Positions 1 to 64,000 of a stretch of DNA of 64,000 nt are shown one piece after another. The stretch is from Takakia lepidozioides. Lineage: Eukaryota; Plantae; Bryophyta. Numbering within the stretch: position 1 is the stretch's first letter; each line of letters opens with the position of its first letter. The stretch is taken from positions 88,722,001 to 88,786,000 of the forward strand of contig CM060731.1 of assembly GCA_030704615.1 (NCBI GenBank), in the 5' to 3' direction. The translations under genes and the position numbers were made by a program. The notes beneath the pieces were generated by a model that saw only the letters and a program-made list of their open reading frames with translations, had not been told where the DNA came from and did not search any database.

Positions 1-3000
1 ACAATTGCCAGTTCAAGATAGAGCTCAATACAATCGAGGAATAACTAACCTGGTGGTAGCCATTGTACTCCCTCATATGGCCATGGCCATGCCGCTGTAA
101 ATATTCCTCATAGGTCTGCTTCACAATTGCATCCCCATGAGTGCACACTTGGTTTGAGGCAATGCAAGGAAAGCTGTGGTCTTAAAAGTATGAGAGGAGA
201 CCACACAAAAAAGTCATTTCTGCTTACCAAGAGAAATTAGCCTGGACTAAGCCTTCCTCATTGACCAAAGTGGGATATGAAGAGCACATGCTACAAACAC
301 ATTACCATGCATCTTTGGGGTCGCTTCCCTCAAGAAGGCGTTAACCCAAAAACTGATGGAAATACTACCCCACATGTCAAAACATTGCCTGGGGATACAA
401 CTTCTGGTATAAGACCAAAGTGGAAGCAAGTACGGACCATATTGAGTAGGTCCTCTTCAGGTGCTAAATCTGCACTTCTGCTGCTACTGCTGCTGCGAGT
501 ACGATCCTTGTGCAACACCCTGTCCATGTCTCTCAGCCGCTCTGTGTCACTTTTCTCAGGAGCGAGAGAATGTGGTGACCTTGACCTTGAGGGAGGTCTA
601 GGAGCTTCCCCCACATGAAGGCTCTTGCTTGTGAAGCCACTAGACCTCACCATTGGCCTCGAAGATGCAAAGGCTTCGGGAGGGGCCATATGAGGAGGGT
701 ACATCAAAGGCAGTACAGGGCCTGATGTGGGTGCAGCAGGCAAGCGTGGCCTATATGCAACTTCCCCCACCCCCTCTCCACGTGGTCTCTTTGTCACTTG
801 GGCAACCACCATGCCAGACCCCAACTTTCTGTTCACAAGCCACATACAATGCTCAATTCTCTTGCAAAATGACATGAGGACAGCCCAACTTGAAGTTCAA
901 CTGGTAGGAGGAGTGAAAGCAATGTCTGTGAAGAGCTTACCGTTTCGGCCGACCCTCTCTATCAGCACCCTCATCAATGAGGGCACACAACGCATCACCA
1001 ATCTCTTGCGTGAGCTCCTGTGTAACAAACAACTTGTTTGTGAGTGCAGGGTTTGGGGGAAATATGAAACACATCTCAACCACTGGCAGCTGAGCCCATA
1101 CCTGACAATCTCGGCTGATCTTGACAGGCTTGTAGGAATTCAATGGATTCTTCAAATGAACAGTCTTCTGGAAGGGTAGATCATAGAGGCGCAACCATTC
1201 CACCCGAAAAGTTCCACCCCAAGGGTTGGCACCTTCATTCGCTTCACTCCATATGTTGGCCCTACGTCGCCCTATTGGAGTTGTCATTCGTGCATATCCT
1301 TGGAAGTGGCTGCTCATGTTCACACTGAACACTAACAAAACTCTCTCCGAGGTCTACACCACAGCATCCCACAAAGTTGATTGGGAGGTTGTCACATAGC
1401 CCAGCAAAACAGCAAACGACAAAGACATAACCATCTATTTGCATCAAAAGGCTGTGTCCGTAAAATACCCACCTCAAATGCCTCATTGAGGACAGGCTCA
1501 TTCATAGCTTGTGTAGCCCAAATCCCTTTCTCGATTGACTTGGCTATATTGTGGTGATTTAAGCTTTTTATGATGAAATATCTGGTATTGTACATTTTCC
1601 GTTGCTTTAAAGCTCCGCTGCTTGTACCACCATTTGCCAGGTCTCTGCCCTCTGTGACTTTGTCTGCAAGGCGTTGTTGACCTTTCCTTAGGTTAAGCAT
1701 GCCTCCTGCCAAACCCGAGTTTCACACTTTATAAAAGCTCCTAAGATGTAAACAATCATTAGTGGACCATCCTTAAAGATGTTGCTAAGGAACGTATAAC
1801 TCAAGCCACCTCTTCCGTGTCGCTGCCTAATGACTACAGACCCAACACAGGCCTGTTGCCCCCTTGTCAAATTTACATCCATAAACAACGCCTACTCTCT
1901 CCTCCTGACAATAACTTAACAGCAGATCAGACCTACAATTTGCATTTGTACAAACCATCTTTTTTAACCTTGAAAACAATATTAGCACAGCTTTCATACC
2001 GACAGCACCTTTCCAGGTTCACCTTTGTTTAAAACAAGGGGACTCACTTTTCCGAGATCCAAGAAAAGGAGCCTCCACAATGATAAAGAGTCAGACCACA
2101 GTATTTTTGGACTTTCCCTAGTGCCTGCACAGACTATTCATTGCCTGTACCGATGGGAGTCAAGCACAGCAAGCACAGCAAGCACAGCAAGCACAGCAAG
2201 CCAGAATCGGACTGACATATGGGGGCTCTTACCTGCACCACTAGAGGGGCTTGGACCCGGAGACATGTCAGACACAGCTTGATCTATCTGTCCATCCCCA
2301 GTCTTCACCACATTGTGGTTTGATGTCCTTGGCAAAGCCTCCTGTCTCAGAAGATAACCCCACCGTAAGCCCCCACCATTCCAAGGTTTACAATTTACGA
2401 AAGTTGGCGGGAGGAAATTGGGGCAATCTATGAACAAGCTCATCATATGAGGGCAGTAGTCTATACGAGGCAAAGACTCATTGCTCTGAGGGGTTAGGTA
2501 AGGAGTAAAGCTAGACACGGAAGGGAGGGCAAGTCTATCTGCACATTGCTTCTTCTGCAAGAGAGGGTCCTTGTGGTATCTTTGCAAAGGCAGGGGCTGA
2601 GCAGCATCAGGAGAAATAAATCCAAAACAAGTTCTAACCAGGCGGTAAGTTACATACCTCAGATTCATCTATGTTCTGGTGCACTGCTCCAGCTGCAACT
2701 TCATCCTCAAGACTGCCGAGCCCCAAATGATTGTTGGAAAGGAGGTCACATGAAAACATTGCAACAAAAGGAGGCCAATCAAAAGCATCATCTATATTGT
2801 GTGTACACATGCTTAACTTTGTCGCTACCACTGACTCTCTTATCAATCTGAGTACCACCCCAAATGGATTTCAGTGGCTTTCTGCAAAGAGATATCTGCA
2901 CCATCAATTTTTTTACCTCCATTCCAAATGCAAGTTACCCCTATGTGTGTGTGTAAGTGCATGTGTATAGGGAGCTGGAGTGACCTCCAAACCCTTCAAA

Positions 3001-5549
3001 GAGCTAGAGAAGAGAGCTTGGTTAGATAAAACGAGAGACTTGATAATGCTCAGACACTGAGTTGTATCAAACCTAGGAGGAGGACACTAAACAGTTGCAA
3101 GTAATCATTGAACTAGGCTAAAGCATAAGCTTGCAATGTATAACTGGAAATCATCATCAACTAGAGAAATGTTACTGTTGTTGATCTCTGTTGATCCTAC
3201 TTCCTACAGACAGTGCTCCTTCAGCACAATATCCCTCCCAACACTACTAAGTGTACAACTGCCACACTGTTTCATAGCAGATTCAGGAGTTGAACAAACT
3301 CTTGCTTGCATGTTTGGAACATCACAGGAGTGGTCCTCAGCAGAACAATGCCAACAGTGAATCGACAGCATCAGGACAAGTCAATTAGGTCAACCAACCA
3401 CCACAGAGCTCACTAGTGACTGCAAGGATGATTATTAATGGAAGAACAGTATCATGTCAGCACAGGAGCCTCCCCCCCGCAAGTGGCAACAGAGGACATG
3501 CCACGGAAACTACAGAAGCTGGTGATCACTTCAGGCTGAATGTCATGCTGCCCTAGTGGCAGCTGCGACACACAACCCTGGAAAAGATACAATTGCTTCA
3601 TGTCACAGAATGAAAAGTGTGTGCATAAGGCTATTCCCATTTTTCCAATCTCACAATTTGAGACCTAAGTGACAAAATCTATTGGCTCAACGATGTCCAT
3701 ACAGACTGATCGTCCAGGTTAGTGGTTTAAGTTTGTTGCCTGAGATCTTGATGACTCAAATCTTCAAAATACGATCACCATACTAGCATTTACCACCGGA
3801 GTAGTGACAATATCAGAGGATAGGAACCATAGCAAACAGATAAGAATTCCGTGTTACAAAGAGGTACGCCACCCTGCCAAAAGGAAAACTATAGCTACAA
3901 TTTGCCCTGTAGACCAACAAATGGTCCCACCAGCATTTGACAACATAAAGACCTAAAGCCATACAATTACAAATCACAATTGAAGGGTCTCTTGAGTGTG
4001 CAGCTTATCGTCACTGCCATCACAAGCTCTAAGTACAGGAGGATCCCTGGTTCTCTGCAATCTTCACTGATGTATTCCCAGCCTTATGAGACTCTCCACA
4101 TCATCACATCAGTGAATTACATAAGGCAAATGTGCAGACCGACCACATGGTCCCATAGAAAAGCCTGAAAGTTCCAAATTTTACAGGGGCCAATTGCAAA
4201 TTACTGACCCCCCAAATCTATCTATGATAGCAAAGCCTTCTCAGAGATTAAAGGAGAAGTACAGAAGCTCAGCAAACAAGATCATAACCTAAGGAAGATC
4301 CAGTGCCAGGCACACAAGCAGTAGTCTGATGTCAAAGGACCACCATGCCAAAGCAAATGATTCAATATAAACACTCATGTAAGAGTAGGATCAGCGGCAA
4401 TGGCAGAGGCCCCTCTTTAACTTACGCCGCTCTAACTGCGTCTTCCCATCTTCCCCCGTCACTTTCTGACCCCACGTCTGATTCAGCAAGGTCCCTGAAA
4501 TCGTCAGGATCCCCCATTATATCATCAAGCACACTCTTTTCCATGCCTTTCCTCCGTGATAACAACTGCTTCTCCAAGACTTTGCTAGCCGTGGTTGCAT
4601 TGGATCCGGATGTGAGTTCGTGGTGATAGGATGTAGCATCAGACGCATCAACTGACGCCCCAGTAGAATGAGGCGAAGGCTTCACTCCCATCTTACCGAG
4701 CAAGATTCCCGCTGCAACAATGTTTGTAATGACCGAGTCAGAATATCAGCAGTTTGCTTTACAATCCAACAATACTCACCTGCTTCAACATGAGACCACG
4801 GACATTCCCATGCATAACGTCCTAAGCGACCGAAAGCACCGTGAAATTCTGACGAACACTCCCTAGCAATGCTTCCAGTCACCACCTACGTCTACAAACC
4901 CCAGAGGAAAACTTTCTTAAAACTTACTCACATTGTGCACACGAAAAGCCAATGGGACCATCATCCTTTGCACCAATACAGATTCATGATCCTGAAGCAA
5001 ATTAAATACAACATAGCATCAACACCAACACCGACACCGCAACAAGTATCAACGAAGGAAATGTATGCTGGTGCTCATGCAGACAGTATAGCTTGATAGC
5101 CCATATCCTCAGGGAGCACGGAATCAGATCATGTTTTCAAATTGAGAAGAAATTCATCAGCAGCATCACAAAAACCTAGCACAACATCACCAGAAAAATG
5201 GTTTTTTGAAGGCGGAAACAAATCCAATTCCTGACCAAGTCCTAGAAGGTACAAGACGCATTCCCACCATAAACTAGACGAAGTATTCATGTCAGGCATC
5301 CAATTTAACAATCACAGGCTCAAAGGCGCTCCCGGAGCGCGATCTCTACCGCCTGTCCCCCTACCATCCTCAACTGGCAGCCTCGACAAGTGCGGCACCA
5401 GCACCAAAACCTAGAGCGCGGCAAGCAGCAGAAAATGTGAGGGAAAGCACCTGAGTCCGTGCAGGCGCAAGCTGGATGCCTTGTTCCCACCGCTGCACGG
5501 CCTCATCGACAGCCTTCGCCCGTAGCACCTCGATCGCTCTTGTGCGCAT
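1..5549 (-). CDS. YTH-domain m6A reader, YTHDC1/ECT12-like; multi-exon, 3' end lies outside the window
   Basis: GT-AG exons at about 1474-1710, 1093-1350 and 940-1020 encode NTRYFIIKSLNHHNIAKSIEKGIWATQAMNEPVLNEAFE / LVFSVNMSSHFQGYARM...WGGTFRVEWLRLYDLPFQKTVHLKNPLNSYKPVKISRDCQ / ELTQEIGDALCALID, a DC-type YTH domain. Further exons at about 4426-4711, 2658-2760, 2233-2341, 410-830 and 51-112. The start is uncertain: in-frame ATG candidates at 5549 (via two upstream exons), 4691 and 4544. Confidence 0.85.
2162..2200. repeat. 9-bp minisatellite (AGCACAGCA)x4 in an intron of the YTH gene
   Basis: Direct reading: aagcacagc repeated about 4 times. Confidence 0.85.
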
Positions 5550-6967
5550 GCGCGGCCGTGTGCGCAGCCTCCTCCTCCATCACGCACGCCTGCTTCAATG
5601 CCATGCATGCTGCCCCATGCCTCCATGCCACCCCATGCCATCGTATGGTCCCACTGTACCCCAGAATCTTTTCGTTCGTTGTGGGGACAACGACCGCGAC
5701 CGCGGTTAGCGACGCAGTCAGCCGCGGTTTAGTTAGGTTCATGCTTTTGCTCTGCTGCTACCTACTACCTACCTACCTACGGACCTACTTCGCCTTGTTT
5801 ACAAATACTAATAGTAAAGACAGAAAAAGTATTACAATTCATTAACAGTATTGGAGATAGATGGGCCGGGTGGGGTCGAGGGGCTGCGCCAGCGGGTGGG
5901 TTGACTGGGTCGGCGAGCGGCAGTGATAGACGGGTTTAGCCAGGAAGTTACTGGAGCTTGAGAGTTGGCTAAATCACGTGGCGCCTTTGCTGTAGCCGCA
6001 CAGCCACCACAGCAGGTCGACACTGTTGATACCATGGCTTTGCAGCAATCTGAGGTTTGGGGATGGATGAACTGTGTATTTTGGATGACAGGGTGAGACT
6101 GATGGATAGCGACCAGAGGATAAATATTCCCGCGCGTGTGGATTTATTGTCTGGGGGTTAAAGATACGGACCGGGCAGCTGGGCAGGGTGGGGTGGAGGC
6201 CGACGTCGGGCTTGCGCCCTGCCTGCCTCTGTCCGTCTCTCTGCGATCTCTCTCTCTCTCTCTCTGTCTTCACTATCGTTCGCGAGGGCGCTTCTCTTGC
6301 GAGGCCTGTCGGTTTATCTTCGTCTACTTTGCCGGTGTACCGTCAGGTATGGCAGATCGCAGGGTTCGGAAGGGTTGAGACTGGGTGTTGGGTCGTGTGA
6401 GGGTTTCTTCTTGGTGCATGCGTGTACCCTAGTTGCTTGAAATTTTCGCGAAGTAATTCGACGATCGCCTGCTGTTTTCTGCGACGAGCAGGCTCAGCAG
6501 TATGCAGCAGAGAAGAAAATGAAGAGAGGAACTTGTTGGATTAGACATAGCCGCCATTTGTTTGGAGGAAACGACAACCTGGAATAGTTATCAGTACAGA
6601 GCATTGTATTGTAGTGTTGATCTGGCAGGCCTTGCGGCCTTGAAAGTATCATGCGGGTGCAGTTTGCAGGACGGTTGTCCATTTGAGGGTAGGAGCACTT
6701 GCCTGCGTCAAGCAGGTGGCAGTCTCTTGTTTCATGCTAAGAGGTTTTGATCAGTCTTGCAGATTGCAAAATACGTCAACATTCATTCATTAAGTCGGTC
6801 TCAGGATTCTGTTAAGCAGGAGTTAATTCCTGCTGTGCTTATTGCAGACTGGTGGTGGAGGAGTCAGAATAGGCGGAGTCACCGCTGTTGATGCTGTTGT
6901 GGACTTTGTGGGAGAAGGGGTGTAATTCAGAAAATAAGAGGATTAGTTAAGGGGAAGAACTGTAGCC

Positions 6968-9900
6968 ATGCCCAGCGAACTCCTCAGTATCCAGCCTGGC
7001 GAGCTGAAGTTTCCATGTGAGTGTCTTCTTGTATCGTTTGCATCACAAAAATGTGATCAGCTTCTGTCTGCTCGTGTGACGGTAGGGTTGCGGATGGTCG
7101 AAGTTATTCGCCCTTCTGATTTATGCGCAGTGGAGAGGGTGAGATATATTTATTTAGGGTTGGTTCAGTTCTTGCCATAACCTTCAGTGATCCCGCCTGG
7201 AGCAAGGATATTGTTTCCCGATGGGAACGGTGGACATGTTCATTGCACATGCCACAGTTTTATGTCAGAATCGAGTTGTGTACGTGTGCTTTCATTCGAG
7301 AGTAGGTCTGTGGCGAATTGGCAGGTTGAGTTGGTAGCCTCTGCATGGAATGTGCAGCCTAGGAACCTTGGTGGGTTTTCATTTCCAAACGTTGTGATTA
7401 CTTCGCCCAACATACATTGTAGTTTGTGCCAAGCTTCATATGTGCGGGCCTTGTTTTCAGGTTTCTTACTACCCTGTAATGCCAGTCTGCAGACCTATTT
7501 CTGCTAATATGTAAACTCTGTGGAACTGTTTGGTGAACAGTTGAGTTGAAGAAGCAGATATCTTGTTCATTAAGGCTAGTCAACGCTTCTGACAATTATG
7601 TTGCCTTCAAGGTGAGTCTTTTCTCCCGTGAGAGAAAGTACTATTCTCAATGTTCTCCCAAGAGGAAGAGTTTGTATGCTAGAACATGAGTGTAACTAAA
7701 CGGAACTGGGATTCACCCTGTGCACACTGCATCTGCATAATGTATTCAGTTGGTTGTCAGTTGGAGTGTGTTTGGTAGGAAAATGAAGCTTCTCTGTGTA
7801 GGTGAAAATCTGCATTTTAGGCATTCAGTAAGGAGTTGTAATTTGAACTCTTCATTAGGAGACTGTTCAACAGAGACGGCTGAACACAAGCTGTTTGAAC
7901 CAAGAGAGTGTTGGTGGGGAGTCAGAGTTAGGAAGCCATCATCAGTTGGGTCCTGGTGCAATTAACATTCCGTTTGATCAGCTTCAGGGAATTTGCTTCA
8001 GGGAATTTTTAGAAGTCTATTTTACTTTGGCTGCATTAGTCCATTTATCATGTGCCAATTGTCTGTAGGAAATGTAAGGAGACATGGTTGTGATTGATGC
8101 TATTCTGTGATCAACCTACAACTGTGGAGTGTGATTCTTGGCTTGTTTGTGATATGGCTCTCTGTATAGTAGTTGAAAACTATCAAATTTTGCATGTGGC
8201 AGGTCAAAACCACATCGCCAAAAAAATACTGTGTGCGCCCAAACACGGGTATCGTGCTACCTCAGAGCAGTGCAGATGTCACTGGTATGTTCCAACTGAA
8301 TCCTTACCATGACTTCTCAATGAACTTATTGTACCTGCACTGTTACTTAATGAGCAAGGCTGATAATTGGTGGTATTACTGGCAGTCACCATGCAAGCGC
8401 AGAGGGAGGCACCTCCAGATATGCAGTGCAAGGACAAGTTCCTAGTGCAAAGTGTGATAGCTCCCTTTGGATCAACTGCTAGGGATGTCTCTCAGGAACT
8501 GGTAGGGAACCTTGGCAAGGTTTCAAGTTGAAGCAAGTGGACTCCATGTTGTATAACCCTTTTAGTTTCTGGCGTGAATGGTTTAGTCCTTTGCTCAAAG
8601 TGGCTTTTTTTTATTAGAGCATCATCTTCTGCTACTCTTTTTCTACTCTTTGTGGTCATGTCTTCTTCATGACCGTGTTGATTCCTATGGTGACAGTTCA
8701 ACAAAGAAGACATGGAAAAAGTTGTACACGAGGCAAAGCTGAGGGTGTTGTACGTATCTCCACCACAACCACCTTCGCCAGTTGCTGAGTCAGCAGAGGA
8801 GGGCCTATCACCAAGGGCCTCCTCTGCAATGGATAATGGCGATCGCCCCTTCCAACCTCAAGATGCGGTAGTCTTCTGCCTTTTACCAGTGTCCTTTTCA
8901 TTCTGATTGAGTTTGGGGGTGATGTTGTTTGATTCCTCTACAATCAATAGGATGTACGATCTCCATGGTTTCTATTGGCTTGAATTACTGATTTCTTGTT
9001 TGTGTGGTGACAGACTAAAGATGTCAGTGAGTTGAAAGCAAAGCTAACCGAGGTTCGTGTTTTCTCAGTTTGGACTTTTTTTTTTTTCTTGAATTGATCT
9101 AATTGAGATTCATGTGGAGTTCATGACCAGCAACAGCTGGTGATTGGAAGAACCAAGGTTTAGTGTAGTATTATAGTTCTATTGCGATTGAGGTACTTGG
9201 AGTGCTGTTGATTTGTTGGACCTACTCGCAGCTGGGTAGGACTCTCCCCTGTGTGGTCAGGTGTCTTATTGCAAAGATCACTCTCTAGGCTTGTCTCATT
9301 ATGAGGGACTAATGTCTTTCTACCCTATTGCTGTAATTACAGTGGATGTAACTGCATCCGTTGGAGCTCTAAATAATTTTCAAGGATCCAGGAAATGTAC
9401 ATCACATAGGCGGTTGTTATGGTCTTTGTCATATATACATGAGGGAGTTGTTTACATTATCGCAACGAAGGTTATGGCATCGTCACCTTGCGAAGTTCTG
9501 TTGTTATCCATGTTGGGAATATTTGGATCCCTCAATGCCAACAAAAAGTCGAAGAGCACTTGGAATATTTATGTTTTCCTTGGAGGCAGGATTATGGTAG
9601 CTATACTCTTCATTTCTGGTTCCTCTTCCAGTGCAAGTGGTGGCCTCTAATCATAAGATCCCTTGTGTCTAAATCTGTGCCAGGCAAGGGCAGCCTTGAT
9701 TGCGTTGACCGAGGAGCACAAGTTGGCTGTGCAACAAAGTAATCGCCTAGAGCAAGAATTGGTCAGCCCTGCTCTTTCACTGAAGCATCAAATGAGTCAG
9801 GAAAAGATATAAATAGCAGCGGCTATTCTAAAGTACCAGATGGATTATGTATGTCAGAGTTGTTGTCAAGCTCTTGGTTGGTCCTTGAAAAGGCTACCTG

Positions 9901-10329
9901 CTGAAATATTAGGAAATCTAAGCGTTTCAATGGTCTGGACATGTCACAGGTAGCAGTATGTAAGACACCTTTTGATGCAGATAGCATGTTCAGCTATCAA
10001 CCCTTGTAGAAATACATCCACAATTGGTCGAGTTGTGTGTGCATACAGGAGGAAGGTGAGTCCCGACCGGCTCACCTTTCTGGAGGTATCGAGGGAATTA
10101 ACAGCCTCTTGAGAGGATTAACACAAAGTTAGTGGCAAAGGGGAGTAACTTCTGATCGGCATGGCATGTGCAGACGAGCAAGATGGCAGGAACCGACAAA
10201 AGAAATGGTGGAGCAGGCATGGGGCAAGCCTTAAAGACTGATCCAAAGTTGCAGGCTGGATTTTCGTTTTTATTTGTAATTCTTGTTGGCCTTCTGGGCA
10301 TGCTAGTAGGCTATCTTCTCGGCGTTTAG
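6968..10329 (+). CDS. VAP27: Vesicle-associated membrane protein-associated protein (VAP27/VAP33 family; MSP domain, coiled coil, C-terminal TM anchor), 8 coding exons
   Basis: Exons encode MPSELLSIQPGELKFP / ELKKQISCSLRLVNASDNYVAFK / VKTTSPKKYCVRPNTGIV / TMQAQREAPPDMQCKDKFLVQSV / FNKEDMEKVVHEAKLRVLYVSPPQPPSPV / TKDVSELKAKLTE / ARAALIALTEEHKLAVQQSNRLEQEL / ...GFSFLFVILVGLLGMLVGYLLGV*. This includes the VAP signature FKVKTTSPKKYCVRPN. Stop TAG at 10327-10329. Confidence 0.93.
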
Positions 10330-12429
10330 GTCTGGGGATCTCTGAGCATTGATCATGGTGTAGCCTGCAACGAATGCCAGACACAAAGCAGGACTACTCA
10401 TACTATGATTCCAGTGTTTGGGTAGGAGCTTGGAAAAGAAAGCCCTGGGGTGCCAGGGTTGGTTATCATGTGTCTATGTTGTAGCGACTGGGGAGGATTC
10501 ATAATCTCCTCTGCTAGTGAATCCGGGCATGTGCTAGGGACTGCAGGTGCCATGCATATGCATGAGGCACTTGGCTATTTGTGATCCTGTGGGCAGCTTT
10601 TGGTTTGTACTGGTAAGCAAGCTAGGGATTAATTTTAACAAATTAAATTAGTAGAAATAATTGGTTCTCATGGGTGGAGTCAGCATTATAAGTTACTCCT
10701 ACCTCATTTGCTGTACTGGAGGTTTTATGAAACAAATGTGACGACCTGAACTTTTCCCTTGTTTGTTGGTTTTCTGGTATGTACTGACACCTGCAGCTGA
10801 TGGGGATTGGTTGCCCTCCCTCTTTCACCATTGCATTGCAACCACAGGCACTTGTGTCACATCTAGCTTGTTTCTAGTATGTTTTTTTTTGCTTCTTTCT
10901 TAATTTGTGCTTCAACGGCTCTTGGCTATTGTAGGACTTCTCTGTGCCATCACACCCTGGGAGCAAGAGATTCGTACAGAGAGGCCTAAGCGAGGTTAGC
11001 AGAGATTGTCTGTCAGTTTGTTTTCTTACTGGGCTTGGCGCAGATTGACCAAATTATTGGGTGCTGAGGGCTGGGGAGGGGTGTGAGCCTGTTGCAGCTC
11101 ATGTGGAGAGCTCTGGCAGCAATGGAACTGCAATGCATGAGTGTTGGGCAAGCAGCTATGACTGATAAGTTTGCAGCTGAAACTTTGGCACCAGAAACTT
11201 GGGCGAGTTGAGCTTTCATGGTCAACCGTGCGGGGCAGGGACTCCTATCCAGGCTCTGACGCCACCAATCAATGACCATGGCATCAAGTAAAGGATGCAT
11301 CCTTACATCTAGTGTGTACCCTATGCAGCTGTAAATGTTCCAATCCCTCCAAAGCTTTTATAACTCATTGGCAAAACATTCTTAGCATTATCCAGCTTCT
11401 TTTTTGAATCCAGCTTATTTCAGAATAGTAGATTCATTTTTTATTTTCCTGGTGATGAGGAATGTCTATTGGTTTCAAGCTATGCAACAACGAATCTGCA
11501 CCAAGCTTGGCGCCTCGGCTGTCCTCACTTTGGTTGTTTCACCTCTTGCTTTACAAATAGATACGTAAGAATAAAGGGTCTCTAGATTCCTGCTGTGTAT
11601 ATGGTATATGCCACATTTTTCGCTGTAGAGGATAAATGGTGAACTTGGCCTTCTGAATTTCCAGTTTCCTACCACTTTTAGGACCAGAGTTGATTGCGAA
11701 ACAGGGAAGCTTCAGGAACTGTTTACTGAATTAGAGGGTGTGATAGCCAAAGAATCAAAGCAAAAAATGCACACTCGTGGAACAAGGGTGGAAAGAGATG
11801 CAGCGAGGGTTTTGTCGGACTATGGAGTATCATGCTCCTTCCTGTTAGCTTGACATTTGACAGTATGCTGATATCTGCTCAATGTAGTCTGAAAAATCAT
11901 CAAGCATGCCCCATGGTTTACACAGCTTGCCTGAATAAAGGGTTTTGAATTCTGCAGACCAAAACTAGGCACACTGCCTCTTCCTTCCAAACCTGCTAGG
12001 TTGACTCCTTCGAAAGCATCTTATCAACTTGCTTGTTGCCTGGTTAACTTACTGTACCAAGCACTCTGGAAGCGGACCACCAGTGGCCTGGAGATGTAGA
12101 CTAGATGTCCGTTCAAACCTATCCACTGGACTCAATGACAGTTCAGACCATTATGAGATTTGTGAGTAAGATCCAGCTTTAATTTGCAAATCCCTTCACT
12201 TCACCCGACTAACTAAGACTCCTTCAGATCCAGCTAATATCCATCTGAGAGCACTACACTTCTCAGGACCCAGCAGCACCTTGAAATAGAAGAAATTGGT
12301 TCCTAGTATTGTAGGAAGCCTCACTTTACTCTGCTGGATGGTTCCTCATTTGTGGCTTTCAGGAGGCCAATGTAGATGATCTTGAGCTTCCAAGTACCAG
12401 CAAATTGGCTGCTGGTCCAACTAGTAACA

Positions 12430-15400
12430 TCAACTAGTAAAAGCTGGATCTCTGAAGCGTCCAAACACTTTCTCAATATCTGCAGTAACTTCAGCTGGCA
12501 AAGGTCTGGTGGCGGTGAAAGCATCAATGTTTTCCTTCAGTTGCTCCTTTGTTGTTGCACCAATGATAGTGCTTGTGACAAATGAGCGATCCCGGACAAA
12601 TCCAAGTGCAAGTTGAACAGGGGTCAGCTTATGGCGCTTCGCTACCTCCACATATTCTCTCACTGCCTCCTGCATCCCTCCACGTCCATCACTCAATTAA
12701 GTCAATCTATGGATCAATCGCTTCCAAGCATTGTGTGCATGCCATCAGGTGTAACAACTCACATCTCTCACCTGCCAAGGGATCACTTAGACAGGAATAG
12801 GGTGGATAGGAAGGGGCACATACCCGAGCAAGAGACTTGTTGTAGCGGCCCATGTAACCAGGAAACAAATTAAATCGTCCAGATTTAGCTCCTGGGCTGT
12901 CAGGCTCCAAATACTTTCCGGAGAGTGAACCTCCAGCTAGTGGAGAGTACACCAGCAAGCCAACATTGCAATGTTGTGGTAAGCAGACCTCCAGCAAGTC
13001 CACTGACAACAGTAAGGTGTCAGTATCTTCCGTCCAACTCGCTCAGGACAAATTGATAAAACCTTCAAAGATTATCTTCAGCAGCAATATCACAGCCAAG
13101 TAATTACCTTCGAAAGCTGTGCGTACAAGCAAGCTGTAATTGTTTTGGATGCTGACAATCTTTGGGAGGCCTAGCTTCTTGGCTGTGTGAACGAATTCCA
13201 TCACTCCATATGAAGTTTCATTTGACACACCCACATATCGCACCTAATTCACCAGTCAATCAAACACTTTTAACATATTTGAAGATACGTCATGTAAAGT
13301 TAAATTTGGTTGTGCAACCCCATATTTGCCATTTTGAAATAGCAATGGTCAAGATCCATCTTGTCAAAGAGACGGTATTGTACCAGGGCATTGTTCATTA
13401 ATGTCTGTCAAGAAAACATAAACAACTTTGAAGGTAGCCAGGAAGTCTAACTTCTTTGACATAGACCAAGGTGTAGCTCAAGGATGTACCCTCTCCCCTC
13501 TGCTCTTCAATGTTGACACTGCATGACTACTACTCATTTGATCTGTATGATCCCGGCTATCTACATTGGACTGACACAAGGACATAGATTTTGGGATCAT
13601 CTTTCTCCATGAAGCACACGGAACACTGATATCATAATGGAAGTAAGTGATACACCATTCCAGGAAGTTGTATCCTGCACTGCAGGCTCATCCATACCTT
13701 GCCTTCACTAATGACCTTTTCCAAGGCTTGTAGCTGATCTACAAAAGGAACTGACTCCCGTATCGATGATGGATTGAAAAGGCGCTCCCCAAAGAGCGGC
13801 ACATATCGATCTGGCCTGGACAACACCCCAGAAGTCACATTCAAATTCTTCCCCCATTTCATCAACAATGCCTTTGTCACATCTGTTCAAGCTATAGGGC
13901 TAGCTGGAAAACCTACCTTAAGCTTACCGGTATTCTGTCAATGCAGCTCACAATCAACCCCCAGTTCCTTGACTCTGATTGTGTTGGCTGCATGCGAGTT
14001 TGATGGAGATACCAGATGAGAGTCTCATATAACCTGGTGGGCTGAAACCCAACATCTGGGAGGGATAATATCCAGAAGGGACCAGGCTCTCAGGGTAAAG
14101 TTATGGCCAGGGAATGGTCAATGAGTACTGTTGTCTTTTTGTCCATTGTCATGATCTGAAAAGGTTGACACCTGACAAAGCAAGCGTAACTTATGGTGTC
14201 ACTGCACCCCGAGGGCCTACTGCCTTCCGTTTGGAAGGTGGACACCTTCTAATGGCCGTAACTGGGAACCTCCCCCAAGGACTTGTCCCCAATACTCACA
14301 CATTAAGTGTCCTGTTCACCCGACAACCCTCTTTCACAGCTGGGTTGGCTATGGGTTACATGCAGCACACACCTATGTGGCTTTGACCCCACGACCAATT
14401 GTAAGGCGGCCTTGTGCCCTAACCATTGGGCCATCTGTTGGATGATGTCGTGATCTATATGGAGTAGGGGTTAGTCCCTAGATCAGACATTGATACAAGA
14501 TATCTCTCTTTGCCACTATCTTTCCCTTTCTCTCTCTTAGTCAGGATCTAAGGCCACAAGGCTACGAAAATGACATCTTATGAATATATCGTCTCTTAGC
14601 CAGAGGGTTGACATCCCTCGGGGGACTTCTCCCTCAAGAGTGTGTCATAGCCAATTTTGACAGGCAAATATCACAAGTACATTCTGTACTATCGAATGGC
14701 ACAAATATAAGAGGTGAGCAATCGGCATCATTCAATAAGTCATCTTCCCATAACTGTCCAGGCATTCATTGTGTTCAATGGTTCCAATTATTGCTCTCTC
14801 CAGAGGTCAGCTACTTGCATTGCAGTAGGCAGAATGACAGAATTCAGAGCTGTTTAGAGCATTTCAAACTTGGATGGAGAAAAGAGGGGGTACCCCGCGC
14901 CCAGTTTGGGTGGAACAAAAGGCAACAAACACTACCTTTGTGAGGGGCTCACTCCGCTAGTGGGACTTCCCTTGGTTAAAGAAGAAGAGGGGGGTAACAG
15001 AATGTCAGAGATGCTTCATGAGCTTCAACATGGGAATATGCAAACAGCAGCTATAGAAGATTAGGAAACCAACTTTGGGAGCAAATGTGACTATGGGTTG
15101 AAGTCAAACCAGTGAATTTGAAGGAGGTCAATATAATCGGTGCCAAGACGCTTCAAACTCTTTTCCACACTTTCCGTGATGTTCTCTTTATTCACACGTA
15201 CAGTCGTCCCGGTATCACGAAGATAGGAAGATCTCTCTGAATATCCTGCGACCTTGGTTGCCACTATCACCTTCATCATAATTTCATAATCAAAACGTTA
15301 GAAGAGTGATGTAAAAGACATCAAGTAAATGTAGCAATTTCGCTGATAGAAGTCTTCCTCTAAGCAACTAGAGCGAGAGAGGCTATATGCTAGATCGTTT

Positions 15401-17168
15401 GCAAAACCTTTAGCAACATCATCTTGTATGCGGATAAATGTTCCCAGAGAGGAGAGAAGGTATAAGACAAGTCAACAAAAGGAGAAAGCATACAGGCATT
15501 TAAGAGTGCTGAGAAAACATAAAAGCCTACCTTGTCGCGGGGCCTTGACTTAAGCCAGGTGCTTATATAGCGATCAGTGGTCCCCTGGGTCTCTTTGCTC
15601 ATTGGTACAGGGTACTGCATTGCCCAACATACGGTGTACTCTAGCTCAATTGCACTTCATTATTAAGTTTGCCAAATTAATCAATCTGATGAACATAGAC
15701 AGCATTTATTCTGCTCAAACAACTCCTACTCATCTTTCCTCTAGAAAGTTTCCCTAGGTACCATGCAGGTTATGACATTCAGCCACACGGCATGCGCTCC
15801 TCTGACCAAACCTGTGTCTGTCTGTATTATCTTGTCCGATCCATCTCCTCAGTCTATTTCCCACATGAGGAGCTAGCCCTGGCTGTCAGGGACACACTCT
15901 TACTCACACCAGAGCTGGAATCATTCTTCTTTGTTGCAGCTGCATGGAAAGGTTGGACAAAACCAAGTGCCCATCGTGCCTTAAAAGATAGAGAGTAAAT
16001 GCAGCGAGGAGAAAGAAGGTAGGTCACCGCATACAGCTTCTGCAGTGTCAAGAATATTGATGCCAGAATCGAAGGCATAACTGAGCTGCTCATGTGCCTC
16101 CTTCTCTGTATTCTGATTGCCCCATGTCATCTGTATTTTCACAGCAAATTCACTGATAAGAATAACACCTTAATTACCAGTAAACTTGGTGCTACCGGAC
16201 ATATGTCAGGTTGTTAGCCCCTCTTTCCCTCTCCGCCCCTTTAAACCTACTCATATCTCTCTTTCTGCCAATTGAACAAGTAATGAAGCCCTGGCTTCAA
16301 CACGTACAGGTTGCAAAAAATGAGGTAACTATGGTGGACCTCACAACTGGAAAGAGTTGGATAATGTATTTCCCAGAGAAATTGAAAAGCATTAAAGGTT
16401 GGCACTACGGCACAAAAGACCGAAAGAGCATGACATCATCTCCGACAACAAAGTGGCAGAAGAAGCAGCACTGGCAGTGAGAAGTGGCCTTAACTAATTG
16501 GTGCATGAAGAAGTGTAAGTGATGCTGGAGAACCCGTATCAAATCAGAATTGCATCGCTTTGTCGCCGTAGCCCTCTCACAAGATATGGATGTCAGATTC
16601 CCTGCTTACTTTGTAGAATTAGGTTTATGCACATCCTATGTGACTGGATTAACTGGAAACGCCATACTCAGCCATATACATTCGACAAATCACAGAGAAA
16701 GGCAGTGCACAACGTTGTTGCCCGGCACGCCAGGTAGGGATATGACTCAGTGGTAGAGTATCACCAGTATGCAGAGTATATTCAATGTCCATCACTAGTC
16801 CCAAGCTTTCTCGAATGCCTAGAGTTCAGATTCGATACCACACATTGAGATAAGCAGAAAACAGAGCCTGAGACTCCAGACGACAGGGTATGCATAGGCA
16901 CACATACCGTCCCCAGAGTGATTTCACTGATGACAAGGTCAGAGTCTCCCAGCTTCCGGTACTGCAACGTGGCTTCCTTCGTTGGAGATGCCACTGCAGC
17001 CCTCACTTGGAAACCGCTCCGTCCAGGCCCAGCCGCAACCGGGCCTCTCCAGCCTCCCACCTCCCGAGCACAACCACAGTGCCTCCATGAGGGAAAAGAC
17101 TGCTGTATTTGCAACCTCCGGTACACATCCCCAGCAGAAAGGCTGGCAGCAGGGAGCAGCGCCACCAT
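12430..17168 (-). CDS. NADP(H)-dependent aldo-keto reductase, Tas-like, with probable plastid transit peptide; 8 exons
   Basis: Exons encode [20 protein letters not shown] / [32 protein letters not shown] (about 16034-16129) / [17 protein letters not shown] / VIVATKVAG...[17 protein letters not shown] / PDRYVPLFG / [14 protein letters not shown]...SIQNNYSLL / [18 protein letters not shown] / [17 protein letters not shown]. The AKR catalytic D, Y, K and H are all present. Confidence 0.93.
13455..13514 (+). mobile_element. Small LINE reverse-transcriptase remnant in an AKR intron
   Basis: Translates [20 protein letters not shown], the non-LTR RT motif G(V/L)xQGCxLSPxLF. Confidence 0.7.
14170..14443 (-). 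mobile_element. tRNA-derived SINE, copy 1 (AKR intron)
   Basis: The minus strand has an A-box-like TGGCCCAATGG and a B-box-like GGGTCAAAGCC. Its core GAAGGTGTCCACCTT...GTGACACCATAAGTTACGCT is shared with the copy at 32564-32748. Confidence 0.6.
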
Positions 17169-17475
17169 AGCTCCAAATCTCCACAATCCCACAGCGAGCG
17201 GAGACGAGAGAGAATGGAGCGAAACAAAATTTATCTTCAACGGGTGGCAGATCTTAGCTCACCTGTCGCTGTCCTCATTTGAATATTCAAACTTTCCCCG
17301 TGTCCCGTTTATTTTATTGGGAACGTCTTCTCTCCGTCCGTTTGTCCCATGGTCCCAGCCCATTGAAGGGGACATATGTAACGTTTCCTTTTCAAAATAA
17401 AAATGAAAATTTAAATTGATCCAGAACAAATGGAATCCCTTTTCCATATTCTAAAGGATATTCTGTTCTACACTC

Positions 17476-20400
17476 ATGGCATGGTACGATGGAAGAATGG
17501 TGGGGGCCATGATGATGGGCATGGGCGCAGTGATGGTGCACATTCAAGGAAGGGGGGAGAGTGTACAGGCTGCGGAGGTGCAGCGAGGGCAGGGCAGGGA
17601 GGGGAGGAGCATGGGGCAGGGCGGGGATGGCGAGGGGGAGGAGGAGGCGGTGGCGCTAGTTGGGGAGTGGGCAGGCAAAGCAGACAAATCATGGAGCCAG
17701 TACACGGCGCAGGCGCAGGAGCTGGGGCGGAAGGCTCTGGAATCGAAGGACCAAGCCCTCCGATCAGCGCGGTCGCACCTCGAGGAATTGCAGGATGCAT
17801 CGTCGCATCATCTGTCTTCCGCTCAGGTGGTTGTAGAGCAGAATTTATTAATCTTAGCTGTATGGACGGGAATGAGGAGGATGGGTTGGGTAACCTTTTT
17901 CCTTTTGTGCGGTGCTTTTGCTGGGCATTGGGTAGCCTCGGCGTTTTGAATGAAAATGTCGAAGCGGAGGTTGAGCGAGCCGTGTAGAGAAGTTCTTTTC
18001 TCCATGTGTTGGGACACTGAACTCCGTTGCCGAATGCACTAGTTGTCTCCCTTGCGTAATGTAGGTGGTTCATGGTCTTCCCTCTGGGGCTTCTTAGGAA
18101 TCAAGTGACCGTGATGTCTCATTTTCTCGTGATGAGATGGTTGCGTGGATGGTTGATGTCCCCCTGTTAGGAGCCTGAGTTTGTGAATCCTGGGTGCGTC
18201 AATGTCATATCGTCTTTGGGAAGATCTGGTGTCTAGTTAGCACTTTTTAGGAAAGTACTATCCAATTCAAAGCTGATTAGTAGTGTGACTCTTCAGGATG
18301 GATTGGGTGGGTTTTTCCAATTGCCATATTTCTAGGTCATACCTTATAACCACCACAGTTGACACCATGTTCATGTTTACCTTTTTTTGAACTTCACTTT
18401 AAAGGAAAGTGCACACCTGCCTTTGACACATTAGGCATTTTTCATGTTTTCTCTTGCGCCTAGGTCAGGTCAACCATTCAAAGCTTCTAAGATTAGGGAT
18501 GAGACGGTGAAGGCGGTGGTCTGAGAAGACTCGGTGGACTTTTGTATGTGCAGAAACTCGCGCACACCCTTGGACAGCAATATAAACAACATGAAGATCT
18601 ATTCTTTCACAAGCTTAAGGGTACTATCTGAGAATCTCTCTGTCTCTCTCTCTTTCTCTTTTGGGGGTTTTTCGACAAAGGCCCCTATGATTGTGACAGT
18701 AGATATGGTTGTGCTTTCTGCAAACCATAGGATGCAGGGAGGCTGGAAAGTGACATGGACTACAGCAGCTTCTTTGTCCTCACGACAAAGACACCTTGAG
18801 CCAGGCCTCAGAATTGGTCTTTTGTGCTAACAGATACCCTTCTGGGTGCCTTGATTGTCGACAACAAGGTGGTTGCAAAGAACAATTTAGGGAGGGGGTG
18901 AAAGACTGGTAATCAAGTGTGAGATAACCGTAAAGCAGTTGTTGAAGACCTAACATTCCTATTTTGACTTAATTGCTATTGTTGGGCATGAAGTGCAGAG
19001 GGTGTGCATGCAATCAACAGGTACCCTAATCTGGTGTATGGGGTAGCTGGGATCACAGCTATTTTCGCTTTCAGAAGTAAGTAACCTTCACCTTATCATG
19101 GAGTTTGAATTGGCAGAGGGATCCATGCCCAGTGTCTTGGAAAATGAGTAGATGGCTGAGCTGCCAATTGTATTGATGTACTGATTGACTGTTCCTGTGT
19201 ATGTTTGCCAACCCTTCAGGGCATGGCCCCTGCAGAAACCAGGGTATGAAGCTCACCCTAATTTACAGCTGATTGAGTCTTAATAGCACCGGAATTTACA
19301 TTTATTTCACAAGCTGGCATTTTGCGAAGTATGTAGAGGGACATAATGAGGGCAATACATGGACAGACAGACTGACAATAAACAGGAATGTTTAGAGTGG
19401 TTGAGAGATATTTTTCAATTATTAAAATGGGCTTGGTATAACCTTTTGGCTAGAGTTAACCCAACTTGGAATAGGCACAATAGCACTGAAAATCAGGGTT
19501 AAAAGGATAATTGGAGGGAAAGGGGCTTGCTATGAGCTCAGCAAGTTCACATTGAGGTCAAGGCAGCATGGGGGTAACCATTTTTTAAATGAACAAGAAG
19601 AGGGACCCTTAAGGAAGCAGGTCACTGGCATACTCGGCAGGAAGAGAGAATGGGGATAGGGGTTCCAATGAATTTATCACAGAAGCATGTTTGGCGTTAG
19701 GCATCAAGGTTGCTCTTAGATTTGCTGTCATGTCACTAGGTGGGTAATGAAATTTGTATGCATTTTTAGAGAAGGGACTACACCGCTTTCACATCATTCT
19801 CAGCATGCACAACTTCAGAGTTTCACGAAGATGGTCATTCAGCTATAAGCTCTCTGCTGTGCAACCTCACAGAGAAGGATGATCAAGGGCTAATCTGTGA
19901 GTTTGGTGCAGTAATTTGGGCTTTTTTTCTTGACTTTCTGCAGGACCAAGGAGGATGTTGTGGAGGCACACTTTTGGGCGCTTCCAAAGTGAAGAGGTAC
20001 TAGTTGGCCAAGGAGAAGGGCTTTTGAAACTTTAACCATGTTCAAGTCCAGTCTTATGTTCGTAATGGGGCTGTCTAAGTGCGTTACCAATTGTGACCCA
20101 GTTTGTTTTCTTTAACACCCAACTGAACAAATGGTTGGAACTCACAAGTGAAACAGTATTGCCCTGATGTCATATGCTCTCACCGGTAATTTTCCCATGA
20201 ATGTGCTTTGGAACTCACATGTAGCTCATTCACCATTTTTCAATCAGAGATGAAACTGAACCAACCATTTCATGCGTTGCAGGCAATGGTGGCACGGGCA
20301 GAGACGAAGGTGAAGGAGATGCGTCAATCAGTAGACTTATTAAAAAATGAGACTAAAAAGCTTGAGGTTGGTGGCCCATAATGTCTTGCACATCTTTGCG

Positions 20401-23202
20401 GGGCTCTATTTCTATTGGAACTAAGACACCTGAAGATGTACTATGAAGCAGGGGTTGTACTTTTGTTCATAATGGGTAATATATAATGGGTGATCCTCTT
20501 TTTTGACAAAATGAGCTCATTTATAATCCTCCTGTGCAGGAGCGGGCAAGGCTTGCAGAAGAGGAGCTTCAGCGGGGGAAGACCAAGCTAAAGTGAGTCC
20601 ATATACTTTTTGAGAGAAGATGTACTGCTGTGGTTGTAATTGGAGCCGCACTTATCCTCTTAGTGAAAGCTTGAGCGGTCTTCCCTTTTTCTGTTTTAGA
20701 AGCAGCAGTCACATGGAACCTGCCATCCCAACCTTTGGGGTGGTGCCATCGTATTTGCTGTTGGGAGGTTGGATCGTTATGTTTTGCGTCTGGGTTGTAG
20801 TGGACCAGCCCATGGAAGGCCATCACAAGCCGTAAGTGAAGATTGGAAGATTGGGAGAGTATCCACACAAAAGTAGTAGGTGCAGGTCGTGGCGAAGGCA
20901 AACAAACCAAGACACTCCTGCAAGCCCTTGGGGCTGTGATCGAGGTGCCTGAAGATTGTAGCCAATAGGAAAACAGACACAGTCACTTTGGCCAATCTTG
21001 TTTTGAAAACCTCGGGGGTTCTGTAGATGTTTGTAATGCACTGCCAAGTCAAGACACGTATCTCATGCCACCTTGAGTTAGGAAACTTCAAGATAAGCGT
21101 CGCATTATTGTTGCAATGCTCAATGTAACCAGGTGTTACCATGAACCTGCCTTTGGCAATGCTGGCTGCTATTGCACCTGCGACTCCTGTTGGTATGGAG
21201 GAATGAAGGATGGTCTTACTGGACGGTGTGCTGCAAAGATGAAAGACAGACAATTGGAGATTGCTCATAACTTCAAACGGTCTACAAGAGGCTTGATAAT
21301 GGAGTTGAGCACCTGTATCAGATCAAGAGCAGACTCTAGCATTCCCGGTAGCATTGGGAGAACCCTGATTGGACTCTGTAAAGTAGGCAGTAAGATCCTT
21401 AGGGTGCCCCATGTATATCATCTGTCTGGTTGCAACAAATCCCAGAATGCGATCGCTCGGTTGATGGACAGACATCATGACAATGCTTCCCATCTCTGCA
21501 ATGTGTTTAAGAGTCTTGACAACCATGTATGCACTTGTTGAATAGAGCCCTGAGGTTGGCTCATCCAAATCCAACAGAAGAGGTCCATGAATGATGTTGA
21601 CTCCGATGGAAATTCTGCGGCGCTCGCCTCCTGACACTCCCCTGTGACCTTCATCGCCAATGACTGCTTTTGCCACCCTCTCAAGACCGAGTTGCCGAAT
21701 CAGACTGCTGACTCTAGCTTTCTTTGCTTCTTTACTATGGCTGGGAGGTAGCCGCACATCAACAGAGAACATGAGTGTTTCCTGCACAGTAAGCATGGGA
21801 AACAAGAGATCCTCCTGCATGACATAACCTGAGCTATTCCGCAGCTGATGGCTGTCCACTTCCTGTCGTTAAGAGTGATGCTGCCTTGGAGACTTTCTCG
21901 TGAGATTGTCTGAGCAGGTGCATCGATCAGAGTTTACTTTCCTGAGCCACTTGGTCCCATGACAGCCATGATTTCTCCATCTCTTGCTCTGCCAGAAACA
22001 TCTTGCAGAAGGTTCACGCTTGACAGACCAGGCTTGAGTGACTGCTTGAAGAGACCATCATCTAGCTTCAAGCTGCATCATGTGGCATGTGCTTTGTCTC
22101 TCTCCTCCGGTGTCCCCCGAATAGGAGCAATGGATAGACTTGTGAACAGTGCCTGTGTCCACGTTCAAGGTGGTTCTCTAGCAGCATAATGTCACATCCA
22201 CGTAGAGTTTGTGCATGCAGCAATCGGGCAATTTGTGTTGGCACAATATAGTGGAGTGTGCTTGGCGATCTTCTGTCAGGTCTTTTCCTTCATCACCTCA
22301 TATTGATCCTGGAGATGATACATGGATGTGCTGTGGCAGAAATGCAGGAGGTCAATTGAGCAGTCTTGTTAAGAGCATTTACAAGACCGAATCGCATGCT
22401 AGAGGTTTGTTCAGATCGCGATTTCCTTTATACAGTACATTTCATGTCATTACAGTCCATGATTGTTTATGGGGTACTGCACTAAAGGAAAACGACCACT
22501 TCGTCAGTCACATGTCATGCATTTTGTAACTTGCTATGTCTTTAGTGACCTGATTACTTGAGTGGCCTATATTAGGCCTGATTACTAAGAATTAATTACA
22601 CAGGGAAGAATCTAGCAGTCTCATTCATGAAGCTTGTCCATACCTGTTATTTTCAGTTGCTACTTGCGTGTCAAGAGGGCTTTCCCCCTGTAGTCCCTTG
22701 AGGGGACAGCATTATTTATTTGCCACTTCTGACAAACACAGGAAAGGCCTAGTGAGAGAGCCTGTAGTTGACAGTGTTGTAGCAATTGTGTCATTTGCTT
22801 GTGCAGGCCTTACGGACAACTTGCGAGAATTACCCGGCCGGGAAGCTTTGCGTCTGCGCGCAGAGGTGAGAGGTCTAATTTACTTCACAGTGGTATTTCA
22901 TTGTGTACATTACTTCCTAGTTCACCATTATCATGTGCTGTTTCTTCTGTATACTGTTGTGTCGATCTGTGAGGGGTATTTAAATGTGTATTTTGGTAGC
23001 TTTGCTGTGGCGGAACCAGTTGACAATTAGGTGCTGTCAAAGGGTCTGGTATATGAAGGATAGAAGCAACGAAACCTCCTTCATTCCTCAATCTGATTTC
23101 ATGTTGTTGTAGGTCGCCTCCATGGCAGCAGAAGCAAAGCAACAGAGATCAGTCTTGGACAAACGTGTCTCACGGATTGCAGGTTATGGCATTCCTGTCT
23201 GA
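17476..23202 (+). CDS. RHIP1: RGS1-HXK1-interacting protein 1-like; 9 exons
   Basis: Spliced exons read ...[13 protein letters not shown] / [22 protein letters not shown] (18553-18619) / [26 protein letters not shown] / [17 protein letters not shown] / [28 protein letters not shown] / [18 protein letters not shown] / [21 protein letters not shown] / [20 protein letters not shown] / [29 protein letters not shown]. Intron phases are consistent. The true start is one of several ATGs between 17476 and 17611. Confidence 0.85.
20840..22030 (-). pseudogene. ABCG half-transporter pseudogene (ABCG1/2/6/16/20-like clade), antisense inside a RHIP1 intron
   Basis: Walker A GPSGSGK is followed directly by an in-frame TAA (about 21934). 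Then [18 protein letters not shown], the signature [12 protein letters not shown], a degenerate Walker [11 protein letters not shown], an H-loop HQPS, and the TMD start [36 protein letters not shown]. The sequence is frameshifted and C-terminally truncated. Confidence 0.88.
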
Positions 23203-24491
23203 ATCAAAATTCTCAGATAGAGAAACTGAGTTAGGAGAACTTGGCGTGGTGGCGTGGTGGTCATACGCAATAGTGGGCGTTTTATTTGCTCAATTCGGCA
23301 GTGCCTTTCCATTATCTTTATGAGTTGTGCTTAGGCTATGGCCACAAGGCTGTGGCAAGCGAAGTCTGATTAGCACTTCTGGGAGTAGAGTTTTCAACTG
23401 GGGTGCTGCAAATGTTGTGGTGATATCTGGAGCTGGCTTCTCAACCTTCATTATACAGTGACGTCCTTGTGCACATGCTCTGACAAGTCATCATCAGTTC
23501 ATGGCTCTCCGGGAGTGGGGTTGTTCTCCCTCTAGTGCTACTGCTGTGCATTTTCAGTGATTCTTCATTTGGACAATATTAGGTAGGATAGTCTATTCAT
23601 CAATGATCTCCGACCAGGAATGACGTGTCGGTAGGCTCCCATTGCTCGCTGTGGAAGATGCTTCTGTATCCTAGCTGTGTTCCTTGAATGGTGGCAGTTG
23701 GTCCCTGCATAATTGAAGCCTGGATGGATGGATGATGTAGCTTGATCTGACTGATCAGAACTAGATTCCAAATTACTGCAATTCGGGAGCAAGATTGACC
23801 AAGGAGGTTGTCCATTAATAGTTTCCCACCACCTTTGCATGCTACTGCTGACAAGTCTGTAGCTACCCATGTTCAGGTACCCAGCTGCACAAATTGACAA
23901 CCCTGTTCATGCTTCTTGATCTAATTTGTCTATGCACTTGTAAGCTACAGTTAGGCTATGACAGATGGCATATCCTGCGATTCCTTAAGCCTACTGTAGA
24001 GGTTTGGAATTGAAGGCTTTTGGATTTGTCACATGAGTAGGAGGATCTTTTGCATGGACTGATGGATGCAGTGTTTAGTAATGAGAATACCTTCCAGTGG
24101 CCAGCCTGCCAACCAAACAGAGATACCAGTGGGGTCACATTGCCTGCAATGGTTATTACTCTCAAAACAATACTTTTCAACTACAACTGATGTCACAAGT
24201 TAGAGTTCAGTACTAAAAAGCAATACTAAAACTTAAACCAAGTGGAAGAAGATACGGAAGTGGAAGACAAGTTATGTGAATCACTGAATGAATGATACAA
24301 GAAAGGTAAATGAAGAATTCACATATTTCAGAGCAGTGAATGAATATTACAGTTGAGAAATTAAGTAAAATGATGAAATACTGATGTCGCAGAAGTGATC
24401 TTCCCAAAATTGATGGTATTGCTCGAGGAACTCACAAACTCACCGAAAAACTCTACATAGCTCACAAGTTTTGAACGTCCAGAGTCCAAAC

Positions 24492-25123
24492 CAGTGTTGG
24501 ACTGGTATGTCCATTTTTTAATACCAGACTGGTCCTGGTATGAAGGGTCCCCACCCCTTTTTCATACCAGGCTGGTATAGGTATCTATACAGGTATGAGC
24601 AACTTGGGTATGAATCTGGTACGAGTTGTACTTTGGGCTGTATATGAGTATGGTACTGGTATTGCCCTTTCTCTGTAGTGATACTGGTATGGTATTTCTA
24701 CAGCTCACCATACATAGAAATAAATGTCATTTAGCACATAGCTAATTTTAATCCAAGCCGTGAAACACTAGGCAAAGGTAACCCAAAGTAGCACGAAACA
24801 GCAAATGAAGTCTAAATTGCAACATGGAGCCTTGAATTAACCAAATTGTAGTACAGGGTATAACTAGCTGCACTAACATATACTCATACCTACCTCCATT
24901 CGCCATGATCTCACCGCAATACTGGTATCGGGACCATGCTATTCCTCCATATACCCAGACCGGTATGGTATGTGTGGGGGGAATCCTAAAGACATACTCC
25001 CCCCAGTACGTGTATCACATGGGTACACTGGTTCTTTCATACCCTACTGGTATGTTCTTCAAAATATATATTCATACCTGTATTCCATACCTAGGTTCAA
25101 CCAGGTATACCAGTCTAACACTG
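24492..25123. mobile_element. Non-autonomous hAT element (MITE, 632 bp)
   Basis: 17-bp TIRs CAGTGTTGGACTGGTAT / ATACCAGTCTAACACTG (1 mismatch), a perfect 8-bp TSD GTCCAAAC (24484-24491 and 25124-25131), and subterminal GGTAT/ATACC repeats. Confidence 0.92.
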
Positions 25124-25589
25124 GTCCAAACGATAGCTGCAAAACACTGAGCTATCATGTCCAAGATCCAGTGGGGCATGGTTTTTGTGTATTTTCTCTC
25201 CGACACGGAACTTTGCCGCTTCCGTGGCTGATAGGGGGCCCCATCATGTCCATGCGCTCCAAATTGGCTACGGACCCGGAACCTTGCCGTGCCCGTTATG
25301 TCTCACGCAAGTCAACGTCAGACGAGATATGGAGTCAAGTGAGCATCCCACGAGTGAGAATCTGGTGAGCGAGAGGTTGAGCGGGAGGGTGGCGTGAGGT
25401 TTGCCGTGCCACTTGTGGGGAGCAATCCGCCTCCAAGCACCCCATCGTCTTGCGCGCTCTGCACATGCCTCCCTAAAAGGAACTTGATGTATTCTTCTAC
25501 CGAGCCACCGGTGGGGATGGTCTCATAAGTATGGTGCTGCCGGTCTATGGTGGCTGCCCCACTTTCCTGTTCTGTAGTCTCTTTTGCTG

Positions 25590-26400
25590 TACCATTGCTG
25601 AAGTTCCTCTCTTTCTTTCTCCCGACTCGGCGATCACCCTTGCCGCCGCTTATGGCTGTGAGTTCTGGGCACCTGATGTCCCAGTTTCCCTGTGGGAGAA
25701 AAACCTGGAACTGCTGCAATCATTTTCCTCCAAGGAATGCTTGGAGCTAGAGGTACAACACCATCACAAATTCCATATGCAGAATTTGCATGCGTCCCAC
25801 TTCAAACCGAGGCCATCTTCCGGCTTACAATGTTTCTTACAAGGTTACAGGCCCTCCCACCCAAAGGGCTGGCAGCCTGGGCCCTCACAGGCTCCAAACG
25901 GCTGGTGTCAAGCTCTCCTGGTATGCTCGGGTGGCCAACTTTTTGAGCGCAATGGACTCTCCGTTGCTTCCCTACTGCCACAAAATTCGGGGTGGAAATC
26001 GCGTCCACAGGACTGCAATAGTTGCAACAGACGAGAACTCATGGAACTCCACGTCAGGCGGACATGGAAACCAGCCAATCTAACAACAAAATTGCAGTTC
26101 TATTGGTTGGTCCTCCGTGACGTCCGATAGAATCTTATGGCCCGATTACCTGTCTGCAGCTCTATGCTGAGGGCATTGAGAAGGTTCAGGGTGGGCTCCC
26201 ACAGTCTGCGGATAGAGACTCATGGGTAGGTGGGAAAACCTGCAACATGAGGACCGCCAATGCCCTGCATGCACTGGGAACCCACAGGGAAATTGAAAGT
26301 GAAGTTCCTACACTCTGTCTTAGGAACGTGCAAGCATACATGAAGAAGTTATACCCACTACAAAGAAGCCACGCCACATTCATGAGTGAGCACTCGTTCC
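25590..26400 (+). mobile_element. Decayed LINE ORF2 C-terminal fragment
   Basis: Across frameshifts it reads YGCEFWAP...LLQSF / MLGARGTTPSQIPYAEFACVPL ... LRRFRVGSHSLRIET...RQCPAC...EIESE. These match the non-LTR thumb region and the C-terminal FRxGSHxLxIET/CCHC motifs. Confidence 0.7.
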
Positions 26401-28182
26401 CAACAATCCAGTAGGAGGGGGGTGCATTATAAGCATCCATTTTTCCAAAAGGGAGGTGTTATATGAGCTATCTTCATGGCAACTTAACAGCTCAAACAAG
26501 ATATAGGGAGGTTGGAGTAGGTTAACAATGTAGAGCAGGTCACCCTAGCGAGTCTCTCTCTCGGCTTCTCCAGCCCCCCAAACCTCACAAATCTCCACCA
26601 AAACTACTTTCCCAGCTAGCACATGTCAAAACTCATACATGAGCTCGATTGTCTAGTTCTCTGTAAGTTTAGAAGTGAACCACTAAAGGCCTATAATCCA
26701 GTCGCCACATCAATTCAGTAGAGAAGTACTTGTGTTGCAGCACCAAATAGCTCCGGGCTAGAGCTGGATTAGCTAACTTACATAGCAAGCTCATGGCCCA
26801 AACACCTGGGACCAGCACAGCTTCAACTGTCATTACATTTGGAATCTGAAGTCTAGATCTCCTCTAGGTAAGTAGGTATGCTAAACGAATGTAGAATTTC
26901 CAGCTCATCCTATAGATCATGTACTAAGAATAACTGGCCTGAAATGCGAAAAGCTCGCTAGTACCTAATCTGAGTCCTGTATCTCCTGCGATGTTTCTGC
27001 TGACCGGAGAATTTCGAGACACCTTGAAAACCGGAATTGTTCATGTAGCGGGCTGCGCCAACGCAGTAACCATGCTGCTGCGCCCGTCCGCTGAGACTAT
27101 CAAGGTAGCCTTTCAAGAATTTATGAAGGGTGAGCGTATTGAAGGAGCTAGCGCGATTTTGCAAACATTGTATGCTTCCAGGGATCCTCATCCTAAATCA
27201 AACAATCCCATCCTCTGGCTGAGCTCTGGGTGCCTAGAGGCTAGTACATAGCAAGGGTCACAGCTCGACAAAAAACCCTCTGTACATGCAAAATGCACCA
27301 AATTAAGTTATAAGTGCAGAGCTCACAGGTCAATCATCACGCCCCTAAAGTCACCTTTCTTTTGGAATCATTCATGTGAGGACCCATAACAGGTTATTAG
27401 GGTTCCTTTAGCACCTTCAAGTTCTGTGTCTGGCATGCTTGACTGGGAGGGGGAGAACTACTAGCTCAATGTTATTAGCTCTTAATGAGGATTATAGCAC
27501 GATGAGGCCTCTCCTAATGAGGATGTGGCAGTTTATAAGTTACCGCCTCCTCTGCAACATATATGTAAATCGGAAGCATCGTGCTGGCATGTGACTGCAG
27601 CCGTCACCATACCTTAATGGTCGGTGTCGGCGCTGCTGCCTTTATACTCGCTGCAGCTACGCGTTAGAATAAAGAATCTCATCAGCGTCTCTCATCAATC
27701 ACTTGTGCTGCACCATCTTGCTCCGTAACCATTAATGGCATCGCTACATCAAATCCCTTCCCCGCGCATTTGTCTTGGACACTGTGCTAATCCAAAAAAA
27801 GCATTAAAGGGTTCCTGCATTTTGAGGTGATGCAGCTGGACCTGTATGATAATTTGCAACCCAGTTCACCGAAGTCTTGTGGCCTTCACCTGTCTCCGTC
27901 ATCTTGGAGTACTGTCTCCTCTTGCGGACTGCATACGTATAGGTATATACTTACAGTCTCAATGCCGGGTAGTTCCCTGAATCCGAATCTCGACCTCCAG
28001 AATTTCTCGGTGGTCTTCCAGCTAGCGATTGTTTTTTCTTTACACCCTTTGGGCCTCACTGCGAGATCTGCTGGCGAAGCTCAGAGCTCCGGGAAAACCT
28101 GACAACCAGTAGATAGCCAAGAGTGGGCGCTGAGCGGGCGTCGAAGGAAGCTGATCTGTGGCAGAAATGCTGTTGGTGCTCA

Positions 28183-29534
28183 ATGTGGGGGATGGCTAAC
28201 GCGTATCCGGCTCACGTGCTGTCAATCATTGCGGGACCGGTTGCAGCGAGACCTGAGGAGCGGGTGTATCGTAAGGGCAATTGGACACTGCAGGAGACAA
28301 TAGTTTTGATTGCTGCCAAGAAGCTTGATGATGAGCGACGCTTGAAAGGTGGTGACAATGAGAAGTCCAAAACTACAGATTTCCGGTGGAAGTGGGTAGA
28401 AAATTACTGTTGGAAGAATGGCTGTCACCGCAGTCAGAATCAGTGCAATGACAAGTGGGACAATCTGCTGCGTGATTACAAGAAAGTGCGCGACCATGAG
28501 ATTCGTGATCAGCAGGAGCTGGTGTCTTACTGGCAGATGGAGAAGCACGAGCGGAAGGACAAGGGGCTACCGTCTGGATTGTTGATTCAAGTGTATGACG
28601 CTCTTTACGATACGATTGATCGCCGCTTCCCTCCTAAAGTTGTGCCGCTTGGGCAGCCTGCCCCTGACTCCAATCCTCCTCCTTTGTCGGGACCACTCCC
28701 GCTCTGCATGCACCCACCTACAGCTTTCCCCATGTCCTCTGGTAATCATTCCAGCCTTGTATCTAGAGCTTTCATAGGATTGAATGTGGGAACAGATGTT
28801 GAGGGCTGCCACAGTTCAGGTCCTTCGTTGCGTCCTTCATTGCGTGCACTTAAATTTTATGTCGACTGGTTTAGTGGGCAGGTAGGCAGAAGACGATTAC
28901 ATGCACATGACTGTATTCAGATTGAGTGGGTTTCAAGGCCCGAAGCTTGTTGAACCCTCCATTTGCCGTCAACTGATTATGTCGAGCAGTACTGCATGGA
29001 GTTGTCGATTCAAGCCCATCTGAAGGTGTTTTGACAAACTGAACATGTCCAATAAGTGTGCACAATGCCCTCACGATGTATAATTGCATGGTCATTGCTA
29101 TAAATGTAGCCAAGCAACCCTGGTAAAGTGTCACGAAGAATGTCCAGTGCGGGATTGTATTACATTATTCGTGTTTACTGTCAGTGATCAACCCACCTTG
29201 TGTGATGTGAGCAGATCAGAGCGAGGATGAATCTCAAAGTGACGATTCGAGTCCTTCTGTTGCAAAGAAGCGCAAATTTTCCGAGAGTAGCGAGGGCTTA
29301 GCGCCAGCTATGTACAAGAGCACTGTCGAATTGACACAAACGCTCTTGGCCTGCGAGGACAACGAGGACCGGCGGCACCGCGCTCTCCTAGGGATAGAAG
29401 AACGCAAGCTGCATATAGAGGAAGCCAAGAGCGAAATCAGTCGGCAAGGGATGGTCGGTCTGATTAGCGCTGTGAATAACTTGGCCACTGTCATTCTCAC
29501 GCTTGCAGCTGACATTAACATGCCGGAGACATGA
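28183..29534 (+). CDS. Trihelix (Myb/SANT-like) transcription factor, SH4/ASR3-type clade; 2 exons (28183-28741, 29215-29534)
   Basis: Exon 1 encodes RVYRKGNWTLQETIVLIAAKKLDDERR...RWKWVENYCWKNGCHRSQNQCNDKWDNLLRDYKKVRDHE...SYWQMEKHERKDKGLP. Exon 2 encodes the NLS-like KKRK and the coiled coil EDRRHRALLGIEERKLHIEE...GMVGLISAVNNLA. Confidence 0.9.
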
Positions 29535-30096
29535 TATTACACCCGCGTGCTGCAGTCCCAACACCCCAGCTGAGACTTCATGAATATATTCCGAGGATGT
29601 GCTACGGTCGTCACACATGGCTTGGAAGACTAAAGTGATGAATACTTCTATGCGGGAGAATGTAATGTTCAAAGCTAGATCTTGTTGCTCAGGATGAGGT
29701 TCCGTATATGTGAAAATGTATGCCAGACAAACAGGAGGTTGTAGACCTGCGTGCTGTGGCTCGGTGTGTGTAGTGGGTCTGTCAAGAGTGAGGAAATTCA
29801 ATGTTCCTCGGTAGAGCAACCAGACATTCACGTCAAACTCAAATCGAATCAAAATTCCCGTGCTCACCCTTGGGATTTTTCCTTAGAGCTCTGCGCCGAT
29901 GTTGGGAATGTCAAGGAGTTCCATCGAGCTGATGCTTCCGTCTTTCCCGAGCGTCAATTGAGACGCGATTAGAGGAGTTACTAGTTCACTTTCCATATCG
30001 ATCCAATACTTGTTTGCTAGATAGTTGAGGTTCTCAATAGACATCACTAGGGTAGCCTGTGCCGTTGGCCCAAGTGTCCAGTGTCATCTAAGCCTA

Positions 30097-30679
30097 CCGT
30101 ACTGACCTAGCTTATTAGGCAATAATTAAATCAAAATCAAGTGCCTAATTAAATTTAGAACATTTTTGGAAAATGTGCCTAAAACTTGGAAATTTTTCCT
30201 GAGAAGTGCCTAATTGCTTGAAAAGTGTCCAAATGTCCAAATATGTGGAAAAAAAGCCTAAATTGTATTATTTAAAGTCCAAAAAATTGGCAAAAATGCC
30301 TGCAATTTATAATTTCAAGTCACACAACTTCCAAAGGGCCCTACTTTGATGCAACATCTTCATAAGTCTCATCACCTATCTCATGTCAATCTTCTAAATC
30401 TGAGAATGGTAAGGTAAGGAAGGGAGGTCAAAAACAATTGTTGAGGTAATATCCATTTACAAGACCATTATGTTTTTCATAAGAGAGAATTACCTCAACA
30501 ATAGTTTTTGAGGGAGGTAAAAAATGTTCATTATTATCCAGGGTCGACTGTAATACATGCTTAATGTTCGGAAATTACCTAGGTGAGGTGCCTAAATAAT
30601 AAAAACGAATCTGCCTAATAATATTCCATTTTTTTAAATTATTAGGTGCGGAAGTGCCTAATAAGCTAGGCCAGTACGG
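30097..30679. mobile_element. Tc1/mariner (pogo-like) MITE, 583 bp, nested in the Helitron
   Basis: TIRs CCGTACTGACCTAGCTTATTAGGCA / TGCCTAATAAGCTAGGCCAGTACGG (1 mismatch), a TA duplication at 30095-30096 and 30680-30681, and an AT-rich interior. The Helitron repeat resumes on both sides. Confidence 0.9.
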
Positions 30680-32563
30680 TATGAGCAAACTCCTATGTAT
30701 CCAAGTGCGACTCCTATGTCGAGCCCCAAGTCGTAGCTTGTGCCCTTGGCCCATGTGTGAATAATTGAAATCTAAGACCAAGTGCAATTTCCTATGTGTC
30801 CTAGTGCGTCTCCTATGTCGAGGCCTATCTAAGCCCAAGTGCACCTATGTATCCAAGTGCATATCCTATGTATCCAATGACATCTCCCATGTGTGTCTCC
30901 TATGTCGAGGCCCATCTAAGCGCAGTGTGCAATCTTTTATGTATCCAAGTGCATCTCTCGTGTTGATGCCCAAGTGTCCACTGTCATTTAAGACCAAGTG
31001 CAATCTCTTATGTATCCCAGTGTGTCTCCTACGTTGAGGCCCAAGTGCGACCTCTAGTGTAGCCTATGCCGTTGTCCCATTGAAATCTAAGCCCAAGTGC
31101 AATCTTCTATTCATGTATCCAAGTGCATCTCCCGTGTAGTAGACAATCCCCAATGTGTCCACTTAGCTATTTTTGCAATCTCCCCTCTCGAGGCTTCATA
31201 TATCGATATATCCACTTTGCTATTTTTTGTGAATTGCCAACTACCAAAAGTACTTGAAATTCCAAATCTCCCACATGAAAGGCCAATCATTGCTCCAAGA
31301 AACCCCACTTTGCTATTTTTCTCGAATTTCCAACGACCCAAAGCACTTGAAATTCCAGATCTCCCACACCGCTGGTCCAAAAATCATGAGACGAAGCCGG
31401 TGCACCCCTCCTCACCAAGGGGCACCCCTCCTCACCAAGGGCTTTCCAACGACACCAAACACCCGTGCTGGGCCCGCGGTTTAGGAGATCTCAAGGACGC
31501 TACAAAACAAAACAATCGTCTAGCTTCATATATTTATTAGTTGATACTCATATGTACTAGGGTAGCATATGCCGATGGCCCAAGTGTCCAATGTCATCTA
31601 AGTCCAAATGCATTTTTTTTCCACAGAGCCTATGACCAGATTTGAACCGGAGATCTTTCCCTTGATATCTGCAAGTGCTATCCCCTATATATCCAAGTGT
31701 GTCTCCTATGTTGAGGCTCAAATGCGACCTCTAGGGTAGCTTGTGCGGTTGGTCCAAATGCCCAGTGTCATCTAAGCCCAAGTGCAAGATCTCATAAGTA
31801 TCCTAGTGCGTCTCCTAAGTGAGACCCAAGTACGACCTCTAGGGTAGCTTGTGCCGTTGGCCCAAGTGTCCATTGTCATCTAAGTCTAATGATTTAGCCA
31901 TATCTGATCATTTTTTTTTTCCACATAGCCTATGACCAGATTTGAACCGGAGACCTCTCCCTTGTTGTCTCTCCCGTCAAGGCTCCAACCATTCTCCCAT
32001 GAATGCCCAAGTTGCTATTTTTCCTGAATTTCCAACGGCCCAATGTCATCTAAGTAAGTTTTTTTTACCACAGAGCCTTCGATGAGATTTGAACCGGAGA
32101 CTTTTCCCTTGATAAGGGTAGCCTGTGCCGTTGGCCCAAGTGTCATCTATGTCCAAGTGCAATTTCCTTACGTATCCCAGTGTGTCTCCTATTTCGAGGC
32201 CCAAGTGCAACCTCTAGGGTGGCCTGTGCCTTCGGCCTATGTGTGAAGAATTGAAATCTAAGACCAAGTGCAATTTCCTATGTATCCTAGTGCGTCTCTT
32301 ATGTTGAGGCCCAAATGAGACCTCTAGGGTAGCATGTGCCATTGGCCCAAGTGTCCCAAGTTTCATCTAAGCCCAAGTGCAATCTCCTATGTATCTATGT
32401 GCGTCTCCTAAGCAATTAGCAAGTGCAATCCCAAAGCCTACTTTGCTATTTTTCGCGAATTTCCAGTGACCAAAAGTACTTGAAATTCCAAATCTCCCAC
32501 GTGAAGGGCCAAAGTCCAAAGGCAATCCCCTATGTATCAAAGTGCGTCTCCTATGTCGAGCCA

Positions 32564-32748
32564 TGACAACCAGAATGTAGCCAAGTGGTAATGGGCACAT
32601 ACCACGTTGGATGTGGTTGTGGGTTCAAACCACGGTCTGGTGTGTCATGAAGGTGTCCACCTTTCAGCTGGAAGCCAGTAGCCCTTGTGATAAAGTGACA
32701 CCATAAGTTACGCTCCCTTCAGGAGGCATCATACTTTTTTTTACTTTT
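32564..32748 (+). mobile_element. tRNA-derived SINE, copy 2, inserted in the Helitron array
   Basis: A box TAGCCAAGTGG (32578-32588), B box GGTTCAAACC (32622-32631), a T-rich 3' tail, and a body shared with 14170-14443. Confidence 0.72.
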
Positions 32749-34312
32749 GTTGAGGCCCAAATGCAACCTCTAGGGTAGCCTTTGCCGTTGGCCCAAGTGT
32801 CCAGTGTCATCTAAGTAAAGTTTTTTTTCCACAGAGCCTACGACCAGTTTTGAACCGGAGACCTTCCCCTTGATATCTCTCCCGTTGAGGTTCCAAATCT
32901 CCCATGTGAAGGGCCAATCATTGCTCCAGGAAAGCCCGCTTTGCTATTTTTCTCGAATTTCCAGCGACCCAAAGTACTCAAAATTCCACATCTCCCACAC
33001 CGCAGGTCCAAAAATCATGAGACCAAGCCGGTGCACCTCTCCTCATGGAGGGCTTTCCAACGGCACTAAGCACCGGGGCTGGGCCCGCGGTTTGGGAGAT
33101 CTCAACGACGCTACAAACAAAACAAAACAAACGTCTCGCTGCATATATTGACTAGGGTAGCCTGTGCCATTGGCCCAAGTGTCAAGTATCGTCTAAGTCC
33201 ACGTGCAATCCCCTATGTATCCAAGTGCATCTCCTATGTCGAGGCCCAAATGCGACCTCTAGGGTAGCATGTGCCGTGGGCCCAAGTGTCAAGTGTCATC
33301 TAAGTCCACCTGTAAGATCTTTTATGTATCCTAGTGCGTCTCCTATGTCGAGGCCCAAGTGCAACCTCTAGGATAGCCTGTACCCTATGTATCCTCTATG
33401 TATCTAGAGACCCTCCTCTTTGGGAGATCTAGGCCTAGGGTAGCCTGTGCCATTGGCCCATGTGTTAAGAATTGAAATCTAAGTCCAAGTGCAATTGCAT
33501 CTCCTATGTCACGGCCCAAGTGTGAAGAATTGAAATCTTAGCCCAAGTGCAATCTTCTATTCATGAAGTGCATCTCCCATGTAGAGGCCCAAGTGTCCAA
33601 TGTCATCTAAGTCCAAGTGCAATCCCATATCTAATCATTTCTTTTTTCAGAGAGCCTACGACCAGATTTGAACCGGAGACCTTTCCCTTGATATATCTCC
33701 CGTCGAGGCTCCAACCATTGTCCTAGGAAAGCCCACTTTGCCATTTTTGCTATTTTTTGTGAATTTCCAGCGACCAAAGTACTTGGAATTCCACATCTCC
33801 CACACCACTGGTCCAAAAATTGCGAATGCCCACTTTGCCATTTTTGCTATTTTTTGTGAATTTCCAGTGACCAAAAGTACTTGGAATTCCACATCTCCCT
33901 CACCGCTTGTCCAAAAATCGTGAGACCAAGCCGGTGCACCCCTCCTCACCGAGGGCTTTCCAAAGGTACCAAGCACCCGCGCCGGGGCCCCGCGGTTTGG
34001 GAGATCTCAACGACGCTACAAAACAAAACAAAACAAACTTCTCGCTTCATATATTGATTACATGACATATTACCTAGCCTATATGTAATGGGAAGATAAT
34101 AGGAATAATGTAAGAACTTAATGCAAGCGCGTCAGGACGGTCCAGCCCTGACACCCGTACCGCCGGTTCTTCGCCTCCGGCAGACATCGAAAGGCAGCCG
34201 GCTGGGCTCGGTCAATCCCCCCCACCCCCGCCCTCATCCCATCGGCGTCGTCGCCCCATGCGTCGTCGTTCTGCGACACCAGTCCGCCGCTTCCAGCAGT
34301 CCGCCAGTTCCC

Positions 34313-36430
34313 TGTAACCCCCCCCGGGTTCAACCATCACCCCCATGTAACCCTCTGTAACTCCGCCGAGTGTAACCCACACTACCATGTAACCCTCTGT
34401 AACCCATATAACCCCATGACCCTCTGTAACCACCATGTAACCCTGTAACCCTGTGTCACCCCCACCCCTATAACCCTCACTACATGTAACCCTCTGTAAC
34501 CCATGTAACCCTCTATAACACCGCAGAGTGTCACCCCCCCCTATGTAACCCTCACTACATGTAACCCTCTGTAACACTTTGCAACCCCCTATGTAACCCT
34601 ATGTAACCCTCTGTAACACCGCAGAGTGTCCCTCACCCTTATGTACCCTCCATGTAACCCTCTGTAACCCATGTAACCCTCTGTAACCCTTTGTAACCCT
34701 CACCACCATGTAACCCTCTGTAACACCGCAGAGTGTCACCCTCACCCCTATGTAACCCTCATTCCATGTAACCCTCTCTGACCCTCTGTAACCCTCACCA
34801 CCATGTAACCCTCTCCCATGTAACCCTGTGACCCTCTATATCCCTCCCTCACCAGGTAACCCTTACCACCATGTAACCCTCTGTAACACCGCAGAGTGTC
34901 ACCCTCGCCACCATGTAACCCTCCGTAACCCTCACAAACCCTTTGTGACACCGCAGAGTGTCACCCTCATCCCCATGTCACAAACCCTCTGTGGCTTTGT
35001 AACCCATGTAACCCTCTGTAACACCGCGGAGTGTCCCCTCACCCCTTATGTAACCCTCACTCCATGTAACCCTAACCCATGTAACCCTCTGTGACCCTTT
35101 GTAACCCTCACCACCATGTAACCCTCTGTAACACCGCAGAATGTCACCCTCACCCCTATGTAACCCTCTGTAACCCTCTGTAACCCTCTGTAACCCATGT
35201 AACCCTCTTGACCCTCTATATCCCTCACCAGGTGTAACCCTTACCACCATGTAACCCTCTGTAACACCGCAGAGTGTCACCTCGCACCATGTAACCCTCC
35301 GTAACCCACACAAACCCTCTGTGACACCGCAGAGTGTCACCCTCATCCCCATGTAACCCTCACTCCATGTAACCCTCTGTGACCCTCCGTGGCTCTGTAA
35401 CCCATGTAATCCTCTGTAACACCGTAGAGTGTCACCCTCACCCCTTATGTAACCCTCACTCCATGTAACCCTCTGTAACCCATGTAACCCTCTGTGACCC
35501 TTTGTAACCCTCACCACCATGTAACCCTCTGTAACACCGCAGAATGTCACCCTCACCCCTATGTAATCCTCACTCCATGTAACCCTCTCTGACCCTCTGT
35601 AACTCTCTGTAACCCATGTAACCCTCTGTGACCCTCTATATCCCTCACTAGGTGTAACCCTTACCACCATGTAACCCTCTGTAACACCGCAGAGTGTCAC
35701 CCCCATCCCTATGCATCCCTCACTCCTTGTAACCCATGTAATCCTCTGTGACCCTGCGTAACCCGTGTAACCCTCTGTGACCCTGTGTAACCCATGTAAC
35801 CCCATGTAACCCTCACTCCATGTAACCCTCTGTGACCCTCTATAACCCTCACCAGGTGTAACCTTCACCACCATGTAACCCTCAGTAACCCTCTGTAACA
35901 CCGTAGAGTGTCACCCTCACCCCTGTGTAACCTCACTCCATGTAACCCTCTGTGACCCTCTGTGACTCCTGTAACCCTCACCACCATGTAACCCTCTGTA
36001 ACCCTCCCTCTGTAACACCGCTGAGTGTCCCCTCACTCCATGTAACCCTCCCACCCTTGTCACCCTCCCCATGTAACCCCATGACCCTCTGTAACCCTTT
36101 GTAACCCATGTAACCCTCTGTTACTCCGCGGGTGTAACCCTCACTCCATGTTATCCTGCATCGTGTAACCCCAATGTAAGCTTGTATCATGTTATCCCAT
36201 ATACCCCTCTCGTGTAACTCCAGTTCCTCGTAACCCATCATCCCTGTAACCCTCTGCACGTCAGCGCTTTAGCTCCCTCGTGTAACCCTCATTGTGCAAC
36301 TCCACCCCACCATGTAACCCCGATACTGTATCAATCCCCCCCGTGTAACCCCCGATTGTGTCACTCATAGCTCGTGTCACCCCGGATCCTTTATCCCCAA
36401 CGCATGTCACCCCTGTTCGTGTAGCCCCTT
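34313..36430 (+). repeat. Left subterminal array of TGTAACCC(T)-based repeats
   Basis: About 2.1 kb of tgtaaccctc / catgtaaccc units with a higher-order unit containing aacaccgcagagtgtcaccc. Confidence 0.95.
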
Positions 36431-36664
36431 AGTGCCCGGCAAAAATTGGCGGGCTCCAAGAGGTGTCAGATATTTTGAATTCAAACCTGGGTTACACGAT
36501 TCGGTGACATCAAAACCCACGTGTAACTCCATCATCGCTCGTCATTTTCACCAGGTGCGTAGACGACGTGCAGTCCCGAGGGCTCCGCTGCGTTGCCCGC
36601 GTGTGTTATGCGATTTGTACTGTACTGGTGGTACTGTTGCTGCTAATGGCATGCTGCCGCGAAG

Positions 36665-39600
36665 GTGCTAGACGAGGAACGCAAAGCAGCATTGGAATCA
36701 AATGGTTTGAAAGATGAGGCGGGAGAACTCTGTCATTTGCAGCATTTGGTATCTCATTTGAAATGCATCCTACAGCTGCCCATAGACGGGATTTTCAATC
36801 ACACAAACCTACGTTGGATACGCCAGGTGGTTCCCAGGGAAAGGGAAACGGATATCCATCGAAGTAGTTGTCGTTCCATGGTTCGCATTCCTGACTTTCT
36901 GGAGGGAGAAAAAGGAGTAGAGTGGATGGGAAGACCCAATTTTATGTTCAAGATCGAAGGTACCGTGAGTTGCCAAATTTGACAAACACCGCGTGCAAAT
37001 AGTTATCGTCAGTGCAATAAGTAAGTCAGTTATGAGGGTTGTATAACATTCCAGGCCCCACTCTTCTGCTAGTCTAGCAAAGTCGTATATGGCGATAACC
37101 CTCCTCGCTTTATATGCTTTTTTGCAGGTACCACTGTGCTACGGCCCGATAGATAGGCGCACGGACCCGCCGATTGTGAAGAAGAAAGAAAAACCGATAG
37201 CAGGCTCCGATAATCAAACAGCAGTCAAGCGAATCAGACGTAAGGCAGCGGATTTCGGAGAGTCATTACAAACGTGGGTGTACGTGTAGCTTCAAAGTTG
37301 GCCAGTGTTTCTAGATTCAGAGGTTGGCAATCATCACATACTTCCAGAAACAGCATGTGGATGCAAAAGGAAAGCCATGTCATGGTTCAGCTGACCCCTC
37401 TTCCCATTTCTCGCGATTCGTGCATGCCCCTCGTCTCAGCCATGATATGAAACAGTGGATCGTCGATAGTCTTCGCAGTGGCCTATCTCCAGCTATGATT
37501 ATGACACAACACACTCAACAACTCCAGGAAGCTTGTGCGTCTCAGCGAAGCATGGAGTGGAGTCGCGATTGTTTCTTGTTCGAGTACAACGTGAGAAACA
37601 TTGCCGACAAGCTTGCGATTGAGAGTTACAAAAAAACATCCAGATGATGCACAAAGTGTACGTATGTGGGTCGATAGCAATCCTGAAAGCGTCTTCTTCT
37701 ACCATGAAGAGACAGCGCCAGTGGCGGGTGATTTGAAGTTCGTAATTGGAATACAAACGGAGTGGCAAAAACAGAAAATGATCGACCTGCAACATTTGGG
37801 ACCAACGAAAATAAGGTATTCGTGTCACGCTTTACCTTTCATTGCATTCTGAAATGTGAGTGCCATGCAACTGTTGCCAATATTATAACGCTCACCTTAT
37901 TCATTTTTGTACCATTGCGACATTGCAGTTCCCAATGTATACCATGATGGTGTTCGACGAATGGCTCAACGGCATACCTGTTGCTTATATTATATCAGCG
38001 AGAAACAAAACGACTGACCTGAGCCCCTGGATGAAACGTCTTCGCGACCGACTTCTTCAAAGCAAACCAGATTGGAGGCCAAATGCTTTTGTTGTCGACG
38101 ATGCAGACGCAGAAATCAATGCTATCAGGTACACGGCTAGAAGTTACAATGTTTTGAGTCACACTACAAGTTGCATGCACGAGGGGTTTCATGGATCGGG
38201 CTACACTGCTGCTAGTTACACTGAGAATCACAGTAAGAGTTAAACTGCCAGTTACACGAGGGGGTGCATTGCTGCCTGTAACACTTGGAGTTACACTGTC
38301 AGTTGCTTGAGGGGTTACATGGATTGGGTTGCAATGCTGTCTATTACACTGAGGGTTACACTATCGGTTAGACAGATGGTTATACTGCCTTGAGTTGGAC
38401 GGAGGGTTACACTGCTGTGAGTTAGACCGAGGGTTACACTACTGTGAGTTAGACCGAGGGTTACACTGCTATGAGGTAGACAGAGGGTTACACTGCGAGT
38501 TACACTGGGAGTTACACGGCGTGTCATCCGCAGTCCTGCATGGATTAGGTTGCACTGCTATAGCATGTGAGTTACACTGGGAGCATCGCAGAGGGTTGTA
38601 TGGGTTGGGTCGCTCTGAGAGTTACACGGTGTAACATGGATTGCGTTACAGCGCTGCGATGGGTTATATGTGTTGGGTTACACTGCTGTGAGTTTCACTG
38701 ATAGTTACATGACCAGATGCACGAGGGGTTACATGAGTCACACTACTAAGAGTGACACTTTGAAGAGTTACACTTCTACAAGTTACACTGCGAAGAGTTC
38801 CTCTGATAAGAGTTACACTGACAAGAGTTACACTGATGGATTGGGTGGCATTTGATGTGTGTGCGTGCAGGGAATCGTTTGGGGACGTAGCAATATTTCT
38901 ATGCCTTTGGCATGTTCGCCGCGCTTGGCTGAAACATTCGTGGCGTAAGATGCCCGATCCATACACTCGCAATGCTGTTTTGAAACAGCTTGGCGACGTA
39001 ATGTACGGCATTAACGCCTGTGTGGGAGTCACCCCAGAAGAGTGGGCGCTGGAGCGACTGGAAGATTTGAATTATTCCTATCCGCCTGCGCGTGACTTCC
39101 TACGTTACATCAGAATGGAATGGGTCCCAAAACTGAGCATGTGGATCACGGGGGCTCGTTATATTCCCCACGCAAGTCAGGATACTAATGCCGCAATTGA
39201 ATCTTGGCACGGAAATTTGAAGGCTCGTTTACGCTCGGGAAAGCAAAGGCTTGATGGCAGGAGAATCGATTGGCTGATCAGCGAACTCGTGGGTCTTGTT
39301 CTAACCCACTATTGGTATAGAGATAACTTGAAATCGAAAGGCTTCAAAAGGAATGTACGACAGGAGGAATTTATCAGTAATGTTGTTTGGACTGCAAGGG
39401 AGATCCCTGATGTCAATGTTCATTTGCCCACTGTTCCTGGTCATCCGGCGATTGTGGATAGTGTTCAAACGGCCGGTCGAAGCTACACAATCTATGCACC
39501 TGCGACCACCTGGGCTTGTTGCGATTGTCCATGGGCTTTGAAGGGTAACTTGTGCAAACATCAAATCCGCGTTCTTCAATTGATGAAGCCAAATCTGAAG

Positions 39601-40017
39601 GAAGGGCTTATTGTGAAGCTATGTGGCACAAAGCTCGGGATCATTCATGGAGGTCTTCACATGTTGATGAAATTGGAACTTCCAGATATTGATGCAGAGG
39701 AGGAAGTTGTGAATCTAGCAGAGCCTACGGAGTGCTCAGCATCATCCCGGCGTGGTCGGCAGGAGCCATCGGATGTTTCATCAATTGAATCTGAGATGAA
39801 GTCCCTGTCGCTTCTTGGCAATGAGAGTGAAACAATGCGCAAACATTTGTTTGCCGAGCTTCGTTGTGTTCGTGGGAGGCTGTCCACTTTACAAGTTAGA
39901 ATCGACAAAGGTCTGTTGCACCCTCTTCAAGCAGTTCCATTCATAAAAAATGATGATGGAAACAACATGTCCCTTGCCAGGAAAGTAGATTTTGTAGACC
40001 GCTTCCGTAGTAAGTGA
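36665..40017 (+). pseudogene. MULE DDE transposase with SWIM zinc finger; frameshifted
   Basis: Exons at about 36665-37020, 37128-37770, 37930-38129 and 38871-40017 encode KRGCTCSF, FPMYTMMVFDEWLNGIPVAY, WRPNAFVVDDADAEINAI, FLCLWHVRRAW (CxxH), DTNAAIESWHGNLK and the SWIM motif CDCPWALKGNLCKH. Frameshifts occur near 37268 and in the A-run near 37630. Confidence 0.88.
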
Positions 40018-41377
40018 CCATTGAGTCCATTGGCAATGACACTTATTTTGTGATTACCAAGTTTAACATGAAGTACATGTCTGTTCATGGGTTGTTATTC
40101 ACTTTGCCATTCCATCCACATTCAACCTATGTAACCCACTCAATGGGACACCCATGGGCCGGGGTGACACACCGCAGGGTTACACTGTCTGGGGTTTCAT
40201 AACGTAACATAGCTCTACTTAGTGTAACTTGCATCTGTGGTACTCCACACAGTGTAACACAGATGAGTGTGAACCTCTTCAGTGTAACTCATTGTGGTGT
40301 AACTCCAAGTGTAACTATCAACAGTGTAACCCAGTATGTAACCCCATAGAATATTGCTGTCAGTGGTGTAACTCTGAGAATTATAAGTCGATGACTACAA
40401 TGTGACTACAGGGTCTGGGTTAGTCTGCCGGGGTTACATGACCCTTCAATACAGAGTGGGAAGATGTTGAAGTCGAGCACCTTTAGTCACCAACACTAGC
40501 CCCTGTATGTGTAACCCAATTTGTGTGTAACCCATGGACGTGTAATCCATGAGATAGATAATCATTCCGTTCAACCTATGTTATGGACCAGTGTAGCCCT
40601 CTGGAGTGTAACTTGTTGTTGTGTAACCCCAAGAAGTATGTATCCCGACCACATGTAACCCCCATTGATGTCACCCTATCGCATGTAACCCATTGTACAA
40701 TTTGGGGTGCACGCTATAAACCCCGATGCTACATCACCCCATCTTATGTATCCCCACGACACGTAGCCCTTGTATAGGTAACCCTGCCCACTTTCATTGT
40801 GCACAGTGTAACTTAGAACTGTGTAACCCTCTTGAGTGAGTGTAACCCAGAGTGTTGTAACTCCAAGAAGTATGTAGCCCGACCAGATGTTACCCCCACA
40901 CTATTGTGACCCCATCGTATGTAACCCATTGTACATAGCCCTCATGTATGTAACCCCATGTAGTATAAATCTGAGAACTTCAGTGCACAAACACTTCAGT
41001 GCGAAAAAAATAAAAAATAAAACAAATGCGCATAGTCGAGGTGGGGTTACATGCCACGAAAGTATACTGTTTCAGCAACGTGACCCTGACATAGCCAGGA
41101 AGGCCCAACCATGTAACCCTAGGCCCATTGTATGTAACCCATAAGTGTAACCCCACGTTGTGAGACCCGGCATGGTGTAACCCATCACTTATGTGTGAAC
41201 CCACAGAGTGTAAGCCCATTGCCCCAGGGCCCAAAGGTGTACCCAAGTACTTGTCTATGATTCCACTTCATGTAACCTTATAAGGTGTAACCCCATGTAA
41301 GCCCATTGCATGAAACCCAAACTGTGAAGTGTTACGAACAAACCACATAGAAGCAAAAATGCATCAAGAGACGCTAT

Positions 41378-42207
41378 TTATTTCTTTGGCCATCTGACCA
41401 AGTCTTTGTCCATCTCGTCACATAGCCAACTAATCATATGAGTACGGGAAGCTATCATGGTTGACTCGTTGAACCAACTTGCAGTAAACGCCCGCCTATG
41501 ACGGGTTCGATCTTCTGTGGTTTTCACATTGAACTTCCACTCCAAGTAAAATTGCACAAAACAAAGTGCATAATAGCCGCACTCCCAAAAGCTCCGTTGC
41601 TGGGGGACACTGGCCTCAAACCATTCCATCCTCTCCATGACGTAACTGAAGTCATCAGATCCAGGCATGAAATCAAAGAACGCTATGGCAAAATTTCGCA
41701 AAATTCCTTCAATGAGTTTGGGTCGGGCAATGGTTTTATGGGAGTCCAAATGTACTATCCGACCTCGGCGCTCTAAAATAACAACACTCCAGTGATCACT
41801 GCAACACAAACAAAGCCGTTACGTCATAATAGAAAAAAACATCTCCAATGAAATCCATTGTGGTGTAACCCGGCTATGGTGTAACCCAGTAGTGTAACCC
41901 TTTGTACTGTAACTCTAAACGGTGTTACACAACTAGTCAGCAGTCACTAGTGCAACTCAGTCTAGAATAGAGGAGTGTAACCCAACATGCTCAGTCAACG
42001 CTGAAATTACTTACTCGAAGACAATAGGGATGACAACCACGTCCACAAGATCTCGATTCTTTGTGAACACCATCCCTCGGGCAACCTGAGTGTACCATTC
42101 TTGCACCAACCCGAATAGCGTCTGCAGATCGTTACCATTGGTACGCATGACATGCCATTGAAAAGGAGCACAGATGACAAACTCAGGTGCGATAGCCTTA
42201 AACAATT
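41378..42207 (-). pseudogene. Ulp1/peptidase C48 (SUMO-protease-like) domain carried by the MULE; 5'-truncated
   Basis: Two exons encode VDVVVIPIVFE / DHWSVVIL...IVHLDSH...VPQQRSFWECGYYAL, retaining the H-D-C catalytic triad and the oxyanion Q. Upstream it abuts the right repeat array. Confidence 0.85.
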
Positions 42208-42765
42208 TACAGAGGGTTACGTAGGTTACAGAGCCACAGAGGGTTTGTGAGGGTTACATGGTGGCGAGAGTGACACTCTGCGGTGTTACAGAGGGTTACA
42301 TGGAGGTAAGGGTTACACCTGGTGAGGGATATAGAGGGTCACAGAGGGTTACATGGAGGGAGGGTTACATGGTGGTGAGGGTTACAGAGGGTCAGAGAGG
42401 GTTACATGGAATGAGGGTTACATACGGGTGAGGGTGACACTCTGCGGTGTTACAGAGGGTTACATGGTGGTGAGGGTTACAAAGGGTCACAGAGGGTTAC
42501 ATGGGTTACAGAGGGTTACATGGAGTGAGGGTTACATAAGGGGTGAGGGCGACACTCTGCGGTGTTACAGAGGGTTACATGGGTTGCAAAGTGTTACAGA
42601 GGGTTACATGTAGTGAGGGTTACATAGGGGTGGGGGTGACACTCTGCGGTGTTATAGAGGGTTACATGGGTTACAGAGGGTTACATGGTAGTGTGGGTTA
42701 CACTCGGCGGAGTTACAAAGGGTTACATGGGGGTGATGGTTGAACCCGGGGCGGGGGTTACAGGG
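42208..42765 (-). repeat. Right subterminal array (GGGTTACA on + strand), inverted relative to the left array
   Basis: agagggttacatg units, the reverse complement of 34313-34950. Confidence 0.95.
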
Positions 42766-43403
42766 AACTGGCGGACTGCTGGAAGCGGCGGACTGGTGTC
42801 GCAGAACGACGACGCAAGGGGCGACGACGCCGATGGGATGAGGGCGGGGGTGGGGAGGGATTGACCGAGCCCAGCCGGCTGCCTTTCGATGTCTGCCGGA
42901 GGCGAAGAACCGGCGGTACGGGTGTCAGGGCTGGACCGTCCTGACGCGCTTGCATTAAGTTCTTACATTATTCCTATTATCTTCCTTAAACCAGAGTAGA
43001 GGAGATAAGTGTGCATCATATGATGGTGCTATGGCAGCATATTCAGCAACTTAAAATAGAAGCAACTTGAGCAACTCCGGCAAGCGGGTGAGGGTCATCT
43101 TGCCCAAGAAATAAACAACAAGATCCACACACATACATTCAAGCTAAGCAGGAGATACATAGACATGCATTTTATTTCCAAGTGAAGAACTTTACAATTT
43201 CTTGGCCTGCTGTACATCCACGGTCTTCTGCAAGAGATCTACTAACCGAGTTAGTACTAAGTGGGGGTCAGTTAATCTAATGTTTAGCGGTTGTAAGTTG
43301 TTGTGAGAGGACAGCTGAGGAGTATACGCCAAGAACAGCTAATGTATTTGCACAGCGAGCCCTGAGGAGGTGTGTTGTAGAAAGCGTTGAGTAGCAGAGA
43401 GTG

Positions 43404-44114
43404 TCAGTTGTGTCTACCTTCGGAAGTGCGACTGGACTGTGGTTTTGATCTGAGCACCCAAGTGTCGAGGTCGCCCTTTGTGTCAGCTGACACGATACAA
43501 ACTGAAGTGTAAATATCCCAACCTGCGGCATCCAGCGCGTCAATCAACCGCGCTAGAAACATGCGAGCGTACATGGTGTCAGTCCCAGACGCTGACCACG
43601 GCTGTCCGAGCATCTTGAACTCGGGCACCCCGTAGTAAGATCTCTCATCTTGCAATCCCTGTTTCCAGAAATTCTGGATGGTGGATCGTACCACCTGAGC
43701 CATTTCAACAGTGCCGTCTATCACCCGGATCGTATCACTTCTATTAAACGAGATTACGGACATGACCACGTTCGGCTCCGGAATCTGGCGCTTGAAATAC
43801 ATCGAGTCCTTTTGGGTTTCATGCTTGCTGATATCGGTTGTAATGAGGAGAGCCCAGCCTTCTTGCAGCATGAAGCGCAGGATGCGCGCAATGAGGTGAC
43901 GGGACTCGTTGGCTTCCTCGCTATTACCAGTCCATGGGTTGCCGTGAAGTTTGAACTGATGGGAGACGGAATAAGTTTTCTCGGATTGGATTCCTCCCTT
44001 CCAGGAGGATTGGATGACGGCCCGTATGGAATCAATCATGTTCTGTGGCAGATTCATGACGCGGATCTTATCCTTCTCGTGGAGAGAGATGCAAGTTGCG
44101 GGAACAACCACCAT
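43404..44114 (-). CDS. Intronless 236-aa uncharacterised protein built from two ~110-aa internal repeats
   Basis: Intact ORF. Repeat 1 (ISLHEKDKIRV..IQSSWKGGIQSE..FKLHGNPW..EGWAL..KDSMYF) aligns with repeat 2 (ISFNRSDTIRV..IQNFWKQGLQDE..FKMLGQPW..AGWDI..LDTWVL). Confidence 0.85.
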   Translation of the reverse strand: MVVVPATCISLHEKDKIRVMNLPQNMIDSIRAVIQSSWKGGIQSEKTYSVSHQFKLHGNPWTGNSEEANESRHLIARILRFMLQEGWALLITTDISKHETQKDSMYFKRQIPEPNVVMSVISFNRSDTIRVIDGTVEMAQVVRSTIQNFWKQGLQDERSYYGVPEFKMLGQPWSASGTDTMYARMFLARLIDALDAAGWDIYTSVCIVSADTKGDLDTWVLRSKPQSSRTSEGRHN

Positions 44115-45385
44115 GTTGGGGGATACTCGATGTCGAAATTTGTTCTCGGTGTTGTAGACTATGTGAAGGAGCTTGTGCTTGACAACCCACTTCTCTGTGG
44201 TGTTATATCAGAATTTGTCGCTTTGATAAAGCGTTGAAGTTTGAACTCGTTCGTTTCTTCAAGTGGTGCAGTACCGCAAGGGAGCCGCAAGTTTTCTGAA
44301 ACAGGTGCCAAGGAATGTCAGAGAACTCAAAGAAACAACTCGAATGAATCAGTTTATGCAAGTGTAAAACGCTATCCGTTCAATCTGCGGAAATCTCAGC
44401 TCTGTGTGGAGCGGCCTACCATATATTTGGCACGAGACGATTGTCCTGCTCAGGATATTCCAGTCTCTCCCAGTATCACCCCTCGTCGTTTTTTCTCTTG
44501 GTTCCTTTCCTTTCTTTTGTGTTCCGTGGGTTTAGGAGAGTAAAGGAAGGGACGGATGGAACACGGAGGAACAGGGAGTGTGGAGGGCTAAAGTCAACCT
44601 CTCTCTCTCCGGAAGTCGGTAGACCAGACAAGTACGTGCACTACACTCTTTGGGGTATCTCATGTGGGGCATGCTATTTGCGCGTACCGACACTCATTCA
44701 CAAAATACGTTACAACTTAGTGTGGACTACACTCCAACACAGGCTCGGAGACACCATATCGATTTGATACAATATTGACGAGTGTGCATCACAGTAATTC
44801 GTTGTGCATAATATCACTGTGGATGTTTGTGTAACTTCCTTGCAATTCTAGGGAGGGGGGAAGATGAGGCCGTACCGTCTCACCGCCGGGGTAACTTCCT
44901 TGCAAGTCTCAGTCCACATGATGGTAATTTCTGCGATCGTTCGTCTTTTTGACAACGGAAAGTCAGGTGCACGATTAGATTAGATTTGCGCGTCTTGCAC
45001 CGAGCCAGAGATTGACATGAATCTACATGAGAGTGTACAGATGAATTTCCTTTGTAATTCCTCAAAGGTGTTGTACATTCATGAAGGCCTGTATCTCAAA
45101 GTCGTCACACCACAGTATTATCCCTGTAACTTCGCAGTTCCAGCAATTGTAGAAGAAGGCAATTATCAAAGACTGGTCACCAAGTCTGCAAGTGATGCCG
45201 TCAATCTCCACCTACGTCTGCCCCATTGAATATCCTCTGTTGGAAGACTATCATATACAATCCTCGTACCATCGCTGCTCAGCCTCTCTCTCTCTCTCTA
45301 GATTATCAATTGCTGAGGTATCTCACAGATTGAAGCAGTCGAGGTTAAGCGAACAAGATGCGCTCCTCCGCGGCTCTTGCATATG

Positions 45386-45494
45386 ATGGATGAATGATCG
45401 AATGAAATCAATTGACGTCCACAGAGAAGGCCATCCATCCATTAGGGCTCTGCCTCCGTGGACGTTAATATCATTCATTCACTCATTCATCCAT
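45386..45494 (-). ncRNA. Candidate miRNA hairpin, possibly miR1073-like, downstream of the miR408 pair
   Basis: About 109-nt fold-back in which ATGGATGAATGA...ATTAACGTCCACGG pairs with CTGTGGACGTCAAT...TCATTCATCCAT. Candidate mature sequence UGAAUGAUAUUAACGUCCACG (45477-45457). The family assignment is from memory and unverified. Confidence 0.6.
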
Positions 45495-45620
45495 GATTTC
45501 ATGTATTATACCGTGCATCCAGGTTTGTACTCGTATTTTCGTGGTCTGCTTGAGAAGCCTGTCACCTGTACATAAAGAGCATCACTCCCAATGCGCAGAT
45601 GTGGAGGCAAGTGTTGTGAT

Positions 45621-45622
<2 letters not shown>

Positions 45623-45662
<40 letters not shown>
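45623..45662. repeat. (GA)n microsatellite, about 20 units
   Basis: Direct reading. Confidence 0.95.
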
Positions 45663-45663
<1 letters not shown>

Positions 45664-46097
45664 AAAAGTTGAAAGAAAACAGGTGACATACCTGGGTATA
45701 GTTTGAGATATCTGTCAACTAATTAGCTCAGGCAAAAGCCTTGGCAGGCTGATGAATCCAGGCTGCAAGTTTTGATCAAGATTAAGAGACAGTGTATGAT
45801 CAGAGAGTGTCAGTTAGACGCATATACTTGGGAAGTGAATAAGAGCGGAAAGAGTTTGGAGCCTGGAGGCACTTCGATGAGAGACATTGAACTCAGCTGC
45901 TGCAGATTCATTTTGTATAGCATCTAAGCTGTGAGTTGGTCTGGACAATAATCTGCAATTTCACTCTCTCGATACGCAGCATCACCGCATCATTTAACCT
46001 ACCCACATGAAGTCAGAGCTTTCACAAGCTTCAGCATAATTTTTGTTAGTTCTCTTGAATATTCCAAAAAAGAAACTCAAATGGACATGTGGCTCCA

Positions 46098-46240
46098 TTT
46101 TGGAGGGAGGGGGGGGAGAAGCCCGGGAAGAGGCAGTGCATGAGGGAGGATGACAGAACTTAGTCACTTTCTACACCTGTCAGGACTAATAGTCATGCAG
46201 TGCCCTGGCACCCTAGCTATAGCTTCTGCCCTCCCAAATC
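46098..46240 (-). ncRNA. MIR408: MIR408 precursor, variant copy
   Basis: 46141-46121 reads AUGCACUGCCUCUUCCCGGGC, one change from canonical miR408. It is a tandem duplicate of the adjacent hairpin, and its star arm has small insertions. Confidence 0.75.
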
Positions 46241-46271
46241 GAGGCCCAACTCACCTCTTGGACAGTGATTG

Positions 46272-46390
46272 GTGGGGGGAGGGGAGAGAAGCCAGGGAAG
46301 AGGCAGTGCATGAGGATGACAGAAGTAGTCACTTTCTACACCTGTCCTAGTCATGCAGTGCCCCACCCTAGCTTCTTTTCCTTCCCTCCC
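46272..46390 (-). ncRNA. MIR408: MIR408 precursor
   Basis: 46311-46291 reads AUGCACUGCCUCUUCCCUGGC, the canonical miR408, on the 3' arm. The 5' arm AGCUAGGGUGGGGCACUGCAUGA pairs with it, and there is an extended lower stem. Confidence 0.93.
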
Positions 46391-47439
46391 AAACCTTCCC
46401 CAACTTACTCTTGGGCAGTGAAATCTTCACCCCTGGATTTCCAGCTGGGGCACCCTGAATTTCGCAGCACAGATGTCGTTTCCCGATTGAGTTACACAGT
46501 CTCTACCGTTTGGTGGATGCGTCTAGTTGCGTTCCAATCAACCCTGGAGTCCGACATGTGAGAAGTTCTAGGCAGGAGTGCTGGGCTGTCAGGCCAATGT
46601 CCAGAAAAATAAGAGCGAATGCGACTCAGGAGCTTTTCGATTAAATAGCGGTCCGGGAGGTAAAAAGTTGAGTTCTTGAGGATGTCCGTCAAAATTTTGA
46701 ATTGAACTCACTTCCGTGGACTGCAGGATTGACAGGCGATGAGCAGCTCCTTTCTAAGAGGCATCCGTGGTCAAGTGGTCAGGCATCGCAGCAGGGCTCC
46801 CACACACAAGCAATCTCCTGACCTTCATAGTCCAAAGTCCTTCACCTCCCACAAACTTGCAAACCTTCTTCAATCGGTCCATCCATGCCCACCTCTATTC
46901 ATTCATGGAACTACCGGGCCCATAGATTGGTATTCAAACAACTCAGTGTAGATTGAACAGCATGTTGAAAGTCCTTTGGACATGAGGGCCAGGAGATAAG
47001 TGGTAATTGTGCCCAAGAGACCAGCAGCGATGCCTGTCCACTGGACAACAGGCGGATTCCAACCAGTAAGCCTTCAAATCACTGCACGGAAGATGATTAC
47101 ATGAAGTGTTCGGCAAGTATTCAAATGGTCCAAATTTCTCAAAAACTTTCCCCGAAAACTTGGGGTTGACCACTGGTTCAGTCCCCGGAGACCTGGAACC
47201 AGAAGATTTCCGAGAGACACCATCACAAAACATGGAAAGACAATCAGCAATTTGAATTTCAACACAGGCCAGCTAAAGCAGCAAAGAGATTTTTCAAGCA
47301 GCACACGACAGTGCATTTTAACCCGAGAAATCGGTACACAGATCTTGGTCCGACAATGATGAAGATCAACCACTAAAAACGTTTCACTCACTCTACATCT
47401 CTATCTCACTCCAGCGCAGCACGTTTGGAACCCATTCCG

Positions 47440-48030
47440 CGCACGAGTGAGTTAGATATAGTTGGATAGACCGAGAATGCATGGAGCCTCCGCCCATTTG
47501 TATGCTTGCGCCAGGAGATGAATCACGCTATCGGCGAGGCGTGTACTTCGATAGTACAAACAAAGAGACATAAAAATATACCGTGCTGCAGAGCACAAAC
47601 AAAATTAGTACAAGCTGCATTTTCTCAAGCACTGGGAGGATACAAGCTGAGAGCCATAGATTACAAGGCGCACTACGATTAGGAGCGAAACCCAAGACAC
47701 AAAGGAGGAAGACAAAGTCTGGTAGTACAGAGCAAGCTTCGGGTAGCATAGAAAGCGATAGAAACCAGACCGGAGTACTGTACTACGATGCTTTGGTAGT
47801 ACACGAGTTGGGAAGCAAGGGCTTGAAAGACATACACAGAAATGTACTACCATTATCTGCTAGTACAAGCTCTTCCAATGCCGAGGAACACGAAAATCCG
47901 ACTTCAGATGTTGCACTAGTTAACAAGAGGCAAATTCACATTGAAAGTATTTTAAATAAGAGAGAGCAGCTCTAGATATCTTCCACCCTTTTCCGGGAGG
48001 CCACAATGTAGTACATGTAGTACTAAGTAC
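47440..48030 (-). promoter_or_regulatory. Putative copper-response promoter of the MIR408 transcript: cluster of 12 GTAC (CuRE, SPL7/CRR1-type) motifs
   Basis: GTAC at 47543, 47554, 47608, 47725, 47775, 47780, 47799, 47844, 47863, 48011, 48020 and 48027, where about 2 would be expected by chance in ~490 bp. A TATA-like TATATCT lies at about 47454-47460 on the minus strand and a GTGAGT donor at about 47391. Confidence 0.7.
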
Positions 48031-48479
48031 TATCACCCCACTTTGTCCCCAATTTTAGGCAACATCTTCAGCAGGCGTGGGCAGTGATGTAGTTTTGTTC
48101 GCCCCTATTATGCCAATGAGTGGTTAACATGATGGTCAGTAGCATCTTGTGAGAATCGACAAGGGAGTCATTTACCTCCCACCCTATTCGAAAGTGTTCT
48201 TGTTGGGTTTAGATGAAGGTTCTCACAAGGGGTCCCCCTACGTTGGCGTGCTCCCTTTCTTTCACTCACTGCCCAAGTAGCGGATGCTCATGTGTGTGAA
48301 CAGTCAACAATCTCATTTGGGCCCACCGCTTTGTTGAGGAATGCTATGGATAGAAGTGACCATGCATTTTTTTTTAGTTGTGCTAGATCTGTACTTAGCA
48401 GTTGTAAGAGCTTCTTTCTCCTCTTCTGGCCCCCTTGGTGTGTGCAGCTGATGCAACGGATGGGCAGCCAGTCCTAGAG

Positions 48480-49100
48480 AGTTACGAGCCACCCGGCAAC
48501 AACTCACCTTGGACCAGAGATCTTTGGAGGAAGACACTGCCTCCTAAATTTGTTAATATCCGCTCAGCAACAATACCTATATGCACAAACCGAAAGTGTG
48601 GTTCATCGATTTGTTTGAGACTATAGCCTACCATGCCATGTCTCTCGATAATTTGCAATGAACCAGATTGGGAGGCGCAGTTTGTGGATCTACCCATCCC
48701 AAATTTTTTTTATGAGCTTGTTCAGCATTTGAATACTTGAAATATATACCTGACAAACCATTTGCAGATGTAGATGCAGGAGTGTGCCACCTTTTTCCAA
48801 CGCACACAATGCAGCCACACAAGCTTCTTGCAGAAACTCGTCCATCTTTGCCGAACAATCTTCAGCGACATTTGCTCCTCCAACACCTATCGTCATGTTA
48901 GCTGCTAGAATTTTGTCCTCTGTTTTGCATCTGGTAGGCTTCCTCCTCTATTCATTCCATTTCCTTGCTTCAATCTTCTCTTTGTTCTGCGCAGATCATC
49001 TCATCTTTCACGCTACCGCCTTTAGGATCGCCATCTCGCTATCGCCTTTTTCGTATGCACTCTCGTTGCAACCTGATCTCCTTGCAACATGTTTAATGTT
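48480..49100 (-). mobile_element. Replitron-type HUH (Y1) endonuclease transposase remnant
   Basis: Across frameshifts it reads MTIGVGGANV...FLQEACVAALCALEKGGTLLHLHLQMV...LNKLIKK/NLGW...PPNLVHCKL / HGMVGYSLKQIDEPHFRFVH. This gives the HUH motif HLH and a single catalytic Y in GMxGYxxK. Termini were not identified. Confidence 0.75.
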
Positions 49101-49429
49101 CGTTCTTCCATACCACCCGTCACTCTGCATGTAGTTTTTTTAGAACAATCAATTCTAGAACAATTGACACAAGTCGCAGTCGACAGGTACTTTACGTGCA
49201 TGAACCATCTTCCATTTAATAGATGTCGTCTTCCTACCGTCTTTTTCTGGACCCCCTTACACAACTTGGTTATCTCTTCAAATCCCTCTATGTCTTATTA
49301 TATATCCCTCTTTTTAATTCCTGGACCATCTTTTAGTGGATAGAACCCACGCAAACTTGGGAGGCTTATTTTCATATTCTGAAGCACTTGTTCCATTTGA
49401 TGATGTCGTGCACATAAGCATCGTGCCAC

Positions 49430-52332
49430 AACATACATCGTTGTCCAACCACACTTCCTAGCATATAGTCCTAGAAAGCCACGCCACAATGGCTCCCCTA
49501 GCTAGTGATTAGGTCCCTCTAACACCGGATAGCTGCCAAGTATCCACCCCAATAAGATCATCGCTTGGTCTTCAATCACACAAGTCCCAACATCTGAAGT
49601 CGATAGATCAAGAGGTCGGGTGCAAACGTAGCCCCATCGTTAATCGCCTTCCTGCAATCCATGATCTTCAGTTGAGTATCTATGGCATTGAAGCCCCACT
49701 AGCTAGACCTTGGATCATTTGTCAGCCTCACCATTGTCATGCCCACTACCTCTGTCCAAGGCATCGTGGACACAACCATTCTCCGATAGGAACCTCCTCA
49801 AGTGGCGGTGTCAAGCATCCCATGTGCCACCCCCTTGAGCATTTGTCACACACCAGCATGGTTGCGGCACCACTAGCATGCGCACATAGCATGCAACGCA
49901 ATCCTACAGGATACCACTGTAAGGTTGGGATCTATCCTCCCATCCACATATGGCAGGTAACATGGCGTACAATTGCGCACATGGTCCTTCCATACCATGC
50001 CATCTCGACCCTCCAAAATCAACACTCCTGAAGGCAACACCTCCCTGACCCTTAGAATCACACGTCCTACTGTGACATCCAAGGTCATAGGTGTTGTCTG
50101 CTGTAGATACAAATAGTCCCCAAGGTGGAAACGCCGAACATGCCGATATCCCCATCCACGTATAGTGGCGTACCTCAATGTGTCTCGGTGTTGGGCAATA
50201 GCAAGGTTCTCAAAAGCCATAGGCATGACTCTCGTGAACAACTCTGTCTGTTGGGCATATGTTTGTGTCCATACATCCGGATCATCAAGGTTAAGGACTA
50301 CTGCAGCCTCTCTGCGAATAGATGTAGACAAATCTGGCTCTCGGTCGAAGAGAAGAAAGTTTGGTGAGAAGGAGGCAAGTAAAGCTTGTTTGCTGAACCT
50401 ATAGCCCATAGCTAGCCAAGGCAGCTGAAGGTTCCAATCTCCTAGGTGTCCCTTCTGTAAGCCATACTTGCGCAAACCGTCAAACAACTCTCTCCGCCAA
50501 GCCATCAGCCTCGGGATGATCCCGAGAAGTAGTGTGGTGATCTATCAAGGCTTGCTCACACAAAGCCTGAAACTCCCCCAAGAACTCTCTCCCCTGGTCC
50601 GTGAGTACCTCAGTTGGAGCACCAAATTGGCTAAGCACTCGATCTAAGAATGCATACGCAAACCCCTCACTTGCTTGTCAGGCAATGCCACCAGCTCAAT
50701 CCATTTGGAGAAATGTTCTACCATCACCAGCACATACTTGTTATAATGACGAATCGTTGGTGGCAATGGACCTGCGAAGAAAAGACTACAACAATAGCCC
50801 AAACCCATAATGAATAGAAGATGCAATTGTGGAGTAGGGGCGTTGAAAGAAGCCCGCACTCTATTATACACCATGCACCTTGCCACTAACTACTGTACAT
50901 CCGTGTACACCAATACTGTTCTTGCAGGAAACTATGAGTGCGCCGCACCCCAAAATGTCTCAACTCCTCATGGGCATGGCGTACCAATCACGCTCATTGT
51001 GTTGGATGAGGCACAATCCTCACTCGTCTATCCTCCCATACTCGGAGTAGATGAGTCCCCTCCCACTTGAACCTCTTGGCTCATTGTAGGATCCGATATC
51101 TCTCCTTAGCAGTCACACTGGCTGCTGTCTCTCCGGTACGAAGGTAGGCCAACATTGTTGCATCTTCATGTACATGTTATAGAGTTTCTTGTTCATTTCT
51201 TCATTTCTGCCTAGTGTTATGACTTGCACCCTGAGTTGCGGCGAGGCCAGTTGCAAAGGAACAATGGTGGCCGAGGGCGAGGTGACTAATCTGTGGATCG
51301 TCATGCACAATATCTATATGACCAATCGCATGAGATGGACCAGCTTGAGCTCCCATTGCTAGAATGCACAAAAAGGTAGATGCATGTCATTCTGGCACCA
51401 TCTCCTCATCCGTCTCACCATGCCACCAAGCTCTAGTATCATCATGCTCGCTCGTGCATGGATTACGACTCAACCCATCTGCATCCCGATTGACTATACT
51501 GGCTCGATGCACCACCTGGAAGTTGTACTCTTGAAGCATAAGTGCCCACCGTGCAAGCTTCCATGTAAGCTTGTCTGACTCCATCAACCACTTCAATGGT
51601 TGGTGATCCGTGACAAAGGTGAAGAGATTGTCATAGAGGTAGCATCTGAAATGTGCCACTGCCCATACCGTAGGTAAATATTCTCCTTCATATGAGCTAT
51701 ACTTCGCTTCGGCACCATTGTTCGAGCGGCTAGCATATGCCACCACGAACTCTCTTCCCTCATCATTCACCTGTGTGAGCACTGCTCCAATCCCCAACAT
51801 ACTCCAATCCGTATGTAGCTGAAAAGACCGCCTCAGAATAGGTGCAGAAGTCAATCGAGCCTTGAGTTCCTCAAAGGCTTCCTCCTGCTCCTCCTCCCAC
51901 TACCACTCCTGACCCACCTTGGTTAACTTGGTAAGAGCCTTTGCAATGCTGCTAAATCCCTTGACAAACCGTCGATAGTAGTTTGTCAATCCCATGAAAG
52001 TATGAACTCTGCTCACATCCATAGGGCGTGGAATGGATACAATGGCCTCCACATTTGTCTGTTGAATACCCAATCCTCCAAGGTATATCATGTGGCCCAG
52101 ATACTCAATATGATTGTGGAAGAACTTGCACTTTCCAGGGTGCAGTTTCAACCCGTGCGCTCTCAAGCGCTCAAACACCACCAAGGTGTCTCTCATGCTC
52201 CTCAACCATAGCACTAAAGACAATGAATGTCATCAATGAAGCACCGGGCGAAGTCTAGCCCCGCGAGAATCCTATCCATGACCCTTTGAAACTCTGCAGG
52301 AGCATTCTTCAATCCAAACGGTAAGAACCGCC
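49430..52332 (-). mobile_element. Ty3/Gypsy pol, 3' part (RT C-half, RNase H, integrase, PHD finger), PPT and start of 3' LTR; decayed
   Basis: Reads RFLPFGLKNAPAEFQRVMD..CFIDDI; FQLHTDWSMLGIGAVL..VAYASRSNNGAEAKYSSYEGE..TDHQPLKWL; HEELRHFGVRRT; AGPLP..VEHFSKW, VLTDQGREF, HPEADGLAE; and the PHD CMLC..MLVCDKCSRGWHMGCLTPPLEEVPIGEWLCPRC* (about 49745-49905). A PPT-like AGGGGAGCCAT is followed by TG at about 49488. Confidence 0.9.
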
Positions 52333-54664
52333 CACTACAAGAGATGAGCGTTTTTAGGACTACGGATTTGGCGGAGTCATAAAAACGGCACTAGGTATAC
52401 AACTACAGAGCGTTGAAATTCGTTGCAGTCATAGTTTTATCACTTTGTAGTAATGGATATCACTACATGACTCCGGAAAGTTAGGGAGCATTGGTCAAAC
52501 ATTGTTGACCATGATGACATGGATGGTTTTATGACTAGTGTGATATGTTTGACTACACGTGGACGACGTTTCATGGAATCTTGTGACTCCATGACTGAAG
52601 ATGGTTTTACAGCTCTATTTATACGACTACATCCCTACACGTGTCATTTGAAAATCATATACACAAATGTATTCATCCATTGGATGAGTTTATCCATCGA
52701 CGACATGGCATGTAAACAATTGAGTCCCTTACTGCAAATTGTTTCATAACTCTATATATATGACTACATCACTACACGTGTCATTTAAAAGGCATGTACA
52801 TTAATGAATTCATCCAATGGATGGGTTCATCCATCCACCTATACGGTGTGTCGATTTGATATATGTTCAATAAATTGGACCTGGATGGACGTGGCTTAAC
52901 AAGCATCGCAAGATATATGAGATTAAAATACGCAATGGTCATGATTGTACAAGGTTAGATCATGTGATGGAAATTATTTTGAATCGTTATATTTAACAGG
53001 ATCTAACGGTCTAGATTATTTAAGATCTAACGATCTAGATTGTTTAAGATCTAACGGTTTAAAATTACACCGCCAAACTTTACACCGGGCTGGGACTTAA
53101 GGTTTTTTTGTCTCCTGCGTCTCTGTTTGATATTGTGTCATGGAACGCGATGATCGCAGGATCTGCAGGGGCGTGGGATGGAGGCTTTGCAGACCTTCCT
53201 ACTCTTGAGCAAATGATGCAGGAAGGAGAAGAGGAGGAGGAGAGGAGACGAGGAGAAGATCCCAACATTCTTGCGAACTCGCCGTTCTTGGGAGAGTCAG
53301 CTTGGTCTTAGCAGGCCGTGTTTCAATCTATGCCTACTCAGCTGCACCGTGGTGGTTCGATCTCACATACCAATCCGACATTATCTGACTACAGATACAA
53401 GCAGCACACACAAGAGGTTTTTTTGGGTTGATGGTCGGTCAAATCCTCCATGGGTCATGACACAAGGTAGGGGACAATGTGGTGAGGATACCTTCTTCTT
53501 CGACTTATTTCAGCCTGTTTTGCCCTCTCATCAGACTCGGCCCTGAGATGCATATTGAATTTTGTAAGATAGCTCGTTGGGTGGATCTGTGGTTGTTTAG
53601 AATGACTTTGACAAGTTGTTGCCGATGTGGTAGCATGAAAGTATCCAAAAATAGGTAACAGAGATGAGGAAAAGCTTTGGAATGAACACTTTTCCGACCC
53701 CAGTCAATGGCGGGACAATGGAGACAAAAAGGTGAGTGCATATTGGACTACACTAGAGAGAAGTAGATGCAATTTAGAATTAGAACTACTGTAATAATTA
53801 GGGTTGGGGTTTGTTGGAAGAACTTCACGCCATCAGTGTCAGATGCTAGCAACAAGTATTCATGATTTGTACACAGACAAGGATAGCTGAAGGACCAGGG
53901 ATAGAGGTCGAGGTTCATCCAAGAGGGCCGGATTTCAAACACAAGATTAGTTCTGATTCCCTGTGGATCAATAGCTACAAGAAATCTGCTAATGAGAAAA
54001 TGGTCTGCTAATGAAGACACATTTTTCAACGCATTTCACCCTGTTTTTCCCTCTTATCAGAATCGGCCCTAAATTTTCATGTTGAATTTTGCAAGTTAGT
54101 TGGTTGAGTGAACCTAGGATAGTTTGGAGTGACTTTGACATGATACTGCCAATGTGACAACAGGAAAGTATCCAAAAGATGTAACAGAGATGAGGAGAAG
54201 CTGTGGAATGAATACTTTTTTGACCCCAGTCAATGGTGGGACAACCAAGGCAAAAATGTGAATGCCTGTCAGATTACCAGATGTCATTTTGAACACTGCC
54301 CCTGCCTTGGTGGACATGTATATCAAATGTGGGTGCATCGAGGATGCAAAAGGAGTGTTCAACACTATGGCTGAATGAGATGTGGTGTCATGGAGTGAGG
54401 GAAGGGGTACTGAAGCCCGACCACATAACGTGTGTGTGTGTTTGCAATGCGTGTGCAAGCCTGGCAGCCTTGGAAAAGGGCAAAAGGTCCATGGTTGCAT
54501 CGTCAAAGTTGCAAATGTACCAGATGTCATTCTGAACACTCCCCTGGTGGACAATATGTATGCCAAATGTAGGTGTAGCAAGGATGCAAAGGGAGTGTTC
54601 AACAACATGGCTGAACAAGCTTGGAGTACCATGATGACCACCTTTCCCGGTGAGTCTCTCTCTC

Positions 54665-54695
<31 letters not shown>

Positions 54696-57600
54696 CCTCC
54701 TCTGATGCCCTCATACTGTCCAGTGGAAATACAGTTAGGCATTAAACCTCCCTAAACTTGTTTTGAATATGGGACATGGGCAAGGACCTTAAGGACTATC
54801 TCAATGGCCTACCTGCCCTTGTCACTAGACTAAAATTTAAACTCGGGGTGGGAAACTACAAGTGCATCCACGAGCTACCACACTTAACATACATGTTGAC
54901 AAGGGTGTTGTGTAGAAAAGCATTTAATGCATTCAATCCACTTAATATAATGTGAGCATATGCACCTGATTTTCAGTCTGCAAGCCTTTCAGCTTGATGC
55001 TCTTATGCTTGAGACAGGGGGCTTAGGTATCTGAATATGCTGAAATTATGCCTAGCTGGTTGAAGTCTGTAGAGCCTCTTTCAGTTGCAGGATGGGGAAG
55101 GCAGGGTTCAAGGAGGCGGGGGAAAAATAGAATACTGCTCAGTATGACTCTTGGAGCAATTCCAGCTTAAAATGTGATGATGTCACCATTGGGGCATGGA
55201 CCTCTTGGTCGTTTACAAGGGACTTGGGAGGGTCAGCATGATCAGCCTGTGTATGAAGGCTGGCAGCCCTGGAATTTTATAACCAGATGTCATTCTGAAT
55301 ATCCCCTAGTTCTGGACATATATGCCAATGTCAAGGGAGTGTTCAACACTATGGCTAAACGACGAGTGCGATGCTTGCAGGGTATGCACAACAAGGATGC
55401 AAGATGGAGGCTTTGGATACCTATGAGTAATTGATGGGGAAAGGGGTGAAGCTCGACCACATCATTTTAGTGTGAGTTTGCAGTGCGTGTGCAAGCCTGG
55501 CAGCCCTGGAAAATGGCAAAGAGGTGCATGGTTGCATCACCAAAGCTGGAATTGTACCATATGTGATTCTGAACAATACCTCATGGATATGTATGCGGAG
55601 GGAGCCTTCAACACTATGGCTGAACGAGATGTGGTGTCGTGGAACGCGATGCTTGCAGGATGTGCACAGCAAGGGCGCGGGATGGAGGTTTTGGAGACAG
55701 GAAAGTATCGAAAAACAGTTAACAGAGACGAAGAGAAGCTCTGGAATGAATATGTTTCCGACCCCTGTCAATGGTGGAATAATCCAAGCAAAAATGTGAA
55801 TTCCTGTTGGAAGCAGATGCAAGTCAGCATAGGAACTAGTGGGATAAGTAGGGTTGGGGTGTTTGCTGGAATACTTATAGGCTGTCATTGTCAGCTGCTA
55901 GCAGCAAGACAATGATGTATGCATGATTTGTGCAGAGGCAAGGATAGCTGAAGGAGCAGGGATAGAGTGTGGGTCCAGATTCATCCAAGAGAGCCGGATT
56001 AGCTCCAGATTACCTATGATTCCATGTGGATCAATAGATACAAGAAACCTGCATGGGTAGATGGTCAACTGGAAGCCGTAGCAGCAGGGCACAATTGATA
56101 AAATTAGGCATTGCTAATGAAGGCACCTTCTTCAACACATTTTACCCTTGTTTTTCCCTCTTATCAGAATTGGCCCTAAATTTTCATGTTGAATTCTACA
56201 GGTTAGAGTTCTTTTGATAGTTTGGAGCGACTTTGACATGATACTGCCAATGTAACAATAGGAACTATCCAGAAACAGGTAACAGAGACAAGGATAAGCT
56301 ATGGAATAAATACTTTTCTGACCCCAGTCAATGGTGGGGCAATCGAGGCAAAAGGTGAATGCCTGTTAGATTACAGAGAGTAGCAGATGCAATTGAGCAT
56401 AGGAACTAGTGTGATAAGTTGAGTTGGTTGTTTCCTAGAACAAATACAGGCTGTCATTGTCAGCTGCTAGCAGTAAGGCAAGATTTATGCATGATTTGTG
56501 CAGAGGCATGGATAGGTGAAGGAGCAGGGATAGAGTGTGGGTCCAGATTCATGTAAGAGGGCCAGATTTCAAGCTCCAGATTACCTATGATTCCCTGTGT
56601 CGAAGGATAGCTACAAGAAACCTGCATAGGTAGATGGTCAACTGGAATTTGCAGCAGTAGCGGCACAATTGATAAATCAAGGCACTGGTACACCTTCTTC
56701 AATAGCACAGCGACTACAAGTGGGTAGATGGTCTCCTAGAAACAGCGACAGCAGCACAATTGATAGAACAAGACACTACTACCTTCTTCAACATATTCCA
56801 CCGTGTTTTCCCCTGCTATCAGAGTCGTCCCTATATTTTCATGTTGAATTCTGCAAGTTAGCTCCGCGTTGGTGGATCTCTGGTGGTTTTGGAGTGATTT
56901 TGACATGTTATTGCCAATGTGGTCAACAAGAAAGTATTGATTAAATAGATAACAGAGACGAGGAGAAGCTCTGGAATGAATACGTTTCTGACCCCAGTCA
57001 ATGGTGGAACAATCGAGGAAAAAATGTGAATGCTTGTTGGAAGTAGAGGCAAGTCAGCGAGTATGGTAAATAGGGTTGGGGTGTTTGCTGGAACAATTCT
57101 AGGCTGTCATTGTCAACTGCTAGGAGCAAGGCAATGATGTATACATGATTTGTGCAGAGGCATGGATAGCTGAAGGAGCAGGGATAGAGTGTGGGTCCAG
57201 ATTCATCCAAGAGGTCCGGATTTCAATCTCCAGATTACCTATGATTCCCTGTGGAAGGAATATAGCTACAAGAAACTTGCATGGGTAGATGATCAATTGG
57301 TTGGTTTTGAGTTGAAGAGCACGACCCCTGCAGGGATGTCTCTCCATCTGTAGATCTTTTAGGAAGTGGAAGGCTAGGGCCCAGCTTTCTTATGACAGTG
57401 TTAGCTGATTTCAGTTCTTCTCCTCAGCTCGGTGCCTTTCTGTTTCCAAGTTATGGCAATAGTTTATGGCTGCAGTCTTTTTTCATGCTAGACTCTTTAG
57501 CTCTATGCAGGCCCCCTTCTTTGCTTGCCTTCCTTCTTACTACTGTTTCTTGTTTTGGTACGCGAAGCTGTGTCTTCCTCTTTCAGCCTCTATGGCACTC

Positions 57601-58214
57601 TATCCAGAGGTTATTTTTTCCTCTTTGTATCCATGTACATTTTATGGCCACTGTCTCCCACTGTCCCTCTTTGTTAACAAAAATAAAAATAATAAAGAAA
57701 AGACAACCATTCTACTTTCCTAGAAACCTAATGAGAATTTAAATCAATTAATAATCTAAATATTATAATTGTATGATTTAATTTATTAAATTAAAATACT
57801 ATTAAAAACCTCTTTAGTCATGAAGTTATATACTCATGACTACATCATGGCATCGTGGCACTATATGATACGATATTCTTAGTGTAGGTAATATATATTG
57901 TCCATGTGGACACATGTCACATCCGGAGTGCTACATGTGTCCTTCTGACGCCTCTCCAATGGAGTCATATATTTTGTAGACATGTAGTCATATAGTTAGT
58001 TATATATAAATCATATAGTTGTGACTACATCGCTCTCTGCAGCATGACTCCACGTGCCACGCACGCAGTCACGGCTATGACTTGCAAAACGCAGTCCTAA
58101 AGACTAGTCGCTATGACAGGGTTTTTTTCACTGCAGAGTGATGTAGTCATGAACGCATATAAGACTGAAAAATAGTCATATGTGCAGTCATAAAAACGTT
58201 CATCTGTTGTAGTG
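52333..58214. mobile_element. Non-autonomous CACTA element (Pack-CACTA, 5882 bp) inserted in the Gypsy RT
   Basis: TIRs CACTACAAGAGATGAGCGTTTTTA / TAAAAACGTTCATCTGTTGTAGTG, a 3-bp TSD GCC (52330-52332, 58215-58217), and subterminal GACTAC/GTAGTC repeats. Removing the element restores the RT reading CLYQW|RFLPFG. Confidence 0.95.
53125..57300 (+). pseudogene. Captured cargo: PLS-class PPR fragments interleaved with intron-containing OSB-type PDF-motif repeats
   Basis: PPR pieces read LVDMYxKCGCIEDAKGVFNTMAE*DVVSW and LEKGQKVHGCIVK. PDF pieces read DEEKLWNEYFSDPSQWWDNxxKK |intron| HPRGPDFKHKISSDSLWINSYKKPAWVDGQL, with about 5 complete or partial copies. There are many stops and frameshifts. 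Confidence 0.82.
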
Positions 58215-58217
58215 GCC

Positions 58218-60012
58218 ATTGGTACAAACAATCCTTCCCATGCTGGTCAATCCCCCATAATGTCGTCTTTTGCTTGTCAGCCTCTTTGATAGGCAACTGG
58301 TGGTAACCGGATCGCAGGTCCAATGTGCTAAACACCTTTGCATGCCCAATGACATCAAAGATCTCCTCTGGAGTTGGTATGGCATATTTATCGGACTTAG
58401 TCTGACGGTTCACAGGACGATAGTCTCCACACATCCTTCTTTTTGTCCAGTTGCCATAAATATCATTTTTAGCTGGCATCACCGTTGCCGAGGCATACTC
58501 CCTGCCTGACAACTCCACCAATCCAGCTTCGAACAACTCCATAGTTTGTGACCGGATCAAAGACCTCTCCATGTAGGGCCTTCGAAATATTGGCGTGTCA
58601 CTTGCCAAATCAATACGAATCTCCTGGCCCTTCAAACTCCCCAAATCCTTCAAACCGAAGGCAAAGAAATTTCTATAAGCCCTTAAAAATCGCTGGATCC
58701 TCCGTCTCTCTCCTTCGGTGACTGTAGGTCCAACATCGCGTTCCCAATTGTCCTCAGTGACTGCAACCTTGGGTACACCAGGCTTGGAGGTAGGAGACGC
58801 ATCCTTTGGTTGCTAGATAGTAACCTCTTGGGCCTTATCCGTCCACTCAGATTGTGGCGTAGCCTCCACTTGCTCCGCCATAGCCACCTTGAGAACATCC
58901 TCTGAGCAAGAAACATCCTCAACCTCTTCAAAAACCTTGGCTACCTTGGCCTCCAACTGATTCTCAATCCATGGCTCTCCCCACTCCTCATACTGCTGCT
59001 TGAGAGATCCAATGACTCTCTCTTTGCGCATCTCATCCCACATCTGTCATGGGTGTTTGCACCCCATGATCCCGTGCTCGCCCCCACTCACTGCCTTAAC
59101 CGTCCCGGTTGGCAGGGAGGATGCACTATCCAATGTGAGTGTAGAAGTAGCCACCAATGCTTGCAATCTCCGTTGCTCAGCCATGCACAAGCCAATGACC
59201 CATGTCAAGTAATTTAGATCCATTGCTTGACCCAACACTTGTCGACGTGATGCCTCTGACAGAGCTGGCACAGCTATAGTGCCCGTGACAAACCCTATTG
59301 CCCGCTCTCGCTCATCCACATTGGGCTCCACCAATTATTGTAGCACACTGTCCCAAATCAACCCAGGACCATTGTCTCGAAAAACATGAGACGAGGGAAA
59401 GCTCATGAGTGTAGGTAAGGCCGTACGTGGCTGCCCCACTCGATTGACCACCTCCAAAGGTGGATGGTCGTCATGTCGCACCTTTTGTGGCTGCTTCTCT
59501 TGGTCCAAAATGCCCTCAACTGTGAGGTTGGGTGGTCGTTGAATGGAATCATAGACTCTCTGGAGCAACTCTGGTGGTGCAAAGATTGGTCCACCACAGT
59601 CGATGCGCGTGTGATCCCACCGCTGCTGCATCCAATAGCACTGCCAATCCAATCCAAGACCGCACTTGATGCACATTGGCCATAACCCTGGCCGGAGAAT
59701 CCCCCATAAGAGGAACATTCTCCAAGATATAGCCTAGAGGTTGCACTTGCCTCGTCTGCAAGTCACGCAACACTCGCAACATCTCCCAAAACAAATGCGA
59801 TCGTGCATCATGCAAGCCATTTCCATGACCTGCGGGAGAGTATCTTTGGCAAGGCCATCCGGCTATCACCAAGTCAATGGAACCATGCCGGTCCAAATCA
59901 TCCACCCCCAACAAGGTAATGTCTGCTGGCAAGGTCTTTTGATACCCTTGATTTGCTGAGAGAGGCAATAACTCAAGATACCGGTGTGTAAGCAAGGCCA
60001 TGTGGCGCATGA
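58218..60012 (-). mobile_element. Ty3/Gypsy pol, 5' part: C5 cytosine DNA methyltransferase domain followed by RT N-half; decayed and truncated upstream
   Basis: DNMT motifs IV (DLVIAGWPCQ), V (GLHDARSHLFWE), VI (YILENV), VIII (LLDAAAVGSHAHRLWWTN) and IX-X (ERERAIGF...RRQVLGQAMD). Then RT: EYASATVMPAK...RRMCGDYRPVNRQT..FSTLDLRSGYHQL. Confidence 0.9.
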
Positions 60013-60359
60013 AAATCCTGGGGGGTGCACTCTTCATTAAATGTACCAGCCACGTGCGTGCACAGGAGGGGGTATTTTAAACCCCCCCATGTACAACATT
60101 ATACATACAGAGGGGGGTTTAAAACACCTTAAATATAATATTACAGGAGGGGGTTGTTGAGTTTTCAGGGGTAGTGTAGTGGTAAGAACGATGATTAGGC
60201 TGCGATGCACCGCGGGATCAATTCCTTTTGTTTGGTTTTTTGTTTTTTGTTTTTGTCTCCCCGCAATCTTTCTCCCCTTCCCTCCAGCGGCTTTCTCTTT
60301 TCCCTCTCCTCCTCTCATCTCCTCTCCCGCGTTCACCTTCCCTTCCGCGAAGATGCCTG

Positions 60360-63300
60360 AACAAGATGTGGCATCGTGCAAGCCTGGCAGTCCTAGAGAA
60401 GGGCAAAGAGGTGCATGGGGATATCGTCAAAGCTGGAGTTGTACCAAATGTCATTCTAAACACTGCCCTGGCAGCTCTGGAAAAGGGGAAAGAGGTCCAT
60501 GGCGACATCTTCAGAGCTAGAATTGTACCAGCTGTCATTCTGAACAATACCCTGGTGGACATGTTTGCAAAATGTGGGTGCATCTTGGCGAAAAACCGTG
60601 CAAGGATCTGTTCTTGATGTAAGTGAAGAGGGTCGCTCTCAGAAGGGAGTGTACACCGGAAATGTATCAGAAAATGTTTAGTCTTCAGGCTTCCCGCACG
60701 TCGGGCATTGACAGGCTACCTCTCATCTCTGCATCTGTTTGTTTGTTCAAAGGTACACTCCCCGACCTGCATTTCAATTTCAGTCTATTGCCAAGAGTAG
60801 AGAGAGCAAAATGTACTCATATGACGTTTGCCATTGCATTGTGGCCATTTACCCAGTCCGTGCCCAGTTTGGGCGGAACAGGGAGAGGTGTTGTGAGGGA
60901 GAAGTACTCATGATAGCCTTGTGGCCATAGACCCTGCACCCTGATTGGGCAGAATAAAGAGGAGGAGAGAGAGAGTCATGACACTGGTTGCTAAAACCTT
61001 GCCAGCCCTAGACCCCGCCCCAAAGCAGAAGATGGACATGGCGAGGAGGAAACAACAAGTAGGACTGCGAAACCACTTCAATCCATGCCCCATCAAAGGG
61101 ACCTATCTTCATTTACAAAGTCAAAGGAGTGTTCGACACTATGGCTGAACGAGGTGTGGTGTCGTGGAGTGCGGTGCTTGCAGGGTATGCACAGCAGAGA
61201 CGTGGGATGGAGGCTTTGGAGACCTATGAGCAAATGATGTGTGACGGGGTGAAGCCCGACCACATCACGTTTGTGTGCGTTTGGCAGTGCGTGTGCAAGC
61301 CTGGCAGCCCTGGAAACGGGCGAAGAGGGTGCATGTCGACATCGTCAGAGCTGGAATTGTACAAAATGTGATCCTGAACACTTGCCCTGGTGGACGTGTA
61401 TGCCAAATGTGGGTGCATGGAGGATGCAAAGGGAGTGTTCGACAATATTGCTGAATGAGATGTGGTGTCGTGGAATGCAATGATCGCAGGATATGCACAG
61501 CATGGTTGTCATAGGGAGGTCCTGCAACTATTGCAAAAAGAACGGCTTGAAGCAGTTTGTGTTCTCTCTGCATGCAGCCACACTGGCCTTCTGAATGAAG
61601 GAAGACGCTACTTCGATTCCCTGATTCAAGATCATGGTGTCACTCCGACAGTATAGCACTTTGGCTGCATGGTGGACCTTCTTGGACATGCGGGACAACT
61701 GGATGAGGCAGTGGACCTGAACGTGCGGCAACATCTATCCTCAAGTGGAATGAACAGGATGTCGCGACTTATGTTGCTATCAAACATCTATGCTGTAGCT
61801 GGCAGGTGGGTTGATACTGTAAAGGTGAGAAGAATGATGAAGGTCAGAGGGGTTGAAAAGGAGCCAGGTCGCTGTTGCATTGAGGTTTGCAACAGGGTGC
61901 ACACCTTCGTTGTAGATGACAAGTTGCATCCCAGAATTAAGGAAATCCATGCTGAGCTGAGAAGATTGTCTGGGAAGATGAAGGTGATTTGCCAGGAGAC
62001 GTTTTCCAGATTACCTATGATTACCTACAAGAAACCTGCATGGATAGATGGTCAAGTGGAAGCTGCAGCAGCAGCTGCACAATTGATAAAATCAAGCGTT
62101 GCTAATGAAGGCACCTTCTTCAACACATTTCACCCTGTTTTTCCCTCTTATCAGAATCAGCCCTAAATATCCATATTGAATTATGCAAGTTAGCTAGTTG
62201 AGTGAATCTTTGATAGTTTGGAGTGACTTTGACATGATACTCCCAACTGACAACAGGAAAGTATCCTAAAAGAGGTAACAAAGAAGAGGAAAAACTGTGG
62301 AATGAATACTTTTCTGACCCCAGTCAATGGTGGGACAACCGAGGCAAAAAGGTGAATGCAAAAAGGTGAATGCCTGTCAGATTACCTGTCATTCTGAACA
62401 CTATGGCTGAACGAGATGCGATGTCGTGGATTGTGCAGGGTATGCACAGCAGGGGTGCGGGATGGAGGCTTTGGAGACCTATGAGCAAATGATGGGGGAA
62501 GGGGTGAAACCGCCCACATAACGTTTGTGTGCGTTTGCAATGCGTCTGGCAGCCCTGGAAAAGGGCAAGGCAAAGAGATCCCTGGTGACATCATCAAATC
62601 TGTAATTGTACCAGATGACATCCTGAACATTGCTCTGGTGGCCATGTATGCCAAATGTGGGAGCATTGAGGATGCCAAGGGAGTATTCAACACTATGGCT
62701 GAATGAGATGTGGTGTCGTGGAACGCGATGCTTGCAGGGTGTGCAGAGCAGGAGCGCAAGATGGGGCTTTGGAGACCTGAAAGCAGATGATGGGGGAAGG
62801 GGTGAAGCTCGACCACATCATGTTTGTGTGCTTTGCAGTGCGTGTGCAAGCCTGCAGCCATGGAAAAGGGCAAAGAGGTGCATGGTTGCATCACCAAAGC
62901 TGGAATTGTACCGGATGTGATTATGAACAATACCCTTGTGGACATGTATGCCATTGTGGGAGCATTGAGGATGCGGAGGGATTGTTCAACACTATGGCTG
63001 AACGAGGTGGTGTCGAGGAACACGATTCATCCAAGAGGTCAATTTTAAACACAAGATTACTTCTGATTCCCTGCGGATCAATAGCTACAAGAAAGCTGCG
63101 TGGGTAGATGGTCAACTGGAAACAGCAGCGGCAGTAGTGCATTTGATAGAACAAGGCGCTGCTAATGAAGGTACCTTCTTCAACACATTTCAGCCTGTTT
63201 TTCCCTGTTATCATAGTTTTTCCCTGTTTTTTCCTGAATGAGCATGGATAGAGTGTGGGTCCAAATTCATCCAAGAGGGCTGGACTTCAAGCTCCAGATT

Positions 63301-64000
63301 ACCTTGATTCCATGTGGGGGTCAGTAGCTACAAGAAACTTGCATGGGTAGATGGTCAACTAAAGGCAGCAACTGCAGCGGCACAGTTGATAAAATCAGGC
63401 ACCTCAACCATGACCACAGCTTCTGAAAGAGGATCAAGAGAGGGAGTCCACAATGTTTTTCTACTCAACACCCTTGTCAACATGTATGTTATGTGCGGGA
63501 GCATCATTGATGCTCACCAAGTGTTCAACAGAATGCCTCAACGATCTTTGATCACGTGGAATATAATGTTGGCAAGGATGCAATGCGTGTCCAAGCCTGC
63601 GAGATCTGGAAAAGGGGAAAGAGGTCCATGGTGACATTGTCAAAGCTGGAATTGTACCAGATGTCATTCTGAACACTCCCCTGGTGGACATGTATGCCAA
63701 ATGTGGGTGCATTAAGGATGCGAAGGGAGTTTCCATGGCTGAACAAGGTGTGGTGTCGTGGAGTGCGGTGCTTGCAGGGTATGCACAGCAGGGACGTGGT
63801 ATGGAGGCTTTAGAGACCTATGATCAAATGATGGGGGAAGGGGTGAAGCCCAACCACATCACGTTTGTGTACATTTGCAATGTGTGTGCAAGCCTGTCAG
63901 CTCTGGAAAAGGGCAAAGAGGACCATGGTGACATTGTCAGATTTGCAATTGTATCAAATGTCATTCTGAACAATACCCTCGTGGACATGTATGAAGGGAG
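60360..64000 (+). pseudogene. Second cluster of degenerate PLS-PPR (with E/E+ and PG-box region, no DYW) and PDF-motif fragments; continues beyond the window
   Basis: Repeated P-L-S motifs. 61560-61983 reads LSACSHTGLLNEGRRYF..HFGCMVDLLGHAGQLDEA..LLSNIYAVAGRW..VRRMMKVRGVEKEPGRCCIEVCNRVHTFVVDDKLHP. PDF exons lie at about 62005-62110, 62257-62351, 63025-63170 and 63265-63400. Stops and frameshifts occur throughout. Confidence 0.85.

Follow-up and report, generated by a model that had tools for sequence, protein, structure and literature searches.

Within the 64,000-nucleotide stretch of Takakia lepidozioides DNA that was analysed as a whole (the window), this locus holds a broken green-plant retrotransposon of Ty3/Gypsy type, from the lineage of KnitGypsy-Dnmt3. 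Judged from its sequence, the lineage would fairly probably make a DNMT3-type cytosine methylase at the abundance of a capsid protein and methylate its own cDNA with it, and the PHD finger of its integrase would choose the target chromatin. DNMT-carrying retrotransposons have so far been described as oddities of dinoflagellates and one alga. What was taken for a Klebsormidium-only capture is likely a very old green-plant lineage, and it may hold a new integration route for a DDE integrase. Marchantia is a model plant with methylation mutants, and the presence of the lineage there makes own-cDNA methylation by a transposon testable.

Architecture of the window copy

The minus strand encodes, in order, DNMT, reverse transcriptase (RT), RNase H, integrase and PHD, the RT being split by a CACTA-type transposon (Table 1). 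The sequence-only reading had proposed this collinear order once the insert is removed, and Pfam and tblastn bear it out, as does the fit of the two RT halves, one reaching reference residue 194 and the other resuming at 195. The insert has terminal inverted repeats of about 30 bp, and a contig of 2173 nt carrying the host species label spans both RT halves free of CACTA. As expected of a C5-methyltransferase, the first domain is matched by the DNA_methylase profile at 59552-60076(-) with an E of 1.9e-13, above the curated cut-off, and motifs IV (GWPCQ), VI (ENV), VIII, IX (ERxxGF) and X (RRxxLGQ) are all found where they had been read. The Pfam matches for Integrase_H2C2 (E 6.2e-7) and rve (E 2.4e-6, below cut-off) are accompanied by three RVT_1 pieces (58150-58812, 52220-52330 and 51903-52229), each below cut-off with E of 1e-4 to 1e-5. 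Two further pieces, in the integrase (50647-50889) and in the C-terminal part of the DNMT (59338-59733), are without a Pfam match but are matched to relatives by tblastn.

Table 1. Features of the element in the window (window positions)
Feature	Position	Strand	Basis
DNMT3-like C5 methyltransferase remnant, 5' break without motif I	59158..60046	-	Pfam PF00145, tblastn and blastn to relatives, translation
DNMT catalytic Cys codon	59849-59851	-	translation
DNMT Glu of ENV	59720-59722	-	translation
Single DNMT frame break	near 59582	-	
Linker, poorly conserved, closing the gag-protease-DNMT frame	58816..59157	-	
Conserved in-frame stop TAG + CAA CCA (matches the CAR-YYA readthrough consensus)	58807..58815 (TAG 58813-58815)	-	records and host-copy variants
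RT, N-terminal half	58215..58806	-	Pfam, tblastn
CACTA-type DNA transposon inside RT, foreign to the retroelement; PPR gene fragments in its cargo	52333..58214	.	
GCC duplication (3-bp target duplication) of CACTA	52330-52332 and 58215-58217		
RT, C-terminal half including FIDD motif	52050..52332	-	Pfam, tblastn
RNase H	51390..51899	-	Pfam PF17917 (RT_RNaseH), E 4.5e-32
Integrase (H2C2 finger, core, C-terminal part), stops and frame breaks inside	49921..51050	-	Pfam, tblastn
C4HC3 PHD finger, end of pol frame, stop codon included	49746..49931	-	Pfam PF00628, E 8.4e-12
Polypurine tract (PPT) region	49489..49503	-	about 90% over 40 nt to the PPT of relatives L010 and L042
Terminal repeat B (TGTGG...CACGACA), 85 bp; element end at 49404	49404..49488	-	

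The copy is dead, with stops and frame breaks and with its 5' end lost. It had been called so before; the one exception is the stop at 58813-58815, which is a conserved feature of the family and no sign of decay. Motif I is indeed absent, but the break is not at 60012, as homology reaches about 60019 (protein) or 60046 (DNA). The 3' limit moves from 49430 to 49404, and what had been read as the start of an LTR behind the PPT is one complete B repeat, the termini not being an LTR pair. The A repeat and the second B of whole copies are missing, and the PPT-B end is like those of L015, L016 and L043.

The DNMT domain

By both its profile matches and its fold the domain resembles DNMT3, in agreement with the earlier assignment, and is a predicted enzyme. 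In the profile comparison DNMT3A leads (E 8e-17), followed by entry 4onj (3e-8) and, far below, DRM2 (9e-4); the structure model has a pLDDT of 90, and all Foldseek matches listed are DNMT3A/B/C. Plant domains-rearranged methyltransferases (DRM) have circularly permuted motifs. The motifs here run I-IV-VI-VIII-IX-X, which, together with the low score of DRM2, rejects a DRM identity. The catalytic Cys and Glu are kept in all 118 representatives. However, the Pro preceding the catalytic Cys is replaced by Glu in 65 of them, which counts against the active-enzyme reading.

The sequence comparisons place the domain under purifying selection. Between families, pN is 0.24-0.39 versus a pS of 0.69-0.87, and omega is 0.11, 0.13 and 0.17 in the three of seven between-family pairs with unsaturated dS; two within-family pairs of decaying copies give 0.55-0.56. 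No CG depletion is present as a trace of self-methylation (observed/expected 0.53 in the element versus 0.51 in the rest of the window). The corresponding CHG values are 0.71 and 1.04, a depletion that fits host silencing.

Linkage, hosts and age of the lineage

Among the 34 related loci with at least 600 nt after the DNMT, 31 have RT directly behind it, so that the DNMT-RT link is no accident. Only its decayed state suggests that the window copy lies beside its DNMT by chance or gained it in a single capture of its own; the count refutes this, named liverwort, moss and algal proteins have the same domain order, and the RT tree yields the same groupings as the DNMT tree, which leaves that explanation with next to no probability. 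Gag and protease lie upstream of the DNMT in relatives, and a PHD match is present in eight of nine loci with room after the integrase, the ninth (L005) having PHD-end DNA by blastn. One host sample, perhaps the source of the window, places 80,935 contig pieces on an 11-kb stretch; most are less than 99% alike, which indicates many divergent copies, and the depth of contigs or reads on the element does not equal copy number.

Relatives occur in Marchantia, Calypogeia, Sphagnum, Closterium, Klebsormidium and Mesostigma, so the family is one of land plants, as proposed, and of algae. The matches listed (41, 74 and 120 rows) include no fern, lycophyte or seed-plant name, a weak negative as most rows are nameless, and the viral contigs scanned yield no relative. 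In the RT tree, a quick one whose outgroup is not monophyletic, the window and K. nitens fall in one clade (55 of 66 rows, SH-aLRT 98). In the DNMT tree, drawn without a host DNMT3 root, K. nitens P0254 and the window fall together on one side of a 100/97 split. The spacing from motif I to IV is 82-93 residues in 26 of the 28 rows listed (the other two being mis-matched by the pattern) versus about 69 in DNMT3A. The single RT clade and this shared insert point to a single capture, the DNMT tree having no outside root. In the chlorophyte branch, the DNMT is located between RNase H and integrase. The lineage is likely very old in green plants and not a Klebsormidium-only capture.

A conserved stop between DNMT and pol

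In the land-plant branch the order is gag-protease-DNMT-stop-RT-RNase H-integrase-PHD. An in-frame stop separates gag-protease-DNMT from the remainder, and this branch does not bear out the earlier description of a pol that carries both methylase and PHD. The stop is followed by CAA C(C/T)N in 35 of 38 records, and by the strict CAR-YYA in only 4 of the 38. CAR-YYA is the published readthrough signal of TMV (PMC2194720), and the window stop, TAG CAA CCA, has this TMV-type context. Host copies have 16 variable sites in 181 nt, none of them within 58807-58815, and no variant at or above 5% at those nine bases. The named proteins of Marchantia and Calypogeia stop 96-100 residues past motif X, the Marchantia stop being read from gene-model ends, and the Sphagnum-type frame ends at 100. 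The stop is not universal, since several algal or environmental members (P0171, P0183 and Closterium) have a continuous single frame. In the land-plant branch the DNMT thus closes the gag-protease frame, with a stop that is likely leaky.

Ty3/Gypsy polyproteins are cleaved by their protease. With a conserved stop between DNMT and pol, writer and reader are likely separate proteins; the single write/read module once envisaged is unlikely, DNMT and PHD being at opposite ends of a polyprotein that is expected to be cleaved.

Terminal repeats and probable self-priming

Whole copies have the repeats A-internal-PPT-B-A-B with TG...CA ends and no ordinary LTR pair. This layout is found in L010, L025, L035, L042 and L047, the other copies being A-internal-B. 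We note that L016 (B end) and L042 (B-A-B end) share one flank, so that B-only 3' ends may reflect recombination between two B repeats or assembly collapse. Target duplications of 4 bp flank all five relatives that have both ends; the window copy is without its 5' end. The stretch right after A can pair with the part of A that follows a TATA-like box by about 25-30 nt. This self-priming pairing involves 11-19 bases at the expected place in eight of 14 copies (fold z -3.2), the complementarity being poor or elsewhere in the other six. The unit B+A is bordered like an ordinary LTR, by the PPT ahead of B and by the primer site behind A.

The PHD finger

As the sequence-only reading had it, the PHD takes the place of a chromodomain, at the integrase C-terminus where chromoviruses have theirs. 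The window piece, P0045, P0050 and P0171 have a PHD and no chromodomain match, which rejects a chromovirus identity. The best PDB matches of the PHD are CHD4, PHF12, KDM5A/5B and PHF21A. In PHD fingers that read H3K4me3 (ING/BPTF type), a cage Trp is located two residues before the Zn-binding His. The family has Gly at this position in 164 of 179 PHDs and Trp in one, which is not the pattern of the H3K4me3-reading type. Readers of unmethylated K4 typically have an acidic residue before the first Cys; this residue is not conserved in the family, which counts against K4me0 reading.

A predicted replication cycle and its alternatives

The RNA would with good probability start inside A and prime its own minus strand, in the manner of Tf1. 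Most ribosomes would probably terminate behind the DNMT and a few per cent continue into pol, so that particles would take up more DNMT than RT and integrase. The protease would free the DNMT and new double-stranded cDNA would be methylated in the particle, probably at CG, the copy arriving in the likeness of methylated host DNA; of this step we are moderately confident. We lean slightly towards B+A being the true LTR, in which case the cDNA ends would be joined (A/B junction) and the integrase would cut a palindromic B/A site within the LTR to give A-internal-B-A-B. By a similarly narrow preference, the PHD would bind the H3 tail unmethylated at K4 and bias insertion away from active promoters.

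The pol frame could be expressed by reinitiation, an internal promoter or splicing instead of readthrough, the DNMT still closing the gag-protease frame. The main Sphagnum-type family has CAA CCC and then an in-frame ATG two codons past the stop, which would allow reinitiation; folding of the RNA past the stop yields no conspicuous structure (z -0.8 to -1.0); and in a yeast reporter the context of the in-frame gag-pol stop of Tca2 allowed no readthrough (PMC2194720). However, there is no Met near the stop in the window's family or the L020 family, three divergent families stay in frame on both sides of the stop, and the hexamer behind it shows no variant at or above 5% among host copies, which makes expression by these routes unlikely. 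For the termini, the A-internal-B-A-B ends may be inherited by copying an RNA that extends through the second B, as has been suggested for tyrosine-recombinase elements with split repeats, without being remade by end-joining every cycle. We regard this as a serious though less favoured possibility: the A/B spacer is 2 nt in four of six junctions, and none of the 14 5' ends, from about 12 distinct sites, has B ahead of A, although a symmetric circle with two LTRs would be expected to yield A-B-A-internal-B as well. Set against it are the borders of B+A and the irregular A/B junctions of L025 and L028, whose 17-22 extra nt hold PPT or primer-site remnants, as in joined cDNA ends.

Instead of methylating the cDNA, the methylase might target host chromatin in or near the insertion site, or its main role might be to bind nucleic acid in the particle. 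Delivery to the target would suit the chlorophyte branch, where the DNMT directly precedes integrase-PHD (full order RT-RH-DNMT-INT-PHD in 28 of 150 representatives), and the element has no excess CG loss; no methylation was obtained in yeast with the Klebsormidium enzyme, a result that the authors call inconclusive in the main text of PMC5890265. But in land plants the DNMT belongs to the gag-protease frame and is remote from the integrase, and the invariant Cys and Glu are at odds with a purely binding role, so that we hold these roles to be improbable beside methylation of the cDNA. As one scenario, which is doubtful in its entirety, a Gypsy lineage would have gained DNMT3 and PHD before the chlorophyte/streptophyte split, kept both and moved the DNMT once; in land plants a leaky stop would yield a capsid-level methylase, and self-primed, pre-methylated cDNA would be end-joined and opened at an LTR-internal palindrome (a route absent from the papers searched), the PHD guiding it to H3K4-unmethylated chromatin.

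Relation to known elements

The novelty that the earlier reading implied is reduced, because KnitGypsy-Dnmt3 is of the same lineage and a PHD is already published for a Chlamydomonas Gypsy. The lineage has the Ty3/Gypsy order of gag, protease, RT, RNase H and DDE integrase, target duplications of 4 bp (the superfamily has 4-6 bp) and TG...CA ends, but not two ordinary LTRs flanking the internal part. Its rve integrase and 4-bp duplications reject a DIRS/Ngaro identity, which would bring a tyrosine recombinase without target duplication.

The main text of de Mendoza et al. 2018 (PMC5890265) describes KnitGypsy-Dnmt3 as an acquisition of the Klebsormidium nitens lineage, with the DNMT in the pol frame, Gypsy domains, a non-permuted Dnmt3-type DNMT under purifying selection (Ka/Ks <0.2) and DIRS-like split repeats (A-coding-B-A-B). 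The window family shares the non-permuted DNMT and its key residues, the repeat layout, the selection and the RT and DNMT grouping; the open DNMT-RT frame is replaced in the land-plant branch by one that is in frame but stop-separated. K. nitens gag-DNMT KFL_013780020 and RT-RH-INT KFL_013780010, consecutively numbered and each on a 7497-nt contig, join the window in its DNMT group and its RT clade. By these sequence groupings, the window element is the land-plant branch of the KnitGypsy-Dnmt3 lineage. Relative to that main text, which contains neither 'PHD' nor 'Marchantia', the window lineage differs by its presence in land plants, the stop between DNMT and pol, the PHD, self-priming and the 4-bp duplications. 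Among the papers searched, only this one bears on the DNMT lineage.

SymbioDIRS-Dnmt3 of Symbiodinium likewise has a Dnmt3-type DNMT in a retrotransposon, which methylated CG de novo in yeast and for which cDNA methylation was proposed; unlike the window family it is a tyrosine-recombinase element from a separate capture, without DDE integrase and, in the main text, without a reported PHD (PMC5890265). Gypsy-7a_cRei of Chlamydomonas, compared by description, has a PHD finger in its Gypsy polyprotein, but its listed domains contain no DNMT and it has LTRs at both ends; its insertions are 2.6-fold enriched between genes, and targeting was suggested (Craig et al., bioRxiv 10.1101/2022.06.16.496473). 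Tf1/Sushi and the plant Tcn1 chromoviruses, also compared by description, are self-priming without a tRNA primer and have a chromatin reader at the integrase C-terminus, which is a chromodomain and not a PHD, and ordinary LTRs; the main text of REXdb (PMC6317226) contains none of 'PHD', 'methyltransferase' and 'methylase'. SIRE1, Tca2 and MuLV also have one in-frame stop between two frames, located after gag or before env, whereas that of the window lineage follows protease and DNMT (PMC2194720). Finally, many bryophyte gene models named 'DNA methylase' are transposon frames.

Domain order and relatives of the element

Translation of the minus strand and Pfam scans place the DNMT (DNA_methylase, E 1.9e-13), the RT (in pieces), RNase H (E 4.5e-32), the integrase finger and core, and the PHD (E 8.4e-12) in this order, the first starting at about 60046 and the last reaching 49746. 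The collinear arrangement and the C5-MTase assignment of the sequence-only reading are thereby borne out, with slightly changed coordinates. The copy is dead, as that reading held, with motif I, protease, gag and the 5′ terminus missing and numerous stops and frame breaks. The CACTA insert proposed to split the element is confirmed by its GCC duplication and by sequence comparison, in which the RT half on one side, aligned with an intact relative, takes up at the residue next to the one where the other half leaves off. We note that the DNMT is cut off exactly at a short stretch (60047–60184) that holds an inverted repeat (60071–60128) and, near 60180, a sequence resembling a CACTA end; this stretch may have caused the 5′ truncation.

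The linkage between DNMT and RT recurs in other copies. The window DNMT piece retrieves 41 longer proteins, including gene models of Marchantia, Calypogeia and Sphagnum, and some of the 41 combine DNMT, RT and RNase H. The integrase–PHD piece retrieves 74 proteins, and the RT–RNase H of a close relative has 1295 matches; the integrase–PHD matches and the 120 RT–RNase H matches listed include Riccia, Coleochaete, Closterium, Klebsormidium and chlorophytes. Among 53 related loci found in a metagenome scan, RT lies behind DNMT, mostly about 300 nt on, in 31 of the 34 with at least 600 nt after the DNMT; the loci without an RT call there are L001, L019 and L023, the first of which shows an RT start at its contig end. 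Nine loci extend far enough beyond the integrase to hold a PHD, and 8 of them show a match to it. The 53 loci are not independent cases, because most share one family, joined by named Sphagnum proteins (100/100 in the DNMT tree), and some represent the same insertion; at least three divergent families are found among them. Runs carrying the host species label contribute 80,935 contig pieces that fall on the 11-kb stretch, CACTA included; every bin of the element is covered by such contigs, one of which has both RT halves without the CACTA.

A conserved stop between DNMT and RT

The DNMT C-terminus and the RT of the window lie in one frame. Motif VIII is separated from RT by three stops, and the last of these is conserved. 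The stop is followed by CAA C(C/T)N in 35 of 38 records; the three exceptions are metagenome loci, L038 with two successive stops in a different context, L040 with a decayed version and L024 with a stop that is unrelated. In some algal or environmental members the stop is missing. In host copies, 16 of 181 nt positions vary at 5% or more, none of them inside TAG CAA CCA, as judged from four runs, three from one sample. The DNMT therefore ends the gag–protease frame in land plants, and the earlier description of a pol carrying both DNMT and PHD gives way to one in which the stop parts DNMT from RT. The land-plant DNMT would accordingly be produced in excess over pol.

Translation would probably pass the stop by readthrough. 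CAR-YYA is the readthrough signal of TMV (PMC2194720); the window fits this signal, the main (Sphagnum-type) family fits five of its six bases, and the strict fit is found in 4 of 38 records. Reinitiation instead of readthrough is a live rival for one family, which has an ATG behind the stop.

The PHD finger

Since the PHD ends the integrase, a role in targeting is the simplest reading. The nearest solved structures are CHD4, PHF12, KDM5A/5B and PHF21A, several of which read unmethylated H3K4. The cage tryptophan of K4me3 readers is missing, with glycine at that position in 164 of 179, and the acidic residue that commonly precedes the first cysteine is not kept either. Once the polyprotein is cleaved, the PHD and the DNMT would be separate, so in land plants the self-contained write/read module once proposed could be no more than a loose one. 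Chlorophyte-type members have their DNMT immediately ahead of integrase–PHD. Three polyproteins of this type (P0151, P0084 and P0067) run on past the PHD, P0151 with a weak PTM/DIR17-like Tudor match. A PHD is also described for Gypsy-7a_cRei (bioRxiv 2022.06.16.496473).

The methylase and its selection

Against solved structures, the family profile scores DNMT3A best (E 8e-17), followed by DNMT3C and 3B, with DRM2, bacterial enzymes and DNMT2 far lower; the predicted model of an intact relative's DNMT (pLDDT 90) matches DNMT3A/B/C at every listed rank, in keeping with the DNMT3-type enzyme first suggested. Of 525 representatives (50% identity) at E 1e-30 or better, the best 150 were examined and 118 of these cover the DNMT domain; the catalytic cysteine and the motif VI glutamate are kept in 118 of 118, an outcome favoured by their retrieval with the same DNMT profile. 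Glutamate replaces the usual proline before the catalytic cysteine in 65 of the 118 (P0193–P0305 and others), a variant seen in chlorophyte-type members and in Mesostigma.

The DNMT is under purifying selection. The dN/dS comparison that had been proposed bears this out between families, where silent differences greatly outnumber those that change an amino acid (omega 0.11–0.17 in three of seven pairs, dS being saturated in the other four); within one family of decaying copies omega is about 0.55. The DNMT may methylate the element's cDNA.

Termini and integration

Whole relatives have the form A-internal-PPT-B-A-B (A and B, terminal repeats; PPT, polypurine tract), and the supposed LTR start does not belong to an ordinary LTR pair. 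The 3′ end is B-A-B in five loci, cut in A by the contig end in one, B alone in three, as in the window, and rearranged in one. All 14 complete 5′ ends begin at A. Both ends are present in 5 copies, and each of the 5 has a 4-bp duplication. At the B|A junction a 2-nt spacer lies in the middle of a near-palindrome whose two halves are the element's ends. In 8 of 14 copies the bases directly after the first A are complementary to a part of A itself that lies 25–30 nt behind a TATA-like box, and an RNA assumed to start behind this box folds back (z −3.2). The metagenome loci L008 (6332–6443) and L011 (6342–6453) have repeat B in inverted orientation ahead of gag, at the place where A would be expected, and represent a rearranged copy.

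Such an arrangement is that of Tf1-type self-priming (PMC6317226; PMC2864245). With the PPT before B and the primer site after A, B+A would behave as the LTR, and the inserted DNA would start and end within it. We infer a route in which the cDNA ends would be joined and the integrase would then cut at the inner palindrome, giving A-internal-B-A-B; this would account for that form and for the primer remnants that two of the junctions hold, but leaves the absence of the mirror form (A-B-A-internal-B) unexplained.

History of the lineage

In a quick RT–RNase H tree, a single clade (55 of 66 rows, SH-aLRT 98) unites the rows of DNMT- or PHD-bearing elements; in it the window lies among liverwort and moss sequences and adjoins Coleochaete. 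This placement and the bryophyte gene models agree with the land-plant family that had been claimed. The host itself is a land plant, likely a bryophyte. The DNMT tree, from which four short or long-branch rows were omitted and which has no host DNMT3 root, splits by domain position (100/97) into an upstream type (30 rows, among them Klebsormidium, Mesostigma, Closterium and land plants) and an internal type (18 rows, among them Tetradesmus and Hariotina). The order can be read in 79 of 122 further domains, and in every one of these it agrees with the best-match type. Compared with DNMT3A, both types have in common an insert of about 20 residues. One old DNMT capture, followed by one move within the element, is the likely history.

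Within the KnitGypsy-Dnmt3 lineage, the window element represents the branch of land plants. The description of KnitGypsy-Dnmt3 (PMC5890265) reports DIRS-like repeats and regards the element as acquired in the K. nitens lineage; land-plant members are found here. Our literature search turned up nothing published on the land-plant members, on the stop or on the integration route.

Other features of the window

Features and their coordinates in the window
Feature	Position	Strand	Remarks
Myb/SANT-like (trihelix-type) DNA-binding domain	28117–28953	plus	host gene exon
Inverted arms of TAACCC-like tandem repeats	34091–36155 and 42236–42985		long
417-aa frame between the arms	38764–40017		weak SWIM match
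Intronless 267-aa frame	43404–44207	minus	internal duplication; CG o/e 0.91, unlike surroundings
Two consecutive Replitron_HUH matches	48485–48947	minus	E 0.006 and 0.07, below cut-off
CACTA element inside RT	52333–58214		5882 bp; CACTA ends, GCC duplication
Conserved stop TAG	58813–58815	minus	last of three; same place in relatives
PPR fragments with E and E+ motifs	60376–63998		repeat pieces found inside CACTA

The CACTA element is packed with PPR gene fragments, and none of its open frames shows a transposase. Host-species contigs cover its interior heavily, those of one run guessed to be RNA included. It looks like a member of an abundant CACTA family carrying gene fragments. PPRs with E and E+ motifs are a mark of land plants and thus point to a host of that kind. 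The intronless frame has no match in the Pfam scan. Just past the element's 3′ end, the replitron matches probably mark a decayed replitron, and the region from 34091 to 42985 is likely a Mutator-like element.
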